From positions 1 to 58,451 of the IMG/VR virus record IMGVR_UViG_3300031669_000033: a DNA stretch of 58,451 bases; one strand, 5' to 3'. Below are positions 1 through 58,451 of this stretch, piece by piece. The position numbers and the translations under genes are program-made. This stretch comes from a virus. Its lineage: Duplodnaviria; Caudoviricetes. The number at the start of each line of letters is the position of its first letter. Position 1 is the stretch's first letter. A model generated the notes under the pieces. The model saw only the letters and a list, made by a program, of their open reading frames with translations, was not told the origin of the DNA and did not search any database.

Positions 1-2
1 TC

Positions 3-203
3 AGCCGGCTGTTCCTGCGCTTCCTCGATGATCGGTGCGGGATGCTGGAGCGGTCAATGGTCGGGCGCGTGCTGGAGCAAGGCGGCGCGGCACCGCTGGA
101 TGAAATGCGCGGCCGGTGCCAGGAGGCGCGCGATCTGATGGCGCTCAAGCTGGGCGACGTGGCGGCGTTCTATGATGTCGCGCCGGGCGAGGATAAGTCG
201 TGA
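3..203 (+). CDS. C-terminal part of a small head-module hypothetical protein (5' truncated by the window)
   Basis: Open frame from nt 3 (SRLFLRFLDDR...DVAPGEDKS*). Its TGA overlaps the GTG of the next gene. Confidence 0.6.
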   Translation, partial: SRLFLRFLDDRCGMLERSMVGRVLEQGGAAPLDEMRGRCQEARDLMALKLGDVAAFYDVAPGEDKS

Positions 204-622
204 CGCTGGATGAGGCAGTCGCCGAGTTCGAGCAGTCGTTCGTGGTGACGGCGGGCGAGGCCTATGTCTCGCCCGATCAGATCGCCGATTGGGATCGGGC
301 GCCGTCGGGAGATCAGTGGGTGACGCTGACCAGCGGCGGCCTGCAGTCTGCGGGCTCGCCGGCGCCGGCATATTTCACCAGCGAGGATGCGGCGGTGTCG
401 GCGTGGCTGCGGGCGGCCTTCGCCTATGCGGACAAGCGCGGGGGCCATGATCTCTACTGGTTGATGCGGCCGGTCTATCGTGAAGCCGAGTATCGCGCGC
501 TGGATCAGGCGGCGGTGCTGAACATTCCGGCTTTGCGTGATACGGTCATGATGCAACTAGGCATTGTGCATAGTCGGCTCGTCGTGAGCCGGGGCAAAGA
601 CAACGAGGACGGCGAGGCATGA
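200..622 (+). CDS. hypothetical protein
   Basis: 140-aa ORF coupled to both neighbours by GTGA/ATGA overlaps. Confidence 0.7.
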   Translation: MTLDEAVAEFEQSFVVTAGEAYVSPDQIADWDRAPSGDQWVTLTSGGLQSAGSPAPAYFTSEDAAVSAWLRAAFAYADKRGGHDLYWLMRPVYREAEYRALDQAAVLNIPALRDTVMMQLGIVHSRLVVSRGKDNEDGEA

Positions 623-1017
623 AAGACCGCATTTTGGCTACGATCCACGGACAGTTCGCGCTCGGGGTGTGGGGTGGGCGGAACGCATCGGGGATACAGC
701 CGGTCGGGGACAAGCTGTTGGTGTTGGTCGATGTGGCGCTGGAAAAGACGCGCGGCGGGGTGATCATCACCGAACAGAGCGCGGAGGCCCAAACCCTAAG
801 CAGCACGACGGGCATCGTCGTGGCGATGGGTGACCAGGCGTTCGCGCGGGATAGCGATCGGCTGATGGAGTGGGCGGGGCGCGCGCCGGAGGTCGGGGAG
901 CGCGTCTATTTCCAGCGCTATGCGGGCCAGGAATATACCGGGCTGGATGGCAAGATGTACCGGGTCATGCAGGACCGGTCGGTGGCGGCGATCGAGGAGG
1001 TTCCGGCGGCCGAGTAG
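619..1017 (+). CDS. groES: GroES/Cpn10-like co-chaperonin
   Basis: IQPVGDKLLV, KTRGGVII, TGIVVAMG and VGERVYFQRYAG match Cpn10 motifs. No GroEL gene in the window. Confidence 0.85.
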   Translation: MKDRILATIHGQFALGVWGGRNASGIQPVGDKLLVLVDVALEKTRGGVIITEQSAEAQTLSSTTGIVVAMGDQAFARDSDRLMEWAGRAPEVGERVYFQRYAGQEYTGLDGKMYRVMQDRSVAAIEEVPAAE

Positions 1018-1057
1018 GGGCGCCGGGCGGCAATAGGCAATCAGGAAGGACACGGCA

Positions 1058-2161
1058 ATGTCGGGGCGGCAGGGACAAGCGGACGGCGGTCGATCGCGGT
1101 TCGAGGATGACGAGGAGGATCTGCGCGCCGGTGCGGGCGGCGACGCCGGTGCGGGCGGCGGGGATGACGCGGGCGGCGGCGGCGAAGATGACGCAGCGGT
1201 CGAGGCGCGGGCGCGCAAGCATGGATGGAAACCGCTGGCCGAGTTCCGCGGCGATCCGAAGGTGTGGCGCTCGGCGGCCGAGTATCTCGCGCGGGGCGAC
1301 GAGGAGCTGCCCATCCTCCGGGAACGGCTGCGCACCATCGAGCAGCGGTCGGAGCGGGCCGAGGCGCGGGCGCGGGCGGCGGAAAAACTGCAGGAGGAGG
1401 CGCTCGCGGTCTCGCGTGATGTCTCGGCGCGGCTGCGCACGGCCGATGAGCGGGCGCTGGCGAAGGCGCGGCGTGAGCTTGAGGCGCGGCGGGATGAGGC
1501 CATCGACGCGGCCGATCGTGAAGCGGTGCGCGCGGTCGACCGTGAGTTGCAGGAACTGGAAACGACGGCAGCGCCGCCGGCGCGGCAGCCTCCGGCGGCT
1601 GATGTGGGTGCCGGTGGGGCTGGCGCGACGCCGCATCCGGACGCGGTCGCCTGGGGGCGGCGTAATCCGTGGTTCGGCGAGGACTCGGAGCTGCGATCGG
1701 TGGCGACGGGCGTTCACACGCGGCTGCTGGCGGCGGAGCCGGATCTGTCGCTGGCGCAGAATCTGGAACGGGTGACGGCTGCGATGGCGGCGATGTTCCC
1801 GGATCGGGTCCAGGGGGCTCCGGCTCGGCGGCGGCGGGATCCCGACGATGAGGACGAGTATGGTGCGGGTGGCAGGAACGAACGGGACGACGATCGCGGT
1901 CGCGGTCGGGATCGCGGTGCACGCGATGATTCCGATGGCGATCGGCGTCGTCGGCAGCCGGCCGCGGTGGATAGCGGGCAGGAAGCGCCGTCTCGACGCC
2001 AGCGTGGTGGGGCGCGCTCGTTTGCCAACATGCCGGCCGAATCCAAAGAGGCGTTCCAGCGCTATCGCACGGCTCTGGCGTCGAAGCCGGGCGGCAAGGA
2101 CAACCCGCTTACGGAGGCGGAATGGGCCAAAACGTATTGGGATCAGTTTGAGGAGCAGTGA
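1058..2161 (+). CDS. putative capsid scaffolding protein
   Basis: ARKHGWKPLAEF motif, coiled-coil, W..RNPWF motif and an R/D-rich linker; lies upstream of the capsid genes. Confidence 0.7.
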   Translation: MSGRQGQADGGRSRFEDDEEDLRAGAGGDAGAGGGDDAGGGGEDDAAVEARARKHGWKPLAEFRGDPKVWRSAAEYLARGDEELPILRERLRTIEQRSERAEARARAAEKLQEEALAVSRDVSARLRTADERALAKARRELEARRDEAIDAADREAVRAVDRELQELETTAAPPARQPPAADVGAGGAGATPHPDAVAWGRRNPWFGEDSELRSVATGVHTRLLAAEPDLSLAQNLERVTAAMAAMFPDRVQGAPARRRRDPDDEDEYGAGGRNERDDDRGRGRDRGARDDSDGDRRRRQPAAVDSGQEAPSRRQRGGARSFANMPAESKEAFQRYRTALASKPGGKDNPLTEAEWAKTYWDQFEEQ

Positions 2162-2162
2162 G

Positions 2163-2756
2163 ATGGCGAAGCGTGCAACGCCGGTGCGGCGTGGACAGAT
2201 GGCAGGGCGTGCGGCGGCCGAGGCGCAGGATCGGCCTGGCGGGGTGGAGCAGGCTGGGGCCGGGCGGGCGCCGATGGATGCGGATCCGGGGGCGGCGGCT
2301 CGGGCCCGGGTGCGTGCGGCGGCGCGGGCGGCCGAGGCGATCGGCGATGGCGCCGGCGGTGCAACCGGGCAGGCATCGCGGCGCCAGTCGACGGAGCGGC
2401 AGCCGTTCGGCATGCAGGAGCAGCAGATGCTGGTGGCGCCGATTCCGGGCTTCCGGCAGTACTGGTTCAATGACACGCCGGGTCGCATCGCGCGGGCGGT
2501 GAAGGCGGGATATTCGCATGTGATCGATCCGGAAACGGACGAGCCAAAGCGGATGCTTGCCGGTCGGCATGAAAGTCGGCCGGAGGGGATGCAGGCGTAC
2601 TTGATGAAAATCCCGCAGGAGTGGTATGACGAAGACCACGGCGCGGCTGCAGATGCTTTGGCGGCTCGTCTGGATGATATCCGGACCGGGCGCGGCCAGG
2701 GCGAGAACCAGTATGTTCAAGACCGCCACCGCGTTGAAAACGGCAGCCGGCGCTAG
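2163..2756 (+). CDS. conserved head-module protein
   Basis: GAGGAG RBS before ATG 2163. PGFRQYWFND...GRI...GY and YLMKIP.EWY.ED motifs are typical of the gene between scaffold and capsid. Confidence 0.7.
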   Translation: MAKRATPVRRGQMAGRAAAEAQDRPGGVEQAGAGRAPMDADPGAAARARVRAAARAAEAIGDGAGGATGQASRRQSTERQPFGMQEQQMLVAPIPGFRQYWFNDTPGRIARAVKAGYSHVIDPETDEPKRMLAGRHESRPEGMQAYLMKIPQEWYDEDHGAAADALAARLDDIRTGRGQGENQYVQDRHRVENGSRR

Positions 2757-2900
2757 GTTCGGTTGAGCGCGCAGAGCGCAATTAGCCGAGGCGAGTAGGC
2801 TTCGGATTGGGCAGAGCAAACAGCCCCATTCTATCAGGCATTCATTCGGCTGCGGTCAATCCGGACCCAGCCGCGGCGCGTCCTGTATGGGATCATGCTC

Positions 2901-3500
2901 ATGGCCAATCCGAACGCCCCCCGCGGGCTCATTCCCTACGCATATCAGGGCGGCGGTCCCTATAACGGGGCGGTCAGCACCTATTATGTCCCGGTCGGCA
3001 ACGCCACGGCGCTGTTCATCGGTGATCCGGTGATCCTGATCACGAACAGTTCGGACGGCAACGGTGTGCAGTCGGTCGGCATCGCCACGGCGGGTGCGAC
3101 CAACTACATCCTCGGCTCGTTCCAGGGCATTTCGAACAATGCCGGCCGCGCGACCATCCCGTTGCTGCAGTCCTCGCCGGTCTATCTGCCGGCCGGGCAG
3201 GCGGCGTATGTTTACGTCGCTGACGATCCCAATCTGCTCTATTGGGCGCAGGAGGACAGCGCCGGTGGCGCGATGGTCTCCGGTGCATCGGGGCAGAACG
3301 TCAATCTCGTGGCGGGCGCCGGCAACACCACCAGCGGTTACTCCGGGTGGATGCTGCAGAGTTCCTCGCTGAACGTCGACGCGACGTATCAGATGCGGAT
3401 CATGCAGATGCTGCAGGAGGCCGACAATGCGGTGGGGGCCTATGCCAAGTGGATGTGCCGCATCAATCTGAACGCCGTTAACCGGCAGCTCGGCATCTAA
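2901..3500 (+). CDS. capsid decoration/cement-like protein
   Basis: MAN.NAP.GL.P, FIGDPV and V.DDP motifs; immediately upstream of the major capsid gene. Confidence 0.7.
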   Translation: MANPNAPRGLIPYAYQGGGPYNGAVSTYYVPVGNATALFIGDPVILITNSSDGNGVQSVGIATAGATNYILGSFQGISNNAGRATIPLLQSSPVYLPAGQAAYVYVADDPNLLYWAQEDSAGGAMVSGASGQNVNLVAGAGNTTSGYSGWMLQSSSLNVDATYQMRIMQMLQEADNAVGAYAKWMCRINLNAVNRQLGI

Positions 3501-3525
3501 GCCGCGGTACTGAGGAGCATCCCAA

Positions 3526-4434
3526 ATGGCCGCTATCACCACCGGCGCACATCCCAAAGCACTCTGGCCGGGCATCTATGCCTGGTGGGGGCGTTCCTAC
3601 GCGGAACACGTTCCCGAGTTCCCGGATCTGTTCGAGACGGAGACGTCGACCAAGGCGTACGAGGAGGAAGTCGAAATCACCGGCTTCGGCCTGGCGCCGG
3701 TCAAGCCGCAGGGCAAGCAGATCTACTACGATACGGAGACGCAGGGCGCGGTCTCGCGTTACACCCACGTCGCCTACGCGCTGGGCTACATCGTGACGTA
3801 CGAAGAACTGCGGGACGATCTTTACGAGGTCGTGTCGCGGCGCCGCGCGCAGCAGCTGGCCTATTCGATGCGGCAGACGAAGGAGAACATCCTGGCGGCC
3901 GTGTACAATCAGGGCTTCGACGCCACGTCGCTGGGCGCCGATGGGGTGCCGCTGTTCTCGGCGTCCCATCCGACGTTGCCGGGCAACCAGAGCAACGTCC
4001 TGGCGACGCCGGCGGATCTGTCGGAGGCGGCGGTCGAGGATATGTGCATCCAGATCATGCAGACCACCAACAATCGGGGGCTCAAGATCTCGAGCCTGCC
4101 GCAGAGCCTGCATGTTCCGACGCAGTTGTTCTTCGACGCGAATCGCATCTACAATTCGGTTCTGCAGAACGACACCGCAAACAACGCCGTGAACGTGTTG
4201 AAGGCGGTGGGCGTGTTCCCGAAGGGGATCAAGGTCAACCACTATTTCTCGTCGGCCACTGCCTGGTTCGTGCGGACGAACATCCCGCGCTCCCTGCAGT
4301 ATTTCTCGCGTGATGCGATCAGCTTCGACCAGGACAACGATTTCGACACCAAGAACGCCAAGGCAGCCTGTTACGAGCGGTATTCGGCCTTCTGGTCGGA
4401 TTTCCGCGGCGTTTACGGCAGCGCGGGCGTCTGA
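3526..4434 (+). CDS. major capsid protein (HK97 fold)
   Basis: 302 aa, strong GAGGAG RBS, GFGLAPVK.G, DGVPLFS.SHP and DFDT.N...ERYS.FWSDFRG motifs; followed by a terminator. Confidence 0.9.
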   Translation: MAAITTGAHPKALWPGIYAWWGRSYAEHVPEFPDLFETETSTKAYEEEVEITGFGLAPVKPQGKQIYYDTETQGAVSRYTHVAYALGYIVTYEELRDDLYEVVSRRRAQQLAYSMRQTKENILAAVYNQGFDATSLGADGVPLFSASHPTLPGNQSNVLATPADLSEAAVEDMCIQIMQTTNNRGLKISSLPQSLHVPTQLFFDANRIYNSVLQNDTANNAVNVLKAVGVFPKGIKVNHYFSSATAWFVRTNIPRSLQYFSRDAISFDQDNDFDTKNAKAACYERYSAFWSDFRGVYGSAGV

Positions 4435-4500
4435 TCGGCGGCGGTCGGCGGCTGGTGGGGGCTCGGCGCTCTAGGCTGGCACGCTGACCATACATGCGGC

Positions 4501-4537
4501 AAAGTGGCGCATCGGGGAAACCTGGGGCGCCATTTTT
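4501..4537 (+). terminator. Rho-independent terminator after the major capsid gene
   Basis: TGGCGC-ATCGGG-GAAA-CCTGG-GGCGCCA stem followed by TTTTT. Confidence 0.65.
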
Positions 4538-4564
4538 GTGCGCTCATCGCAAGGGAGACGAGCA

Positions 4565-4975
4565 ATGGCTTTGCAGCATATTCTGCGGGTGGACATGGTG
4601 AACGGGTTACATCTGGAGTTCGCGTTTCGGAGCCGGGAGGCCGGTCAGGCGAACCAGGACAAGGTTCGATCTGTGATGGCGGATGTGCGGGAAAATCCGG
4701 ACAAGATCGGCGAGGGCGCGCTGGTGATGATCGAGGACGAGCAGGGCCGTGCCGGGCTGGTAGATGGCGCGGTGGTGCAGGCGGTGGCGCTGGTGGATCT
4801 GGCGCGCGAGGTCGAGGGCACGGTCGAGCAGCAGGCGCTGATCGAGGCGACGAAGGCGAAGGCGGTGGCGAAGGAGCAGGCGCGGCATCGGTTGGAGGCG
4901 TCGGTGGCGGCGCGGCCGGGGATCGTGGTGCCGCGGCGGGGCATGCTTCCGGTGGATGGGTTCGATCGGGTCTGA
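4565..4975 (+). CDS. hypothetical protein
   Basis: AGGGAG RBS and natural composition (MALQHILRVD...). Confidence 0.7.
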   Translation: MALQHILRVDMVNGLHLEFAFRSREAGQANQDKVRSVMADVRENPDKIGEGALVMIEDEQGRAGLVDGAVVQAVALVDLAREVEGTVEQQALIEATKAKAVAKEQARHRLEASVAARPGIVVPRRGMLPVDGFDRV

Positions 4976-4984
4976 CGGGCTACG

Positions 4985-5455
4985 GTGACCGCTGGGCGCC
5001 CTGTGGGTCTATGCCGGCTCTGTCGGGCGCCCATGATCCCGGGCGGCCGGTGGCGGCCATCGCTGGACCATATCCTGCCGCGTGTGCGGGGTGGTCGGGA
5101 TCTCCTGCACGGTGACGTGCGCAACACTCGGTTGATGTGCCAGGACTGCAATGGGCTGCTCGCGGCGTGCGGGCAGTGCCTGGGCGCGCTCGCGGCGGTG
5201 TCGTCGGTTGCTGCCGACGTGGATGTAGCGCGGAAGACGATCGCGCGGCGGTGGCGCCTGGCGGAAATTGAACGGGCAGGACGGGCTCGGCGTGCCGGGT
5301 TGGTTCCGGACGCCGAGGCGGCGCGGCGGCGGGCGGCGCTGATGGCGGAAGTGGAGCGGATCAGGCTGGATGAGTTCGTCTGGCCGGAGGACACGCCCGC
5401 GAAGGTGGTTTGGAACCGGCTGACTCTGGCCAGCCGGCGCCGGGCTCGGGGCTAG
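4985..5455 (+). CDS. HNH endonuclease-family protein
   Basis: CRLC...SLDHILPRVRGG...N..LMCQDCN zinc/HNH motif. Confidence 0.75.
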   Translation: MTAGRPVGLCRLCRAPMIPGGRWRPSLDHILPRVRGGRDLLHGDVRNTRLMCQDCNGLLAACGQCLGALAAVSSVAADVDVARKTIARRWRLAEIERAGRARRAGLVPDAEAARRRAALMAEVERIRLDEFVWPEDTPAKVVWNRLTLASRRRARG

Positions 5456-5637
5456 GCTTTCTTGCGGGGGCCGGCCTTGGCCTTCGTCTTGGCGTCCAGC
5501 GCGGCCTGGCCTGCCTTGTCCATCCGCTTGTCGGTCGCGGTGTCTTCCCATTGGCCAGGGGTTTTGCCGGCCTTCTTGGCGGCGGCGGCATCGCGCTTCT
5601 TGTCGAGGGGGCTGCCTTCGTATTTCGGCTTGGCCAT
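5452..5637 (-). CDS. small basic (Lys/Ala-rich) protein
   Basis: MAKPKYEGSPLDKKRD...WEDTATDKRMD internal repeat; converges on the HNH gene. Confidence 0.6.
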   Translation of the reverse strand: MAKPKYEGSPLDKKRDAAAAKKAGKTPGQWEDTATDKRMDKAGQAALDAKTKAKAGPRKKA

Positions 5638-5973
5638 GTGGTTCACCATCGGTGGGTGTGAAGCAAAAGAAGCAAAGCCGGCAAAAGTTTTTTTGCTCCT
5701 TTTGCTCGGGTCGAAAGAGGTAGGCGCTGCGCATCACGGTGAAGCGATGCCCGGGAAGTTTCTCACCGCCATGTCTTCCAGGATGAAAGCGCACGACGCA
5801 TCGCTTTGCTGGTCGGCACAGCCCGGTTGAACGATGATCACTCAGCAGCCGGCGCACCATAGCGGCGCGGTTTTGTTGCTCGCAAGAGCCGGATGCCATA
5901 TCGTGCGGCCGATCGCGCTAGGCAGCCGCGTGATTTCCCCAAGCCCGGCACTTTGTGCCCACAGGAGATCCCA

Positions 5974-6894
5974 ATGGCCGCAACCGCACTCTACGCGCCC
6001 GCGCATCGTGTTCGCCCCCGCACCGCCAATGGCCACGGCTCGCCCGATCAGGCGCCCAGCATGGATTATGGCGGCATCGGGCTGCAGGATCCGCGCCTGG
6101 CCTACGATGTCGCCAACAGCGCGACCGGCGCCGGCATCCTCGGCTGGATCGGTGGCGGGGCGATCAAGGTTGCGTCGGCGGTTCCGGCGGTGAAGTCGGC
6201 GACCAACATTGCGGCCGCGGCCAACGCGGTCTCGGGCGTGGCGATGGCGCTGGTAAGCTCGACGGGCGCGGGCATCACCGTGGTGCCCACCGGCGGCTTT
6301 CGGCCGTTCCCCAATTACAGCATCAGCATCCCGGCGGGCGCGCTGGCGATCGACGGGCTGCCGTCGTACACGCGGTTCGGCTCGCACTTCATCACCGCCT
6401 TCTACAATCCGGCGGCGGCGATCGCGCGCTGCGTGACCATCACCGGGGCCACGTCGGGCACCGGTGGCGCGTTCCTGATCTCGGGCTGGGACTTCTATGG
6501 CTATCCGATGAGCCAGCTGCTGACCGTCGGCGCCGGCGCGGTCTCGGCGACGACCGGGAAGGCATTCAAGTTCATCGGCTCGGTCGTGCCGCAGTTCTCC
6601 GACGCGCACACCTATTCGGTGGGGACCGCGGATGTCTTCGGGCTCAATCTGGCGGCCGACTATTTCGGCGATTGCCGCATCCTGTGGGACAACGTCGCGG
6701 CGCTGGCGGCCACGTTCACGCCCGCGGTGACGACGGATCCCGCTACCACGCTGACCGGGGATGTGCGGGGTCGCTTCACGCCGGCCACGGCATCCGACGG
6801 GACACGGCGCCTGGACCTGTTCGTCCAGCCTTCGCTGGCGCGGCTGGCGGCGTCGTCCATGCGGGTGGGCCTGTTCGGGGTCGCCCAGGCGTAA
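5974..6894 (+). CDS. virion structural protein
   Basis: AGGAG RBS. ARCVTITG..ISGWDFYGYPMS..GKAFKFI..SVGT.DVFG motifs are typical of podovirus-like minor structural proteins. Confidence 0.7.
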   Translation: MAATALYAPAHRVRPRTANGHGSPDQAPSMDYGGIGLQDPRLAYDVANSATGAGILGWIGGGAIKVASAVPAVKSATNIAAAANAVSGVAMALVSSTGAGITVVPTGGFRPFPNYSISIPAGALAIDGLPSYTRFGSHFITAFYNPAAAIARCVTITGATSGTGGAFLISGWDFYGYPMSQLLTVGAGAVSATTGKAFKFIGSVVPQFSDAHTYSVGTADVFGLNLAADYFGDCRILWDNVAALAATFTPAVTTDPATTLTGDVRGRFTPATASDGTRRLDLFVQPSLARLAASSMRVGLFGVAQA

Positions 6895-6918
6895 CGCGGC
6901 GCGCTGGAGGAGGGTCGA

Positions 6919-7350
6919 ATGGTGGATATAGTGACGTCGCAGGTGCTGGAGAACGGCGCATCGAGACTGGTTATGAAATTCACGAATCTCTCCGATGGTA
7001 CGGGAGAGATGGGCGTCGTGAAGGTCGACGCGACGGATGTTACCTATGCCAACCGGGTGCAGGGCAACGTGATGCTGCCGGGCACGTCGCTCAAGATCAC
7101 GGGCCTATGGTACGATGTGGCGAGCATGGGGCTCCGTCTGCAGTGGGCGGCAACGGTAGCCACGGACATTCTCGTCCTTGGCGGATTTGGGCAGTGGGGC
7201 TTCCGCGATCTCCGTGGCGGGTTTCAGGGGCTGATCAATCCCAAAGCTGCCGGTGCGACGGGGTCGATCCAGTTCAGCACGATCGGGGCTGCGGCGAATA
7301 GTTCGTATTCGGTGATTCTGGAAATGATCAAAGGGGTGCCACAGTCATGA
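6919..7350 (+). CDS. virion structural protein
   Basis: V.SQ.LE.G.R.VMKFTN.SDGTGE..V.KVD motif; GGAGG RBS. Confidence 0.7.
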   Translation: MVDIVTSQVLENGASRLVMKFTNLSDGTGEMGVVKVDATDVTYANRVQGNVMLPGTSLKITGLWYDVASMGLRLQWAATVATDILVLGGFGQWGFRDLRGGFQGLINPKAAGATGSIQFSTIGAAANSSYSVILEMIKGVPQS

Positions 7351-7695
7351 AATGGGAGGGTTTTACCGGCCGTCAGGAGGTTGTGGCTTCGGGTGCGGGT
7401 GGGAGGCCGGTTCCGGTGGTTTCGGCAGCGGGGCAGTTCGTCCTGACCTATCAGCTGTCGTTGGGGACTTCGGCATCCGAGATCGCTTATGACTCGAGCG
7501 GGCGCGTTTCGCTGACGGTGGTCAATATGGGGTCGGTCGACGTGTTCCTGGGACCGTCGGGGGTGAGCGCTACGGACGGCATTCTTCTGGTCGGCACCCG
7601 CGGTGCGTCGATCACCATCGCTACAACGGGGGGCGGTTTTCGGTGTGGTCGCAGCGGGGTCGCAGACCGTGTCGGTGCTGGATATCAGTTTATGA
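7347..7695 (+). CDS. small beta-rich structural protein with an apparent +1 frameshift in a G6 run
   Basis: The ORF reads naturally to ...SITIATTG. Removing one G from 7628-7633 gives AVFGVVAAGSQTVSVLDISL* (TGA 7693-7695). The unshifted frame runs to 7739 with atypical sequence. Confidence 0.6.
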
Positions 7696-7850
7696 GCGGG
7701 AATCCGTGTGCCTTCCGCCGCTCCGGGGTGGCGCGCTGATGATGGATATCCGGCCGAGTTAGAGCGTGACGCGGTGCGAAGCGACACCGCCGCGATTGGC
7801 GACGAGCAGCAGCCAAAAGGGCCGTCGATTGGCGGCGGAAAGGGGCAGAG

Positions 7851-8351
7851 ATGGCGGATGACCGGCACTATCGCGGCGGCGATCACTACCAGTTGGACGA
7901 CAATTCGGGCTTCAAGGTGCGTGCCTCAGCAACGCGGATGCAGTGGAATTCGATTGTTACCAAGCCGGCGCACTTCAATCCGCGGCAGCCGCAGGATCTG
8001 GTGACGGGGGTTCGGGACGAGCAGGGCGTGGCAGTGCCGCGGAGCCGGCAGCGGAATCAGTTCATGGTGGTCGGCACCATCGTCACCGCGCTCGGTGCGC
8101 GGGGTGCAACCACGATCGAGGTCGAGGGAACGGCGGGCTTCAATGTGGGTGATGCCTGCCAGGTGATGCTGGATTCCGGAGAGCAGTTCCGCTTCACGCT
8201 GGATTCGAAGACGGCGACGACGCTGTCGTGGCTCGGCGCCGGGCTGCCGGCCACGGTCGGCAGCGCGCTGGGGGATCCGCTGGAGAACCAGGTGTTGGAC
8301 CTGACGTCGGCGCTGGTGCCTCCCAGCACGCTGCCCATCCCGGCGTATTGA
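7851..8351 (+). CDS. conserved neck-region protein with a C-terminal beta-domain
   Basis: DDNSGFKV..W....PRQPQD N-terminal motif; C-terminal GATTIEV..GF.VGD..QVMLDSG domain. Confidence 0.7.
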   Translation: MADDRHYRGGDHYQLDDNSGFKVRASATRMQWNSIVTKPAHFNPRQPQDLVTGVRDEQGVAVPRSRQRNQFMVVGTIVTALGARGATTIEVEGTAGFNVGDACQVMLDSGEQFRFTLDSKTATTLSWLGAGLPATVGSALGDPLENQVLDLTSALVPPSTLPIPAY

Positions 8352-8352
8352 C

Positions 8353-9342
8353 ATGGCAGTTCCGGTAACCAGCGGCGTCACCGGCTTCACGCAGTCGGCG
8401 TTCGATCTCATCTCGGCGGCGCTCCGGCTGTGCAATGTGATCTCGGAAGAGGAAGTCCCGACGGCATCGATGGCACAGCGAACGCTCGAGGCGCTCAATG
8501 CGATGGCGACCGGGTGGCAGGCCAGCGGCATCCATGTGTGGACGTCGGTGGAGAGCATCCTGTTCGTTCAGCCGGGGCAGACGCAGTACCTGCTCGGGAG
8601 CGGCAGCACGGATCATGCCTGCCTGTTCTCGGACCTGGCGCAGTCGCGGCTTTCCTTCACGGCAGATGCGGGCGCTTCGTCGGTTCTGGTGACGTCGATC
8701 GCGGGCCTGGCCGCAGGGGACAATTTCGGCATCCAGTTGGATGCGGGGGTGAATTTCTGGACGACGATCGTGGGAACGCCAGCGGGCTCGACAGTCACGC
8801 TGGCGGATGCGCTTCCAAGCGCGGCTACGGGCGAGGCGATCACCTTCGGCTACGGTGCAGGCTTGCTGCGGCCGCTCCGGGTGCCGGCGGCGCGGCGCTA
8901 TATCTACGCGAGCGGTATTCAGAACAACATAACTGTGCTTTCGCAGCAGGATTACGACCAGTTGCCCAATCCATTTCAGACCGGGCAAATCAACCAGTTT
9001 TTCTACCAGCCCACAACCGGCAACGGGGTGTATTCGGAACCGCTTGGGCAGTTCAACGTATGGCAGACGCCGGCGGATTATTATGCCGGAGTGCGCTTCA
9101 TCTCGCAGCGGCCATTGCAGAATTTCGTCACGCTGGCGGATATTCCGGATTTCCCGGCCGAGTGGACGGCGACGCTGCGGTGGAACCTGGCGCTTGAGAT
9201 CGCGCCCGAGTATGACGTGCCGATCGAGCGGGTGGAGCTGATCCGGGCGAAGGCGACGGAGTGGTTCGCTCGGGCGTCGTCGTGGGATCGTGAGCCGCAG
9301 CCGATCCTGTTCGGCATGGCGATGTCGCCGGGATATCGCTGA
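8353..9342 (+). CDS. head-tail adaptor (P22 gp4-like) with an inserted domain
   Basis: DLI.AALRLC.V...LN.M...W N-terminus and DFP.EW...LRWNLA.EIAPEY C-terminus. Confidence 0.75.
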   Translation: MAVPVTSGVTGFTQSAFDLISAALRLCNVISEEEVPTASMAQRTLEALNAMATGWQASGIHVWTSVESILFVQPGQTQYLLGSGSTDHACLFSDLAQSRLSFTADAGASSVLVTSIAGLAAGDNFGIQLDAGVNFWTTIVGTPAGSTVTLADALPSAATGEAITFGYGAGLLRPLRVPAARRYIYASGIQNNITVLSQQDYDQLPNPFQTGQINQFFYQPTTGNGVYSEPLGQFNVWQTPADYYAGVRFISQRPLQNFVTLADIPDFPAEWTATLRWNLALEIAPEYDVPIERVELIRAKATEWFARASSWDREPQPILFGMAMSPGYR

Positions 9343-10571
9343 TGGCGCAGCCGCAGGATACGTCGCTCGTCCAGTTCGCGGCGCAGGCCTATCGTGCACG
9401 CTCGTCGTCGGTGGCGGCGATGCGCTGCGTCAATATGTTCGTGGAGCGGATGCCTCCGGACGCGAAGACGCCGGTTCCGGTGTACCAGGTGCCAGGCTTG
9501 GAGTTGTTCTCGCGGTTTGGTCGCGGGGGTATCACTGGGATGATCGGCATGGCGGGCATCCTGTATGCGGTGTCGGGCAACCAGTTGTTCTCGGTCAACG
9601 CGGATGGGCTTGGCACGCTGCTCGGCACGACGAACCTGAGCAATCGGCTATCGCTGGCGACCAACGACTCACAATTGGTGATGGTCGATGGATACGTGGG
9701 ATGGATCTACCAGCCAGGCGGCTTGAACCAGGTTGCAGCTGCGCTCGCGCCGCAAGGGGCGACGTCGCTGACGCTGAATGTGACCGGGGTGCTGGTATCG
9801 GGGCAGTCGATCGAGGTGATGCTCGATAGCGGGGCGACCTTCGTCACGACCATCAGCGGCACGCCGACGCCGGTGCATGGCGAGGCCGGCCGCTATGTGG
9901 TCACGCTGACCGACGCGCTGCCCAGCGTGGTCTCGGTGGGCGGCGTGGCTAAGGTGCCGACGGTGGTGCTGGGGCAGATCAAGCAGCCGGGGTTCCGGCC
10001 GGCGGCGACGGTCATCTACTTCGACACGTATTTCATTTTCGAAGCGCGCCATACGAATTCGTTTTTTCTGTCCGGGATCGGCGACGGGACGCAATATGAT
10101 CCGCTGGATTTTGCCAGCGCGCAGGCCAATCCAGACTACATTTTGGCGGTCGTCAATTACCATGAGCAGCTCCTGCTGATGGGCGGAAGCACGATCGAGG
10201 TCTGGTATGATTCCGGAGCGGCGCTGTTTCCGTTCCAGCGGTTCGACGGCGCCTTCGTGCAGCGCGGCCTGGCCGCGGCACTCGCCGTTTGCCAGGAGGA
10301 CAACACGGTCCTCTGGCTTGGCGATGATGTGGTGTTCTATCGGCTGGACGGCTATCGGCCGCAGCGCGTCAGCACCTTTGCGATGGAGACGGAATGGAAG
10401 ACGTATCCAACCGTGTCGGACGCTTATTGCTTCGTCGTGACGGTCGATGGGCATAAATTCGTCTTCCTCAATTTCCCGTCGGGCAAGCGGACCTGGTGCT
10501 ATGACATCGCGTCGGGCGCGGAAGAGCCGCTATGGCATGAGCGGGAGTCCTGGGGCTCTCCGTGGGTGTAG
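9342..10571 (+). CDS. P22 gp10-like tail hub / DNA stabilisation protein, N-terminal part
   Basis: C.N.FVE..P, LYAVSG.L, FDTYFIF, LDFASA..NPD, TIEVWY, PFQR, GH.F...NFP..TW.YD...WHER motifs. The ORF stops before the usual C-terminal domain. Confidence 0.85.
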   Translation: MAQPQDTSLVQFAAQAYRARSSSVAAMRCVNMFVERMPPDAKTPVPVYQVPGLELFSRFGRGGITGMIGMAGILYAVSGNQLFSVNADGLGTLLGTTNLSNRLSLATNDSQLVMVDGYVGWIYQPGGLNQVAAALAPQGATSLTLNVTGVLVSGQSIEVMLDSGATFVTTISGTPTPVHGEAGRYVVTLTDALPSVVSVGGVAKVPTVVLGQIKQPGFRPAATVIYFDTYFIFEARHTNSFFLSGIGDGTQYDPLDFASAQANPDYILAVVNYHEQLLLMGGSTIEVWYDSGAALFPFQRFDGAFVQRGLAAALAVCQEDNTVLWLGDDVVFYRLDGYRPQRVSTFAMETEWKTYPTVSDAYCFVVTVDGHKFVFLNFPSGKRTWCYDIASGAEEPLWHERESWGSPWV

Positions 10572-10587
10572 GTAGGGGCCGAGTGCG

Positions 10588-12237
10588 ATGACGCTGCGCT
10601 ACATCGAGGACTTCGGCTGGGTCGGCGCTCTCGATACGTCGGGGGCATTGGCGTCGCTGAATTGGCCGGCTGGGACGGTCGAGGCGCCGGCCATGCCGCT
10701 TGCGGCCGGCGGCATGAAGAACTGGTACAAAATCGCCAGCGGCACGGCGACGAAGTATCAATACGGCTCGGCGACATTCAACGGCATCTTTGTGGGTCTC
10801 CGCATCGCTGCCGGGACGTCCAGCGCGTTTCTCGGGCTGAACTTCAGCGAGGCGAACACCGACAACCTAGCCGGCGGAAGCATCGGCGCATTTGTCTCGA
10901 TCGATGCCTCGGGGACGGTAAGGATTGCCGACGCGGGTGCGGTCGTCGTGGCGACCAGCGCCGCGGGCGTCGTCACCTGGGGCACCGAGTTTTATATCGA
11001 GGTCGGGAACCAGCTCACGACGGGCAATCCGATTACGCAGAGCATCGAGGCCCGGGTCACGGTGGGGGCGTCGACCACGACGCTCACCGCGGCGGGCGTC
11101 AGCAGCGGCGTCAATGCATCGGCCAATCCGGCCTGGCGCATCAACGGGCTGCAGATCGATGCTGGCTCGGGTGCGGTGCTGCTGACGGACATGTATTGGT
11201 GCGACAATGCCGGCAGCAGTCCGTGGAACACCTTTCTAGGCGAGCAAAGCATCAACACCTATTTGCCGACGGCCGACGGCATCGTGGGATATACGCCGTA
11301 CGGCGCGGGCCAGAACTACCAGAATGTTTCGATAGTTCCGACCAATTATCTCACGAATTACAATGCCAACGTAGGGTTTGCCACGACGGACGTGTTTCCG
11401 ATCGGCGGAAACCCGAACGGTTGGACGATCGATACTGTGGCAGCGGTATCGGTGCGTTCGACGGTGTTCTCGGTTCTGCCGGGGTTTGACGGTGGCACGC
11501 ACAGCAGCAAGATCGTGAATGGGGCGCTCGTCTCATTTCTCGGGTCGGCAGTCATCCTTCCGGCGCATACGCCGAAGATCAGCGATTATGTGTCGGTCAA
11601 TGCGCCGGGGACATTCGATCCCTGGTCATTGGCGGCGCTCGCCACCTATCAGTTCGGCTATGTGTCGGGCGTGGTCAACACGAACGTCGCGCATGTGGGG
11701 CAGGCTCCGGTTCTGGTCATGGGCACTTTCAGCGGCGCCCCAGCGCCGCCGGCACCGGGGCCGGACCCGGTGCTGCCACAGTCGCTCGGGGTGTTCCGGG
11801 GCGGCGTCGGAATCAATTTCTATGGCAAGGTTCTATTCGGGGATTCCTTCGCGGGGGTGATAGGCCAGGCCAGTTTCGATGCGTTCACCGAATATGGGCA
11901 GACGATGGTCGGGCTGATCACATCTCCGCCAATTCATGCTAATCGGCGGCGGTTGTTCGTCACGCGGTTTGAGCTGGATATCGAGGCCGGGGTGGGCTTG
12001 ACGGAGGGGCAGGGGAGCAATCCGGTGTGGATGCTCGACTGGTCGAAGGATGGCGGCCGCACCTGGTCGGCGCAGCAGCAGTGGCGCTCGATGGGCCGCA
12101 TCGGCGCCTTCACGCAGCGGCTTCGGTGGATGCGGCTGGGGCAGGCGCGGCAGTGGATCTTCCGGCTTTCATGCACGGATCCGGTTCGGCGGGTGATCAT
12201 CGGAACCTACATTGAACGGGAAGCGGGGATGCTCTGA
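10588..12237 (+). CDS. fusion of a ~390-aa beta-rich domain and the C-terminal part of the P22 gp10-like hub
   Basis: The last ~150 aa carry GKVLFGD, FELDIEAGVGL..GQGSNP..L.WSKDGG.TW...MG.IG....R.RW.RLG..R motifs after a Pro-rich linker. Confidence 0.8.
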   Translation: MTLRYIEDFGWVGALDTSGALASLNWPAGTVEAPAMPLAAGGMKNWYKIASGTATKYQYGSATFNGIFVGLRIAAGTSSAFLGLNFSEANTDNLAGGSIGAFVSIDASGTVRIADAGAVVVATSAAGVVTWGTEFYIEVGNQLTTGNPITQSIEARVTVGASTTTLTAAGVSSGVNASANPAWRINGLQIDAGSGAVLLTDMYWCDNAGSSPWNTFLGEQSINTYLPTADGIVGYTPYGAGQNYQNVSIVPTNYLTNYNANVGFATTDVFPIGGNPNGWTIDTVAAVSVRSTVFSVLPGFDGGTHSSKIVNGALVSFLGSAVILPAHTPKISDYVSVNAPGTFDPWSLAALATYQFGYVSGVVNTNVAHVGQAPVLVMGTFSGAPAPPAPGPDPVLPQSLGVFRGGVGINFYGKVLFGDSFAGVIGQASFDAFTEYGQTMVGLITSPPIHANRRRLFVTRFELDIEAGVGLTEGQGSNPVWMLDWSKDGGRTWSAQQQWRSMGRIGAFTQRLRWMRLGQARQWIFRLSCTDPVRRVIIGTYIEREAGML

Positions 12238-12746
12238 TGTCGGGCAACGGCAACACGCCGAATCGCGTTCCGGGCCGTGTGTTTGGGCAGGTTCTGGTCG
12301 CGGAGCCGGCGGTCGATGCCGGAGGGCGGCTGGCGCCCTGGCTGGCGCAGTTTCTGGTGCGTCTGGCGGCCCTGGTGGGGCCGGTGGTCACGAATGACGG
12401 CACGTCCATCACTGGGGCTGTATCGAATGTGCAGGCGTCGGTGCTGAGTCTGGTCGGCAGCACCGGGACGGATGCGGCAACGCAGGCGGCTCTGGCAGAA
12501 TTGTTCGATCAGGTCGATGCACCGCGGCCGCCGGCGCCGGATGTCGAGGCGGTGGCGATCGGCGGTCCTGGGGCTCCGGCGCTCGATTGCTGTGTGCCGG
12601 CGCTGGCGCCGCTTGAGCCGTGGGCGCAATCTGGCGATGTCAGTGTGGCCACGGCCATCTATGCTCCGTTGGTCAACGGCGATCTGCCGGGGCCGACGCT
12701 GGTCGCGGATCCCTATGGGCAGTGCATCATGGTAGCAATCACATGA
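12237..12746 (+). CDS. putative tail-associated protein
   Basis: Translationally coupled; VD..G.L.PW..FL N-terminus as in post-gp10 genes. Confidence 0.6.
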   Translation: MSGNGNTPNRVPGRVFGQVLVAEPAVDAGGRLAPWLAQFLVRLAALVGPVVTNDGTSITGAVSNVQASVLSLVGSTGTDAATQAALAELFDQVDAPRPPAPDVEAVAIGGPGAPALDCCVPALAPLEPWAQSGDVSVATAIYAPLVNGDLPGPTLVADPYGQCIMVAIT

Positions 12747-13537
12747 CCTATTCCTCGATCCTGACGGACTATCTCGGCGAGGGGGCTGCGGCGTCGCGGC
12801 CGGCCACGCTCTCGATTGCGCCGACGGCGTTGGGGTTCTTCTTCGCTATCGACACAGGTGTGTTGAGCGCGTGGGATGGGACCGGGGTTGCCTGGGTCGA
12901 TATCGGCAGCGGCACCGTGACCACCATCATCGCCGGATCTGGGCTGGCCGGCGGCACGATCACGTCCTCGGGAACGATTTCTCTAGCTGGGATCGCGGCA
13001 GGCAGCCTGATGGGCAACGCGGCGGCGACGGTAGATGTGCCGGGGGCGATCGCGGTCGGGCTCGGGCTCACTCTGGCGGTTGGTGGCACGCTCGAGGTGG
13101 ACACGGCATCCATTCCCGTTCTTGACGGCAGCGGCTTCATTCCGTTCGCTGAGATGCAACCGCAGATCGAGAATAGTCCGGTCGTGTTTCCGTTCATCGG
13201 GTCGCCGGCGGGGAGCGCGCTGCTGGCGTTCGTGGCTGCAGTGCAGAAGACGATTCTACCGGCCAACCTGGCGGGCACGGTGCTAGTGGTGAACGGGACG
13301 GCGGATCTTCCGACGTCGGCGGCCACGGTGACCCTGGATACGCTTTCCAGCGGCACCTGGACGAACCAGGGAACGATCGGCATCAGCACGACTGGCTCGT
13401 TGACGCTGCCGGTATTTGCGGCGGTGACGCTCGATCCGGTGAACGGTGATGCCTTCCGGCTTGTGAACCAGCCCAGCGCGGACGCGACCTTCGGTAATTT
13501 CGCCTTCGGGATTCAGATGAAAAAGGTGGCGGGCTGA
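12743..13537 (+). CDS. tail fibre-associated protein
   Basis: GTVTTIIAGSGLAGGTITSSGTISL fibre motif; G/T/A-rich. Confidence 0.7.
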   Translation: MTYSSILTDYLGEGAAASRPATLSIAPTALGFFFAIDTGVLSAWDGTGVAWVDIGSGTVTTIIAGSGLAGGTITSSGTISLAGIAAGSLMGNAAATVDVPGAIAVGLGLTLAVGGTLEVDTASIPVLDGSGFIPFAEMQPQIENSPVVFPFIGSPAGSALLAFVAAVQKTILPANLAGTVLVVNGTADLPTSAATVTLDTLSSGTWTNQGTIGISTTGSLTLPVFAAVTLDPVNGDAFRLVNQPSADATFGNFAFGIQMKKVAG

Positions 13538-15285
13538 TGTCGAATTGGTACGTCAGCAGCGTTGGCTATGCGGCGGTTGCTCAGTGGTCGGCCAGCGCGG
13601 CCGTCGTTCTCGGGCAAATCTGCCGGCAGATGGCGGCGCCCGCGATCGGCAATGAGCGGTGTTTCGTGGTGACGACGGCAGGCACGACCGGGGCGGCGGA
13701 GCCATCGTGGTCGCTGAACAAGGGCGCATCGACCAACGATAACGGCGTGGTGTGGAAGGAGTGCACCGGGGAGGAAGCCTATCAATCACCGGGGAATTGG
13801 GCAGCGCCGGCGGCGCGCATCGCGCGGATGACCGGGGCGACTGGCTATGCGGTCTCCGGAGATTTCGTGTTCCTCGCATCGAATCATGCGGAAACGGCGG
13901 CAGCGACGACCACGATTGGAAATGCCTTCATCTCGCAGAGCCAAGGTAATCCCGTCAATGTGGTGTGTGTGGACGCGGGCGGGAGTAGTCATGTCCCGCC
14001 GCAAAGTGCCGACATAACGACGGGCGCAAGCATTACGACGACCGGAAATAACTCGATCGTCATTGATGGATATGGCTATTATTTTAACGGGGTGACCTTC
14101 AATGTCGGGTCGGGGGCTACAGGCACCGCATACTTCCAGCGGAACACGATCAATCGTCGGTATTGGCTACGGCTCGATAACTGTGCCATCAATCTACTAT
14201 CGACCGGCTCCGGCTGTCAGATACGGTTCTATACGACAGCATCAAGCAATGCGGTAGAATTGAACAATACGACGGTAGGCTTCGCAAACACGCAGCAGAG
14301 CATTGTCTGTGGAGCCGGCGTCCTCACCTGGCGGGATACGGTCTCGGCTGTGGGTGGGACGGCGGTTCCGGTGGCGCTGTTCCTCGCGTTCGCGGGCGGC
14401 ACCACGCTTCTGTTCGCGGAGGGCGTAGATTTCTCCGGGCTGGGCAGCAATTATATTTTTTCGAATTCTGCCACGCAGGCGGCGATCATCACGCTGCAAA
14501 GCTGCAAGGTGGGGGCCGGTCCCTATATTACGGTGCCGTCGGGTGCCGATGGGGTCAACGCAGGATCGTTCCCGCTCCTGCAGATGATGAACTGCGACAG
14601 CGGCAGTGAAACGGTGCGCAGCCTGAAGTATGCCGGCGCCGATAATCTCGACACCAGCATCACCGTGATTCGAACGGGTGGGGCATCGGATGGAACGACG
14701 GGATATTCCTGGATCATCACGCGCTCGACGGTCAATGAAGCGTGGTCGAATTTCTTCGAAGCGTTCCCGATCGCAATCTGGAATTCGACGGTAGGGAGTC
14801 CGGTGGCGCTGACCATTTTCGGGGTGTGGGACGCGGCGGCGCTGCCGAACAATGATCAGGTGTGGATGGCGCTGGAGTATTATGGCAGTGGCACCGGCGT
14901 TCTGACCGTCGAAGAGTCGGGGAGCAAAGCGACGATTCTGGCGTCGGCGTCGGCGCTATCTGCGGACAGCAGCGCGTGGGACAGCCAGGTGGCGACGCGG
15001 CAGAACAGCACCGCCTATGCGCTGGGGGATGTCTTCAAGACGGCTTCCAACCCGGGGCGCATCTTTATCTGCACAACGGCGGGAACGACGGCGGCATCGG
15101 GGCCGTTGGGATATGGATCGGCAGTCGACGGAGATTCGATCTCCGATGGGACGAGCGTGTTCCGGGCTGGGGTCCGGTTTAGCCAGACGGTCACGGTCAC
15201 GCCGCAGCAGGCAGGCTTCATCCGGGCATTCGTGCGGGTCTCGGCACCGGGGGCGGTCGTGTATATCGATCCGACGGTGAGCTAG
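13537..15285 (+). CDS. tail fibre / tailspike-like receptor-binding protein
   Basis: 582 aa, beta-rich and lower in GC. Two related motifs (W...A..LG....CFVVTTAGTTG; AYALGD...FICTTAGTT) resemble small carbohydrate-binding modules. Confidence 0.7.
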   Translation: MSNWYVSSVGYAAVAQWSASAAVVLGQICRQMAAPAIGNERCFVVTTAGTTGAAEPSWSLNKGASTNDNGVVWKECTGEEAYQSPGNWAAPAARIARMTGATGYAVSGDFVFLASNHAETAAATTTIGNAFISQSQGNPVNVVCVDAGGSSHVPPQSADITTGASITTTGNNSIVIDGYGYYFNGVTFNVGSGATGTAYFQRNTINRRYWLRLDNCAINLLSTGSGCQIRFYTTASSNAVELNNTTVGFANTQQSIVCGAGVLTWRDTVSAVGGTAVPVALFLAFAGGTTLLFAEGVDFSGLGSNYIFSNSATQAAIITLQSCKVGAGPYITVPSGADGVNAGSFPLLQMMNCDSGSETVRSLKYAGADNLDTSITVIRTGGASDGTTGYSWIITRSTVNEAWSNFFEAFPIAIWNSTVGSPVALTIFGVWDAAALPNNDQVWMALEYYGSGTGVLTVEESGSKATILASASALSADSSAWDSQVATRQNSTAYALGDVFKTASNPGRIFICTTAGTTAASGPLGYGSAVDGDSISDGTSVFRAGVRFSQTVTVTPQQAGFIRAFVRVSAPGAVVYIDPTVS

Positions 15286-15288
15286 ATC

Positions 15289-15453
15289 ATGGCGGTGCGT
15301 ACGGTCGCGTTGGGCAGCAGTGCTGCTCCTGGATTGGTCGTAATGGATGCGGCAGCGCGGTCGGTCGCCGTGCATCAGGCGGTGGTGGTACAGGTGGCAG
15401 TCGTGCCTCCGGTGAGCAGCGGAGGTCTGCCGCAAGTCAACATCATGTCTTGA
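15289..15453 (+). CDS. small hypothetical protein (54 aa, below the ORF-track cut-off)
   Basis: ATG 3 nt after the fibre stop: MAVRTVALGSSAAPGLVV...PQVNIMS*. Confidence 0.5.
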   Translation: MAVRTVALGSSAAPGLVVMDAAARSVAVHQAVVVQVAVVPPVSSGGLPQVNIMS

Positions 15454-15557
15454 TGTCGATCGGTGCCTTGCGGTGCGATGCTGACATGGCAGGTCGGTTC
15501 GGTCTAAGGTGCGCGCGGGCATAGGCAGCCGCCCCTTTTTCCTCGAGGCGGTGCAGC

Positions 15558-15899
15558 ATGGCTTCAGCTCTCCAACAGCTTGTTCCTGGTCAGTTCGTTC
15601 CGAACACGGAGACGACGCTCTATACGTCGCCAACCGGAACGACGACGCGTATCGACAAGGTGACGGTGACGAACACCGATGCGGTGGCGCATACGATCAC
15701 GATTCACCTGGTTCCGGCCGGGGGCACCGCCGGCGGGTCGAATTGCTCGACGCAGGCGCAGTCGATCCTCCCGGGCAAGACGTGGAATAGTCCAAACGAA
15801 TATGGGCAGACTCTGCGCGCGGGGGATTTCTTCTCGGCGATCGCGGATTCGGCTGGATATCTGGCTCTGTTCGTCGCCGGCACGCAGGTGACAAACTGA
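15558..15899 (+). CDS. conserved small structural protein
   Basis: TTLYTSP..T.IDK.TVTN...TIHLVP.GG...GQ.L..GD motif; GAGG RBS. Confidence 0.7.
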   Translation: MASALQQLVPGQFVPNTETTLYTSPTGTTTRIDKVTVTNTDAVAHTITIHLVPAGGTAGGSNCSTQAQSILPGKTWNSPNEYGQTLRAGDFFSAIADSAGYLALFVAGTQVTN

Positions 15900-16459
15900 T
15901 GGTCCCGTATGTGATCCTCGGGCTGCCGCGGTGCCGCACCGCATGGCTGGCGCGGTTCCTCTCGACGCCGGAGCGGCCGTGCCTGCATGAACCGTCGCGG
16001 CGGTATAAGGACGTCGAGGATCTGCGGGCGGCGCTGGCCGATGATGCCGCGGCGATCTCGGACAGCATGTTGACGATGCGATGGCGCCAGATCCTGCGGT
16101 GGCGCCCGGATTGCCGGATCGTCGTGGTGCACCGGCCGGTGTCGGAGGTGGTGACCAGCGCGGCGTGGGTCGGCCTGGCGCATCCGAATTTCCGGCCGTT
16201 GCTGCTCTCGCTGACGCGGCGGATCGCGGAACTGCAGGCAGTGGGGATGGTTCTGTCGGTTCCATTCGCAAGCCTGGCGCATGAGGCTGTCTGTGGATCG
16301 GTCTATGAGTTCTGTCGGCAGCAGCCGATGTCATCCAGCCATTGGCGGTTTTGGGCTGGGACGAAGGTAGAGGCTGACGTGCCGCAGATGTTGGACGAGG
16401 TGGCGGCGAACATGGCCGGGATCCGGGCCACATATCCGGAACTGGCAGCCGGCGCATGA
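15899..16459 (+). CDS. sulfotransferase-like P-loop protein
   Basis: ILGLPRCRTAWL (5'-PSB-like), CLHEP and VVHRP..EV..S (3'-PB-like) motifs. Confidence 0.6.
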   Translation: MVPYVILGLPRCRTAWLARFLSTPERPCLHEPSRRYKDVEDLRAALADDAAAISDSMLTMRWRQILRWRPDCRIVVVHRPVSEVVTSAAWVGLAHPNFRPLLLSLTRRIAELQAVGMVLSVPFASLAHEAVCGSVYEFCRQQPMSSSHWRFWAGTKVEADVPQMLDEVAANMAGIRATYPELAAGA

Positions 16460-17016
16460 GGTATCTGCACAAGTTGGCCGCAGGCGGCATCGATACGCGG
16501 CCGGTCATGCTGGAACTATGGCGTCAGCCGGATCTGTGGGGCGAGTATGGGGAGCGGCAGGTGGCGGCGGGCAGCCCACATGCGGGGGCATCGGATATCT
16601 GGTTGCGCTATCGGGCGCGGGAGGAACTGGAGCAGGATCCGGGCTCCTATCTGACGCCGCACATCCCGGTGTTCTATCCCGCATGGCTTCGTCTGCCGTC
16701 GGTGCGGCCGGTCGTGTTCGGCCTGATGGCGGCGTGCAGCGCGGTGCAGCTTGGCGGGGTGATGATCACGCGGCTACCGGCGGGCGGCACGATAGCGTCG
16801 CACGATGATGTCGGCTCCTGGCACGCCGAATTCTTCACCACGAAGGTGTACGTGCCGCTGTGGGGTAACGACGAGTGCTGGAATTTCTGCGGCGGTGAAG
16901 CGGTGGTCATGCGGCCAGGTGAAGCATGGACCTTCGACAACTTGGTTCCGCATAGCGTGGAAAACCGCGGGCCGGATGAGCGGGTGACGCTCATCGTCTG
17001 TCTGCGATGCGAGTAG
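16456..17016 (+). CDS. Asp/Asn beta-hydroxylase-like 2OG-Fe(II) dioxygenase
   Basis: ITRLPAGG.I..HDD, GEAW.FDN..PHSVEN and R..LIV give an HxD...H triad in a cupin fold. Confidence 0.8.
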   Translation: MRYLHKLAAGGIDTRPVMLELWRQPDLWGEYGERQVAAGSPHAGASDIWLRYRAREELEQDPGSYLTPHIPVFYPAWLRLPSVRPVVFGLMAACSAVQLGGVMITRLPAGGTIASHDDVGSWHAEFFTTKVYVPLWGNDECWNFCGGEAVVMRPGEAWTFDNLVPHSVENRGPDERVTLIVCLRCE

Positions 17017-17025
17017 GAGAGCGGC

Positions 17026-17721
17026 ATGCCTTGGGCAGTAGCATCGTCGGCAATCAGCGCGGGCGGGAACATCCTAGGAGGCATCCTGGGCGGCAATTCG
17101 GCGGATAAAGCCGCGCAGCAGGCGGCTGCAAAGCGGCAGGAGGCGGTCGATTTCTCCAAACAGGTCTATGGGGAAACGCAGGGCAACCTGCAGCCATATA
17201 TCGGCACCGGGCAGGATGCGCTGTCGAGCCTGGCGGGGTTCTATGGGCTACCGGGTGGCAACGCCGGCGGGGCTAGTGCGGCATATGACGCTTATACGCA
17301 GACGCAGCCCTATCAGTTCCAGTATGGGCAGGGGCTGCTGGCGGCGAACCGTGGATTGGCGGCATCGGGGCTGACCGGCTCCGGTGCGCAAGCCAAGGGG
17401 CTGACGCAATATGGCCAGGGGTACGCGTCGACCAATTTCGACTCCTATCTTTCGCGCCTGGGCACGCTGGCGGGGCTCGGCCAGAGTTCTGCGATGGGGC
17501 TCGGGCAGATCGGGACGAACACCAGCGGGCAGGTGGGCGGGTTCCTGACGGGTGTGGGCGATGCGCAGGCGGCCGGCACGGTCGGCAGCAACAAGTCGCT
17601 GACCGGTGCGCTCTCGGGAGTCGGTGGGGCGATCGGGGATACGCTTAGCAATAAGGGCGTGCAGGGGTTCCTCTCCGGGCTCAGTGGCTCGTCCTTTGGA
17701 TTCGGTGGGAACGCGCCATGA
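17026..17721 (+). CDS. ejection (DNA transfer) protein, P22 gp7-like
   Basis: Gly-rich N-terminus; PY...G..AL, P.YQF..QG and A.GL..SG...K.L..YGQ..AS motifs. Confidence 0.8.
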   Translation: MPWAVASSAISAGGNILGGILGGNSADKAAQQAAAKRQEAVDFSKQVYGETQGNLQPYIGTGQDALSSLAGFYGLPGGNAGGASAAYDAYTQTQPYQFQYGQGLLAANRGLAASGLTGSGAQAKGLTQYGQGYASTNFDSYLSRLGTLAGLGQSSAMGLGQIGTNTSGQVGGFLTGVGDAQAAGTVGSNKSLTGALSGVGGAIGDTLSNKGVQGFLSGLSGSSFGFGGNAP

Positions 17722-20003
17722 GCGGCAGCATCGAGGGCCTGATTGCCAATCCGCAGGGCGTTGACGTCCTGTCGCAGCTTGGCCAGTGGCAGGGGCTCCA
17801 CCAGGGCCGTGCGCAGACGGAGCAGACCCAGGCCCAAACGCAGGGCATCGGGCTGCAGAATGAGCTGCAGCGGCTACAGGTCGCGCGCACCGGCTACCTG
17901 TACGGGTTGGCCGGCGTGCCTGGGGTGGGCGGCGCGGCCGGGGCACCGGGAGGTCAGCCGGCCGGCGGAGCGCCGCTAGCGGCCGGTCCTGGCGCTGGCG
18001 TGCCGGGTGTGGGCGCGGGGGCGGCGCCGGGCGCGGCTCCGGCGGGCGCCGCTCCGGGCGCTCCGACGGCCACGTCCTATCCCGGGGAGACAGGTGTTCG
18101 GATGTTCGGCGTCCCGATGCCGCCGTTCGTCGCGTCGTCGGTCCTGATGGCGAAGGATCCGCAGGCGGCGCTCAAGGACGCGCTTGAGTCGCGGCGGCAG
18201 GCGGTGTTCTCGGCGATCAATGTGCCGCCGGAGCAGTTTCCGCAGGCAGTCCGGGAGGTGCTGGCGGCGGGCTTCATCACGCCGGAATGGGCCACGATGG
18301 CGCTGCGCAATCCTGCCATCCAGCAGCGTCTGCTGCAGTCCTTCCAGTCTCCGGACGCCTATCAGTCGACCGTGACGGCGTTGAGCGGGCAGGGCCTGCA
18401 GCGCGATCCGACGACGGGTGCGGTCACGCTATCGCCGGTGGCGCTACAGGCGAAGGGCCTGGGGGCACAAGCGGAGGCCGGTGGGCGGGCGGCAGGAGCG
18501 CTGCCCTATGTGGCGCCGACGGCCGCGGCGCAGGCATCTGGGGCCGGGCGCTACGAGACGACGACGGTGACGGTGCCGGATCCCGATCGGCCCGGTTCCT
18601 TCCGGACAGATACGGTCCTCAAGTCGAGCTTGCCGGGGATATTGGATGCCGGTGGTCGCACGGCGACGCTGGCCGACCGACTCGATCCGAGTCTCTCCAT
18701 CGGGCCGGCGGCCTGGGCGGAGCGGGTGCGGGGGCGGGAAAACGGCGGCGGGGCGCCGGATGCGCGCAATCCGCGGAGCAGCGCGCTGGGCGATGGCCAG
18801 TTCACGGAAGCGACCTGGAAAGAGACGGTCGCGGCGGCGCAGCCGCCCTGGGCCGCGGGGATGTCCGAGTCGGAACTGCTGGCGGCGCGGAAAAACCCGC
18901 AATATGCAGCGCAAATGAATTACGCGCAGGCTCAGATGAATGGGCCGAAGCTGCAGGCGGCGGGGATGCCGGTCACGACGATGACGCTCGGCCTGGCGCA
19001 TCAGTTGGGTGCCGCCGGCGCGACGCGGGTGATGTCGGCCGCGCCCGGGACGCCATTGCGCGATGTCCTGCCGGCGGAGGTGATCAAGGCCAATCCGCAA
19101 TTCGCGCGGATGACGACCGATCAACTGGCCGGGCAGGCGCTGCAGGTGTACGGGGTGAATCAGATCGATCTGTCGAAGCCGGTTGATCAGGCGTTCCATG
19201 CGACGCCGTCGGGGCCCGGGGCGCTTCCGGGGCCGCCGAAGCTGACGCCGCAGCAGACGGCCGGGCTCGAGGTCACGCAGCAGGCGATCGGGAACGATCA
19301 GAAGGTTGCGGACACCGCCATCGGGGCGGCGCGCGGCGCGCAGGCGGCGCAGACCCAACTGCTTCAGCTTCGGTCGCTGGCGCCGCAGATCAGCACCGGA
19401 AGCTATGCGGACGCGCGGCAGAACGTGCAGAATTACCTGGCCACCTTCGCACCGGAGTTCGCTCAGAAATTCGTCTCCGCGGTCACGGCCGGCAAGATCG
19501 ATCCGTCGAAGGCGGGAGCCACGCAAGAATTCGTCAAGATCGCGCTGCAGCAGGCGGGGCAAGCAGAGCGGTCGGTGCTGGGGGCGAATGGCGGCGTGAG
19601 CGCGATCGAGCTGTACCAGAAGGCGTTCCCGAACATCGGCATGCAGCCGACGGCGATCAAAGACATGACCAACCTGCTGTTGGTCGCGCATCAGCGGGAC
19701 GTGGATTACGGCGAGGGCGCGAACGGATATTTCGACACGAACCGCGACGCGTTCCGGGAAGGTGGCAAATACAAGTCGCTGCGGACCTTCGATGAGAAAT
19801 TCGTGAAGGAGAATCCACCCCAGGTCTATGTGGGCGCGGCGGCGGCGGTGAACCAGCATCCCTATGCCGAGTGGTCGAAGGGTCTCACGCCGGCGCAGCA
19901 GACGCATGCGCTCCAGGTCATGTGGCGGGCCGATCCGACATCTGCGGCCTATGGTCCGGACGGCAAGCTCTACCATGCACCGCCGGCAGCGGGAGGCGGT
20001 TGA
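17718..20003 (+). CDS. ejection protein with a lytic transglycosylase-like domain
   Basis: RENGGG..ARNPRSSALG.GQF...TW...AHQLG..GA motif; position equivalent to P22 gp20. Confidence 0.75.
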   Translation: MSGSIEGLIANPQGVDVLSQLGQWQGLHQGRAQTEQTQAQTQGIGLQNELQRLQVARTGYLYGLAGVPGVGGAAGAPGGQPAGGAPLAAGPGAGVPGVGAGAAPGAAPAGAAPGAPTATSYPGETGVRMFGVPMPPFVASSVLMAKDPQAALKDALESRRQAVFSAINVPPEQFPQAVREVLAAGFITPEWATMALRNPAIQQRLLQSFQSPDAYQSTVTALSGQGLQRDPTTGAVTLSPVALQAKGLGAQAEAGGRAAGALPYVAPTAAAQASGAGRYETTTVTVPDPDRPGSFRTDTVLKSSLPGILDAGGRTATLADRLDPSLSIGPAAWAERVRGRENGGGAPDARNPRSSALGDGQFTEATWKETVAAAQPPWAAGMSESELLAARKNPQYAAQMNYAQAQMNGPKLQAAGMPVTTMTLGLAHQLGAAGATRVMSAAPGTPLRDVLPAEVIKANPQFARMTTDQLAGQALQVYGVNQIDLSKPVDQAFHATPSGPGALPGPPKLTPQQTAGLEVTQQAIGNDQKVADTAIGAARGAQAAQTQLLQLRSLAPQISTGSYADARQNVQNYLATFAPEFAQKFVSAVTAGKIDPSKAGATQEFVKIALQQAGQAERSVLGANGGVSAIELYQKAFPNIGMQPTAIKDMTNLLLVAHQRDVDYGEGANGYFDTNRDAFREGGKYKSLRTFDEKFVKENPPQVYVGAAAAVNQHPYAEWSKGLTPAQQTHALQVMWRADPTSAAYGPDGKLYHAPPAAGGG

Positions 20004-23000
20004 TGTCGGGTTCGTTCAATCCGTTTGCGGCGCTTGGCGCGGTCGCAGCGGGCTCGTCGGGTGCGGGGGCTCCATCTGCTGGCAGCGGTGGTGACCTTCT
20101 GGCGGTGAACCTGCCGCAGATGCCGGCGGCGCCGCGCTGGTCGCCCAGCCTGGTTCCGACGATGTCGGCGGAGGATGCTGCGGCTCCGGGGCGCGCTCCG
20201 CCGGATGTGCCGACGGCGCTCCCAGGCGGCGGCGGTGTGCTGCCGAGTGGCGCGGTGACGACCAATCCGCAGACCTGGCAGCGCTGGCTGTCGGAGTATC
20301 AGCCGCCAGGGCCGGCCGGTGCCTCGCCGGGGCCCGGTGCGGGGACCGCGCCGGCGGGTCAGTCGATGCCGTCGCTTCCTCCGACGCCGGCGGCTGCGGG
20401 GCCTGCGACGGCAGGTGCGACGTTCAATCCGTTCACGGCGCTGGGAGCAACGCCGGCCGATGCGGGAGGACCGGTTGTCAATTCGGCTCCGGCATCGGGT
20501 TCGGTTGCGGGCGGGGCGCAGGCTGTTCCGGTGGCTCCGGGGCCGGCCACGGTTCCGGCCGCGGCTTCGGCACCGGTGGCGCCTGGCGCTGGCGCTGCTG
20601 GGGCAGATGGGAAGGGCAAGCGCAGCGGCTATCTCGCCAACATCGCGGCGGGCGGTAACGAGGCGGTGGCGGGGCTGCTGGGCATGCCGGTGGACGCGCT
20701 GACCGGCATCCTCAACCTGAGTCCGAGGGCGATCAACGCCGTGACGGGGGCCGGTCTGCCGCTGATCGAGCATCCGGTTGGCGGGACGGAATCGCTGCAC
20801 AAGCTGTTCGGCCTGGTGGGGGCCAATCCGGAGGACGTGGTTCCGGCCACGCCAGGAGAGGGGCTCGCGCGGGCTGGCGCACGGGGTGCCGTGGGCGTGG
20901 CGCTGCCGGGCGGCATCGCGCGCAGGCTCGCCAGCGAGGGCATCACGGGTGCCTCGTCGGTTGGGGACGCGGTGTTGCACGGCATGGGGCAAGGCGCGGG
21001 GCCGAGTGGTGTGGTGGCGGGCACCGTGGGCGGTGTGACCGGGCATGCGGCTGCGGAGGCATCGCCGGAGGCGCTCAAGCCCACGGCGGATATGCTGGGG
21101 AACATCGTTGGCGGCGGCGCGGTGGCGCTGGGGCAGGCGGCGGTGGGTGCTGGAGCGCGCACGGCGGCCGGGATGGTCGGCCGGATGCGCGAGCCTCTCC
21201 CGATGGGCAAGCAGCCCATGATGGTCGATCCGGAGACCGGTGTGCCGTTCCTGGACGAGCATGGTGCACCGATCCGGGCAACCGCGGGTCAGCAGCAAAT
21301 GGCGGGGCGCCGGATCGCGGAAGCGGCAGGGATGAAGCCGGGAGAACTGGCTGCGGCGATTCCGTCTCCGGCCGATAGCACGCTGGTGCCGGGCTCGCAG
21401 GGCACGCTCGGTCAGGTGATGAACAATCTTCGGCTCATGGTGTTCGAGCGTCAGCTTCGGGCGGTGAACCGGACGCCGTTCACTGCCAGCGAGGCGGAGA
21501 ATCAGGTCAAGCGGCTCACCGCACTCCGCGGCTTGGCGGATCCGGAAGCGGCCGGCGCCGCCGCGGGGGAGTTCTTCGCGGAAAAACTGGCGAAGGTTCG
21601 GGCGGCGGCGGATGCGCTCGCGGACGCGGAGCGGGTGGTAGCGCAGCAGAAGACGGCGCGCATGGCCGGGGGTGGCGTGCAGGAGGACCAGGTCGGGGAG
21701 GCGCAGCGTATCGCGCTCGATGCTCTGCGGAAGCCGATCAAGGATGCGGCCGGCGCGCTATTCGATGCGGTCGATCCGTCGGGCAAGTTGGCGCTCAATG
21801 TGCGGGGTGTGCGGCAGGCGGCGCGGCGGATTCTGGATGATGTCGATCCGACGTTTGGCGACGAGCTGGGACCGGAGGAAAAGGTGTTGCGGGCGGCCGC
21901 CGGCATGGCCGAGGTGGTGCTGTTCAAGAATCTCCGGAAGATGGATTCCAATCTCTCGCGCGTGCAGCGGCAGTTGCGGATGGCGGGTGAGGCGGAAAGC
22001 CCGGCCTATCGGCGTGCATCCATCCTGCGTAATGCGATCGATGAAGCCATGACCGCAGAGGTGAATGAGCAGGGCGTCAAAGGCGCGCAGGCGGCGGTGG
22101 GGCAGGCAGATGGCTCTGCCTTCCATGCATGGTTCAATGGCAGCAAGGTGGTGGACGAAGCGGGGCAACCGCTCCGGGTTTTCCACGGCACGGCCGATCC
22201 GACGATGGAGTTCGCAGGAAACCGGGACGCGTATTTTTCGACCGATCCGGCTATTGCTCAGATGTATGCAGAAACCGGCATGCCGACGGCGGGCACGCGG
22301 GAGATCGCACCATTCATCCGGCCGGCTTATGTCTCGATCAAGAATCCAAAGGTATTCGGCCCGGATTGGACCGGGGATGTTCCCGGGACCGATGTGCTGC
22401 GGCGCCAGGGGTTCGACGGGATGATCCTCGAGGCGCCGAATGGTCAGCGTGTGGTCGTAGCATTTCATGCAGACCAGGTGCGGCCTGCGATCGGAACGGT
22501 GGGCGATCGGCTGGCGCAGGCGGGTTCGGTTGGGGCAGAAGACGCGGCGGGGGGCGCTGTTCCGAAACCGGCGCCCCAGGTGGGATCGCAGGTGTTCACG
22601 CCGTCGGGCCGTGCGGTGGATGTGCGGTATGGGGTGCGTGAGGCATCGGATCTGGTGACGTCGCATCATCATCAGGACATGGCGACCAACCCGAAATTTC
22701 CGGCGGAGCTGCAGCCGCGGGCGCGGGAGCGGGCGGCCAGCGAGGCGCAGGTTGCCAGCATCGCCGGCAACATCCAGCCGGAGCGGCTCGGCGCGTCGGC
22801 ATCGGCCGAGGGGACGCCGATCATTGGTCCGGATGGGATCGTGGAGTCTGGCAATGGTCGCGTGATGGCGCTGCGTCGTGCCTACGAGGCGAACAATGCC
22901 GGGTCGAAGGCTTATCGCAAGTATCTCGAGGATCAGGGCTACGATGTGGCGGGCGTCAAGGAGCCGGTTCTGGTACGCGAACGGCAGACGCCGATGGACA

Positions 23001-25138
23001 TGCCGGAGCGGGTTCGCTTCGCGGAAGACATGAACGCCGGGGCCGGTCTCTCGATGTCGGCGTCGGAGCGGGCCGCCGTAGATGCCAAGCGGATTTCGGA
23101 CGATCTAATGCGGTCCTATGTGGCGGGCGACGTGACGTCGGCAGCCAACCGGGATTTCGTGCGCAAGTTCGCCGACGAGGTGCTGGACAAAGGCGAGCAT
23201 GGGTCGTTCGCAACGGGGGAGGCGGAGCTTTCGAAGGAAGGCGCGCAGCGTGTGCGCAATGCGCTGCTCGCTAAGGCATACGACGATCCGAACCTGATTG
23301 CCGCGCTGACCGAGGTAGACGACGCCAATGTGCGGGCGTTCGGGGCCGCGCTCTCGGACGCGGCCGGGCCGATGGCGCGTCTGCAGGTGGAGATCAAGGC
23401 GGGCGAGGTGGATCCTGGAATGGCGATCAGCAAGGCGCTCGTCGAGGCGGCGCGCATGGTCTCCGACGCACGGCGCCGTGGCATCAGCCTGGCGGATTCT
23501 GCCGCGCAACGCGATGTGTTCCAGGAGATCAACCCGACGGCGGAGCGGATCCTGCAGGCGGCATACGGTGTCGATCTTCGCGGGCGGCTCTCGCGTGGGC
23601 GGCTGGCCGACATGCTCGACTTCTACTCCCAGGAGGCGCTCAAGCAAGGCACGCAGGATCGTCTGTTCGGTGCTAACCTGACGCAGAGCGAATTACTCAA
23701 ATCGGCGGAGGGTCGTGTTGGACAACGAGCAGCAGCGGGCGGCGGGAGCGGCGAAGCGGTCGGCGCCGGAGGTGCCGTCGGCGGCGCAGACGCAGGCGCT
23801 GGGCCGCGCGTTGGAGCGGGTGGGCCGGAAGCACAGCGACCTGGCGCTGGTGCGGGCGGGGAAGCAAGCGCAGGGCGTCCTGCCGCGGGCGGCGACCGAC
23901 GCATCCTTCCGCAAGCAAAGCTAGAGCCGAATTTCGCGGCCGAGGACCGGGATGCGCTACGTGAGGCCAACCGGGCATATCAGGCTTATAAGGCGACGTG
24001 GCGCAAAGGCACCGTTGGGCAGGTGCTGATGTCGGGCTCGCGGGACAACGGGTTCCGGATGGCTGACAGCGCCGTGCCGGCCACGCTATTCCGGGCGGGA
24101 AAACGCGGTGCGGAGGCGGCGAAAGATCTGATCAAAGCGGTCGGCTCGCCGGAAGCGGCACAGAAGATGCTGGGCGATTATCCAGCGTTCTCGTTTCGTC
24201 AGGCAGCGGAGCGCAACGGCATCATCGATCCGGCTCGCGGCGAGGCGTGGTTGCGCCGGCATAAGGCGGTGTTGGATCAGTTTCCGGAACTGCGGAGCGA
24301 ATTCCGCAGCGTCATCAGCGCGACGCGGGCAGTCGATGAAGCGGCGGCGCGCGGCACGGCGATGGTCAAGGAAATGCAGGACAGCGCGGCCCGGCACTTC
24401 CTGACGCGCGGGGGCGACGCGGTCGATCCTAAAGCGGCGATTGGTCGGCTGATGGCATCGCCGACGGCGGTGAAGGACGCGCGGGCTTTGATGGCTGCGG
24501 CGTCGAAGAACCGGGCGGCTGTGGACGGCATCAAGCGGAATCTGGTCGACTACATCATGGCTCGGACGCGGTCGACGGCCGAGGCCGGGACGACCGGTGA
24601 AAAGGAAATCGCGGGCGCCATTTTCCAGCGCATGGCAGCCGATCCGCGGCAGATGGGCGTCATCCGGACGGTGCTGGGCGACAAGCATGGCGACATGATC
24701 GTGGCGATGGCGAAGGACATCGAGCGGTTCTCGCGGGCGATCTCGGCGACGCGCATCCCGGGCTCGCCTGGCACAGCCGCGGATATGCATCTCCTGCAGG
24801 AAGCTGGGCAGGGCTCACCGTCGGTGGTGGGGCAGGTGCTGATCGGCGACGCGGCCGGTCGCATCCTGGGGGCGGCGACGAATGTCTCCGGCTTCACCGG
24901 AGCGGCGCTCCGCGGCACGGCGATCGTGAGCAAGGTGGTGCTGGATGCCATGAAGCATGCCGGGCTGAAAACGGTTGACGATCTGATGACGCAGGCGGTC
25001 CTGCAGCCGGAACTGGCGCGGCTCCTGGCGTCGCGCGTCAAGCTGCGGGAGGATAGTCCGGTGCTTCGTCGGCTGCTGGGGCAGCTGGCGCTGGTGGGGG
25101 CCAATGCGGCGGCAACCGGGTCTCTGCCGGTACACTGA
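20003..25138 (+). CDS. large ejection / polyvalent protein with ART-PolyVal-like and DdrB-like ParB domains
   Basis: ~1711 aa from ATG 20003 (GGAGG RBS). NPF repeats at the N-terminus; WF.GSKVVD..GQPL.VFHGT...YFS...KNP...GFDG; TSH..NP.FP.ELQPR.R...G.PI.G.DG.VESGNGR. Confidence 0.8.
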   Translation: MSGSFNPFAALGAVAAGSSGAGAPSAGSGGDLLAVNLPQMPAAPRWSPSLVPTMSAEDAAAPGRAPPDVPTALPGGGGVLPSGAVTTNPQTWQRWLSEYQPPGPAGASPGPGAGTAPAGQSMPSLPPTPAAAGPATAGATFNPFTALGATPADAGGPVVNSAPASGSVAGGAQAVPVAPGPATVPAAASAPVAPGAGAAGADGKGKRSGYLANIAAGGNEAVAGLLGMPVDALTGILNLSPRAINAVTGAGLPLIEHPVGGTESLHKLFGLVGANPEDVVPATPGEGLARAGARGAVGVALPGGIARRLASEGITGASSVGDAVLHGMGQGAGPSGVVAGTVGGVTGHAAAEASPEALKPTADMLGNIVGGGAVALGQAAVGAGARTAAGMVGRMREPLPMGKQPMMVDPETGVPFLDEHGAPIRATAGQQQMAGRRIAEAAGMKPGELAAAIPSPADSTLVPGSQGTLGQVMNNLRLMVFERQLRAVNRTPFTASEAENQVKRLTALRGLADPEAAGAAAGEFFAEKLAKVRAAADALADAERVVAQQKTARMAGGGVQEDQVGEAQRIALDALRKPIKDAAGALFDAVDPSGKLALNVRGVRQAARRILDDVDPTFGDELGPEEKVLRAAAGMAEVVLFKNLRKMDSNLSRVQRQLRMAGEAESPAYRRASILRNAIDEAMTAEVNEQGVKGAQAAVGQADGSAFHAWFNGSKVVDEAGQPLRVFHGTADPTMEFAGNRDAYFSTDPAIAQMYAETGMPTAGTREIAPFIRPAYVSIKNPKVFGPDWTGDVPGTDVLRRQGFDGMILEAPNGQRVVVAFHADQVRPAIGTVGDRLAQAGSVGAEDAAGGAVPKPAPQVGSQVFTPSGRAVDVRYGVREASDLVTSHHHQDMATNPKFPAELQPRARERAASEAQVASIAGNIQPERLGASASAEGTPIIGPDGIVESGNGRVMALRRAYEANNAGSKAYRKYLEDQGYDVAGVKEPVLVRERQTPMDMPERVRFAEDMNAGAGLSMSASERAAVDAKRISDDLMRSYVAGDVTSAANRDFVRKFADEVLDKGEHGSFATGEAELSKEGAQRVRNALLAKAYDDPNLIAALTEVDDANVRAFGAALSDAAGPMARLQVEIKAGEVDPGMAISKALVEAARMVSDARRRGISLADSAAQRDVFQEINPTAERILQAAYGVDLRGRLSRGRLADMLDFYSQEALKQGTQDRLFGANLTQSELLKSAEGRVGQRAAAGGGSGEAVGAGGAVGGADAGAGPRVGAGGPEAQRPGAGAGGEASAGRPAAGGDRRILPQAKLEPNFAAEDRDALREANRAYQAYKATWRKGTVGQVLMSGSRDNGFRMADSAVPATLFRAGKRGAEAAKDLIKAVGSPEAAQKMLGDYPAFSFRQAAERNGIIDPARGEAWLRRHKAVLDQFPELRSEFRSVISATRAVDEAAARGTAMVKEMQDSAARHFLTRGGDAVDPKAAIGRLMASPTAVKDARALMAAASKNRAAVDGIKRNLVDYIMARTRSTAEAGTTGEKEIAGAIFQRMAADPRQMGVIRTVLGDKHGDMIVAMAKDIERFSRAISATRIPGSPGTAADMHLLQEAGQGSPSVVGQVLIGDAAGRILGAATNVSGFTGAALRGTAIVSKVVLDAMKHAGLKTVDDLMTQAVLQPELARLLASRVKLREDSPVLRRLLGQLALVGANAAATGSLPVH

Positions 25139-25205
25139 GGACGGATGTCATGGCGAGCAGCGTGAAACGGTGCGGCCGGGCTCGGTCGCAACATAGGGGG
25201 CAGGC

Positions 25206-26108
25206 ATGAGCATCGGTGAGCGTTATTACACGCCGTGGCCATTTGACGTATCGCCGACGGGCGTTCCGCTGGCGGGCAGTCAGCTATTCTTCTACGAGAC
25301 CGGAACGTCAACACCGCTGGACACCTGGTCGGATGTGACGCTGACCACAGCAAATCCGAATCCGGTGGTTGCGGGCTCGGATGGGCATTTCGGGCCGATC
25401 TTCCTGACGCCGGCGACGGCTTACAAGGTGGCATTCTATGGGGCCAACCCGGACCCAGGGCATCCGTCGACGCCGTCTGATCCGCAGGGCACTCTGCTGC
25501 GCACGGCGGATCCGGTGGGGCCGGCGGCTGGCGGCGCGACGTCGAACACCGCCGGCATCGTCGGTGAGGTTCGGGCATTCGCCGGCATCGCGGCGGCGGT
25601 TCCGGCGCAGTGGGCGCTCTGCTACGGGCAGGCGGTCAGTCGGACGACCTATTCGGCGGCCTTCTCTGCGCTGGGCACGACGTGGGGCGCCGGCAACGGG
25701 TCAACCACCTTCAATCTCCCGGACTTGCGGGGTCGCGTGCTGGCCGGGGTTGATAATATGGGCGGCAGCGCTGCGGATCGGATTACGACGTCGGTGAGCG
25801 GAATAGCGGGCACGTCGCTCGGCGCGACCGGTGGCGACCAGAACGCCGCGCAGGACACGCTGACCGCGGAGACGGCGGTAACGATCACGGATCCGGGCCA
25901 TACGCATCCGACGACGACGACCGGTGCGGGGCTGCGTAATGCGGGCTCGGATCTGGTGGTATTCCCGACGAAGACCGACACCAGCGGGTCGAACGTGACC
26001 GGGATCACCGCGGCAGCGACGACCATGATTTCCGGGACATTCGTGGGAACGGCTCAGAACGTGCAGCCGACGGCGATGGTCAACTTCATCATCTACCTGG
26101 CCGCATAG
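25206..26108 (+). CDS. tail fibre protein with a head-binding-like N-terminus and tail collar domain
   Basis: G.PL.G..LFFYETGTSTP..T.SD....N.NP N-terminus; W.LC.GQAVSRTTY..LF..GT.WG.G.GSTTFNLPDLRGR collar; NVQP...NFII end. Confidence 0.85.
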   Translation: MSIGERYYTPWPFDVSPTGVPLAGSQLFFYETGTSTPLDTWSDVTLTTANPNPVVAGSDGHFGPIFLTPATAYKVAFYGANPDPGHPSTPSDPQGTLLRTADPVGPAAGGATSNTAGIVGEVRAFAGIAAAVPAQWALCYGQAVSRTTYSAAFSALGTTWGAGNGSTTFNLPDLRGRVLAGVDNMGGSAADRITTSVSGIAGTSLGATGGDQNAAQDTLTAETAVTITDPGHTHPTTTTGAGLRNAGSDLVVFPTKTDTSGSNVTGITAAATTMISGTFVGTAQNVQPTAMVNFIIYLAA

Positions 26109-26196
26109 CGGGGCACGGCGGGGGTGGTATCTGTGGGAGAAATGTTGATGGAACATTACCGGGCAATTGACGGGTAGCAGGTAAGGTCCACGGACG

Positions 26197-26478
26197 ATGG
26201 CAGCACAGAATCCTTGGCGCACGATTTGGGAGCCTTCCGAGCCGGTGACGGTGGATCGTCGGCGCATGGATGATTTTGTGGAGCGTGTGAAGGCGGTTGA
26301 AAAGGAATCCGCCGAGACCGCAACGGCGCTCCGGGTTCATCTCAGTGTGTTCGAACAGATGCAGAATCATGCGAATGTGAAGATGAATTTCGTGCTTGTG
26401 ATGGTTGGGCTTCTTCTTGTGGCCACGCTGCTGGGACCGCGGGCCGGTCTTCTCTCGCTGATGACAAAATTCGGTTAG
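26197..26478 (+). CDS. coiled-coil plus C-terminal TM protein (possible holin-type lysis protein)
   Basis: Hydrophobic FVLVMVGLLLVATLLG segment; first gene of the lysis region. Confidence 0.55.
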   Translation: MAAQNPWRTIWEPSEPVTVDRRRMDDFVERVKAVEKESAETATALRVHLSVFEQMQNHANVKMNFVLVMVGLLLVATLLGPRAGLLSLMTKFG

Positions 26479-26488
26479 GAGGTTTTCG

Positions 26489-27166
26489 ATGGAACTTGTG
26501 CAGGCAATCGCCAGCATTCCGTGGGTGGGTCATTTTCTTGTCTATGTCGGGATACTCGTCGCGTTCGGCGCGTCGCTGGCGCCATTCGTGCCGGCTCCGG
26601 CGCCCGATGCATCGCGGGCATATCTGGTGCTTTATGCGGTGGTGAAGTGGTGCGCGCTCCAGAAGGGGCACGCGACGAGCGTGGGTGCGGTGCAGGCCGG
26701 TCTGGCGGTCCCGCCGGTGACGCCCTCCTATCCGCCCGGGTCGGAGGTGCCGGGGGTGAACAGCAACACGGCGGCCGGTCAGGGCGCGGCGGCCGGCAAG
26801 GTGGGGCTGTTCCTGCTGCTGGCGGCGACGATGAGTTTGTCGGCATGCGGAAGCAGCGGGCAGCCGATGACGGTGCGGCAGTCCACCTATGCGGCGATCG
26901 CGGCCTATGATGCGGGGCTAAAGGTGGCCATAGCGTATCTGCGGCTGCCGCGCTGCGGGATCCCGAACGCGCCGCCGGTCTGTGCCGATGTGGGTATCGT
27001 GCAGCAGATCGATGATGCGGTGATCAAGGCATCGCCGGTGGTCGCGGCAGCGCGGACGGCGGCGGCGGATCCGACGTCGACATCGGAGGCGCTTGTGGCT
27101 GGGCAGATCGCGGTGAACAGCGCAGGGGCGGCCTTGACGGCGCTCCTGCCGGCAAAGGGCAAATGA
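26489..27166 (+). CDS. membrane protein with an internal lipobox (lysis accessory)
   Basis: AGGAGG RBS; two N-terminal hydrophobic segments, then KVGLFLLLAATMSLSA|C at about residue 120. Confidence 0.65.
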   Translation: MELVQAIASIPWVGHFLVYVGILVAFGASLAPFVPAPAPDASRAYLVLYAVVKWCALQKGHATSVGAVQAGLAVPPVTPSYPPGSEVPGVNSNTAAGQGAAAGKVGLFLLLAATMSLSACGSSGQPMTVRQSTYAAIAAYDAGLKVAIAYLRLPRCGIPNAPPVCADVGIVQQIDDAVIKASPVVAAARTAAADPTSTSEALVAGQIAVNSAGAALTALLPAKGK

Positions 27167-27167
27167 C

Positions 27168-27395
27168 ATGAATCCGATGATGGTTTTGCAGTTCACGCTG
27201 GCGGTCCTCGATGCGTTGCCGGGCCTGGTCGCGGCCGGCAAGGACGTGGCGGAATTCGCGGTGCAGCAGCGTGCGGTCCTGTCGGCGATGGAGGCGGAGG
27301 GGCGCGATCCGACGCCGGCCGAGTGGGCGGCGCTCGGCACGTCGGTGGCGGCGGATGAGGCGGAGGTGCATCGCCTGGCGGGCGGCAGCACGTAG
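27168..27395 (+). CDS. small lysis-region protein
   Basis: Amphipathic N-terminus and a GRDPT..EW motif. Confidence 0.65.
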   Translation: MNPMMVLQFTLAVLDALPGLVAAGKDVAEFAVQQRAVLSAMEAEGRDPTPAEWAALGTSVAADEAEVHRLAGGST

Positions 27396-27410
27396 CTGCA
27401 GCGGCACGCC

Positions 27411-27983
27411 GTGGGAGCGGGGGCGGCTCCGTCGGATCTATGGGATGGGGAAGTGCCGGAGGCGGCCACGATGGTGGTGCGCAAGATAGAGGCGTTCCGG
27501 GGGGCGCCCTACGACGACGCAGGGGCGGCCGGGGGCGGCCGATGGACGTATGGCTTCGGATCGACGCGGGATCCGCTGGGGCAGCCGGTGGGGCCCGGGA
27601 CGGCGCCGATCTCGGAGGCGCAGGCGGTCCTGCTGTTGCAGCGTGACATGGGCGGCGCGCGGGATGGCGTGCGGAGGTTGGTGCGGACGCTCCTGGTGAC
27701 CTGTCAGGCCACGGCGCTGATCTCCTGGACCTATAATCTCGGGGAGGGACATCTCGCCACATCGACCATGCTGTCGTGCATCAACGAGGGGCGCATGGAT
27801 CGGGTGCCGTCTGAAATGCGGCAATGGATCAACCACCTGGGCAAGCCATCGTTGGGGTTGCTCCGGCGGCGCTGGGCGGAGGCGGCAATCTTCCAGGGTC
27901 TGGATGCGGCGTCCTCGATCGAGCGTGCGTGGGCGGAGATCAAGGGGCTACAGGACTGGCCGGAGTTCGGTCTGGCATCCTAA
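27411..27983 (+). CDS. endolysin, GH24 phage lysozyme (start may be ATG 27471)
   Basis: E-x8-D...WT.GFG.T catalytic region, ALISW.YNLG, STML...N and GL.RRR..E. Confidence 0.9.
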   Translation: MGAGAAPSDLWDGEVPEAATMVVRKIEAFRGAPYDDAGAAGGGRWTYGFGSTRDPLGQPVGPGTAPISEAQAVLLLQRDMGGARDGVRRLVRTLLVTCQATALISWTYNLGEGHLATSTMLSCINEGRMDRVPSEMRQWINHLGKPSLGLLRRRWAEAAIFQGLDAASSIERAWAEIKGLQDWPEFGLAS

Positions 27984-28011
27984 AATGGCCATGTAGTGTG
28001 AAGACGGCAGA

Positions 28012-28041
28012 ACGCCCGCGGGAGATCCTGCGGGCGTCTTT
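28012..28041. terminator. terminator hairpin between the convergent late and early arms
   Basis: ACGCCCGCGGG-AGAT-CCTGCGGGCGT followed by CTTT. Confidence 0.65.
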
Positions 28042-28046
28042 GTGTG

Positions 28047-28613
28047 TCAGGGCTGGCTGGTGGTGGGAGCGGCATCCTCGTTCGGCACGCGTTGGACGTA
28101 GGCAAGGCTGCAGTGAGGCGAGCAGTAGGGCCGGCCGGTCTCGGAGGGCGCGCTACACATTCGGAAGGTCGGTGTCCCAGGCTCGCCGATCGGCCATTGG
28201 CAGGAATGGGCCGGCCTGAGCGCGCCGGCCGGGGGGTAATGGCGGATCCGGGGTGCAGGAGGTTCGCGGGGGGCGGGCGGCGTGTCACGCCATGCCGGTG
28301 TCTGTGCCAGCGCGCGGGGTGCGGGGCGTGCGGATTCCGTCAACGATGGGAGCGTACGCTTGCCGGGATCGGGGATCTGGCGCCAGCGCACTGCCTGGGG
28401 GCGCCCGCTTCCGGCGGGACGGATAGGGCTCGGACGCGGCGGAAGTTTCATGCGGTGGATCTTGCCGATCACGGACGCGGGCGACCGATCCAGGGCGAGG
28501 CCGATCTGCCCACCGGTTTTTCCGTCTGCCCACATCTCGGCGATTTGACGCAGTTCCATTTCGGTGAACGGTTTGCGGTCTTGGCTTCTAGGTGAAGCTC
28601 TTAGACTTGGCAT
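28047..28613 (-). CDS. gcrA: GcrA-like cell-cycle regulator
   Basis: W.DG....QI...L..S..SVIGKIHRM.L N-domain and CQWPIGEP....F..C......PYC..H...AY C-domain. Confidence 0.9.
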   Translation of the reverse strand: MPSLRASPRSQDRKPFTEMELRQIAEMWADGKTGGQIGLALDRSPASVIGKIHRMKLPPRPSPIRPAGSGRPQAVRWRQIPDPGKRTLPSLTESARPAPRALAQTPAWRDTPPAPREPPAPRIRHYPPAGALRPAHSCQWPIGEPGTPTFRMCSAPSETGRPYCSPHCSLAYVQRVPNEDAAPTTSQP

Positions 28614-30438
28614 CGGATGCCTCCTTGATGAGTTCGGTCAGTTCGGGGCGGTTGTGTTCGGTCAGGCGTCGCATGCCGACGCCGACGGCGGGGTTCTTGG
28701 ACAGCTGGGTGAGGTCGTAATGGCTCTTGGTCCGGTTGATCTGCAGCACCATATCGCGCGCCCATTCGAGGTCGTGATCGGTCTCCGGCGTTGTGTCGGT
28801 CGGGTGTTCCTCGGTGGGACTCGGCTTGGTGGTCTGCTCTGCAGCGGTCGGCTTCGGCGTTTCCGGGTCGGTCTCCGCCTGGGCCGCTGTCTCCTGCTCG
28901 GTGTCGGCAGCGGGCTCGGGCATCATGCGCGCGTTGATCAGCGCATGAACGGAGCGGCGGGTTCCGGATGGGAGGGGCGCATAGGTTGCGCTGTTGGCGG
29001 CGTTCCAGGCGCGTGCCTGCTCGGGCGTGAGGTCGGCGACGGCGGCCTTCACCGCGGCGATGTAGCCAGCAAGGTCCATCCGGGTGCCACGCATCGGCAT
29101 GCGGACGATAGGCACGGCCGCGGCGTTGGCATCGGACTGCGGCATCGCCTGGTCGAGTGCGGCGATCACCGCCTGGGCATCGTGGTGGTGTTCGGCAATC
29201 GCGGTCAGGGAGTCCTCGTTATTCTCGCGCAGGGTCGGCCGATCGGCTGCCTTATTCCAGATGCTGGCGTACGCTTCCGCCCATGCGACGGGGTCGGTGA
29301 AGCGGCCATCTTTGCCGTGATCGGTGAGTTCGCCGTTCTCGTCGCAGAGATATCCTTCGAACGGCACCGCTTGTGGCTGCTGCGTGGGCGGCGCGGCCTG
29401 GTGCTGCTGATGCTGGCGCTGGTCGGTCTGCTGCGGCTGCTGGCGCTCCGTCTGCTGCTGCTGGTCGCGCGGATCCTGCTGGGGTTCCTCGTCGTTGTTG
29501 GGGACGCGGATGCCGAATCCGGTATCGGCGCCGGGCTCTGCCTCGGTAATGTCGATGGTCTGGTCGACCACGGTGCCGCCTTCCAGGACGCTGCCGAAGT
29601 TCACCCGGGCGCCGCGGTCGCCGGCTTCATCGATTGCGGCAGCGCCGGCCAGTTCCAGGGATCGGGGGATCCAGGTCGAAAGGCGAAGGAAGGCGGTCTT
29701 CATCGCCATCGGGATGATGTGCTTCACCCACGGTGTCTCGGTATATCCAGCCGGGAGTTTCCATCCTTTTGTCTCGGCATTTTCCTTCATGGCCAGGGCG
29801 GCCTGATATCCCTGGCTGCCGTTGCGCGTGCGCAGAATCTCGGTCCAGGGCATCACGCGGAAAGGCGGTTCTCCGGCAGCGGCTCCGGTCAGGTGCGCGA
29901 CCGAATAGGCATGTGTGGGGAGCGCATCGTCGGGATGGTTGCCGGTCGGGCGGTGCGCAAGGTTCTGGCGGCTTCCATAAACGTAATCGAATTCATCGCC
30001 CGGGTAGACGACATCGCTATGAACGGCGCCGACGAGGCCGGATCGGAAGGCGAGGGAAAGATAGCCTTTATATCCGATGATGACCGTCAGGTCGTATCCC
30101 TGCAGTTCGCGCTGGCGGGTGGCGGGGTTCCATTTGTTCCGGGCGAACGGGATCAAATAGGCTTCGCCCAGGGCGTTGTTCGGCATCAGGCCAAGCTGGG
30201 ACAGGGTCAGGAAGGCGCCGATTGCCTGGCGCGTCTCCACCTTCATCAGCAGGGGGGTGCGCGTCACCGCCTGGACGAAGGTGCGCAGCATGGCGTTGGC
30301 ATTGAGGTGCTGCGGCAGACCCTGCTTGACGCGGTCCATGAATTCTCCGGACTGGAAGGCGTCGCCCAGGCTCTTGCAGTCCTTCAGCGCGATGCTGTTG
30401 GCGCGGGTCGGCATCTGTGCCGGGACGTTGTCGCTCAT
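28588..30438 (-). CDS. recT: RecT-family single-strand annealing protein with a long C-terminal extension
   Basis: LGL.P...LGEAYLIPF, IIGYKG..LA.RSG, VY.GDEF and PW......MA.KT motifs. Confidence 0.9.
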   Translation of the reverse strand: MSDNVPAQMPTRANSIALKDCKSLGDAFQSGEFMDRVKQGLPQHLNANAMLRTFVQAVTRTPLLMKVETRQAIGAFLTLSQLGLMPNNALGEAYLIPFARNKWNPATRQRELQGYDLTVIIGYKGYLSLAFRSGLVGAVHSDVVYPGDEFDYVYGSRQNLAHRPTGNHPDDALPTHAYSVAHLTGAAAGEPPFRVMPWTEILRTRNGSQGYQAALAMKENAETKGWKLPAGYTETPWVKHIIPMAMKTAFLRLSTWIPRSLELAGAAAIDEAGDRGARVNFGSVLEGGTVVDQTIDITEAEPGADTGFGIRVPNNDEEPQQDPRDQQQQTERQQPQQTDQRQHQQHQAAPPTQQPQAVPFEGYLCDENGELTDHGKDGRFTDPVAWAEAYASIWNKAADRPTLRENNEDSLTAIAEHHHDAQAVIAALDQAMPQSDANAAAVPIVRMPMRGTRMDLAGYIAAVKAAVADLTPEQARAWNAANSATYAPLPSGTRRSVHALINARMMPEPAADTEQETAAQAETDPETPKPTAAEQTTKPSPTEEHPTDTTPETDHDLEWARDMVLQINRTKSHYDLTQLSKNPAVGVGMRRLTEHNRPELTELIKEASDAKSKSFT

Positions 30439-30671
30439 GCTGTCTGTCCTTCGTTGGGGGGTATCGGCGCCACGGCGGGGAGGTCCAGTTCGGGACCGTC
30501 GGGCTCGTCCTGGCCGGCCGGAATGGGGACCGGGACGCCGGCGCAGATGCGCCAGCCGCGGGCGTGCATCTGCGTCAGGAACTGGTCGGCGCGCTGGCGG
30601 CGCTTGCCTTGCGTGGCGGCCAGAGAGTCGGCGGTATCGTCCAGCAGCTTGAGGGCGTCGTAGCTGTCCAT
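30435..30671 (-). CDS. hypothetical protein
   Basis: 78-aa ORF coupled to recT. Confidence 0.65.
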   Translation of the reverse strand: MDSYDALKLLDDTADSLAATQGKRRQRADQFLTQMHARGWRICAGVPVPIPAGQDEPDGPELDLPAVAPIPPNEGQTA

Positions 30672-30672
30672 A

Positions 30673-31332
30673 TCAGGCGCTCGCTTCAGGTGTTACGGGG
30701 GTGGTGGCAGGCATCGGTCGGTTCTTGGCATAATGCACTTCGGGCGCGGGCAGGGCGTTCATCGGGATCATTTTCCGCAAGATCCGGAGCGCGGCCAGCG
30801 CATCGATTTCGGAGTGGTGCGGGCCTTCAATATCCTCGCGGAAAAAGTGGCGGATGACGTCGGAGAGCTTGGGAAAGCCTTTCTTCTTCTCGCCGGCCTT
30901 CTCGATCTTCAGTTTGTGCGCGGCGCGCATCAGGCAGATGTTCGGGGTCTGCTCGAACAGATCGGGGAGGTTAGCGCGGCGGTATTCGCCGCGGATGACC
31001 TTGGTGTCAAACTGCGCGTTATAGGCAACGACGATCCAGCCGGTTAGCACCTTCTCGGTGTAGTAGGCCAGCACCGAACCGATGGAGACGCCGGTGTCCA
31101 TGCAGGTTTGCGTGGTGAGACCGTTGATCGCGGTGACTTCGGGGGCAATCTCCCAGCCATCGGGACGCACCAGGGTGGAGAACATCTCGGGCGTCTCGTC
31201 GGGCGGGGTGGTGTCGGTGTCGAATTCCAACGCGGTGAATGAGGCCAGCCGGGGCTGCTCCGGCGCATCGGCCGGCAGGGCGAAATTGAACAGGCCGGAG
31301 GTCTCGGTATCGATGACGAGGTATCGGGGCAT
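30673..31332 (-). CDS. DEDDh 3'-5' exonuclease (DnaQ-like)
   Basis: IDTETSG, VAYNAQFD and H.SE.DA motifs. Confidence 0.9.
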   Translation of the reverse strand: MPRYLVIDTETSGLFNFALPADAPEQPRLASFTALEFDTDTTPPDETPEMFSTLVRPDGWEIAPEVTAINGLTTQTCMDTGVSIGSVLAYYTEKVLTGWIVVAYNAQFDTKVIRGEYRRANLPDLFEQTPNICLMRAAHKLKIEKAGEKKKGFPKLSDVIRHFFREDIEGPHHSEIDALAALRILRKMIPMNALPAPEVHYAKNRPMPATTPVTPEASA

Positions 31333-31382
31333 AGGGGGCTCCTAGAGGGGAAAGCGGCCGGCATGGCCGCGGGTGGTGGGGT

Positions 31383-32213
31383 TCAGCGGACGTTGATGCT
31401 GCCGGTCTCGATGAAGCGGAGGCCGGGCAGATCGGCCTGGTTCTTGTCCTTCGCCATCGCGTCCAGGATGGTCGTGTTCGGCATCAGGACATTCGACGGG
31501 GCATCGCCGGCGGCAACGGCACGCACCAGGGCGGCGAGGTTGTCCAGTTCCCAGGTGCGGCGCATGCGCAGGCTGGCGGTCGAGCCAAGGTCGGAGCGCA
31601 CGCGGGTGAGGTCGGCCGGCCTGGCGCGGGCGGCGGCGGCAGCATCGATCGCGGCCTGCTCTGCCTCCACGGCGCGGGCGAGGGTCTCGGGGCTTTCCTC
31701 CTGCTCCAGCGCGGCGGCCTGGCGCGCGGCTTCCTCGGCCTGGCGCCGGGCTTCTTCCTCGCGGACGCGTCGTGCCTCGGCGGCCTGCTTCGTGGCGTAG
31801 GCGGTCATCAAGGCGGCCACCTTGGTGCGGGCCGCTTCGAGGACGTCGACCATGTTCTTTTTGAAGAATCCGTCGATCTGCCGCTGGGCGGCCAGGACCG
31901 GCGCCTTCACATCGGTGCGCAGCTTGTCGATGTCCTGCTCGGCCGTGCGAAGCTGGCGCACGAAGTCGGCCGCTTTGCTCTGCGTGCTGTCGTCGGGGAT
32001 GCCGTTGGCATAGGACGCAAGAAACCGGTCATAGGCGGCCTTGAGGTCCGTGACGCGCTTCTGGCGGTCGGCATAGAGGGTGGTGAGGCTCCTGGCGATG
32101 TCCTCGGGGTTCAGCAGGAGATCCAGGCTGACGGTGCCGCTGTTGTCGCCCATCGCCGGCGGAGGGGCCGGGCTGATCGGGTCGGGAGCGGCGGGGTTCG
32201 GGCGTTTGGCCAT
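31383..32213 (-). CDS. coiled-coil phage protein of the recombination arm
   Basis: R...K.P.L...R.ID.FF and terminal PG.RF....I.VR motifs. Confidence 0.7.
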   Translation of the reverse strand: MAKRPNPAAPDPISPAPPPAMGDNSGTVSLDLLLNPEDIARSLTTLYADRQKRVTDLKAAYDRFLASYANGIPDDSTQSKAADFVRQLRTAEQDIDKLRTDVKAPVLAAQRQIDGFFKKNMVDVLEAARTKVAALMTAYATKQAAEARRVREEEARRQAEEAARQAAALEQEESPETLARAVEAEQAAIDAAAAARARPADLTRVRSDLGSTASLRMRRTWELDNLAALVRAVAAGDAPSNVLMPNTTILDAMAKDKNQADLPGLRFIETGSINVR

Positions 32214-32224
32214 GTGGGCAGTCC

Positions 32225-32566
32225 TCAAAAAACGGGGGGAAGGCGGCGGAGGTCGATCGGCTTCTCCGGCTGTGCCGCTGGATGGTCCGGAGAATGGGTG
32301 CGTGCCCAGCGGGCAAGCTGCAGGTGATAGTCGTATTCAGCCGGCGTGCAGCGGCGCCCGCCGATCCAGATGCGTTCGACGCCGGCGGCGCGGAACCATT
32401 CGGGGGCGGGGGGATCCTGCTCGGCGCCGTCGATCGTCGCGCGCCAGAGGTTGTCGGTGTAGGCGATGCGGGCTGCCACGAATGGGCCGCCGCGCACCAG
32501 CCGCAAGAGGAAATGGCCGGTCTCCGGCTGATCGACGCGGCGAGGCGCTTCCTCCTGGCGGTTCAT
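32225..32566 (-). CDS. hypothetical protein
   Basis: P..G.F..RLVRGGP.V.ARI motif; ATGA overlap with the upstream gene. Confidence 0.7.
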   Translation of the reverse strand: MNRQEEAPRRVDQPETGHFLLRLVRGGPFVAARIAYTDNLWRATIDGAEQDPPAPEWFRAAGVERIWIGGRRCTPAEYDYHLQLARWARTHSPDHPAAQPEKPIDLRRLPPVF

Positions 32567-32904
32567 GCGGCTGGGGCGCCGTGCGCCATCACCGCGTGCA
32601 TGGTCAGCGCATCGTCGGTGCGGAAGTATTTCTTGCAGGTCCGGCACTGTACGCGGTGCTTCTGCATCTGGTGGTCATGCAAGCCGCGCTTGGTGGTGAA
32701 GGGGCGCCGGTTGCAGTCGTGGCACTGGTAAGTTCCGGCCGGCCGCTTCTTGGTCGGCTCGGGCGCGTCGCACTCGTAATCGCTGGACTCGCCGTTGCAG
32801 CCGCAGGAGACCGGGAAGCCGAGACCGGCATCCTCTCCCATGTATTGGCCGCAGTCCTGGCACAGCGTTCCGTCCAGCATCATTTCGGCAATTTCGCCGG
32901 GCAT
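32563..32904 (-). CDS. zinc-finger protein with two tandem C2H2-like fingers
   Basis: GEIAEMMLDGTLC..CG N-terminus; YQCHDC...F.....L..H...KH and VQCRTC.K.F.....L..H....H. Confidence 0.75.
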   Translation of the reverse strand: MPGEIAEMMLDGTLCQDCGQYMGEDAGLGFPVSCGCNGESSDYECDAPEPTKKRPAGTYQCHDCNRRPFTTKRGLHDHQMQKHRVQCRTCKKYFRTDDALTMHAVMAHGAPAA

Positions 32905-32918
32905 GGTTTGGTTCCTTT

Positions 32919-33257
32919 TCAGTTCGGCTTCGTGCCGGGCCGGAGGTGGGCCATCGCGCGGTTGATGGAGAGCATCCGGAGAATGTGGCTCGCCAGCATG
33001 CAATCGCGATCGATGTCGACGCGCTCGTCGGCCCAGCAGCCTTCCAGCGCCTGGAACAGAATATTGGCGGCGGCGAGGGCCAGTTCCGTGCCCGGGGTGT
33101 GGCGGCTGTTGATGACCTGGGCGAGCCGGTGGTTGAGGTCGGCCAACTGGCCACGGTCGACGTGATCGAGCATTTCGGCGAGGGCCTGCTGGCACACCAT
33201 CGAGAGCGCAATGTGCTTTGCCTGGGTGTCGGTGGTCGTTTCGGGTTTGTCGGCCAT
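32919..33257 (-). CDS. hypothetical protein
   Basis: AAGGA RBS before MADKPET. Confidence 0.65.
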   Translation of the reverse strand: MADKPETTTDTQAKHIALSMVCQQALAEMLDHVDRGQLADLNHRLAQVINSRHTPGTELALAAANILFQALEGCWADERVDIDRDCMLASHILRMLSINRAMAHLRPGTKPN

Positions 33258-33282
33258 ATGACAATCCTTCGCGGATGGGGGA

Positions 33283-33486
33283 TCAGAAGGGGCGGCGCGT
33301 CGGGTCGCGCCAGAACTGGATGGCCGAGGCCCATTCGATGCGGACTTCTCGGCAGGCGTTCTTCCATGTGTCGTAGCTGCCGCGGATGAGTGCCTGGAGG
33401 AAGGCATAGACGAGGATGAAGGGAAGACCCACCGCGAGGGCCGTTCGGGTGGCGATCAGGAAAAACATACTGCGGCGTCGGGTCAT
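33283..33486 (-). CDS. small membrane protein
   Basis: Hydrophobic segment; ATGA overlap. Confidence 0.55.
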   Translation of the reverse strand: MTRRRSMFFLIATRTALAVGLPFILVYAFLQALIRGSYDTWKNACREVRIEWASAIQFWRDPTRRPF

Positions 33487-33755
33487 AGGTCGTTCCAGTC
33501 GTCGGGGGTGACGGTTTCCAGGGGGGTGCCGCGGCGCCGGCCGGCTATCGTGCGTCTCTGCATCTTCTCGATGCGCAGGCAGCCGCATGATCGGACGGCG
33601 CGGCTGGTGAGGCGGGTAGTCGGCACGATGACCTTGGCGCCGCAGCTGCACCGGCATACCCATCCGCCTGGGATGGTCGGCGTCTGGTGCTGGTATTCGC
33701 CCACCGTGAGGCGCCCGAAGGTCTGGCCGGTTAGGTGCGGGGTCGTGCGTGCCAC
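33483..33755 (-). CDS. GxxFGRLTV / Cys-rich domain protein (usually attached to HNH/AP2 endonucleases)
   Basis: LTGQTFGRLTV...WVCRCSCG...SCGC; stands alone here. Confidence 0.7.
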   Translation of the reverse strand: MARTTPHLTGQTFGRLTVGEYQHQTPTIPGGWVCRCSCGAKVIVPTTRLTSRAVRSCGCLRIEKMQRRTIAGRRRGTPLETVTPDDWNDL

Positions 33756-33771
33756 TGTCGCTTGTCTGCGG

Positions 33772-34257
33772 TCAGGCGCTGGTGGCGCTGCGCGGGCTGG
33801 CGCTGTTCAGCACCATGCGTGCCCATATCTGGCATTGCCGGGTCACCAGAACCATGCATCTGCCATCCTCCGATTGGATCTCGGTGCCGGGCTCGGCAAG
33901 CAGCAGGCGCTCGGGCCAGTTTCCTCCGATGGGTGACGCGATCGGTCGTGCCTCCTGCTGGTATCCCCACACGCGCGCAACCAGGGATCGCCAATTGCGG
34001 CAGCCGGCGCGGGTGCTGGCCTGGCGCGCGACGCCGGGGTCGCGCAGGATGGCGAGGGCATTGGTCACGCTGGCGGCGTCGCCGGAGACCAGTTCAAATC
34101 CGCCATACGGGCGCCGATAGACGGCCGTGCGCTCGGGCGCGAAGGAAGCGCGCAGGATGGCGACGGCGTAGCAGGCATGTTCGACGTTCTGCAGCGTCTG
34201 CGCATGCGGGTGCAGCGGCGGTTCGGTGTGCAGCGGCGGCGGGGTGTAGAATCGCAT
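33772..34257 (-). CDS. hypothetical protein
   Basis: MRFYTPPPL...; TGATG coupling to the upstream gene. Confidence 0.6.
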   Translation of the reverse strand: MRFYTPPPLHTEPPLHPHAQTLQNVEHACYAVAILRASFAPERTAVYRRPYGGFELVSGDAASVTNALAILRDPGVARQASTRAGCRNWRSLVARVWGYQQEARPIASPIGGNWPERLLLAEPGTEIQSEDGRCMVLVTRQCQIWARMVLNSASPRSATSA

Positions 34258-34433
34258 CACGCAGCCTCTGCCGTGGTGGTCAGGGGCTGTTCCTCGACCG
34301 TGGCAACGAGGCCCGGGACCATCGCCATCAACTGGTTTTTCAGCGCGGTAGCGGAAAGGAACGAGGACCGCTGATATTGCTGCGGCGGTCCATCGGGCGG
34401 CGTGGAAGTGATCAAATATCGTGGCTTGCCCAT
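34257..34433 (-). CDS. small hypothetical protein, first gene of the leftward arm (58 aa, not in the ORF track)
   Basis: AAGGAG RBS; MGKPRYLITSTPPDGPPQQYQRSS...TAEAA*. Confidence 0.7.
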   Translation of the reverse strand: MGKPRYLITSTPPDGPPQQYQRSSFLSATALKNQLMAMVPGLVATVEEQPLTTTAEAA

Positions 34434-34555
34434 TTGCTCGGCTCCTTATTCCTGGACGCACACTGTCCCATGTGGGTGAACAAAACAATGGAAAACGTCG
34501 GTAATTTCGCGCAAATATGTTGCGACGGTCTCTGGCATGGTGATAGGGCAGATGC

Positions 34556-34783
34556 ATGGAAAATGACGGCATGAAATTGATCCGGACGAAATGGGGCACG
34601 CTTTCCCTGATCGCGCGGGAGCTGGGCGTATCGCGGTCGGTGGTCTCCGGCTGGCGCGCGGTGCCGGCCGAGAGGTTGCTCGAGATCGAGCGGATCACCG
34701 GCATCCCGCGGGAGGTGCTGCGGCCTGAGCTGTATGATTTTTCCGGCAGGACCGTGTTGGCGGTCTCGGTCGCTCCGAAGTGA
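34556..34783 (+). CDS. cro: Cro/YdaS-like HTH regulator
   Basis: IARELGVSRSVVSGW..VPAER...IE..TGI.R..LRP.LY. Confidence 0.85.
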   Translation: MENDGMKLIRTKWGTLSLIARELGVSRSVVSGWRAVPAERLLEIERITGIPREVLRPELYDFSGRTVLAVSVAPK

Positions 34784-35076
34784 CGCGGCGCGAGCGGTTC
34801 TGGTTGTGGTGCGGGTTCGGGTACCCATCGGATCCGGTGTTCTCGGCGGATGAGGTCGAGGATCGTCGCTATGTCATCCGGTCGGCTCTGGTGCTGCGAT
34901 TGTCATGGCGTGATCGGCTGCGGTTCCTAGCGGGTTGGGATGTGGCGGTGGTCTCGGTGGTGCAGACGCAAGGCGCTCCGGTGTCGGCGGTGTGCAAGAT
35001 GGCGGCGTCGGTGCTTCCGCCATCCCGGGCGATGACACGACCGACGGCGGGTGGGGAGACGCGGGATGGCGAATGA
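34780..35076 (+). CDS. hypothetical protein
   Basis: GTGA overlap; LSWRDRLR.L motif. Confidence 0.6.
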   Translation: MTRRERFWLWCGFGYPSDPVFSADEVEDRRYVIRSALVLRLSWRDRLRFLAGWDVAVVSVVQTQGAPVSAVCKMAASVLPPSRAMTRPTAGGETRDGE

Positions 35077-35308
35077 GGAGCGGGTTTCGCTCACGGTGAA
35101 GCCGGAGGCGCGGCTTCCGGACAGCCTGGTAGGCCGGGCGATGCTGCTGGGGCCGTGCCGCGCGTGCGGCGCCTCCAGCGCGGCTCCGCAGGTGGTGGCT
35201 TTCGGTGCCCACGGCGCGTGGGTATTTTGCAGTTTCGCGCATGCCACGGAGCATGGCTTTCCGTGGGTGAAGGGCGCAGATCCCGGCCGGGCGGTTCCCG
35301 GATCATAA
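35066..35308 (+). CDS. small Cys-containing hypothetical protein
   Basis: GGAG RBS; CRAC...C..H. Confidence 0.6.
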   Translation: MANEERVSLTVKPEARLPDSLVGRAMLLGPCRACGASSAAPQVVAFGAHGAWVFCSFAHATEHGFPWVKGADPGRAVPGS

Positions 35309-35320
35309 GGGAGTAGATCA

Positions 35321-36007
35321 ATGGCAATTCGGGCGAGTAAGGCGATCGCGGCCGGTGCCTCGAATGTGGATGCGGACGCGGAAGCGCAGTGTCTGATCGA
35401 GGTCATGCGGTTCGACAGCGACATGGGCCGTCTGCGGCAGGCAAAGGGGACCATGCTCAAGCGATTCGAGAGCATGGGCGTCAACATCAAGGGCGTGCAG
35501 CTGGCGGCGCGGCTGTCGAAGGTGGACGATGCGCAGTCGCAGTATCGGGCGAACACGCAGACGCTGCTGCGGCTCAAGATTCTGTCGGTCGATGATACCG
35601 GGCAGGGCTCCTTCATCAAGGGCCTGGAGGTGGTCAAGGCGGCGTCGCCGAAGCTGGAGGACGACGTCAGTCGGGCTCGGGCTCACAGCGATGGCTACAA
35701 CAGCGGCCGTGGCGGAGCGTTGGTGTCGTCCTGCAAGTTCAACGCGGGTTCGGCCGAGTTCGTCGCCTGGCGCGATGGCTGGGAGGATGGGCATAAGGAT
35801 CGGCTGGCGCGCAATCCGGACGCGGAAAAGGTCGTCGTCGCGTCGGGGCGTAAGCGCGGACGGCCGGCCGGGTCCACGAATAAGCCGAAGTCGGACGAAG
35901 GGAAACCGGAGGCGGCAAAGCCGGCAGGGCGCTCCGGCGTCAAGGCGGCTGAATCGGTTCCGGGTGTGGCGACGGACGCCGTTGGCGAGCCGGTCGGTTC
36001 CGCCTAA
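35321..36007 (+). CDS. GapR(DUF2312)-like domain plus RMF-like motif protein
   Basis: K.....G.N.K.....L.K.D helical N-domain; GY..G..G.....C.F.......W..GW.DG; basic KRGRP tail. Confidence 0.6.
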   Translation: MAIRASKAIAAGASNVDADAEAQCLIEVMRFDSDMGRLRQAKGTMLKRFESMGVNIKGVQLAARLSKVDDAQSQYRANTQTLLRLKILSVDDTGQGSFIKGLEVVKAASPKLEDDVSRARAHSDGYNSGRGGALVSSCKFNAGSAEFVAWRDGWEDGHKDRLARNPDAEKVVVASGRKRGRPAGSTNKPKSDEGKPEAAKPAGRSGVKAAESVPGVATDAVGEPVGSA

Positions 36008-36514
36008 GTGAGCGGCGCTCCGGGCGGGCTGCTGGCGCTGGATCTCTCCACGCGGGTCGGCTGGGCGTACGGTGCGGATTTCTCGGCGCCAGCGCACGGT
36101 ATATGGGAATTAAGCGGCGGCGGGACGTCGCTCGGGGCTCGCTGCAGTGCGCTGGCGGAACGGCTCGAGGATGCGATCGCGGTCTTGCAGCCGGGTCTCG
36201 TCATCCTCGAGGCACCGCTTCCTCCGAAGGCGCAGACGGCGATGAATTCGGCGCGCATCCAGTTCGGCCTGGCCGCGGTCGCCGAGATGATCTGCGAAGA
36301 GCAGCATGTGCGTGTCGAGGAGGAAAAAGCGGACACGGTTCGGGGGTTCATCCTCGGGCGCGCTCGGCCGCAAAAGCCGGAGATTGTCGCGTGGTGCAAA
36401 GCGCAGGGCTGGTCGCCGGTCGACCACAACGACGGCGATGCGCTGATGCTCTGGCGGTATCGGCATATCCTCGGCCGCAGCCGGGTCATGGCCGGGGCTG
36501 GCAGTGCCGGGTGA
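36008..36514 (+). CDS. RuvC-like Holliday junction resolvase
   Basis: LALDLS..VGWA, ILE and DHN..DA. Confidence 0.75.
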   Translation: MSGAPGGLLALDLSTRVGWAYGADFSAPAHGIWELSGGGTSLGARCSALAERLEDAIAVLQPGLVILEAPLPPKAQTAMNSARIQFGLAAVAEMICEEQHVRVEEEKADTVRGFILGRARPQKPEIVAWCKAQGWSPVDHNDGDALMLWRYRHILGRSRVMAGAGSAG

Positions 36515-36530
36515 TCCGTTCCAGAGCAAA

Positions 36531-36561
36531 GCCGGCCGGGGGCGAGGTGCCTCCGGCCGGC
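36531..36561. terminator. GC-rich hairpin between convergent genes
   Basis: GCCGGCCGGGGGC-GAGGT-GCCTCCGGCCGGC. Confidence 0.5.
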
Positions 36562-36581
36562 TCTGGTCGGTGGGTCGAAGA

Positions 36582-36875
36582 TCAGGGAAGCAGGTTGAAT
36601 TCGTTCAGCAGTTCAACGACGCGCATGTTCTGGATCGGCGCTTCGATCTCGGTCTGCATCTGCGAGACCATCGCGTCCTGCTGGGTAACGATGGCGCCTT
36701 CGATATCCCAATCGACCAGTTTGCCCAGGAGCTTGTCGAACAGGGCTTTGGTCGCGTCGCGGCGCCCGGCATCGTCCTCGGGGCCGAATTCAGCCTCGAT
36801 ATTGCGCAAGGCGCCGTTGATGAGCATGTCCAGCGCATGGGCGGCGTGGCGGATGGTCACGGATGGGTTGGTCAT
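36582..36875 (-). CDS. hypothetical protein (moron-like, with its own promoter)
   Basis: AAGGGA RBS; upstream TTGCAC-17-CAAAGT on the minus strand; oriented against its neighbours. Confidence 0.65.
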   Translation of the reverse strand: MTNPSVTIRHAAHALDMLINGALRNIEAEFGPEDDAGRRDATKALFDKLLGKLVDWDIEGAIVTQQDAMVSQMQTEIEAPIQNMRVVELLNEFNLLP

Positions 36876-37061
36876 TTGGGTGTCCCTTTTTCGTTCGCAG
36901 CCGGGGTTGGCTGGTGAGGGAACTTTGTTCGATCGCGTGGAACAGTGCAAGGGGAATTTGTGCCATCTCCTGCACGCGGTTCCATTTGACTCGTCCTTTC
37001 GGACATGGCGTTCTCGCAGTCGAATTCGAACAAACTCTAACCGGGCGGAGAGGATTGGACG

Positions 37062-38393
37062 ATGACTGTGGATATTCGGGTGGGTGATGCGCGGTCGGTA
37101 TTGGCCGATCTCGCTGACTGCAGCGTTCATTGCGTGGTCACATCGCCACCATATTTCGGCTTACGCGACTATGGCGTTGCCGGCCAGATCGGGCTTGAGC
37201 CGACGCTGGACGGATACATCGCGGAAATGGTTGCGGTGTTCCGCGAGGTGCGGCGCGTGCTGCGGGACGATGGAACCTGCTGGCTGAACCTCGGCGACAG
37301 CTATTCGACCAGGGCAAATGGATCGTGCGAGACGTCGGACACGGGGGTGCATTCGGTCCAGCACGCGGCGGCGCGGAGGGATATCTCGCTGCGGTCGCGC
37401 GGTATGTCGCCCGGGTTCAAGCACAAGGATCTTCTGATGGTGCCGGCGCGCGCGGCGATTGCGCTGCAGGAGGACGGGTGGTGGCTGCGTTCGGACATCA
37501 TCTGGTCGAAGCCGAATCCAATGCCGGAGAGCGTTATCGATCGGCCGACGAATTCGCATGAGCATGTCTTTCTGCTGGCGAAGTCTGACGGTCCCACCTT
37601 CTGGATGCACCGGGAAGGGCTCGGCAGCCGGGTGCAGCCGGCTCCGGATCACCGGTGGGTGGATTGGGACGCGGAGGGCGTAGAGCAGGCGGATGAGCCG
37701 GTCGACTGGCAGACAGAGCGGTCGCACCTGGACGGTCGGCGCAAGCGGTGGCGCCGCATCAATCTCTGGGAGGGCCGGTCGTATTTCTTCGACGCCGAGG
37801 CGATCAAAGAGGACGGCACCATCCCTGCGGGCACGCGCGCGGCGAAGGGGAGCAACGTGCGAAGCGAGTTGAAGGACGTGAACAGCCGGCCGCCGGAGTA
37901 CTGGGAATATGACGGCACGCGAAATGCTCGGAATGTCTGGACCATCGCCACGCAGCCGTTCTCGGGCGCCCATTTTGCCACGATGCCGCCGCGGCTGGTG
38001 GAGCGGTGCATCGCGGCTGGAACGTCGCAGGCGGGTTGCTGCTCGGTTTGTGGGGCGCCGCATGTTCGGACGCTCATCCGGACAAAGGCTATCATCCGAA
38101 AAAGCGAAAGGAACGACGATAGGGGTACCCGCACCAGGGTAAGCGGCACGCAGGTCGCTGCGGCCAGTGCGGAGACGATCGGGTGGTCTGCGTCCTGTAG
38201 CTGCCCGGGTGCGGACGTGGTGCCGTGCGTGGTTCTCGATCCGTTCGGGGGCGCAGGCACCACAGGGCTTGTCGCTGACCGTATGCAGCGGGACGCGGTA
38301 TTGATCGAGATCAACCCGGAATATGCGAACCTGGCGCGGGCACGCATCGCTGGGGACGCTCCGCTGTTTGCTTCCGGTCATGACGCGGCATAA
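37062..38393 (+). CDS. N4-cytosine/N6-adenine DNA methyltransferase (beta class)
   Basis: VTSPPYFGLRDY, LRSDIIW.KPNPMPES..DR, HFATMP and LDPFGGAGTT. Confidence 0.92.
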   Translation: MTVDIRVGDARSVLADLADCSVHCVVTSPPYFGLRDYGVAGQIGLEPTLDGYIAEMVAVFREVRRVLRDDGTCWLNLGDSYSTRANGSCETSDTGVHSVQHAAARRDISLRSRGMSPGFKHKDLLMVPARAAIALQEDGWWLRSDIIWSKPNPMPESVIDRPTNSHEHVFLLAKSDGPTFWMHREGLGSRVQPAPDHRWVDWDAEGVEQADEPVDWQTERSHLDGRRKRWRRINLWEGRSYFFDAEAIKEDGTIPAGTRAAKGSNVRSELKDVNSRPPEYWEYDGTRNARNVWTIATQPFSGAHFATMPPRLVERCIAAGTSQAGCCSVCGAPHVRTLIRTKAIIRKSERNDDRGTRTRVSGTQVAAASAETIGWSASCSCPGADVVPCVVLDPFGGAGTTGLVADRMQRDAVLIEINPEYANLARARIAGDAPLFASGHDAA

Positions 38394-38401
38394 TGGAAAA
38401 C

Positions 38402-38435
38402 GAAGAAGCCGCCGGCGGGAACCGGCGGCTTCTTC
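38402..38435. terminator. perfect 14-bp inverted repeat, terminator-like
   Basis: GAAGAAGCCGCCGG-CGGGAA-CCGGCGGCTTCTTC. Confidence 0.6.
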
Positions 38436-38543
38436 TGCGGCCTGGGAAGGGTCGCGGTGTCTCACGAAGGGAGTTCGTGTCGCAATGCAGAATCTATTCG
38501 CTCGATCGCTGAATGACAAGGCGTTGCCTGGGGTTCGGCGGTC

Positions 38544-38897
38544 ATGAGCATCGCGGCCGTGCATTTTGTTCTCGACGTCGATGTGCGGCGGTCGGCCGAT
38601 AAGCTCTTGCTGATCATGGTCGCGCGGTCTGCGGATCGGTCTGGTGTCGCATCCCCTACGCACAAGCGTCTCATGCGAGAGACGTCGCTCGATCGCAAGA
38701 CGGTCATTCGGGGCCTGCAGCGTCTCTGCGCGGACGGGTTTTTGTCGGACATCGGGCGGCGTGGTGATACCGGGCAGGTCGTCGTGTATCTCGTTCTAGG
38801 GCTGGGCGTACGGGCTGCGAGGAGACGGGGACGTCCTCGGCCAGCTGGGCCGCGTGCGGGCGCCTCCGGTGGTGCTATTGGGGGGATCTTCGGATGA
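38544..38897 (+). CDS. winged HTH protein (replication-associated)
   Basis: KLLLI..A..AD..G...P....L...T.L..KTV.R.L..L...G. Confidence 0.7.
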   Translation: MSIAAVHFVLDVDVRRSADKLLLIMVARSADRSGVASPTHKRLMRETSLDRKTVIRGLQRLCADGFLSDIGRRGDTGQVVVYLVLGLGVRAARRRGRPRPAGPRAGASGGAIGGIFG

Positions 38898-39877
38898 GTG
38901 CTGCAAAGGCATGGTTTCCGCTCTACGTCGCCGATTTCATGGTGGATACGGCAACTCTGACGATGGAGCAGTCCGGGTGTTACATGCAGATGTTGATGTA
39001 CTCCTGGCGCACGGCGCGGCTACCGGATGATGACGGGGAGTTGGCCGAGTTGTGCAGGATGCCACTGGCTCGGTGGCGGCGGCATGTGGCCGACAAGGTT
39101 CGGCCGTTCTTCGTGGTTCAAAACGGTCTTTTGCTCTCGCCGAGATTGGAACGGGAGCGGTCGGTCGCGGAGAAAAATGCGAACAGTGCGCGTGAAAAAA
39201 GTTTAGCTCGGTGGGGTGAAAAAAAAGGTGCAGTCGCTAAGGAAAACAAGCCTGTAGATAATGCTGCGGCATTGCCGGTGGAATCCTCACTACCTTTACC
39301 TATACCAAGAAAGGAAGAAAGAAAGGAAGAATCATCAACACCGAGTCTTCTCATTCACCAGTCGTGTTTGGGCGAAAAGGCCGCGCCTGACGGCGCTGGT
39401 TTGTTCCGTTTCGGGGACGCGGATGATTCGGCGGAAGGGGGGGCGCCGGTCGCGCCTGGCGGAGATCCGGTGCGGCGGGAATCGCCATCGGTTCTGACCA
39501 ATGGCACAGCGGTTGCGTTCGCGGAGTTCTGGTCGCGCTATCCGATGCGGATGTCAGGCGGTCGGCTGGTGAAACCGGATCGGACGGCGGCGGAAAAGGC
39601 ATTTGCGAAGGCGGTGAAAAGGGCGCCGGCCGATCGCATCCTCGAGGCGCTCGCACGATTTCCGTTCCAGTTCGATCAGCCACAATATATTCCAGGGCCG
39701 GCGGTCTGGCTGAACAAAGGCCAATTTCTGGCGGAGGTTGGTGCGGCGGTGAAAGCGCAACCGGCGCCGGGCAAGCTGGGCTGGATGGTCGAGGCGGCGG
39801 CTCAAGGGCGCGAAGGCGCGGACGCGGAGCATGAAGGCGTAACAATCGACGGAGGTGTCGAGCCATGTCGGAACTGA
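38894..39877 (+). CDS. replication initiator, DUF1376/YdaU-like
   Basis: WFPLYV.DF..DT..L..EQ.G.Y..L....W...LPDD..LA; C-terminal F..FW..YP...A.KAF...WLN. Confidence 0.85.
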   Translation: MSAAKAWFPLYVADFMVDTATLTMEQSGCYMQMLMYSWRTARLPDDDGELAELCRMPLARWRRHVADKVRPFFVVQNGLLLSPRLERERSVAEKNANSAREKSLARWGEKKGAVAKENKPVDNAAALPVESSLPLPIPRKEERKEESSTPSLLIHQSCLGEKAAPDGAGLFRFGDADDSAEGGAPVAPGGDPVRRESPSVLTNGTAVAFAEFWSRYPMRMSGGRLVKPDRTAAEKAFAKAVKRAPADRILEALARFPFQFDQPQYIPGPAVWLNKGQFLAEVGAAVKAQPAPGKLGWMVEAAAQGREGADAEHEGVTIDGGVEPCRN

Positions 39878-40590
39878 TGACGCGGGCCGTGGGTGGTGTG
39901 GCCCTGGCGGATCTGCCGCATCTCTCGCAGCCGCTCGAGGCGGCCATGCGGCAGGTGCTGCAGCCGCATCCCAGCGAGATCGGGAAGCGGCTAGAGGTCA
40001 TGCCATCCGTGCAGCGCGAAGCGGCGCAGCACCTGGCGCTGTTCGAGGCGTCGTGTCGGCCGGTCGAGGTGCGGCAGGTGCGGGCGTGGCTGCTCGGCAT
40101 CAATGGGGCCGTGCGCAATCCGCAAGGCGCGCAGGATTTCGAGATTCGGTTGGCGGCCGTGATGGCAGGGCTCGGGGACACGCCGGCGTGCGTCGTCTCC
40201 AAGGCAAGCCAGCGCGAGGCGCTTGCGTCGTTCGAGTTCTTTCCGGCGGTCGCGGATCTGGCGAAGCTGTGGGCGCCGGTGGCGTACGACATGCGGGCGC
40301 GTCTGTCGGCGCTCCGGTCGATCGCGGCGGCTCCGGTAATCGCACCGCCGGTCGAATTGACGCTGGCGGAACGTGAGGCAATCCTGGCCGAACATCGCGC
40401 GAAGATGGCGCCGCTTGAGGCGGAACGGCTGGCGCGCGAGGCGGCGGAGGCGGCTCCGCGGCGTGCTGTCGGTGGGCGCCCGGTGGATCCGGCGATACTG
40501 GAGGCAATTCGGGCGCAGTCTCCGATCGTGCGCGAGGCGCGGCGGATAGCGGCGGCGATCGCGGCGGCGCGGCCGTCGTTCGGCGAATGA
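39865..40590 (+). CDS. replication-associated protein (possible helicase loader)
   Basis: Follows the initiator; FFP.VA.L motif. Confidence 0.55.
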   Translation: MSELMTRAVGGVALADLPHLSQPLEAAMRQVLQPHPSEIGKRLEVMPSVQREAAQHLALFEASCRPVEVRQVRAWLLGINGAVRNPQGAQDFEIRLAAVMAGLGDTPACVVSKASQREALASFEFFPAVADLAKLWAPVAYDMRARLSALRSIAAAPVIAPPVELTLAEREAILAEHRAKMAPLEAERLAREAAEAAPRRAVGGRPVDPAILEAIRAQSPIVREARRIAAAIAAARPSFGE

Positions 40591-40650
40591 TGGGGCTATG
40601 GGCAGCGTGACGGCAGGCAATGTGACCGCGTGTGCGGTGTAGGAGTTCGG

Positions 40651-40860
40651 ATGGCAAAGCGCGCGGCATCACCAGGAACGAAGTCTCCCGAGAAAGCGAT
40701 GGCGGTCTTTCCGGATCACCGCATCGTCGGTGTCGGGACGCTCCGGCCTTATCCCAGCAATGCGCGCACGCACTCGCCGGAACAGGTCGATAAAATCGCG
40801 CGCTCGATCCAGGAGTTCGGATTCACGAATCCGATCCTGATCGACGGCGAGAGCTGGGCG
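40651..40860 (+). pseudogene. truncated ParB/Srx-like N-terminus, in frame with the downstream HNH gene
   Basis: L.PY..NARTHS..QV..IA.SI.EFGFTNPILID ends before the expected IIAGHGR motif. Confidence 0.7.
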
Positions 40861-40861
40861 C

Positions 40862-40889
40862 TTGGCATGTGGCGCCGGAGTGCTATCAT
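40862..40889 (+). promoter_or_regulatory. sigma70-like promoter for a probably leaderless HNH mRNA
   Basis: TTGGCA-16-TATCAT with a TGn extension; ATG 40897 begins 8 nt after the last -10 base. Confidence 0.5.
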
Positions 40890-40896
40890 TCGTCGT

Positions 40897-41517
40897 ATGG
40901 CCAGTGATAACGAATATTGGATCGCGCTTCCGGGACTGCCGGGATACGAGGTTTCGAACATGGGGCGCGTTCGGTCGCTGGATCGGGTGCGGCTATTTGT
41001 TGGGAGGTGGGGGCCGACGAGCCGCCGGCATCGTGGGCGCATCCTGAAGCTTAAGCCAAAGCCGAACGGGAGCGGTGCGATCTACTGGTGCTTTTACGCG
41101 GATGGGGGAGCATGGCCGCAGGTAAATCGGTCGGTTTGCTTGGCATTTCATGGTGACCCACTTTCGGCGCGACACGAGGCGGCACATCTTGATGGCGACA
41201 CCGGCAACAACCGTCCGGAAAATTTGAAGTGGGCGACCCCCGCCGAGAACGCTTCCCATAAGATTGCTCACGGCACCATTACGGTGGGGAGCAAAAATGG
41301 AGCCGCGAAGATTTCGGAAGAACAGGCCGCTCAAATTCTGGAGCGATACGGTCGAGGCGAACCTTCTGCAAATCTGGCGGCGTTATTCGGCGTTTCCGAG
41401 TCATTGATACGGGGAGTTGCTCGGGGGGCAATCTGGAAGCATGTCGCTTCGGACCATCGCGCAGCGGCGCTGGCGCGTCTCCGCCAAAACATGATCGAAG
41501 CGCCTCGACGCAATTGA
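40897..41517 (+). CDS. NUMOD4-HNH homing endonuclease
   Basis: W..LPG..GYEVSNMGRVRSLDR; V.R.V..AF.G...H.DG...NN...NL.W.T..EN..H. Confidence 0.85.
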   Translation: MASDNEYWIALPGLPGYEVSNMGRVRSLDRVRLFVGRWGPTSRRHRGRILKLKPKPNGSGAIYWCFYADGGAWPQVNRSVCLAFHGDPLSARHEAAHLDGDTGNNRPENLKWATPAENASHKIAHGTITVGSKNGAAKISEEQAAQILERYGRGEPSANLAALFGVSESLIRGVARGAIWKHVASDHRAAALARLRQNMIEAPRRN

Positions 41518-41527
41518 AGGAGCGAAA

Positions 41528-42109
41528 ATGAAGCCTGCGGTGAAGGCGGCGCGCAAGGCACCGCGCGCGGCGGCTCGGGCTACCGGCAGGGCCGGGGCTG
41601 GGGCGACGGAAAAGACGGTGACGGAGAAGGTGCCCACGGCTCCGGCTCCATCTCCGGCTAAGGCGAGGGGGCGCCCGCGCTCGGTGGTGGTGCAAGCCAA
41701 GAAACCACCAGCAGCGCCGGCGCCGGTCGCGGCTCCGGAAGATCCGGCGCCGAAGGGCCAGCGCGGCGGCCAGAATCGGTTTGAGCCGACGGCGGATCAG
41801 GCAAAGGTTGTCCGGGCGATGGCAGCCTACGGGATCCCGCAGGACAAGATTGCGCAGGCAATCGGAATCTCGAAGCCGACTCTGGAAAAGCATTTCCGGG
41901 AGACGCTCGATATCGCCATGACGGAAGCGAACGCGAAAGTAGCGGAGACGCTGTTCAAAATGGCAACGTCTGGCACGGTGGTAGCGGCGACGATCTACTG
42001 GACTAAGGCCAGGATGGGCTGGCGGGACGTGCAGGCGATCCAGCAGCTGGACGAGAACGGCAACCCGATCGCGCCGGGCGCCACCTTCGTCCTCAAGATC
42101 GAGCGGTAG
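41528..42109 (+). CDS. terS: terminase small subunit-like HTH protein
   Basis: AYGIPQ..IA..IGIS..TL.KHF..L....A.A.V...LF..A..G...A.IYW.K.R.GW; AAGGAG RBS. Confidence 0.75.
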   Translation: MKPAVKAARKAPRAAARATGRAGAGATEKTVTEKVPTAPAPSPAKARGRPRSVVVQAKKPPAAPAPVAAPEDPAPKGQRGGQNRFEPTADQAKVVRAMAAYGIPQDKIAQAIGISKPTLEKHFRETLDIAMTEANAKVAETLFKMATSGTVVAATIYWTKARMGWRDVQAIQQLDENGNPIAPGATFVLKIER

Positions 42110-42365
42110 GAGCGGCTTTCGCGGGCGGCGGGTTGGCGGTGTGGTGCATCGTCAGGATCTCGAGCCATCTGGCCACTGGCGCCGGGATGGGGGCGCCGGC
42201 GCGCCACCTGCGCACCTGGCGCTCGTCCATCTCCAGCAGGGCGCCCAGGGTGCGGTTGGTCCAGCAGAGGATGGCGAGGCAGATGCCCAGGCGCTCGCCG
42301 GTCATGGGCGGCTCGGGCGGCGTCTCGATCCTGGCGTCGTGATAGGCCAGCGGGCGGGATCTCAT
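42093..42365 (-). CDS. small HTH regulator (last gene of the leftward cassette block)
   Basis: MT......CL..L.W....L...L..DER.VRRW..G..IP..VA.WL; ATGA overlap with the methyltransferase. Confidence 0.7.
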   Translation of the reverse strand: MRSRPLAYHDARIETPPEPPMTGERLGICLAILCWTNRTLGALLEMDERQVRRWRAGAPIPAPVARWLEILTMHHTANPPPAKAAPTARS

Positions 42366-43444
42366 CGGTTCATCTCCATGTAGGCCGCGATTACTTCGGC
42401 GGCGACGACGGGGTTGATGGCGTTGCCGTAGGCGCGGAGCTTTTGGACGTCGCCTTTTTGGCGGATCGCGAGGGGCCAGATCTCGGCGGTTTCGGGGGTG
42501 GAAAGCAGGAACTCCAGGCCGGAGGAATTCCCTGCAACCACGCGCTGAACGCTGGATTGAGTAGGCCGGAATTTGCCGTCTGTGCAGGCAATCCATTCAA
42601 GGCTGCCCCAGGGATCGTGTGGGCGACCTGGTTCTGCAGTTGCTCGCCTTTGGCTCCCTGGCCACGCTCCCGCAGCGTCTGGTGTTTCGGGGTGCGCCAG
42701 TCGCGTGCCGCTGGCGTCGCCCAGCCTGCTGTTTGCGCCGCGGCCACCAAGCACATCATCCCAGGGCGCGGCGTGATGTGGCCGCCCTTCAGGCTGTCGT
42801 TGACCGTCGCTGTCGGCCAACTGGCCAGCAACGAGACCGCGTTGAGGCTCACCGTCGCCTTGCTGCCGTCCGGCCGGCGTCCCGTCGCGTTCGCCCCGGC
42901 CGCTGCCTGCGAGCCATCCGCGTTGCCCACCGTTGGGGTCGGCCACCCAGTACAGCCGGTGTCGGATGTTCGGTGCCCCGACGCCCGCAGAAGGGAATAC
43001 GACCGGCCCGCAGGTGTAGCCACCTGCTTCCAGGTCAGTTGATACAAGATCGAGCCACATCCGGCCGTCCTTGCCTTCAACCTGCTCGCCAAAGATGACG
43101 CCAGGGCGATGCTGCTGGACGAGCCAATGCCAGGCGGGCCAAAGGTGCCGCTCGTCAGCAAACCCAGCGCCTTTGCCTGCCGCGCTGAAAGGTTGGCAGG
43201 GACAGGAGCCGGTCCAGACCGGGCGATCGTCGGGCCACCCGGCGCGGCGCAGGGAGTAGGACCAGAGGCCGATGCCAGCAAAGAAGTGGCATTGTGTGTA
43301 GCCTCGGAGATCGTCGGGGCACACGTCCTCGATGCTTCGGTCGTCAACGTCGCCAGGGGCCACAAGTCCAGCTGCAATGGCGTTGCGGATGCACTCGGCG
43401 GCATGCTTGTCCCTCTCGTTGTAATAGGCGCGGGGTGCGGTCAT
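42362..43444 (-). CDS. C5-cytosine DNA methyltransferase, alpha polypeptide
   Basis: FFAGIG (motif I), GSCPCQPFS (IV), GEQV (VI), R.RLYWV (VIII) and LRAYGNAI (X). Confidence 0.9.
   Translation of the reverse strand: MTAPRAYYNERDKHAAECIRNAIAAGLVAPGDVDDRSIEDVCPDDLRGYTQCHFFAGIGLWSYSLRRAGWPDDRPVWTGSCPCQPFSAAGKGAGFADERHLWPAWHWLVQQHRPGVIFGEQVEGKDGRMWLDLVSTDLEAGGYTCGPVVFPSAGVGAPNIRHRLYWVADPNGGQRGWLAGSGRGERDGTPAGRQQGDGEPQRGLVAGQLADSDGQRQPEGRPHHAAPWDDVLGGRGANSRLGDASGTRLAHPETPDAAGAWPGSQRRATAEPGRPHDPWGSLEWIACTDGKFRPTQSSVQRVVAGNSSGLEFLLSTPETAEIWPLAIRQKGDVQKLRAYGNAINPVVAAEVIAAYMEMNR
42391..43404 (-). CDS. overlapping alternative-frame ORF: beta polypeptide of the C5 methyltransferase
   Basis: WPTP/WPTA/WATP repeats and LNPAFSAWLQGIP..W, which resembles motif IX missing from alpha. 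True start uncertain. Confidence 0.7.
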   Translation of the reverse strand: MPPSASATPLQLDLWPLATLTTEASRTCAPTISEATHNATSLLASASGPTPCAAPGGPTIARSGPAPVPANLSARQAKALGLLTSGTFGPPGIGSSSSIALASSLASRLKARTAGCGSILYQLTWKQVATPAGRSYSLLRASGHRTSDTGCTGWPTPTVGNADGSQAAAGANATGRRPDGSKATVSLNAVSLLASWPTATVNDSLKGGHITPRPGMMCLVAAAQTAGWATPAARDWRTPKHQTLRERGQGAKGEQLQNQVAHTIPGAALNGLPAQTANSGLLNPAFSAWLQGIPPAWSSCFPPPKPPRSGPSRSAKKATSKSSAPTATPSTPSSPPK

Positions 43445-43674
43445 CTGCTGAAGTCGCAGGAGGGAGAAGCCAGGAAGAAGGCGATCAGGCTCTCGATATC
43501 GCCTTCCCATCCCTGCTCGGCGGCCATCTTCAGGGAGTCGCGCGCCTGATCGACCACCATGTCAGCGTCCGCGCCGCGGGCCGGCTGTGTCGCGCGGATA
43601 TATGCGCTGTCCATCAGCTTCTGGCGTGCATGCATCAGGCACTGGTTGATCGGGAGTTTGAAGGTGGTCGTCAT
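43441..43674 (-). CDS. hypothetical protein, first gene after repeat unit 1
   Basis: GAGGGA RBS within the repeated leader; MTTTFKLPINQC...; ATGA overlap with the methyltransferase. Confidence 0.7.
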   Translation of the reverse strand: MTTTFKLPINQCLMHARQKLMDSAYIRATQPARGADADMVVDQARDSLKMAAEQGWEGDIESLIAFFLASPSCDFSR

Positions 43675-43756
43675 CTGGGCTGGTCCCTCGAAACTCGGCG
43701 GGCCCGCTGCCCTGCCGCTGGATGGAACATGCCGCAAATCGCGGACATCTGCAAGC
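43675..43756 (-). promoter_or_regulatory. promoter-operator-leader repeat, copy 1
   Basis: TTGCAG-17-CATGTT with CCGCGATTTGCGG in the spacer. Confidence 0.75.
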
Positions 43757-43790
43757 AAACATCGGCGATCCGCGGCATCTTTTCGCAGCG

Positions 43791-44546
43791 TCACCCGCTG
43801 ATGCTGTAGCAGGTGCAGGCGCGCTCGGTGTCGGTCGCCGACAGCTTCGTGCGGGTGACCACGCGCGTCTTGCCGAGCGTGCTGACGAAGGCGCGCACGG
43901 TGTGCGGCGCCCAGCCGAGGGCTTCCTCGATCTCCGGCCCGGTGGCGCCGTTCGGCCGGGCCAGGAGGGCGATAGCCTGGTCCTGCTTGCTCGGGGCGCC
44001 GGCGGCGCGCGGCGCCGGCGAGCTGGCCCGCTGGCGCGGCGGGGCGCCTTTCAGGGCGTCCAGGGCCGTCCGGAGCTCGGCGCGCTGCGTTGCGTGCTCG
44101 CCGCGGAAGGAGAACTCGTCGAGGGAAGCCAGCAGTTGCTCGGCAGCCAAACGGACGCGCTCCTGGCGTCCCTTGGCGCTGCGGTCCCAGCTGGCGGCGT
44201 TTGCCTGGGCGACCGGGTGCTCGAAGAAGCTGGTACTGCCGATATCGACGGCTGGCTCGGGCTCGGGCTCGGGGTCCGCGGCCGGCGCCGGCGGTTCGCG
44301 GCCGATCGCGGCCAGGCCGGCATCGGTGATGTAGAAAGCTTTCGGGTAGCCAGTCGCGTCGGCGATCACCAGCCCCGGGGAGTCCCGAGGGGCATCGATC
44401 CGTTCGAGGTAGCCGGGCTTCGTCTGCGCGGTGCAGCTGTTCAGCGCGACCACGTAGGGCTTGTTGGAAAGGATCGGGACCAGGCGGTCGGCGCGATCGG
44501 CGGCGCTGGTCAGCACCAGGCGGGCGGTGTCGGAAAGGTCGGGCAT
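43791..44546 (-). CDS. DUF3489-like winged-HTH protein
   Basis: SKQ...IALL.RP.GAT..EI...GW.PHTVR...S.L.K; N-terminal ITDAGL.AIG. Confidence 0.8.
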   Translation of the reverse strand: MPDLSDTARLVLTSAADRADRLVPILSNKPYVVALNSCTAQTKPGYLERIDAPRDSPGLVIADATGYPKAFYITDAGLAAIGREPPAPAADPEPEPEPAVDIGSTSFFEHPVAQANAASWDRSAKGRQERVRLAAEQLLASLDEFSFRGEHATQRAELRTALDALKGAPPRQRASSPAPRAAGAPSKQDQAIALLARPNGATGPEIEEALGWAPHTVRAFVSTLGKTRVVTRTKLSATDTERACTCYSISG

Positions 44547-44650
44547 CGTGGGATCCTCTGTGGTTGCGGGCCGGTGGATCCGGCTCCTTGCACCGGCTCA
44601 AGCCCGGCCTGCTGTGCAGGTCCGGGCGGCCGAGGCGCCAGGGCGGCGCG

Positions 44651-44833
44651 TTAGGCAGCGTCGCGTGCTGCGCGGGCTGCCTCGAGCAGATCATGGGCGG
44701 CTTGGTCTGCAGCCGACAGCGCGCTGTCCAGCTCGGCCTCGGCGCGCTGCATCGCCGCTCTGGCAGCACGCACTCTGCTGTTGGCGCTGTCAGCGCCGGC
44801 GGCCGCGGCGGCGATGAGAGGGTGGACGTTCAT
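44651..44833 (-). CDS. small Ala-rich helical protein
   Basis: GGAG RBS; MNVHPLIAAA... Confidence 0.6.
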   Translation of the reverse strand: MNVHPLIAAAAAGADSANSRVRAARAAMQRAEAELDSALSAADQAAHDLLEAARAARDAA

Positions 44834-44873
44834 GGTGGTGCTCTCCGGTGCAGGGTGGTGCAGGGTGGTGCGG

Positions 44874-45062
44874 TCAGGGCACCAGGTGGGAGCCGTTGAC
44901 CGAGGCGTCGCTCTTGATGTCGAGCAGGATGGCAGCGGCGGCGAGGGCATCACTTTGGGCATGGCGCTCGTCGTCTGCGGTGATCTCGATCGACATGGTG
45001 CCGTAGATGCGGCGGCCGTTATAGGTGGTCGAAATGCTCAGTTCGACGTCGTATGCGGGCAT
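44874..45062 (-). CDS. small hypothetical protein
   Basis: GGAG RBS; 62 aa, acidic. Confidence 0.7.
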   Translation of the reverse strand: MPAYDVELSISTTYNGRRIYGTMSIEITADDERHAQSDALAAAAILLDIKSDASVNGSHLVP

Positions 45063-45119
45063 CTTCGTTTCTCCGGGTGGGTGGGGAAGGAAGCCGGCGC
45101 GGGGCCGGCTCCGGGAACG

Positions 45120-45341
45120 TCAGGCTTTGTATTCGCCTTCCAGGAAAACCATGTCCGAGATCTCGGTGAGGCGCTGTTGAAGGTTTGCCATCGAGCCGGC
45201 GTCGCCCCAGGTCACTCCGCGAGGGCCGGCGCCCAGGCCGAAGTCAGATTCGGCGGCGGCGGTCAGGCGGGCGAGGGCGGCGATCGCGCGGGCCCGGTGG
45301 GCTTCGAAGGCGGCGGCGGCGGTGGCGGGGGTGTTGCTCAT
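45120..45341 (-). CDS. small hypothetical protein, first gene after repeat unit 2
   Basis: F...P..V.WG.AG.......L.EI.D..F.EGE motif. Confidence 0.75.
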   Translation of the reverse strand: MSNTPATAAAAFEAHRARAIAALARLTAAAESDFGLGAGPRGVTWGDAGSMANLQQRLTEISDMVFLEGEYKA

Positions 45342-45423
45342 CGGGTCTATCCCTGGTTTTCGGCGGGGCCAATCCCCTGTCCGTAAAAACAACATGCCGC
45401 AAATTGCGGACGGATGCAAGCGG
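45342..45423 (-). promoter_or_regulatory. promoter-operator-leader repeat, copy 2
   Basis: TTGCAT-17-CATGTT with the perfect CCGCAA-T-TTGCGG palindrome; GGGG/CCCC hairpin; AGGGATAGACCCG-ATG. Confidence 0.8.
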
Positions 45424-45443
45424 GAAAAGATGTTTTTTCAGAA

Positions 45444-45722
45444 TTAAAAAAGGGATTGCTGGCGGGGGTCGGGCGGCTCGATCTCGGGCTCGGCCGGCGT
45501 GGGCTCGGCCGGCGCGGGCTCGCAACCTGGCGCCCAGCGAAAGCCGAGTTCCTCGGCGGTCTCGGCGCGCTGCTGGTGGGGCTCCGGCAACAGGTCGCCG
45601 GCGCTGTAGTACTGCGTGCAGGGGGCGCACTGGTAGGCGCCGCATCGGTCGCAAGGGATCGCAAGCGCGGGGTGCGTGCAGCGCCGGCGGGGCTGCCACA
45701 GGACGACGACGGGCGCCTTCAT
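45444..45722 (-). CDS. small zinc-binding protein
   Basis: PCDRCGA...PC.........H..R motif. Confidence 0.65.
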   Translation of the reverse strand: MKAPVVVLWQPRRRCTHPALAIPCDRCGAYQCAPCTQYYSAGDLLPEPHQQRAETAEELGFRWAPGCEPAPAEPTPAEPEIEPPDPRQQSLF

Positions 45723-45925
45723 GCCCATATCCTTTCGCTCAGGCGCTCGAGGTGCGCAACCTGGGCGGCGGCGGTCGCGCGGCTGTCGCGCATAAGCTGT
45801 GCCCACCGCGGGCGGTCCATGTCGGTCAGGGCGGCCACGCCGCGGGTGTAGTGGTCAAGCTAGCGCCGCGCATGGGCAAGCATGATGTCGATGGTCCAGG
45901 GGGGGGTATCGGCGTCGTAGATCAT
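45719..45925 (-). pseudogene. 68-codon gene interrupted by an in-frame TAG at codon 22
   Basis: GGAG RBS; MIYDADTPPWTIDIMLAHARR*LDHYTRGVAAL...SERIWA-TGA overlapping the next ATG. Confidence 0.65.
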
Positions 45926-45947
45926 GGCGGGGCTCCGGGAGGTGGGG

Positions 45948-46244
45948 TTAGAGGGCGAGGCTAGTCTGCGTGTCGGCGGTGGTGGCGCGGGCGCTGGGGC
46001 GGCGCTCGGCGCGCTGCATCTGGCGGTAGGCGCGATCGAGGTCGTCCTGGGCGCGGATGGCGCGGCGCGCGGCGTCGGTGTGGGCGGTCTCGGCCTTCGC
46101 AAAGATCCCGATGCGCAGGGCGCTCGGGCTGCGGTTCATGGCGCGGCGCGCGGAGGTCAGGGCGCGGCTGGCGGCGCTGCACTCGGCGTGGGCGAGGTCG
46201 GCGGCGGCCTGTGCGGCCTGGTAGATATCGGGGAGGGGCATCAT
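45948..46244 (-). CDS. Ala/Arg-rich helical hypothetical protein
   Basis: ATGA coupling to the upstream gene. Confidence 0.6.
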   Translation of the reverse strand: MMPLPDIYQAAQAAADLAHAECSAASRALTSARRAMNRSPSALRIGIFAKAETAHTDAARRAIRAQDDLDRAYRQMQRAERRPSARATTADTQTSLAL

Positions 46245-46393
46245 CGTGCTTTCCGTGCCAGGGCGTTGAGGTCTCGGTTCATCTGGCGCACCGCGGCGTC
46301 GTATTGGGGTTGCGTCAGTTCGCCTTCGATCAGGCGTTGGTCGAGGCGGTCCATCTGGCGTTCGGCCAGGCGCTCGATCTGTTCCTCGGTCAT
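46241..46393 (-). CDS. small hypothetical protein (50 aa, not in the ORF track)
   Basis: MTEEQIERLAERQMDRLDQRLIEGELTQPQYDAAV...; coupled at both ends. Confidence 0.7.
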   Translation of the reverse strand: MTEEQIERLAERQMDRLDQRLIEGELTQPQYDAAVRQMNRDLNALARKAR

Positions 46394-46587
46394 GCCTCGG
46401 TCTCCGTGGCGGTGTAGGAAAGGGGGCCTTCGTGCCGATCCCAGCCCATGCTGCGAACCTTCGGCCGGGCTGCGGCGATCGCGTCCTTCTTGTTCTTGGC
46501 GAACACTTCGACCTAGTAGCCGCGGTGGACACCCATGCTGCTATGGCCGGGGAACTTCAGGGCGGCGGTTACGGTGTAGGTTTTCAT
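46390..46587 (-). pseudogene. 65-codon gene interrupted by an in-frame TAG at codon 25
   Basis: AGGAG RBS; MKTYTVTAALKFPGHSSMGVHRGY*VEVFAKNKKDAIAAAR...TETEA-TGA overlapping the next ATG. Confidence 0.7.
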
Positions 46588-46613
46588 CGGGGCGTTCTCC
46601 TGCGGGGTTCGGG

Positions 46614-46817
46614 TTAGCGGCTGGCGCGGCCGGCGGCGTATGCGAGTTCCAGGGCGCGCTTCAGTTCCCACACCGCTACTTCGTGAAAGTCGAGGCTATC
46701 GCTGTTGCGGGTCTCGAGGGTCTCAATGCGCAGGGTGTTGGCGGCGATGCCGCCCACCAGGGTGCCGATCTGGTCGGCGGTCAGGGCGGTATGGGTGGTC
46801 TTGGTGGTGCGGGCCAT
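46614..46817 (-). CDS. DUF6900-like protein, first gene after repeat unit 3
   Basis: IETLETRNSDSLDFHEVAVWELKRALELAYAAG. Confidence 0.8.
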   Translation of the reverse strand: MARTTKTTHTALTADQIGTLVGGIAANTLRIETLETRNSDSLDFHEVAVWELKRALELAYAAGRASR

Positions 46818-46900
46818 CGGGTCAATCCCTAGTTTCTGGCTGGGGCTTATCCCCTTGCCGTGATCAGAATATGCCGCAAATTGCGGACCGATGCAAGCGG
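46818..46900 (-). promoter_or_regulatory. promoter-operator-leader repeat, copy 3
   Basis: TTGCAT-17-CATATT with the perfect palindrome; GGGG/CCCC hairpin; AGGGATTGACCCG-ATG. Confidence 0.8.
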
Positions 46901-46929
46901 TTTGTTCGTATAATTCGGACAAATATTCC

Positions 46930-46958
46930 TTGCATGCGGGGTGGCGTGTGGTCAAAGT
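46930..46958 (+). promoter_or_regulatory. rightward sigma70-like promoter, back-to-back with repeat copy 3
   Basis: TTGCAT-17-CAAAGT upstream of ATG 46983. Confidence 0.5.
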
Positions 46959-46982
46959 GTCAGCAGCAGAAGGGAACAAGCT

Positions 46983-47189
46983 ATGCACCAGGTTGATGCG
47001 GTTATGAGGCGGGCGTTTCCGCGGTTCGGGCACGACGTGTGCGATTGGGCGCGCTGCGTGATCGGGGCGCGGATCGCGCGGGAAGCCGGCTTGCGGATGG
47101 TGGCGGCGGATCGGCTGCGGGCGGCGGCGGAGTTCCGCCGGATACTGGCGCCGGCGCGGCAGACCGTGTTTCCGGAGCTGCCGCAATGA
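46983..47189 (+). CDS. hypothetical protein
   Basis: AAGGGA RBS; ATGA coupling to the next gene. Confidence 0.6.
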   Translation: MHQVDAVMRRAFPRFGHDVCDWARCVIGARIAREAGLRMVAADRLRAAAEFRRILAPARQTVFPELPQ

Positions 47190-47920
47190 GCGGGGAGGGG
47201 GCGGGGCCGATCCCGGGGCCGTATGCCTTCCGGCGCGACAACGAGGCAACCGGTGAGTCGGAGGACATGCTCCTGCTCGTTGAAATTGACGGCAATCTGC
47301 GATTGGTCGGTCGGGTCTATCACCGGGCAGTCGGGCCGATGGCCGATCATGTCTATGCGACCGCGCGGCTCATGGCGAATAGCTGGAACCTGCTGCAGGC
47401 GCTGCTGCGGGCGCGCGAGGGGCTTATCCGTGGGGGCATGGTGCCGTTCGTGGAGGAGGTCGATCGGGCGTTGACCAATGCGGACAGGGCGCCTCCGGAT
47501 GTCGGCCTATTTCCGGCGGTGTCGCCGGTCGCGGTCGCCGGTCTCGAGCGTGAAATTTTGAACATGCTCGAGGAGCGGTTCGAAGTGTTCATGGCGCGCG
47601 AAAGCAAGAATCCCGCGAGGGTGGTGGACGGCGATGTGCTGGACGCGCTGTGCCGCCTGGCGCGGTGTCGGGCAACGATGAAAGATCCGGTCCGGCTGCA
47701 GCGCGATCTGGCGCCGGCTGCGGCCGAGGTGCCGCCGGTGCGTGCGGTCGCGGTTCCGTGCCCGGTGCAGCCGCGTGGCTGCATCTGTCCGGTCGGCGCG
47801 GAGGCTACCTGCCGGAGCATGAATTGTGGGCGTGGGCTCGGCGCGGCCGGTCATTCGTGGGCCGGGCAGCATGTGTCGTGGATCACGGATCCGGGCGCGG
47901 GAGGCGGCAATGGCCGATAA
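47186..47920 (+). CDS. hypothetical protein with a C-terminal Cys motif
   Basis: A.ARLMA.S..LL.AL and GCICP.GAE.TC...C motifs. Confidence 0.65.
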   Translation: MSGEGAGPIPGPYAFRRDNEATGESEDMLLLVEIDGNLRLVGRVYHRAVGPMADHVYATARLMANSWNLLQALLRAREGLIRGGMVPFVEEVDRALTNADRAPPDVGLFPAVSPVAVAGLEREILNMLEERFEVFMARESKNPARVVDGDVLDALCRLARCRATMKDPVRLQRDLAPAAAEVPPVRAVAVPCPVQPRGCICPVGAEATCRSMNCGRGLGAAGHSWAGQHVSWITDPGAGGGNGR

Positions 47921-48797
47921 AACGGGGATAGAATGGACGGACGCAACCTGGAACGTGATTACGGGCTGCTCCGTGGTCTCGCCTGGCTGCACGAATTGCT
48001 ACGCGATGCGCCTGGCCGGCTCTCGTCTGATGCACCACCCCAGCCGTGCCGGCCTGACGCGGGATACGAAGGCGGGGCCGGTCTGGACGGGCGAGGTGCG
48101 GTTCAACGAGCAGTGGCTCCTGCAGCCGCTACGGTGGCGCAAGCCGCGGCGCATCTTCGTCTGCGCGCATGGCGACCTGTTCCATCCGTCGGTGCCCGAT
48201 GCCTGGCGCGATCGCGTCTTTGCCGTCATGGCGCTGGCGCGCTGGCATACGTTCCAGGTTCTGACCAAGCGTACGGCGCAGATGGCCGAATATTTCGGGG
48301 CCGGGCAGGGCCGCGGCGGCGCCCTGGATTTCTCGGACGCGGAAAGGCGCATCGAGATAGCGGCGGATGCGATCGGGGGCGTGCGCTCGGTCGGGATCGG
48401 CGTGCTGCCGCTTCCGAATGTGTGGCTTGGGACGTCGGCAGAAGATCAGCCGCGGGCCGACGAGCGTCTGTTCGACCTGATCCGGACGCCGGCGGCGGTG
48501 CATTTTCTCAGCGCGGAGCCGCTGCTCGGGCCGATGGATATCCGGCCGTTTTTGGGGCGTCCTGGTGGTGTCATTTATGATGCCGCTGGTAGCCCGGAGG
48601 ATTTCATTGATCCAGAGCGGGGCCTAGATTTGGTGATCGTCGGCGGCGAGAGCGGGCCGGGTGCGCGGGGCATGGACACGGAATGGGCGCGCAGCCTGCG
48701 CGATCAGTGCTCGGGGCACGCGTTCTTCTTTATGAAGCAGATGGCGCGGAAGGCTCCGATTCCGGATGACCTTATGGTGCGGGAGTGGCCGCGATGA
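47910..48797 (+). CDS. phage Gp37/Gp68 (DUF5131) family protein
   Basis: IEWTDATWN..TGC..VSPGC.NCYA, DLFH, FQVLTKR, S.EPLLG, GGESG and FFMKQ. Confidence 0.9.
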   Translation: MADKTGIEWTDATWNVITGCSVVSPGCTNCYAMRLAGSRLMHHPSRAGLTRDTKAGPVWTGEVRFNEQWLLQPLRWRKPRRIFVCAHGDLFHPSVPDAWRDRVFAVMALARWHTFQVLTKRTAQMAEYFGAGQGRGGALDFSDAERRIEIAADAIGGVRSVGIGVLPLPNVWLGTSAEDQPRADERLFDLIRTPAAVHFLSAEPLLGPMDIRPFLGRPGGVIYDAAGSPEDFIDPERGLDLVIVGGESGPGARGMDTEWARSLRDQCSGHAFFFMKQMARKAPIPDDLMVREWPR

Positions 48798-49027
48798 TGG
48801 GCGACCTGGCGCGGCTCGGCGGGTTTGAGGTTCATCTGTCGTCGCTGCTGGTTGAGCAGCGCAATGTGGCGCGGTCTCCATCCCGCGCGCTGCGGCGTTG
48901 GCGGCGGGGAATTCGGAAGGTGTCGCCGTTCCGGGATGTTCCGATTGGCGGGGCGTTCCGTGTCGGCCGCACGCTGTACCTGCATCCGGAAACCTTTGAG
49001 CGGCTCAAGGCGGCGCTAGCGCGATGA
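48794..49027 (+). CDS. hypothetical protein
   Basis: Coupled ORF. Confidence 0.6.
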   Translation: MMGDLARLGGFEVHLSSLLVEQRNVARSPSRALRRWRRGIRKVSPFRDVPIGGAFRVGRTLYLHPETFERLKAALAR

Positions 49028-49221
49028 TCCTGCTCCGGCTCTCCGGCTGGGCGGCGCTCGGTGCGCTGGCATGGCTGATGGTGATCGCGCCGGCGTGGCC
49101 GGAGCCGGTCATGTTCCTGCTGGTCTGCGTGCTGATGTCTCGGCGCCTGCTGCGGTGGGTGGCTCTGCTGCCTGGACGTCTGGCGGCCTGGTGCGGAAAT
49201 ATTCGAAGGGAAGGGCGATGA
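49024..49221 (+). CDS. small membrane protein
   Basis: Two hydrophobic segments; coupled. Confidence 0.55.
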   Translation: MILLRLSGWAALGALAWLMVIAPAWPEPVMFLLVCVLMSRRLLRWVALLPGRLAAWCGNIRREGR

Positions 49222-49460
49222 GCCAGAAAAAACGGCTGCTGTCGAAGGCGGATATTCGGCGGCTGATCTATCTCGGCGGCGGCCTGGGGTCTCCGTTGGT
49301 GGTGGTGACGCATGGGTTTGCCGGCATGAACGAGATCGAGGTGCGAAGCATGGTGATCGGGCACGGCATCGTGAAGTTCCTCCGGGAGCAGGCAGAGGCG
49401 CGTCGGGCATCCTTCGATCGGGAGTGCCTGTTCCAGGCGGGCTTGGAGGACAAGCGGTGA
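49218..49460 (+). CDS. hypothetical protein
   Basis: Coupled ORF (MSQKKRLL...). Confidence 0.6.
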   Translation: MSQKKRLLSKADIRRLIYLGGGLGSPLVVVTHGFAGMNEIEVRSMVIGHGIVKFLREQAEARRASFDRECLFQAGLEDKR

Positions 49461-49705
49461 GCGCGCGTAGGGCGGAAGCGTGGCGCATCTGGCGGTGCGG
49501 GCCGGAGGGCGCGGATCTGGCTGATGCGAATGGAGCCAAGCGGGCATTCGATGCGGCCTGGGATGCTGCGTCGAAGCCGTGGACGGTATGGAAGGACGCG
49601 GTTCCGGTGGTGCTGTTTTTCGCCACGAAGGAAGACGCGCATAAGTTCGTCGGTGTCATCCGGGAAGTTCGCACCGGTCTGGTCGGGACGTCGATCGATG
49701 ATTGA
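49457..49705 (+). CDS. hypothetical protein
   Basis: GGAGG RBS; GTGA overlap. Confidence 0.6.
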   Translation: MSARRAEAWRIWRCGPEGADLADANGAKRAFDAAWDAASKPWTVWKDAVPVVLFFATKEDAHKFVGVIREVRTGLVGTSIDD

Positions 49706-50306
49706 ACCGGTGAAGCCGCGGGCGCTCCGCTGGGGCAATATGCCGGTTCCCTACACGGCGCTGTGGTCGGGCGAGGTGCCGCTGCGCAAGCCAGCCATCG
49801 TGCGGGAAGAGTGGGAGGGCGTCTCGCTCTCGATGATCTCGGAAGGGGTCGACGCGCCGGCCGGCAAGCCGCTCTTTGCGATGGTGCACGCGGATCGCGC
49901 TCGCCGGGTGATTCGGGAGTTGTGGTGCCAGATGTGCCTGGCCGATCTGCCGCCGGTCGTGCTGGTCGTCAACCAGGGGCAGGTGGATCGGCATCGGCCG
50001 GTCATCAACGACGGGCTGCCGATGTGCTGGTCGTGTGCATCGGCGGCGGTGCGCGCGTGTCCCGGCATGCAGAGGCAGGCGGCGGAGGGGACGCTGCGGA
50101 TCTGGCGCGTGAACCGGGGCGCATGGCTGCATGCTCCGGTGCTGCTCGGCGTGGTGCCGGTGGAGCGCGGCGGCGACGAGGCGGTCAATGCGCTGGTGCG
50201 CGCGGCGCGGGGCCGGCTGTTCACCGGGCCTAAGCTCGTCCTCATGGAATGGGAGCAGGTGCTGCCTGGCGCGCTGGATGCGGAAACGGGAGGGGAATAT
50301 GGCTGA
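49698..50306 (+). CDS. Cys-rich conserved phage protein
   Basis: PVPY...W, G.P.FA..H..R....CQMC and P.C..CA.....CP. Confidence 0.65.
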   Translation: MIEPVKPRALRWGNMPVPYTALWSGEVPLRKPAIVREEWEGVSLSMISEGVDAPAGKPLFAMVHADRARRVIRELWCQMCLADLPPVVLVVNQGQVDRHRPVINDGLPMCWSCASAAVRACPGMQRQAAEGTLRIWRVNRGAWLHAPVLLGVVPVERGGDEAVNALVRAARGRLFTGPKLVLMEWEQVLPGALDAETGGEYG

Positions 50307-50610
50307 TCGGGGGCTTCTAAGCGCAAGGCTGGCAAATGCGATGGCGCCGGACGCGTTGGCAGAACTGCTGGCGCTCGGGCAGACCACGGTCGCGCTCGGG
50401 CGAGCATCGCTGCATTTCGTGGATCATCGGTGGACGGATCCGCATGACTGGCTCTCGGCGACGGGTCTGGTCACCTGGGAACCGGCAGGCGAGGGGCGGT
50501 GGGAGGTCGTAATCTCTCGCCTGGGGTGGCTCGTCCTGCTGCGGCGTGTCGAGTGGGATATGCGGGCGGCCGGGCTCATTCCTCCGGAAGAGGAACTTGT
50601 CGATGGCTGA
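50299..50610 (+). CDS. hypothetical protein
   Basis: GGAGG RBS. Confidence 0.6.
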   Translation: MADRGLLSARLANAMAPDALAELLALGQTTVALGRASLHFVDHRWTDPHDWLSATGLVTWEPAGEGRWEVVISRLGWLVLLRRVEWDMRAAGLIPPEEELVDG

Positions 50611-51325
50611 CCGTCCCATCGCATTCTCGGCGCCGATGATCGCGGCGCTTGAGGCCGGCCGCAAATTCCAGACGCGTCGGATATTGAAGCCGCAGCCGGT
50701 CGAGCAGCCAACCGGGAGCCTGTTGCGGGAATGTCGGCCGCACATCCATTTGAAAGCCGAAAATGCGGCAGCGCTGGTGAAAGAATGGCCGGGGGATTTG
50801 CCGTTCAAGGTGCGGGATCGGCTGTGGGTGCGCGAGGCCTATTGGCAGTGGGGCCGGTGGATGCTTCTGCCGGATGAAGTGACGAAGGGCGGCCGGGACA
50901 AGTGGCAATTCGAAGGGGATAAGCACCGCGTGATCTTCGAAGAGCCGCGCGCCTATATGCTCGGGCGCCGGGCCAGCAATCTCGGCGTCGAGGGCTGGCA
51001 CAAGCGGCTCGGCCGGTTCATGCCGCGCGCCTACTCGCGGCGCACGCTGGTGGTGTCCGACGTCCATGTGCATCGGCTGCAAGATATCTCGGAACAGGAC
51101 GCGCGGGCCGAAGGCATCGAGCCGGTCCCGGGTGGCTGGCGCTCATATGAGGCTTATCCGGACGGCACGCCCCATCCGCATTCGATCGTGCCAAATCTCT
51201 ATGCGAAAAGGTCGTTCATGGAACTGTGGAATAGCCTGCACGGCGCCGATGCGTGGGCATTAAATCCGTGGGTCATCGCAATCGGGTTTACCCAGGAAAA
51301 CGGAGGGGGAAATAATGGCGGGTGA
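50603..51325 (+). CDS. ASCH/PUA-like phage protein
   Basis: PI.FS.PM..A...GRK.QTRR, DRLWVRE, MPR, RLQDIS..DA.AEG and W..NPWV. Confidence 0.8.
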   Translation: MADRPIAFSAPMIAALEAGRKFQTRRILKPQPVEQPTGSLLRECRPHIHLKAENAAALVKEWPGDLPFKVRDRLWVREAYWQWGRWMLLPDEVTKGGRDKWQFEGDKHRVIFEEPRAYMLGRRASNLGVEGWHKRLGRFMPRAYSRRTLVVSDVHVHRLQDISEQDARAEGIEPVPGGWRSYEAYPDGTPHPHSIVPNLYAKRSFMELWNSLHGADAWALNPWVIAIGFTQENGGGNNGG

Positions 51326-51716
51326 TTTGAAGGCGGAAGTTCCGGCCGACGGGGAGGCGCCGCGCGAGCCGGGCAGCTCGGACTATGAAGCCGGGCGCAT
51401 GGCGGGGCTGGCGGCGGCGCTGTCCATCTGCGACGCGCATTATCGGGATCGGATCGGCGGCGTGTCGGCGGAGGCGGTCGCGGCGCAACAGTATGCGGCG
51501 GCCGGTGCAGGGAGCGCGGATTTCTGCGCGTCTGGCATCCGGGCGGAAATGGAGCGGGCGCGGGGCGCTGCGGCAGGCGAGTCGGGCATGTGGGCAGTCG
51601 ATGTTGTGGTGCGGCATCCAGAGAATGGCGCCGTCGTCCTGGTCTATGGGTCGCGGCGGCTGGGGGATGGGGAGTTGTGGGCGCTCGAGGACTATCTGCG
51701 CGAGTTCCGGATGTGA
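51315..51716 (+). CDS. hypothetical protein
   Basis: GGAGG RBS. Confidence 0.6.
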   Translation: MAGDLKAEVPADGEAPREPGSSDYEAGRMAGLAAALSICDAHYRDRIGGVSAEAVAAQQYAAAGAGSADFCASGIRAEMERARGAAAGESGMWAVDVVVRHPENGAVVLVYGSRRLGDGELWALEDYLREFRM

Positions 51717-52030
51717 TGGGCATGGCTGCGGTGATTGCTAAGTCCTATCGCATGAACCTGGCGGAGATACGGCTCAAGATGCGGGATGGCTGGCGCGATA
51801 TGCGGGAGGCGCCGCGCGACTGCTCCTGGATCGATGGGATGATGGCGGATCAATCGGTGGTGCGTGTCCACTATGCATGCGGCGATGGGGACGGTGCCCA
51901 ACGGTCGTTCCGTGGCTGGTTTCGATCGGCTGGCGCTGCGTGGTTCGCCGGGGTGGATGATCCGGTGTTGTGGCGGCCTATCGTGATGGAATGTCCGCAA
52001 TCTGCGGGCGCAACGGAGGGTGAAGGATGA
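51716..52030 (+). CDS. hypothetical protein (W.....AP.D motif)
   Basis: WRDMREAPRD...GW...P..WRP, a DUF551-like pattern. Confidence 0.6.
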   Translation: MGMAAVIAKSYRMNLAEIRLKMRDGWRDMREAPRDCSWIDGMMADQSVVRVHYACGDGDGAQRSFRGWFRSAGAAWFAGVDDPVLWRPIVMECPQSAGATEGEG

Positions 52031-52863
52031 CCACGGATAATGGAACGGAGGCCGCGGGGTGCTCCTTCTCGGTTGCCACGGATCGGCGCCGGGTTGAGGT
52101 CGTGGCGCGGGCGCTGGCGCAGGTGTTCGGCGCAGATCCTGACGAGGTGATCGCGGATAACGGGATGCCGTGCTGGGGCGCGTGGGGCGATCGCGCGGAT
52201 GTCGTGCTGCGGGCATTGCATGCGGAGGAAAATGCCGGTGCGGCGGTAGCGCCGGCGTCGCCGTTCGAGGCGCGGATCCTCGAGGTTCCTGTGGCGATGG
52301 AATGGGAAGGGCTCGATTTTCCTCCGGCGCCAACGGGCAGCGTGGGCGCGGCGGTCGATGCCGCTGTCGGGGAGGCGCTGCTGCGGGACGACTGGCCGCA
52401 ACTGGTGCCGGCGGATAGCGGGCGGGCGGCGCACTACATCCAGCGCGCTCGCATGCATCGGCTGCTGCTGGCGGCGGCGATGGCGTCGGTGGGGTGGCGC
52501 TGGATGCCGGTCGAGGCAACCGAGGCACAGCATGTGGCGGCGCGGGACTGGTCGGCGAAGAAATACGGGAAGTCGATCGGCATCGACGCATCGCGGGGCT
52601 GCTGGGGGGCGATGGCCGCGGCGGCTCCGGATCCGTTCGAGCAGTCGGGCTGGCCACTGCGCAAGATGCTTCTCGCGCTGGGCTCGGCGTCGGTGTCCGA
52701 GATCCTGTTCCGGGTCGCGCGCCAGCGGTCGGCTATGGAGACGGCGGCCGATCTGTTCCAGGCCTATGCCGACGAGCATCGGGCGGCCGGGAAGGACGAA
52801 AAGGCGCAACGCAACCAGGCGGCTGCCGAGGCTCTGCGCGCGGCGATGGGCGACGCGTCGTGA
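52027..52863 (+). CDS. hypothetical multi-domain protein
   Basis: P.EATE.Q...W.AM..AAP and YA..H.A.GK..KA.RN segments. Confidence 0.65.
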   Translation: MTTDNGTEAAGCSFSVATDRRRVEVVARALAQVFGADPDEVIADNGMPCWGAWGDRADVVLRALHAEENAGAAVAPASPFEARILEVPVAMEWEGLDFPPAPTGSVGAAVDAAVGEALLRDDWPQLVPADSGRAAHYIQRARMHRLLLAAAMASVGWRWMPVEATEAQHVAARDWSAKKYGKSIGIDASRGCWGAMAAAAPDPFEQSGWPLRKMLLALGSASVSEILFRVARQRSAMETAADLFQAYADEHRAAGKDEKAQRNQAAAEALRAAMGDAS

Positions 52864-53105
52864 TCACCTGGGAGCGAACCGGGCCGCGCTCGCACCGGGT
52901 GGTGATCGATCGGCGCTCGGACGTGGAGCGGGCGGCAGAGGCACGGTGGCGGGAAATGGAGCGTCTCCGCGGTGATCTATTGCGCAATATCTGGACGGAT
53001 GGTCGCGTGCTTCGGCTGTTGGGGGCATGCGATGCTCCGGCGCCGATGGTGGGGCGCAACCCGGGCGCCGGGTTGCTGGGCGGAATTTTCGGAGGGCTGT
53101 TCTGA
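52860..53105 (+). CDS. hypothetical protein
   Basis: Coupled at both ends. Confidence 0.5.
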   Translation: MITWERTGPRSHRVVIDRRSDVERAAEARWREMERLRGDLLRNIWTDGRVLRLLGACDAPAPMVGRNPGAGLLGGIFGGLF

Positions 53106-53758
53106 TGGACGAGGCGGCTGTGAAAGCGGGCGGTTGCGGCATCGTGGTCTTCGCTGGCGATGGGGTAGACGGGGGGGGCTCGGTGGCGTTGGCAGATGCG
53201 TCGGGAAACGTGGTGGGGTTCGTGCGGCCCGAGGCGATCCAGTGGCTTCCGTTCCTACCTTCGCCGGAGGCTGCGGGCATGGAGGCGAAGATGTCGCCGT
53301 GGGTCGGCGTCGATCTGGACCGGACGCTGGCGCATTACGATCGGTTCGTCTCCGGTACGCATATCGGTGAACCGATTCTGCCGATGGTCAGGCGGGTGCA
53401 GGCGTGGCTGGCGGCTGGGGTAGATGTGCGGGTGTTCACCGCGCGCATTGCGGTCGAAGATCCGGCGCCGATCGTGGCGGCGGTGCAGGCGTGGTGCGTG
53501 CGGCATATCGGGGTGGGGCTGCCAGTGACCGCGACGAAGGATTTCGGCATGGTGGAACTGTGGGACGATCGGGCGGTGCAGGTGCTGCCGAACCGCGGCC
53601 ATGCTGTGGTGGTGGTGGACCGGGCGGAACTGCTGCGGGAACTGTGCGGGCCGGAGTGCCGCTGCGGTGCTGGGTATGCGGCTTGTGATCAGCGCCTACA
53701 CACCAGCGCGGCGGTGGCGGCGGTGGTGGCGCTGCTCAAGCGGAAGGGGATCGGATGA
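53105..53758 (+). CDS. HAD-superfamily phosphatase-like protein
   Basis: GVDLDRTLA (DxD), VFTAR and K.......DDRA. Confidence 0.8.
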   Translation: MDEAAVKAGGCGIVVFAGDGVDGGGSVALADASGNVVGFVRPEAIQWLPFLPSPEAAGMEAKMSPWVGVDLDRTLAHYDRFVSGTHIGEPILPMVRRVQAWLAAGVDVRVFTARIAVEDPAPIVAAVQAWCVRHIGVGLPVTATKDFGMVELWDDRAVQVLPNRGHAVVVVDRAELLRELCGPECRCGAGYAACDQRLHTSAAVAAVVALLKRKGIG

Positions 53759-53991
53759 TGGCGCCGGGAGGGATGCCGCCGGATCCGGGAATGACGCCAG
53801 TCGAGTTCGTGTCGTGCTTGGCGCTTCTCCGGTGGAGCGCGAGCGAGGTGGCCATCTGGTGCGGCTATTCGCGGCAGACCGCGCAAGCCTGGGCGCTGGG
53901 GCGGCATCGCATCCCGGGGCAGGTGGTGAAGTGGCTGGATCAGCGGCTGGCGGGCGAGCTTGTCGATCCGCCGGCGCGGCCGGAGGTCTAG
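53755..53991 (+). CDS. small HTH protein
   Basis: MTP.EF..CL..L.W....A...G......W..G...IP..V..WL; paralogous to 42093-42365. Confidence 0.7.
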   Translation: MMAPGGMPPDPGMTPVEFVSCLALLRWSASEVAIWCGYSRQTAQAWALGRHRIPGQVVKWLDQRLAGELVDPPARPEV

Positions 53992-53995
53992 GGCG

Positions 53996-54163
53996 ATGAA
54001 GGATGCGGCAGTCCCATTCGGGTTCCGGAACCAGCGCGGGGGCATCGGCGCCGACGTGCTGCGGCTCCGGGCGTGGCTGCAAAAGATCGCGGCGGAGAGC
54101 CATGACCTGGTGGCGGCCAGTCAGGCGCGCTCGGCGCTGGCCGGCAAGGATCCGGGTCAGTGA
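53996..54163 (+). CDS. hypothetical protein
   Basis: 55-aa ORF in the operon. Confidence 0.5.
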   Translation: MKDAAVPFGFRNQRGGIGADVLRLRAWLQKIAAESHDLVAASQARSALAGKDPGQ

Positions 54164-54429
54164 CGGGCGTTCTGCTCCGGGCTCCTGCTGTGCTGCTGGT
54201 GGCATTCCTCGCCTGGGCGGTGTGGGTGCAAGTGGCGGCCTGGCGCGGCTGGGACATCGATCCGGCGCCGGAGGTCCGGGTGATGGCGCGGGGTGGGCTG
54301 CTTGACGGGCGCGGGGCATATAGTCAACATGCCGGGGCTGCAGGCGTTCGGTGGCTGCTCGTCTCGCCCGGGAAAGCGTCGCATGGACGTCCTGCAGCAA
54401 CCATCCGGAGCGGGATAGCGCAGCGGTAG
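54160..54429 (+). CDS. small membrane protein (3' end doubtful, runs into the RNA genes)
   Basis: N-terminal hydrophobic helix; GTGA overlap. Confidence 0.35.
   Translation: MTGVLLRAPAVLLVAFLAWAVWVQVAAWRGWDIDPAPEVRVMARGGLLDGRGAYSQHAGAAGVRWLLVSPGKASHGRPAATIRSGIAQR
54302..54330 (+). promoter_or_regulatory. promoter of the RNA cluster
   Basis: TTGACG-17-CAACAT. Confidence 0.5.
54336..54403 (+). ncRNA. candidate long-hairpin RNA ending in ACCA
   Basis: GCTGCAGG/CCTGCAGC closing stem plus stacked CGTTC/GGACG and GTGGC/GTCGC stems; 5 nt upstream of the CAT tRNA. Confidence 0.4.
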
Positions 54430-54481
54430 CGCGCACGGCTCATAACCGTAGAGGTCGAAGGTTCGAATCCTTCTCCCGCCA
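54409..54481 (+). tRNA. tRNA with CAT anticodon (Met, initiator-like 1:72 mismatch)
   Basis: Cloverleaf: AGCGGGA/TCCCGCC acceptor, GCGC D-stem, CTCATAA loop, GAAGG-TTCGAAT-CCTTC. No encoded CCA. Confidence 0.85.
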
Positions 54482-54487
54482 ATCGGC

Positions 54488-54561
54488 GCGGCTCTGGCCG
54501 AATGGTCAGGCACCAGCCTTCCAAGCTGAGGATGCGGGTTCGATTCCCGCGGGCCGCTCCA
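54488..54561 (+). tRNA. tRNA-Gly(TCC)
   Basis: GCGGCTC/GGGCCGC acceptor, CTTCCAA loop, GCGGG-TTCGATT-CCCGC, U73 and CCA. Confidence 0.92.
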
Positions 54562-54683
54562 TCGGGTTCGGCAGCAGGCGATGGCGTCTGCGTTGCGAAA
54601 TTGGTCCGATTTGGGCATTGTCGCTGCCAGCCGCGTTTGCTCCGGCGGATCGCGCCGGGCGCGCTGCCAATAGGAGCGACATC

Positions 54684-54947
54684 ATGGCTGAAAATTCCTC
54701 GCATGGTCCCGGTATGGGAAACGATTTCGCCGGGACGCGGCAGCACCAGCATATGGCAACCGGCAAGGGGCCGGTGAGCGGCGGCAATTTCGGCATTGGC
54801 AAGCTGCCGGGCACCGCGAATATTCCGGCGCCGGCCGGGGATGGCGGCCGGATGCTGTCCGATGGCGAGCGGTCGGCCAAGCCCAGCGGCGGCGGTGGTC
54901 GGCGCATGGGCGAGTGCGGCGACGTCGACCACGGCAAGATGCGGTAA
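54684..54947 (+). CDS. small Gly-rich protein
   Basis: AGGAG RBS; MAENSSHGPG... Confidence 0.65.
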   Translation: MAENSSHGPGMGNDFAGTRQHQHMATGKGPVSGGNFGIGKLPGTANIPAPAGDGGRMLSDGERSAKPSGGGGRRMGECGDVDHGKMR

Positions 54948-54958
54948 GGAGGCGGGGC

Positions 54959-55543
54959 ATGGTCGAGAATCCATCGGCGGCTGCGCTTGCGGCCGGGGCG
55001 GCGATTTTGGCATCGGTTCGGGGCGGCGGCAGTGGTGCGGGCGATCCGGCTTCGGTCGCTGCGCAGTTTCCGGCCTTCGTCTCGCACAAGGTGGTGCGCG
55101 CGGCGCTGATCACGCAGGTGCTGGATGATGGCTGCATGGTCGTGGCGGTGGACGGGGCGCCCGAGGTCAAACTGGTGTTCCAGCCTGGCATGACGGCGCG
55201 CTATGTGCCGGTTCCGGGCGATCGGTGGCTGTTCTATCCGTACGGCTATGAGGCACTGTCGCCGGAGGCGGTGTTCCGGGACGGCTATGGTCCGGAGGAG
55301 CCGGAGGATCGGGTCTCGGGTGCGGTCGATGCGTCGGGGCTCGGGTGGGAGCATGGCATCGCGCTCCTGCGGAATCCGGATGGCTCGATGACGGCGCACG
55401 GCATGACCGAAGCCGGCGCCGAGGTCAGCCTGCCGATCGCGGCGAACGAGGGCGCGCTCTACGATCTGCGGGCGATGATCTCGAGCGTGTGGGGCGAGGT
55501 GTGCCGGCGCGTGGGCGTGGTGAAACCGGACGGCGATTCCTGA
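54959..55543 (+). CDS. phage protein with an SHK.V.A...Y..GY..SP...F..GY domain
   Basis: AAGGAGG RBS; motif recognised by eye. Confidence 0.7.
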   Translation: MVENPSAAALAAGAAILASVRGGGSGAGDPASVAAQFPAFVSHKVVRAALITQVLDDGCMVVAVDGAPEVKLVFQPGMTARYVPVPGDRWLFYPYGYEALSPEAVFRDGYGPEEPEDRVSGAVDASGLGWEHGIALLRNPDGSMTAHGMTEAGAEVSLPIAANEGALYDLRAMISSVWGEVCRRVGVVKPDGDS

Positions 55544-55661
55544 CGGCTGGGGCGGCCGGCGGCGGCCGGGGGCTGGATAGGCAGCACTCGCGTCGCGCGG
55601 CCGTCCTTCGTGGATGGTGGCGGAACAGGTCGGCGCGGCCGATCAATCGAAGGGACGAAAC

Positions 55662-55901
55662 ATGGCGGATGATCGGAACAAGGCGCGGCCGGGCGAGCGG
55701 CCGGATAGTGCCTGGGATGGCCGGCCGAAGATGTCGATAGCGGCGCGCATCGACACGCAGCCGGGCGTAGTCTCGCAGGCGGTGCGGGACGAAATGCGGC
55801 GCGAGGATGCGTTCCTCAACGGTCTCCCGGGCGGCGGCGCGCGGCGCGGCTTTCGTCGGGACATGCTCGGCTCGGTCGCGCGCTCGGATCTGATCCGGTG
55901 A
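55662..55901 (+). CDS. hypothetical protein
   Basis: AAGGGA RBS; GTGA coupling. Confidence 0.55.
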   Translation: MADDRNKARPGERPDSAWDGRPKMSIAARIDTQPGVVSQAVRDEMRREDAFLNGLPGGGARRGFRRDMLGSVARSDLIR

Positions 55902-56284
55902 CGGTGGACGAGGCGGCGCTCGAGGCGGAACTGCAGGCGCTCGGGCTCAATGCACCGCGGGTGACGCCGGCGCAGGTGGATGCCGAGATCCTGTCGGAGC
56001 GGTATCACTGCTTCGCCGGCACGACGGTGACGGTCTGCCTGCTGGTGCTGCGCAATGGGTTCTCGGTGATCGGGGAGTCGGCGGCGGCCAGCCCGGAGAA
56101 CTTCGACACGGAGATCGGCCGGAAGATCGCCCGGGAGGATGCGCGCCGGAAGATTTGGCCGCTGCTCGGGTTCCTGCTCCGCCAGCGGCTGCACGAGGCG
56201 GCTGAGGCCGCGGCGTCGCCGCTCGCCGACCAGGTGAAGGTCACCTATGACGGGCCGCTCGCGGACGCGCCTGGGGGTGCCTGA
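55898..56284 (+). CDS. Phage Gp49/Gp66-family protein
   Basis: APRVTP..V...I; TVC.LVLRNGF.V.GESA..SPENFD.EIGRKIAR.DA..KIWPL.G..L. Confidence 0.85.
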   Translation: MTVDEAALEAELQALGLNAPRVTPAQVDAEILSERYHCFAGTTVTVCLLVLRNGFSVIGESAAASPENFDTEIGRKIAREDARRKIWPLLGFLLRQRLHEAAEAAASPLADQVKVTYDGPLADAPGGA

Positions 56285-56287
56285 ACG

Positions 56288-56500
56288 GTGGCCGAACCAT
56301 CCGGAAAAACAGGAACGTTCACGCAGGATCACGTCGACCTGCTGCCGCCGATCGACTGGCTGGCCCGGCATCGCCTGGGTCCGGATCCAGAGGGGCGACC
56401 GGCGGCGGTGCGCCGGCTGTGGGCGGAATTTCGGCAGCAGCACCAGATCACCGAGGAAGAGGCAGAGCGGCTGTTGCTGCGGCGCGAGGGCGTAGGCTGA
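56288..56500 (+). CDS. hypothetical protein
   Basis: 70-aa ORF coupled to the next gene. Confidence 0.5.
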   Translation: MAEPSGKTGTFTQDHVDLLPPIDWLARHRLGPDPEGRPAAVRRLWAEFRQQHQITEEEAERLLLRREGVG

Positions 56501-56850
56501 TGCCAGTTCTCGGTGCAGGCGAGGTTCCGGCGCCCAGCTTCGCGGAACTCAACAGGGTGGCCGCTCGCCTGCCCAATCACGACGAACAGTATTTGGTTCG
56601 CAGTGAATATTCGGCACCCAGGTTGCGGGAGATGACCTGGGACGAGTTTGAACGGGAGTGTCTGCACCTCTGGGGCGAGAACTGGCGGTCGATCTTCGCC
56701 GAGGTGGCCAACAAGCATGAGCGCACGCTGCGGCGGTGGTGGTCGGATGATATTGTGAAGGGGTCGGCCATCACGGCGATGATTCTGGCGTTTCGGCGTC
56801 TGAAGGCGGCCGGCATGTCCTATCCAGGCAGCATCGGCGGCACGGACTGA
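56500..56850 (+). CDS. HTH-like protein
   Basis: MT..EF...C..LWG..W...FA......RTLRRW. Confidence 0.6.
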   Translation: MPVLGAGEVPAPSFAELNRVAARLPNHDEQYLVRSEYSAPRLREMTWDEFERECLHLWGENWRSIFAEVANKHERTLRRWWSDDIVKGSAITAMILAFRRLKAAGMSYPGSIGGTD

Positions 56851-57083
56851 TGCCAGTCGCACCACGCCTTTATCCCGGGATGACAGCACCGAAGAATGAT
56901 ATCAATCGGTGCAATTGCATCGGCTATTATGGGAAGTCCGACGACCCGATGTTTTTCAATCGGCAGGGAGAAGCCTTTTTTTCCCTGTCTGGTTTGGCGG
57001 TTCTGGCGCCAGAACGGTGGAATGACTGCACGCCAGAGGAGGCAGATGCCATCCTGTTGGCGCGCGGCGAGTATCTGCTCTGA
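56850..57083 (+). CDS. hypothetical protein
   Basis: TGATG coupling at both ends. Confidence 0.6.
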   Translation: MPVAPRLYPGMTAPKNDINRCNCIGYYGKSDDPMFFNRQGEAFFSLSGLAVLAPERWNDCTPEEADAILLARGEYLL

Positions 57084-57397
57084 TGGCGGTCATCACCACC
57101 GGCTCGGCGCCGAAGGCCCTGGCCGGCAGCAGAGGAGGGCGGAAGGTGGCAAAGCTGGATGCGGCGAAGCGGAAGAAACTGCCGAGCAAGGATTTCGCGC
57201 TGCCCGGCAAGGGGAAGGGTCCGGAAGGGAAGGGCAGCGGCAGCTATCCGATTCCTGACAAAAATCACGCCCGGGCAGCGCTCTCGCGGGTGTCCGCCAA
57301 TGGCACGCCGGCCGAGAAGGCCGAGGTCAAGCGCAAGGTGAAGGCGAAGTTTCCGGGGATCGGTGCCGACAAGAAGGGCGCCAAGGCCAAACGGTGA
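57083..57397 (+). CDS. basic DUF6582-like protein with a capsid-like N-terminus
   Basis: L....RKKLP..DFALP...YPIPD..HAR.AL.R motif. Confidence 0.7.
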   Translation: MAVITTGSAPKALAGSRGGRKVAKLDAAKRKKLPSKDFALPGKGKGPEGKGSGSYPIPDKNHARAALSRVSANGTPAEKAEVKRKVKAKFPGIGADKKGAKAKR

Positions 57398-57579
57398 GCT
57401 GGCAGGCCGAATTCGACGCAGCCGCCGGCTTCTCCGCGGTGTGGCCGCTCGAGGATCTGCGGCCGCACGATCCGTTCTCGGAGGCCTGCTGGTGTCGGCC
57501 GACATGGGACGAGCGCGTGCTGGTGCATAATTCGGCCGATGGGCGTGAAGAATACGAGCGGGGGCGTAAGCCGTCATGA
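57394..57579 (+). CDS. small conserved phage protein
   Basis: P..DL..H.....CWC.P......VHNS.DGRE. Confidence 0.65.
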   Translation: MSWQAEFDAAAGFSAVWPLEDLRPHDPFSEACWCRPTWDERVLVHNSADGREEYERGRKPS

Positions 57580-58451
57580 ACGCCGTGAGCGGCTACTCCA
57601 GTCGCGGGATGCCGACCGTCAATGCGTTTTTCGACAGCGACGCGTTCTTCCGCGGCCTGATGGGGCCGTTCGGATCGGGCAAGTCCTCGGCGTGCGTGTG
57701 GGACATCGTGCAGCGTGGGCTGCGTCAGGCGCCGGGCGAGGACGGCGTGCGGCGCTCGCGCTGGGCGGTCATCCGGAATTCTTACCAGCAGCTTGAGGAT
57801 ACGACGCAAAAAACCTTCTTCCAGTGGTTCTCTCCGCATATCCACGGCGAGTGGCGGTCTTCGAAGCATGACTTCATCATCCGGTCGTTGAAGGCCAGCC
57901 ACAACGAGCCGCCGGCGGAAATCGAGATCATGTTCCGTGCGCTCGATCGGCCGGATCAAATGGGCAAGCTGCTCTCGACCGAATATACGGGCGGATGGAT
58001 CAACGAGGGACGCGAGGTGCCGTGGGCCATCTACGATGCACTGTCGGGGCGTGTCGGGCGCTACCCGGCAATGCGTGATGGTGGTGCAACCTGGTCGGGC
58101 ATCATCGCCGATACAAATCCGCCGGATAACGACTCCGAGTGGTATCGCTTCTTCGAGGAGCGGAAGGGGCACGAAGAGGCGATCGAGGCGCTCGCCAAGG
58201 TGATCCCGGGCGGCATGGACCTGGATCGGTTCTCGGCAGTCTTCAAGCAGCCCAGCGGCCTGGCGCCGAACGCGGAGAACCTGACGAACCTTCCGCCCGG
58301 CTATTACCAGCGCCTAGCGATCGGCAAGAGCCCGGATTGGGTGAAGGTCTATGTCAAGGGCGAGTATGGCTTCACGACCGACGGCAAGCCGGTTTTCCCG
58401 GAATATTCGGACGCGCTGCACTGCCCGGCCGACAAGGCGCTGTGGCCGAAG
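57576..58451 (+). CDS. terL: terminase large subunit (3' truncated by the window)
   Basis: GLMGPFGSGKS Walker A, RWAVIRN.Y..L..TT, EYTGGWINE Walker B, GRVGRYP and DTNPP. Confidence 0.92.
   Translation, partial: MNAVSGYSSRGMPTVNAFFDSDAFFRGLMGPFGSGKSSACVWDIVQRGLRQAPGEDGVRRSRWAVIRNSYQQLEDTTQKTFFQWFSPHIHGEWRSSKHDFIIRSLKASHNEPPAEIEIMFRALDRPDQMGKLLSTEYTGGWINEGREVPWAIYDALSGRVGRYPAMRDGGATWSGIIADTNPPDNDSEWYRFFEERKGHEEAIEALAKVIPGGMDLDRFSAVFKQPSGLAPNAENLTNLPPGYYQRLAIGKSPDWVKVYVKGEYGFTTDGKPVFPEYSDALHCPADKALWPK

Follow-up and report, generated by a model that had tools for sequence, protein, structure and literature searches.

A candidate Aca-like regulon with three copies of a promoter-operator-leader unit and a small HTH gene in a Caudoviricetes virus record

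The window analyzed here is the whole 58,451-nt stretch of the IMG/VR virus record IMGVR_UViG_3300031669_000033 (Duplodnaviria; Caudoviricetes), which has no close relative. Flanked by rightward operons, it contains a leftward 4.7-kb block of 13 ORFs arranged behind three copies of a unit that combines a putative promoter, an operator and a leader; these units, P3, P2 and P1, head six, four and three ORFs, respectively. A preceding sequence-only reading had placed about 14 mostly tiny genes behind the units; the small-gene block is there, with a count of 13, and it does end in a small gene for a helix-turn-helix (HTH) protein (42365-42093). The features are listed below, with the -35, -10 and operator assignments to be taken as predictions.

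46815-46898, minus strand: unit 3 (P3); -35 TTGCAT at 46896-46891, operator CCGCAATTTGCGG at 46886-46874, -10 CATATT at 46873-46868, ATG at 46817-46815
45444-46817, minus strand: sub-operon behind P3, six ORFs (gA-gF)
46817-46614, minus strand: gA, DUF6900, phrog_2555
46587-46390, minus strand: gB, with an in-frame TAG
46393-46241, minus strand: gC, ORF
46244-45948, minus strand: gD, ORF
45925-45719, minus strand: gE, with an in-frame TAG
45728-45444, minus strand: gF, Cys-rich
45339-45421, minus strand: unit 2 (P2); -35 TTGCAT at 45419-45414, operator CCGCAATTTGCGG at 45409-45397, -10 CATGTT at 45396-45391, leader, ATG at 45341-45339
43791-45341, minus strand: sub-operon behind P2, four ORFs (gG-gJ)
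45341-45120, minus strand: gG, phrog_14596
45062-44874, minus strand: gH, ORF
44833-44651, minus strand: gI, ORF
44546-43791, minus strand: gJ, 251 aa, C-terminal DUF3489
43672-43756, minus strand: unit 1 (P1); -35 TTGCAG at 43754-43749, operator CCGCGATTTGCGG at 43744-43732, -10 CATGTT at 43731-43726, ATG at 43674-43672
43441-43674, minus strand: gK, 77 aa, first gene behind P1
42362-43444, minus strand: gL, C5 cytosine DNA methyltransferase, 360 aa (phrog_363, E 1.8e-71; PF00145, E 5.8e-13)
42093-42365, minus strand: gM, 90 aa, last gene of the block, small XRE-type HTH protein
53755-53991, plus strand: gM paralogue, a second gM-family member in the window, without a unit of its own

The three ~85-nt units, all on the minus strand, consist of TTGCA(T/G), a 17-nt spacer with CCGC(A/G)ATTTGCGG, CAT(A/G)TT and a leader; in all three, the inverted repeat is located within the putative core promoter, between TTGCA(T/G) and CAT(A/G)TT. 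A search of the window for the 17-mer TCCGCAATTTGCGGCAT with up to three mismatches identifies three matches, all on the minus strand (43729-43745 with one mismatch, 45394-45410 and 46871-46887 with none), compared with an expectation of 0.29 from shuffles, of which 2 in 100 reached three matches. The 28-nt pattern GCTTGCA-N3-GTCCGC-N-ATTTGCGGCAT has three matches on the reverse strand, none on the forward strand and none with a reversed-pattern control; a repeat search of the window recovers the three copies as family D2 (59 nt, with 83% and 69% identity to the reference copy); and in the three-way alignment GCTTGCA, GTCCGC, ATTTGCGGCAT, GGG..CCC and AGGGA..CCC are all invariant. These results bear out the earlier description of a three-copy minus-strand unit with a palindrome in the spacer. 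The distance from the operator end to the ATG is 57, 55 and 56 nt in copies 1, 2 and 3, which, counting convention aside, agrees with the 58, 56 and 57 nt given there. In contrast, the "degenerate inverted operator" that the same reading placed at 43761-43778 matches the 13-mer in 8 of 13 positions, a score equalled at about 1% of window positions, that is, at chance level.

The intergenic gaps that hold the units are 116, 102 and 165 nt long; the GC content of the gaps with units 2 and 3 is 52%, versus 66% for the genome, and both P2 and P3, the latter in the divergent 165-nt gap, have an AT-rich stretch upstream. P1 is the most diverged copy, and its leader contains GGGC-AGCGG-GCCC; that of P3 contains GGGG-ATAAG-CCCC and AGGGATTGACCCG. 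These features are best explained by taking the units as paralogous copies of a single regulatory module.

A scan for Escherichia coli-type sigma-70 promoters (at least 9 of 12 positions of TTGACA-N16-18-TATAAT) finds no site in 41500-47500, and the units score 6-7 of 12 against this consensus (TTGCAT/CATATT, 7 of 12). Among the 16 units compared, which come from the window and from 12 further loci described below, TTG, the 17-nt spacer and CAT-N-T hold their position and are invariant or nearly so in the alignments, whereas the flanks diverge; these elements lie upstream of a Shine-Dalgarno sequence and an ATG, and the operator end is 44-60 nt from the ATG. This pattern of conservation suggests that the units act as promoters, each with a transcription start. 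The shared leader hairpin noted earlier recurs in the sense that all three leaders contain the same two hairpins, but these are no more stable than shuffles (z of -0.06, -0.62 and -0.35). For seven lineage-A leaders, the covariation term is +0.43, with one compensatory pair, so that the evidence for a leader hairpin is weak.

The ATG of gM overlaps the gL stop codon; members of the gM family begin at the equivalent of M21 (ATG at 42305). A Pfam search with gM itself gives no match at E <= 0.01, and 22-23 of 48 family members match HTH_31, HTH_3 and HTH_23. The family comprises 3295 representatives at E <= 1e-3, mostly unannotated (names include "XRE-family HTH" and "YiaG"), with a consensus of ~65-70 aa and the C-terminal end H-x3-PPP. 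The structure model of gM (pLDDT 88.7) contains only four helices (23-32, 37-44, 48-55 and 62-77), and its nearest solved structures are the HTH domains of Aca2, with an rmsd of 1.2-1.5 Å over 59 columns; further neighbors are HigA2, MqsA-C, Aca1 and Aca7, and C.Kpn2I is also listed. The gM family profile matches Aca2 chains from residue 1 (E 0.015-0.03). The helix-3 motif D-E/S-R/T-Q/R-V-R-R-W is common to gM and the HTH proteins of operator-bearing loci and is missing from the 53755 protein, which is 29% identical to gM and has the recognition helix SRQTAQAW versus DERQVRRW. Among the four binders that the sequence-only reading had put forward (the products of 42093, 43791 and 53755, and Cro), gM is favored; it may bind the operator as a dimer and repress.

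Fifteen viral loci, picked solely via gM homologues (nine from a first search and six new ones), were analyzed for the presence of the unit. Exact CCGCA-N3-TGCGG arms are found in nine (L334-L339, L360, L361 and L364), where they lie on the same strand at a distance of 330-1150 nt upstream, directly next to CAT and with the same promoter geometry. In L332 and L362, there is a homologous unit whose leader is of the window type and whose palindrome is a variant one; in one (L340), the layout is the same but the palindrome is different (TTGACA, the 16-nt palindrome GGGGGCATATGCCCCC, CATATT); and such a palindrome is missing at three (L333, L363 and the probably spurious L365). The first nine HTH loci, 61,107 nt in total, contain the arms 11 times, compared with five times in 80 control phage loci totalling 1,096,797 nt. 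In the five loci that were examined more closely (L332, L360, L361, L362 and L364), the HTH gene comes last, and its start overlaps the stop of a cargo gene. A tblastn search with the window proteins shows that gM alone is shared with these loci, save for a convergent C5 methyltransferase in L332. L334 carries two units, and in some lineage-B relatives the -35 is preceded by a second repeat. The nine positive loci overlap in kinship and discovery (L334-L339 form one lineage, L361 and L364 are near-identical, and L337 lies on the contig, L327, that first suggested the association of gM with the operator) and thus represent about three independent lineages besides the window. With this qualification, the search of related phages succeeded: the same arms and geometry accompany gM homologues in unrelated viral contigs. 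Among 401 alphaproteobacterial genomes, 11 contain a gM-family match, and none of the 15 places concerned has exact arms within 1.5 kb.

What lies behind the unit differs from phage to phage. The first genes behind the 16 units belong to 12 unrelated families, so that cassette content, compared across relatives to check the earlier reading, is variable rather than invariant. With regard to the idea that the repeated leaders are recombination handles, cargo is replaced at a conserved unit, but no recombination mechanism was seen. In the window, the gL methyltransferase is the sole nameable cargo gene; gK has no family match, searches of Pfam, PHROGs and NCBIfam gave no annotated anti-defence family for any of the 11 small cargo ORFs, no acr family was hit, and no restriction endonuclease family was found among the 13 ORFs of the block. 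Elsewhere, the L340 cargo includes ArdC (PF08401 and PF18818; phrog_7245, "anti-restriction protein", E 2.7e-79), and the L360 cargo includes an LPD29 protein. The nameable cargo consists throughout of ArdC, LPD29 or a DNA methyltransferase, all of known or predicted counter-defence type. Tiny, fast-turnover cargo located before a conserved small HTH gene is what usually marks anti-defence loci in guilt-by-association analyses. The block probably carries counter-defence or host-takeover genes.

With moderate confidence, we interpret the block as an Aca-like autorepressed accessory regulon, probably devoted to counter-defence, in which one regulator, gM, serves three promoters. Each unit would provide a promoter for the host RNA polymerase (TTGCA(T/G), 17 nt, CAT(A/G)TT), with the 13-bp palindromic operator (arms CCGCA-N3-TGCGG) filling the 3' part of the spacer and abutting the -10, followed by a conserved 5' UTR of ~55 nt that ends in AGGGA..CCC(A)G-ATG; together, the three units would drive the 13-gene accessory block. 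A gM dimer is the most likely binder of the operator, and gM, once accumulated, would shut off its own sub-operon (P1) as well as the upstream sub-operons that lack an HTH gene (P3 and P2), resulting in Aca-type negative feedback over three promoters. The sequence-only reading had likewise proposed an Aca-like autorepressed regulon. The layout supports this part (co-travel of the HTH, shared arms, cargo turnover and some counter-defence cargo), but the strong, early promoters that it proposed find no E. coli-type sigma-70 match; the block may be expressed early.

A possible but doubtful alternative is that the module is a general, autoregulated controller of early or accessory operons, with no particular link to counter-defence and with mixed cargo that would serve lysogeny, integration, superinfection exclusion or host takeover. 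In lineage B (L334 and L337), the operon headed by the unit passes through the HTH gene into a tyrosine integrase gene, and the gM family is therefore not tied to anti-defence cargo; moreover, most cargo genes have no match at all, and the family itself is large and mostly unannotated. Against this stand the tiny, fast-changing cargo ahead of a conserved small HTH gene, which fits anti-defence loci, and the identity of the cargo that can be named: ArdC, LPD29 and DNA methyltransferase are all classes reported for Aca-regulated operons in PMC13551039.

It is unlikely that another protein (a Cro-like or lysis-lysogeny regulator, the 53755 protein, gJ or a host factor) recognizes the operator of units that do act as promoters, with gM only co-travelling. 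Several observations make such binders conceivable. The Cro-proximal gap contains CGCAA-ATATG-TTGCG (34510-34524), with the same 5-nt half-sites at another spacing, yet the Cro-like protein is matched, weakly, in only one of five relatives' records. The gJ protein, encoded directly upstream of P1, has a winged-helix DUF3489 domain, but its homologue is absent from all five records, four of which are fragments (37-58% complete). The 53755 protein belongs to the same HTH family as gM but lacks the helix-3 motif of gM and of the HTH proteins at operator-bearing loci. As for a host factor, the same palindrome and geometry, with a copy-1-like leader, precede the chromosomal ttcA gene of Aminobacter (L130), Mesorhizobium (L161) and a third genome (L164), although this resemblance in geometry is partly selected for because the search pattern fixed the promoter geometry. 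Given that ttcA is matched in only 3 of 90 genome-contig hits (185,579 species) and that the remaining copies in the two host genomes fall inside coding sequence, nothing points to a host regulon.

That the palindrome is instead a nucleic-acid hairpin, either an intrinsic terminator of the sub-operon before it or a hairpin promoter of the N4 type used by a phage RNA polymerase, is highly improbable: a terminator scan does flag copy 2 (CCGCAATTTGCGG followed by CATGTTGTTT), the stem would have 5-6 bp with a loop of 1-3 nt, and copies 2 and 1 directly follow the gF and gJ stop codons, but no gene precedes copy 3 on its strand, a T-rich tail is present at copy 2 only, no phage RNA polymerase was found (the 1711-aa virion protein is polyvalent, with ART-PolyVal and ddrB-ParB domains), and the arm sequence is invariant across two lineages with dissimilar leaders where a structure would tolerate compensatory changes, so that base-specific protein contacts fit better.

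The proposed Aca-like regulon admits an extension that we offer as speculation with a low probability. The ~90-nt unit, whose conservation extends past the start codon into the first few codons, might be a portable expression module and a homology handle for swapping or adding cargo, with the array in the window and the pair in L334 as its products; the structured 5' UTR (a G/C hairpin and a GGG-N5-CCC hairpin over the Shine-Dalgarno sequence) might allow a second, RNA-level control by the same HTH protein, as in Aca2. If this were true, high-GC phages would have a new Aca-like family with DNA and RNA targets. To our knowledge, almost no anti-defence genes have been described in high-GC phages. 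The regulator-operator pair, that is, the gM family with CCGCA-N3-TGCGG at a fixed geometry, offers a search handle for accessory, probably counter-defence, genes in such phages; the 11 small ORFs of the window and about a dozen cargo families of its relatives are candidates for defence-inhibition screens. The window would also be a natural example of a single small repressor acting on three tandem promoters; as far as we know, this arrangement in known Aca families is so far only a bioinformatic prediction.

Among known systems, the controller (C) proteins of restriction-modification (R-M) are also small XRE-type HTH proteins, and C.Kpn2I is among the structural neighbors of gM; gM directly follows a methyltransferase gene, and the L332 HTH gene lies beside a convergent one. 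However, no restriction endonuclease gene was found in the block, the HTH gene is at the end rather than the head of the operon, and the cargo of relatives does not consist of R-M genes, so that this assignment was rejected. Unlike in acr-aca operons, no known or predicted anti-CRISPR gene was identified in the window, nor any CRISPR link. The gM HTH family, the CCGCA-N3-TGCGG operator and the leader differ from those of Aca1-Aca14, as judged against the Aca2 Pfam model and solved Aca structures. Membership of gM in the Aca2/DUF1870 family was rejected: PF08965 (Aca2_YdiL) has no match in the window at E <= 10 and matches control genomes. Aca2 chains have 115-125 aa and a C-terminal dimerization domain, whereas gM-family proteins have ~70 aa and lack that domain; the Aca2 site is TTCG-N6-CGAA (PMC6765145) rather than CCGCA-N3-TGCGG, and the RNA motif of Aca2 derives from its IR2, whereas the leader hairpins of the window are unlike the DNA operator. 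The Aca2/DUF1870 operator of phage ZF40 is nevertheless similarly placed, between a TTGC-type -35 and a -10 with N17 spacing, and Aca2 binds its palindrome as a homodimer (PMC6765145), as gM may do by analogy. More generally, the inverted repeat to which Aca proteins bind is located in the core promoter (PMC9410906; PMC6765145), the position that the repeat has in the window, and the 5' UTR is conserved in both cases; the second repeat upstream of the -35 in lineage B relatives is reminiscent of Aca IR2. Aca operons, too, encode a small HTH protein (65-90 aa) last, after tiny, fast-changing genes (PMC9410906; PMC13551039), and methyltransferase and LPD29 cargo occurs in such operons as well (PMC13551039). 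Finally, control of several operons by one Aca (PMC9410906; PMC13551039) resembles the arrangement of the window, where the site is present at three neighboring operons and the regulator is encoded in just one of them.

PHROG and Pfam scans over 79 crude gene calls divide the window (an IMG/VR virus record of 58,451 nt; 66% GC; estimated completeness, 88%) into the modules below, listed together with the repeated units and the genes discussed here:

up to ~28 kb, plus strand: structural, ejection and lysis genes
28.6-34.4 kb, leftward: RecT/exonuclease operon
34556-42109, rightward: operon that starts with a Cro-like gene, followed by replication, methyltransferase, HNH/ParB and TerS-like genes
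42093-46817, leftward: the block under study, with its own transcription signals
43756-43672, minus strand: promoter-operator-leader unit 1 (P1), heading genes gK-gM
45421-45339, minus strand: unit 2 (P2), heading gG-gJ
46898-46815, minus strand: unit 3 (P3), heading gA-gF
42365-42093, minus strand: gM, an XRE-type HTH protein of 90 aa, the last gene of the block and candidate repressor
46983 to the end of the record, rightward: operon containing DUF5131 and two tRNAs, with the large terminase subunit last
53755..53991, plus strand: the window paralogue of gM, denoted 53755

The operons on both flanks face the opposite way, and therefore the block is an inverted island carrying its own transcription signals. 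An Rfam scan of the window detects only two tRNAs, none of them in the block. Elsewhere, the virion module encodes a polyvalent protein of 1711 aa (20003-25135, plus strand) with ART-PolyVal and ddrB-ParB domains, a type of protein whose injection is proposed to serve counter-defence. Two plus-strand ORFs (38544-39877 and 40699-41517), separated by a 470-nt gap, share the matches to replication-initiator PHROGs, and the same region encodes an HNH endonuclease domain fused to a ParB-like N-terminus.

The presence of three repeated units, proposed in a sequence-only reading, is borne out beyond chance. Each unit follows the consensus GCTTGCA(T/G)-N3-GTCCGC(A/G)ATTTGCGG-CAT(A/G)TT and continues into a leader that consists of a G-run/C-run hairpin followed by AGGGA-N4/5-CCC-(A)G-ATG; the conservation extends past the ATG for a few ACCACC-type codons and then ends. 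Units 3, 2 and 1 head 6, 4 and 3 ORFs, respectively; units 2 and 3 are located in gaps of 52% GC, and the DNA upstream of the -35 box is AT-rich. Two further claims of that reading fare worse: the “degenerate inverted operator” matches the operator (a 13-bp palindrome with CCGCA-N3-TGCGG arms) at 8 of 13 positions, which is the chance level, and the shared leader hairpin is no more stable than shuffled sequence. A sigma-54 reading of the promoter, with TTGCA as the -12 box, is dismissed because no GG element is seen by eye 10-11 nt upstream, and an N4-type hairpin promoter because no phage RNA polymerase is found in the window.

Other candidate sites in the window are of several kinds. At 51995-52007 (plus strand), CCGCAATCTGCGG matches the operator at 12 of 13 positions, within the end of the preceding ORF and 19 nt before the ATG of a gene for a 278-aa protein at 52027, without TTGC or CAT context; judged by the score distribution, this match is compatible with chance and is not retained as an extra operator. 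At 34510-34524 (plus strand), CGCAA-ATATG-TTGCG lies in a 122-nt gap of 51% GC that separates the leftward early operon from the Cro-like gene; its half-sites are the 5-nt half-sites of the unit operator, with a spacing of 5 instead of 1. In the divergent gap, CCTTGCAT-N17-CAAAGT (46929-46958, plus strand) faces the rightward gene at 46983 and shares the CTTGCAT -35 box of the units, with the palindrome absent; this may be a rightward promoter.

The block genes with family matches are the following:

gA: DUF6900
gG: phrog_14596
gJ: protein of 251 aa, common DUF3489 family
gL (42362-43444, minus strand): C5 DNA methyltransferase
gM: HTH, weak match

The remaining eight ORFs of the block match no family. 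A literature search by name finds no publication on DUF6900, and for DUF3489 only one survey. The methyltransferase gene contains two overlapping frames (42362-43510, minus strand) that each match methyltransferase PHROGs, namely phrog_363 in frame 1 (E = 1.8e-71, residues 4-359) and, in the other frame, phrog_1008 (E = 5.2e-23, residues 31-315); this reflects either alternative-frame translation of some PHROG members or mid-gene frameshifts. Both gB and gE contain an in-frame TAG (46513-46515 and 45860-45862, respectively, minus strand) past which the frame and the coding appearance persist, and when gE is read through, a match to phrog_6071 spans the stop (residues 9-61, E = 0.002). Genome-wide TAG recoding, considered because of these codons, is rejected, given that there is no suppressor tRNA and that TAG terminates 14 of the other 79 gene calls, 78 of which have a stop codon. 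A nonsense mutation or an error of assembly may account for these TAGs, or gB and gE may each be a pair of very short ORFs.

No close relative of this phage is present in the collections searched. A blastn search against GenBank phages matches the methyltransferase gene only, gJ and a neighboring 244-aa protein have no relatives among viral contigs, and the palindrome is absent from all 80 DUF5131-neighbor loci. The strict 26-nt pattern has 0 matches in viral contigs, and a strict operator-plus-hairpin pattern retrieves only three already known contigs, none with multiple copies. A relaxed operator pattern yields ten matches in viral contigs, among them locus L327, where two palindromes, CCGCATTTTGCGG and CCGCAATTTGCGG-CATGTC, precede an operon whose penultimate gene encodes a protein 41% identical to gM.

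Searches from the protein side connect the operator with this family. An alignment of gM, its L327 homolog and 53755 retrieves 9 viral loci, and an alignment of five closer members retrieves 7, of which 6 are new, 15 in total. Exact CCGCA-N3-TGCGG arms are found in 9 of the 15 (L334, L335, L336, L337, L338, L339, L360, L361 and L364, where L337 is the L327 contig of the initial pattern match), on the strand of the HTH gene and 330-1150 nt upstream of it, where the palindrome lies within the spacer of a promoter-like TTG...CAT-N-T element and abuts the CAT. The arm pattern occurs 11 times within the first nine loci (61,107 nt) versus 5 times within 80 unrelated phage loci (1,096,797 nt). Two more loci (L332 and L362) carry a unit leader clearly homologous to that of the window, GGCGAGGGGAT-GGCCCCAGCCGAAATCGAGGGATTACCCAGATG, with a shifted or variant palindrome. 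One locus (L340, 2706-2740) combines TTGACA, a different 16-nt palindrome GGGGGCATATGCCCCC, CATATT, a G/C-rich leader and CCCCGATG, that is, the architecture of the window units despite the different palindrome. The other three (L333, L363 and the probably spurious L365) have no such element. The positive loci cannot be counted as independent: L334-L339 belong to a single lineage (B, with a leader of its own and a second operator just upstream of -35), and L361 and L364 are near-identical, so that roughly three independent lineages exist besides the window. On chromosomes, gM-family members occur in 11 of 401 alphaproteobacterial genomes, at 15 places, none with exact arms within 1.5 kb.

A host regulon sharing the palindrome is rejected: allowing at most one mismatch, two host-like genomes contain 25 and 36 copies of the palindrome versus 16 for the reversed control, and the exact copies, ttcA aside, fall within coding sequence. 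Pattern scans of genomes and metagenomes give at least 208 matches in loci, nearly all of which, among those listed, are single chance matches; the exception is three ttcA loci. In L130 (Aminobacter), L161 (Mesorhizobium) and L164, the chromosomal ttcA promoter in the rpsD-ttcA intergenic region carries CTTGCG-N5-CCGCRATTTGCGG-AATACC, and the leader ends in GAGTTTTGAGGACCGGACCGATG, resembling that of unit 1 (local alignment score 18, versus a mean of 8.3 and sd of 1.9 for other pattern matches). This type accounts for only 3 of 90 genome-contig matches, and the resemblance may be accidental, stem from a captured host promoter or point to the host.

Among the window proteins, gM is the one that co-occurs with the operator. 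In a tblastn comparison of all window proteins with the HTH loci, gM is the only shared protein, except for a C5 methyltransferase, encoded convergently, in L332; no gJ homolog is found in the records of five relatives, only one of which contains a match, a weak one, to the Cro-like protein. gM and the HTH proteins of the operator-bearing loci have the helix-3 motif D(E/S)(R/T)(Q/R)VRRW in common; 53755 has SRQTAQAW in its place. A detailed reading of five loci shows the HTH gene in last position, its start overlapping the stop of the preceding gene.

A direct homolog search with the gM sequence retrieves gM alone. A profile search of 1.84 billion representatives identifies 3295 gM-family proteins at E <= 1e-3 and 453 at E <= 1e-10, mostly of 64-100 aa, with the consensus MTPxRLxxCLxxLxWSxRxLAxxLGxDERxVRRWxxGxxxIPxxVAxWLExLAxxHxxxPPP. 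They carry generic source names (XRE-family HTH, YiaG, hypothetical), and in Pfam they match generic HTH families only. Some long representatives (P0003, P0004, P0007, P0069 and others; 448-4162 aa) match the 70-aa domain 5 to 27 times in tandem, an odd architecture for XRE-type HTH proteins. The AlphaFold model of gM has four helices (pLDDT 88.7). In a Foldseek search, Aca2 chains rank near the top and have the smallest rmsd (1.2-1.5 A over 59 columns, E = 0.04-0.9); HigA2, MqsA-C, Aca1, Aca7 and a C protein are also retrieved. The family profile matches four Aca2 entries from residue 1 (E = 0.015-0.33). The Aca2 Pfam model has no match in the window, and the gM family, unlike Aca2, lacks the C-terminal domain. 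In view of these observations and of the layout of the loci, gM is Aca-like in organization and, by its predicted structure, nearest to the Aca2 HTH in fold, without being a member of Aca2.

Downstream genes differ from one phage to another, as expected of exchangeable cassettes in the sequence-only reading: BLASTP (E < 1e-3) groups the genes that directly follow 16 units into 12 families, with 44-60 nt from the operator end to the ATG in all 16. The cargo (genes behind the units) of L340 includes a full ArdC with ArdcN and MPTase-PolyVal domains (phrog_7245, “anti-restriction protein”), in an operon that ends in a distant gM-family HTH gene; L360 encodes an LPD29 protein, the named cargo of the window is the C5 methyltransferase, and the other cargo of relatives matches no annotation. 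The lineage B operon runs on into an integrase gene. L334 has two operator-pair units (3084-3119 and 4265-4300), the second of which follows the HTH gene and precedes a 68-aa gene that lies upstream of the integrase gene; therefore unit arrays exist outside the window. Three copies are seen in the window alone, and the complete relative G403 carries just one unit.

In the lineage B leader, a 7-bp stem has four one-sided changes, all of which keep G-U pairs, and 0 pairs are broken. Among four lineage A sequences, 3 of 9 predicted pairs are compensatory, all owing to copy 1 and all in the first hairpin, which has 7 pairs; among seven sequences, 1 pair covaries (covariation term +0.43). Two leader hairpins, one 5'-proximal and one small (GGG-N5-CCC) that covers the Shine-Dalgarno sequence, are plausible, not established; neither resembles the DNA operator.

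Taken together, the comparison with loci of other phages supports the part of the earlier proposal that casts the block as a putative Aca-like regulon; the anti-defence role of the cargo is plausible and unproven. PMC9410906 describes Aca proteins as small HTH repressors that are encoded downstream of acr genes and bind to an inverted repeat inside the core promoter, in some cases together with a second repeat. For Aca2, PMC6765145 gives IR1 as TTCG-N6-CGAA, between TTGCTT and TATAAT at N17. None of six operator 13-mers is found in the literature searched. In a 2026 study (PMC13551039), most Aca families are predicted to control neighboring operons too; as many as three sites near three operons are reported there, with the aca gene in just one, together with 5'-UTR RNA motifs and cargo including methyltransferase/R-M and LPD29. 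The window agrees with this picture of Aca, except that its HTH family, operator and leader are, as far as compared, different ones.
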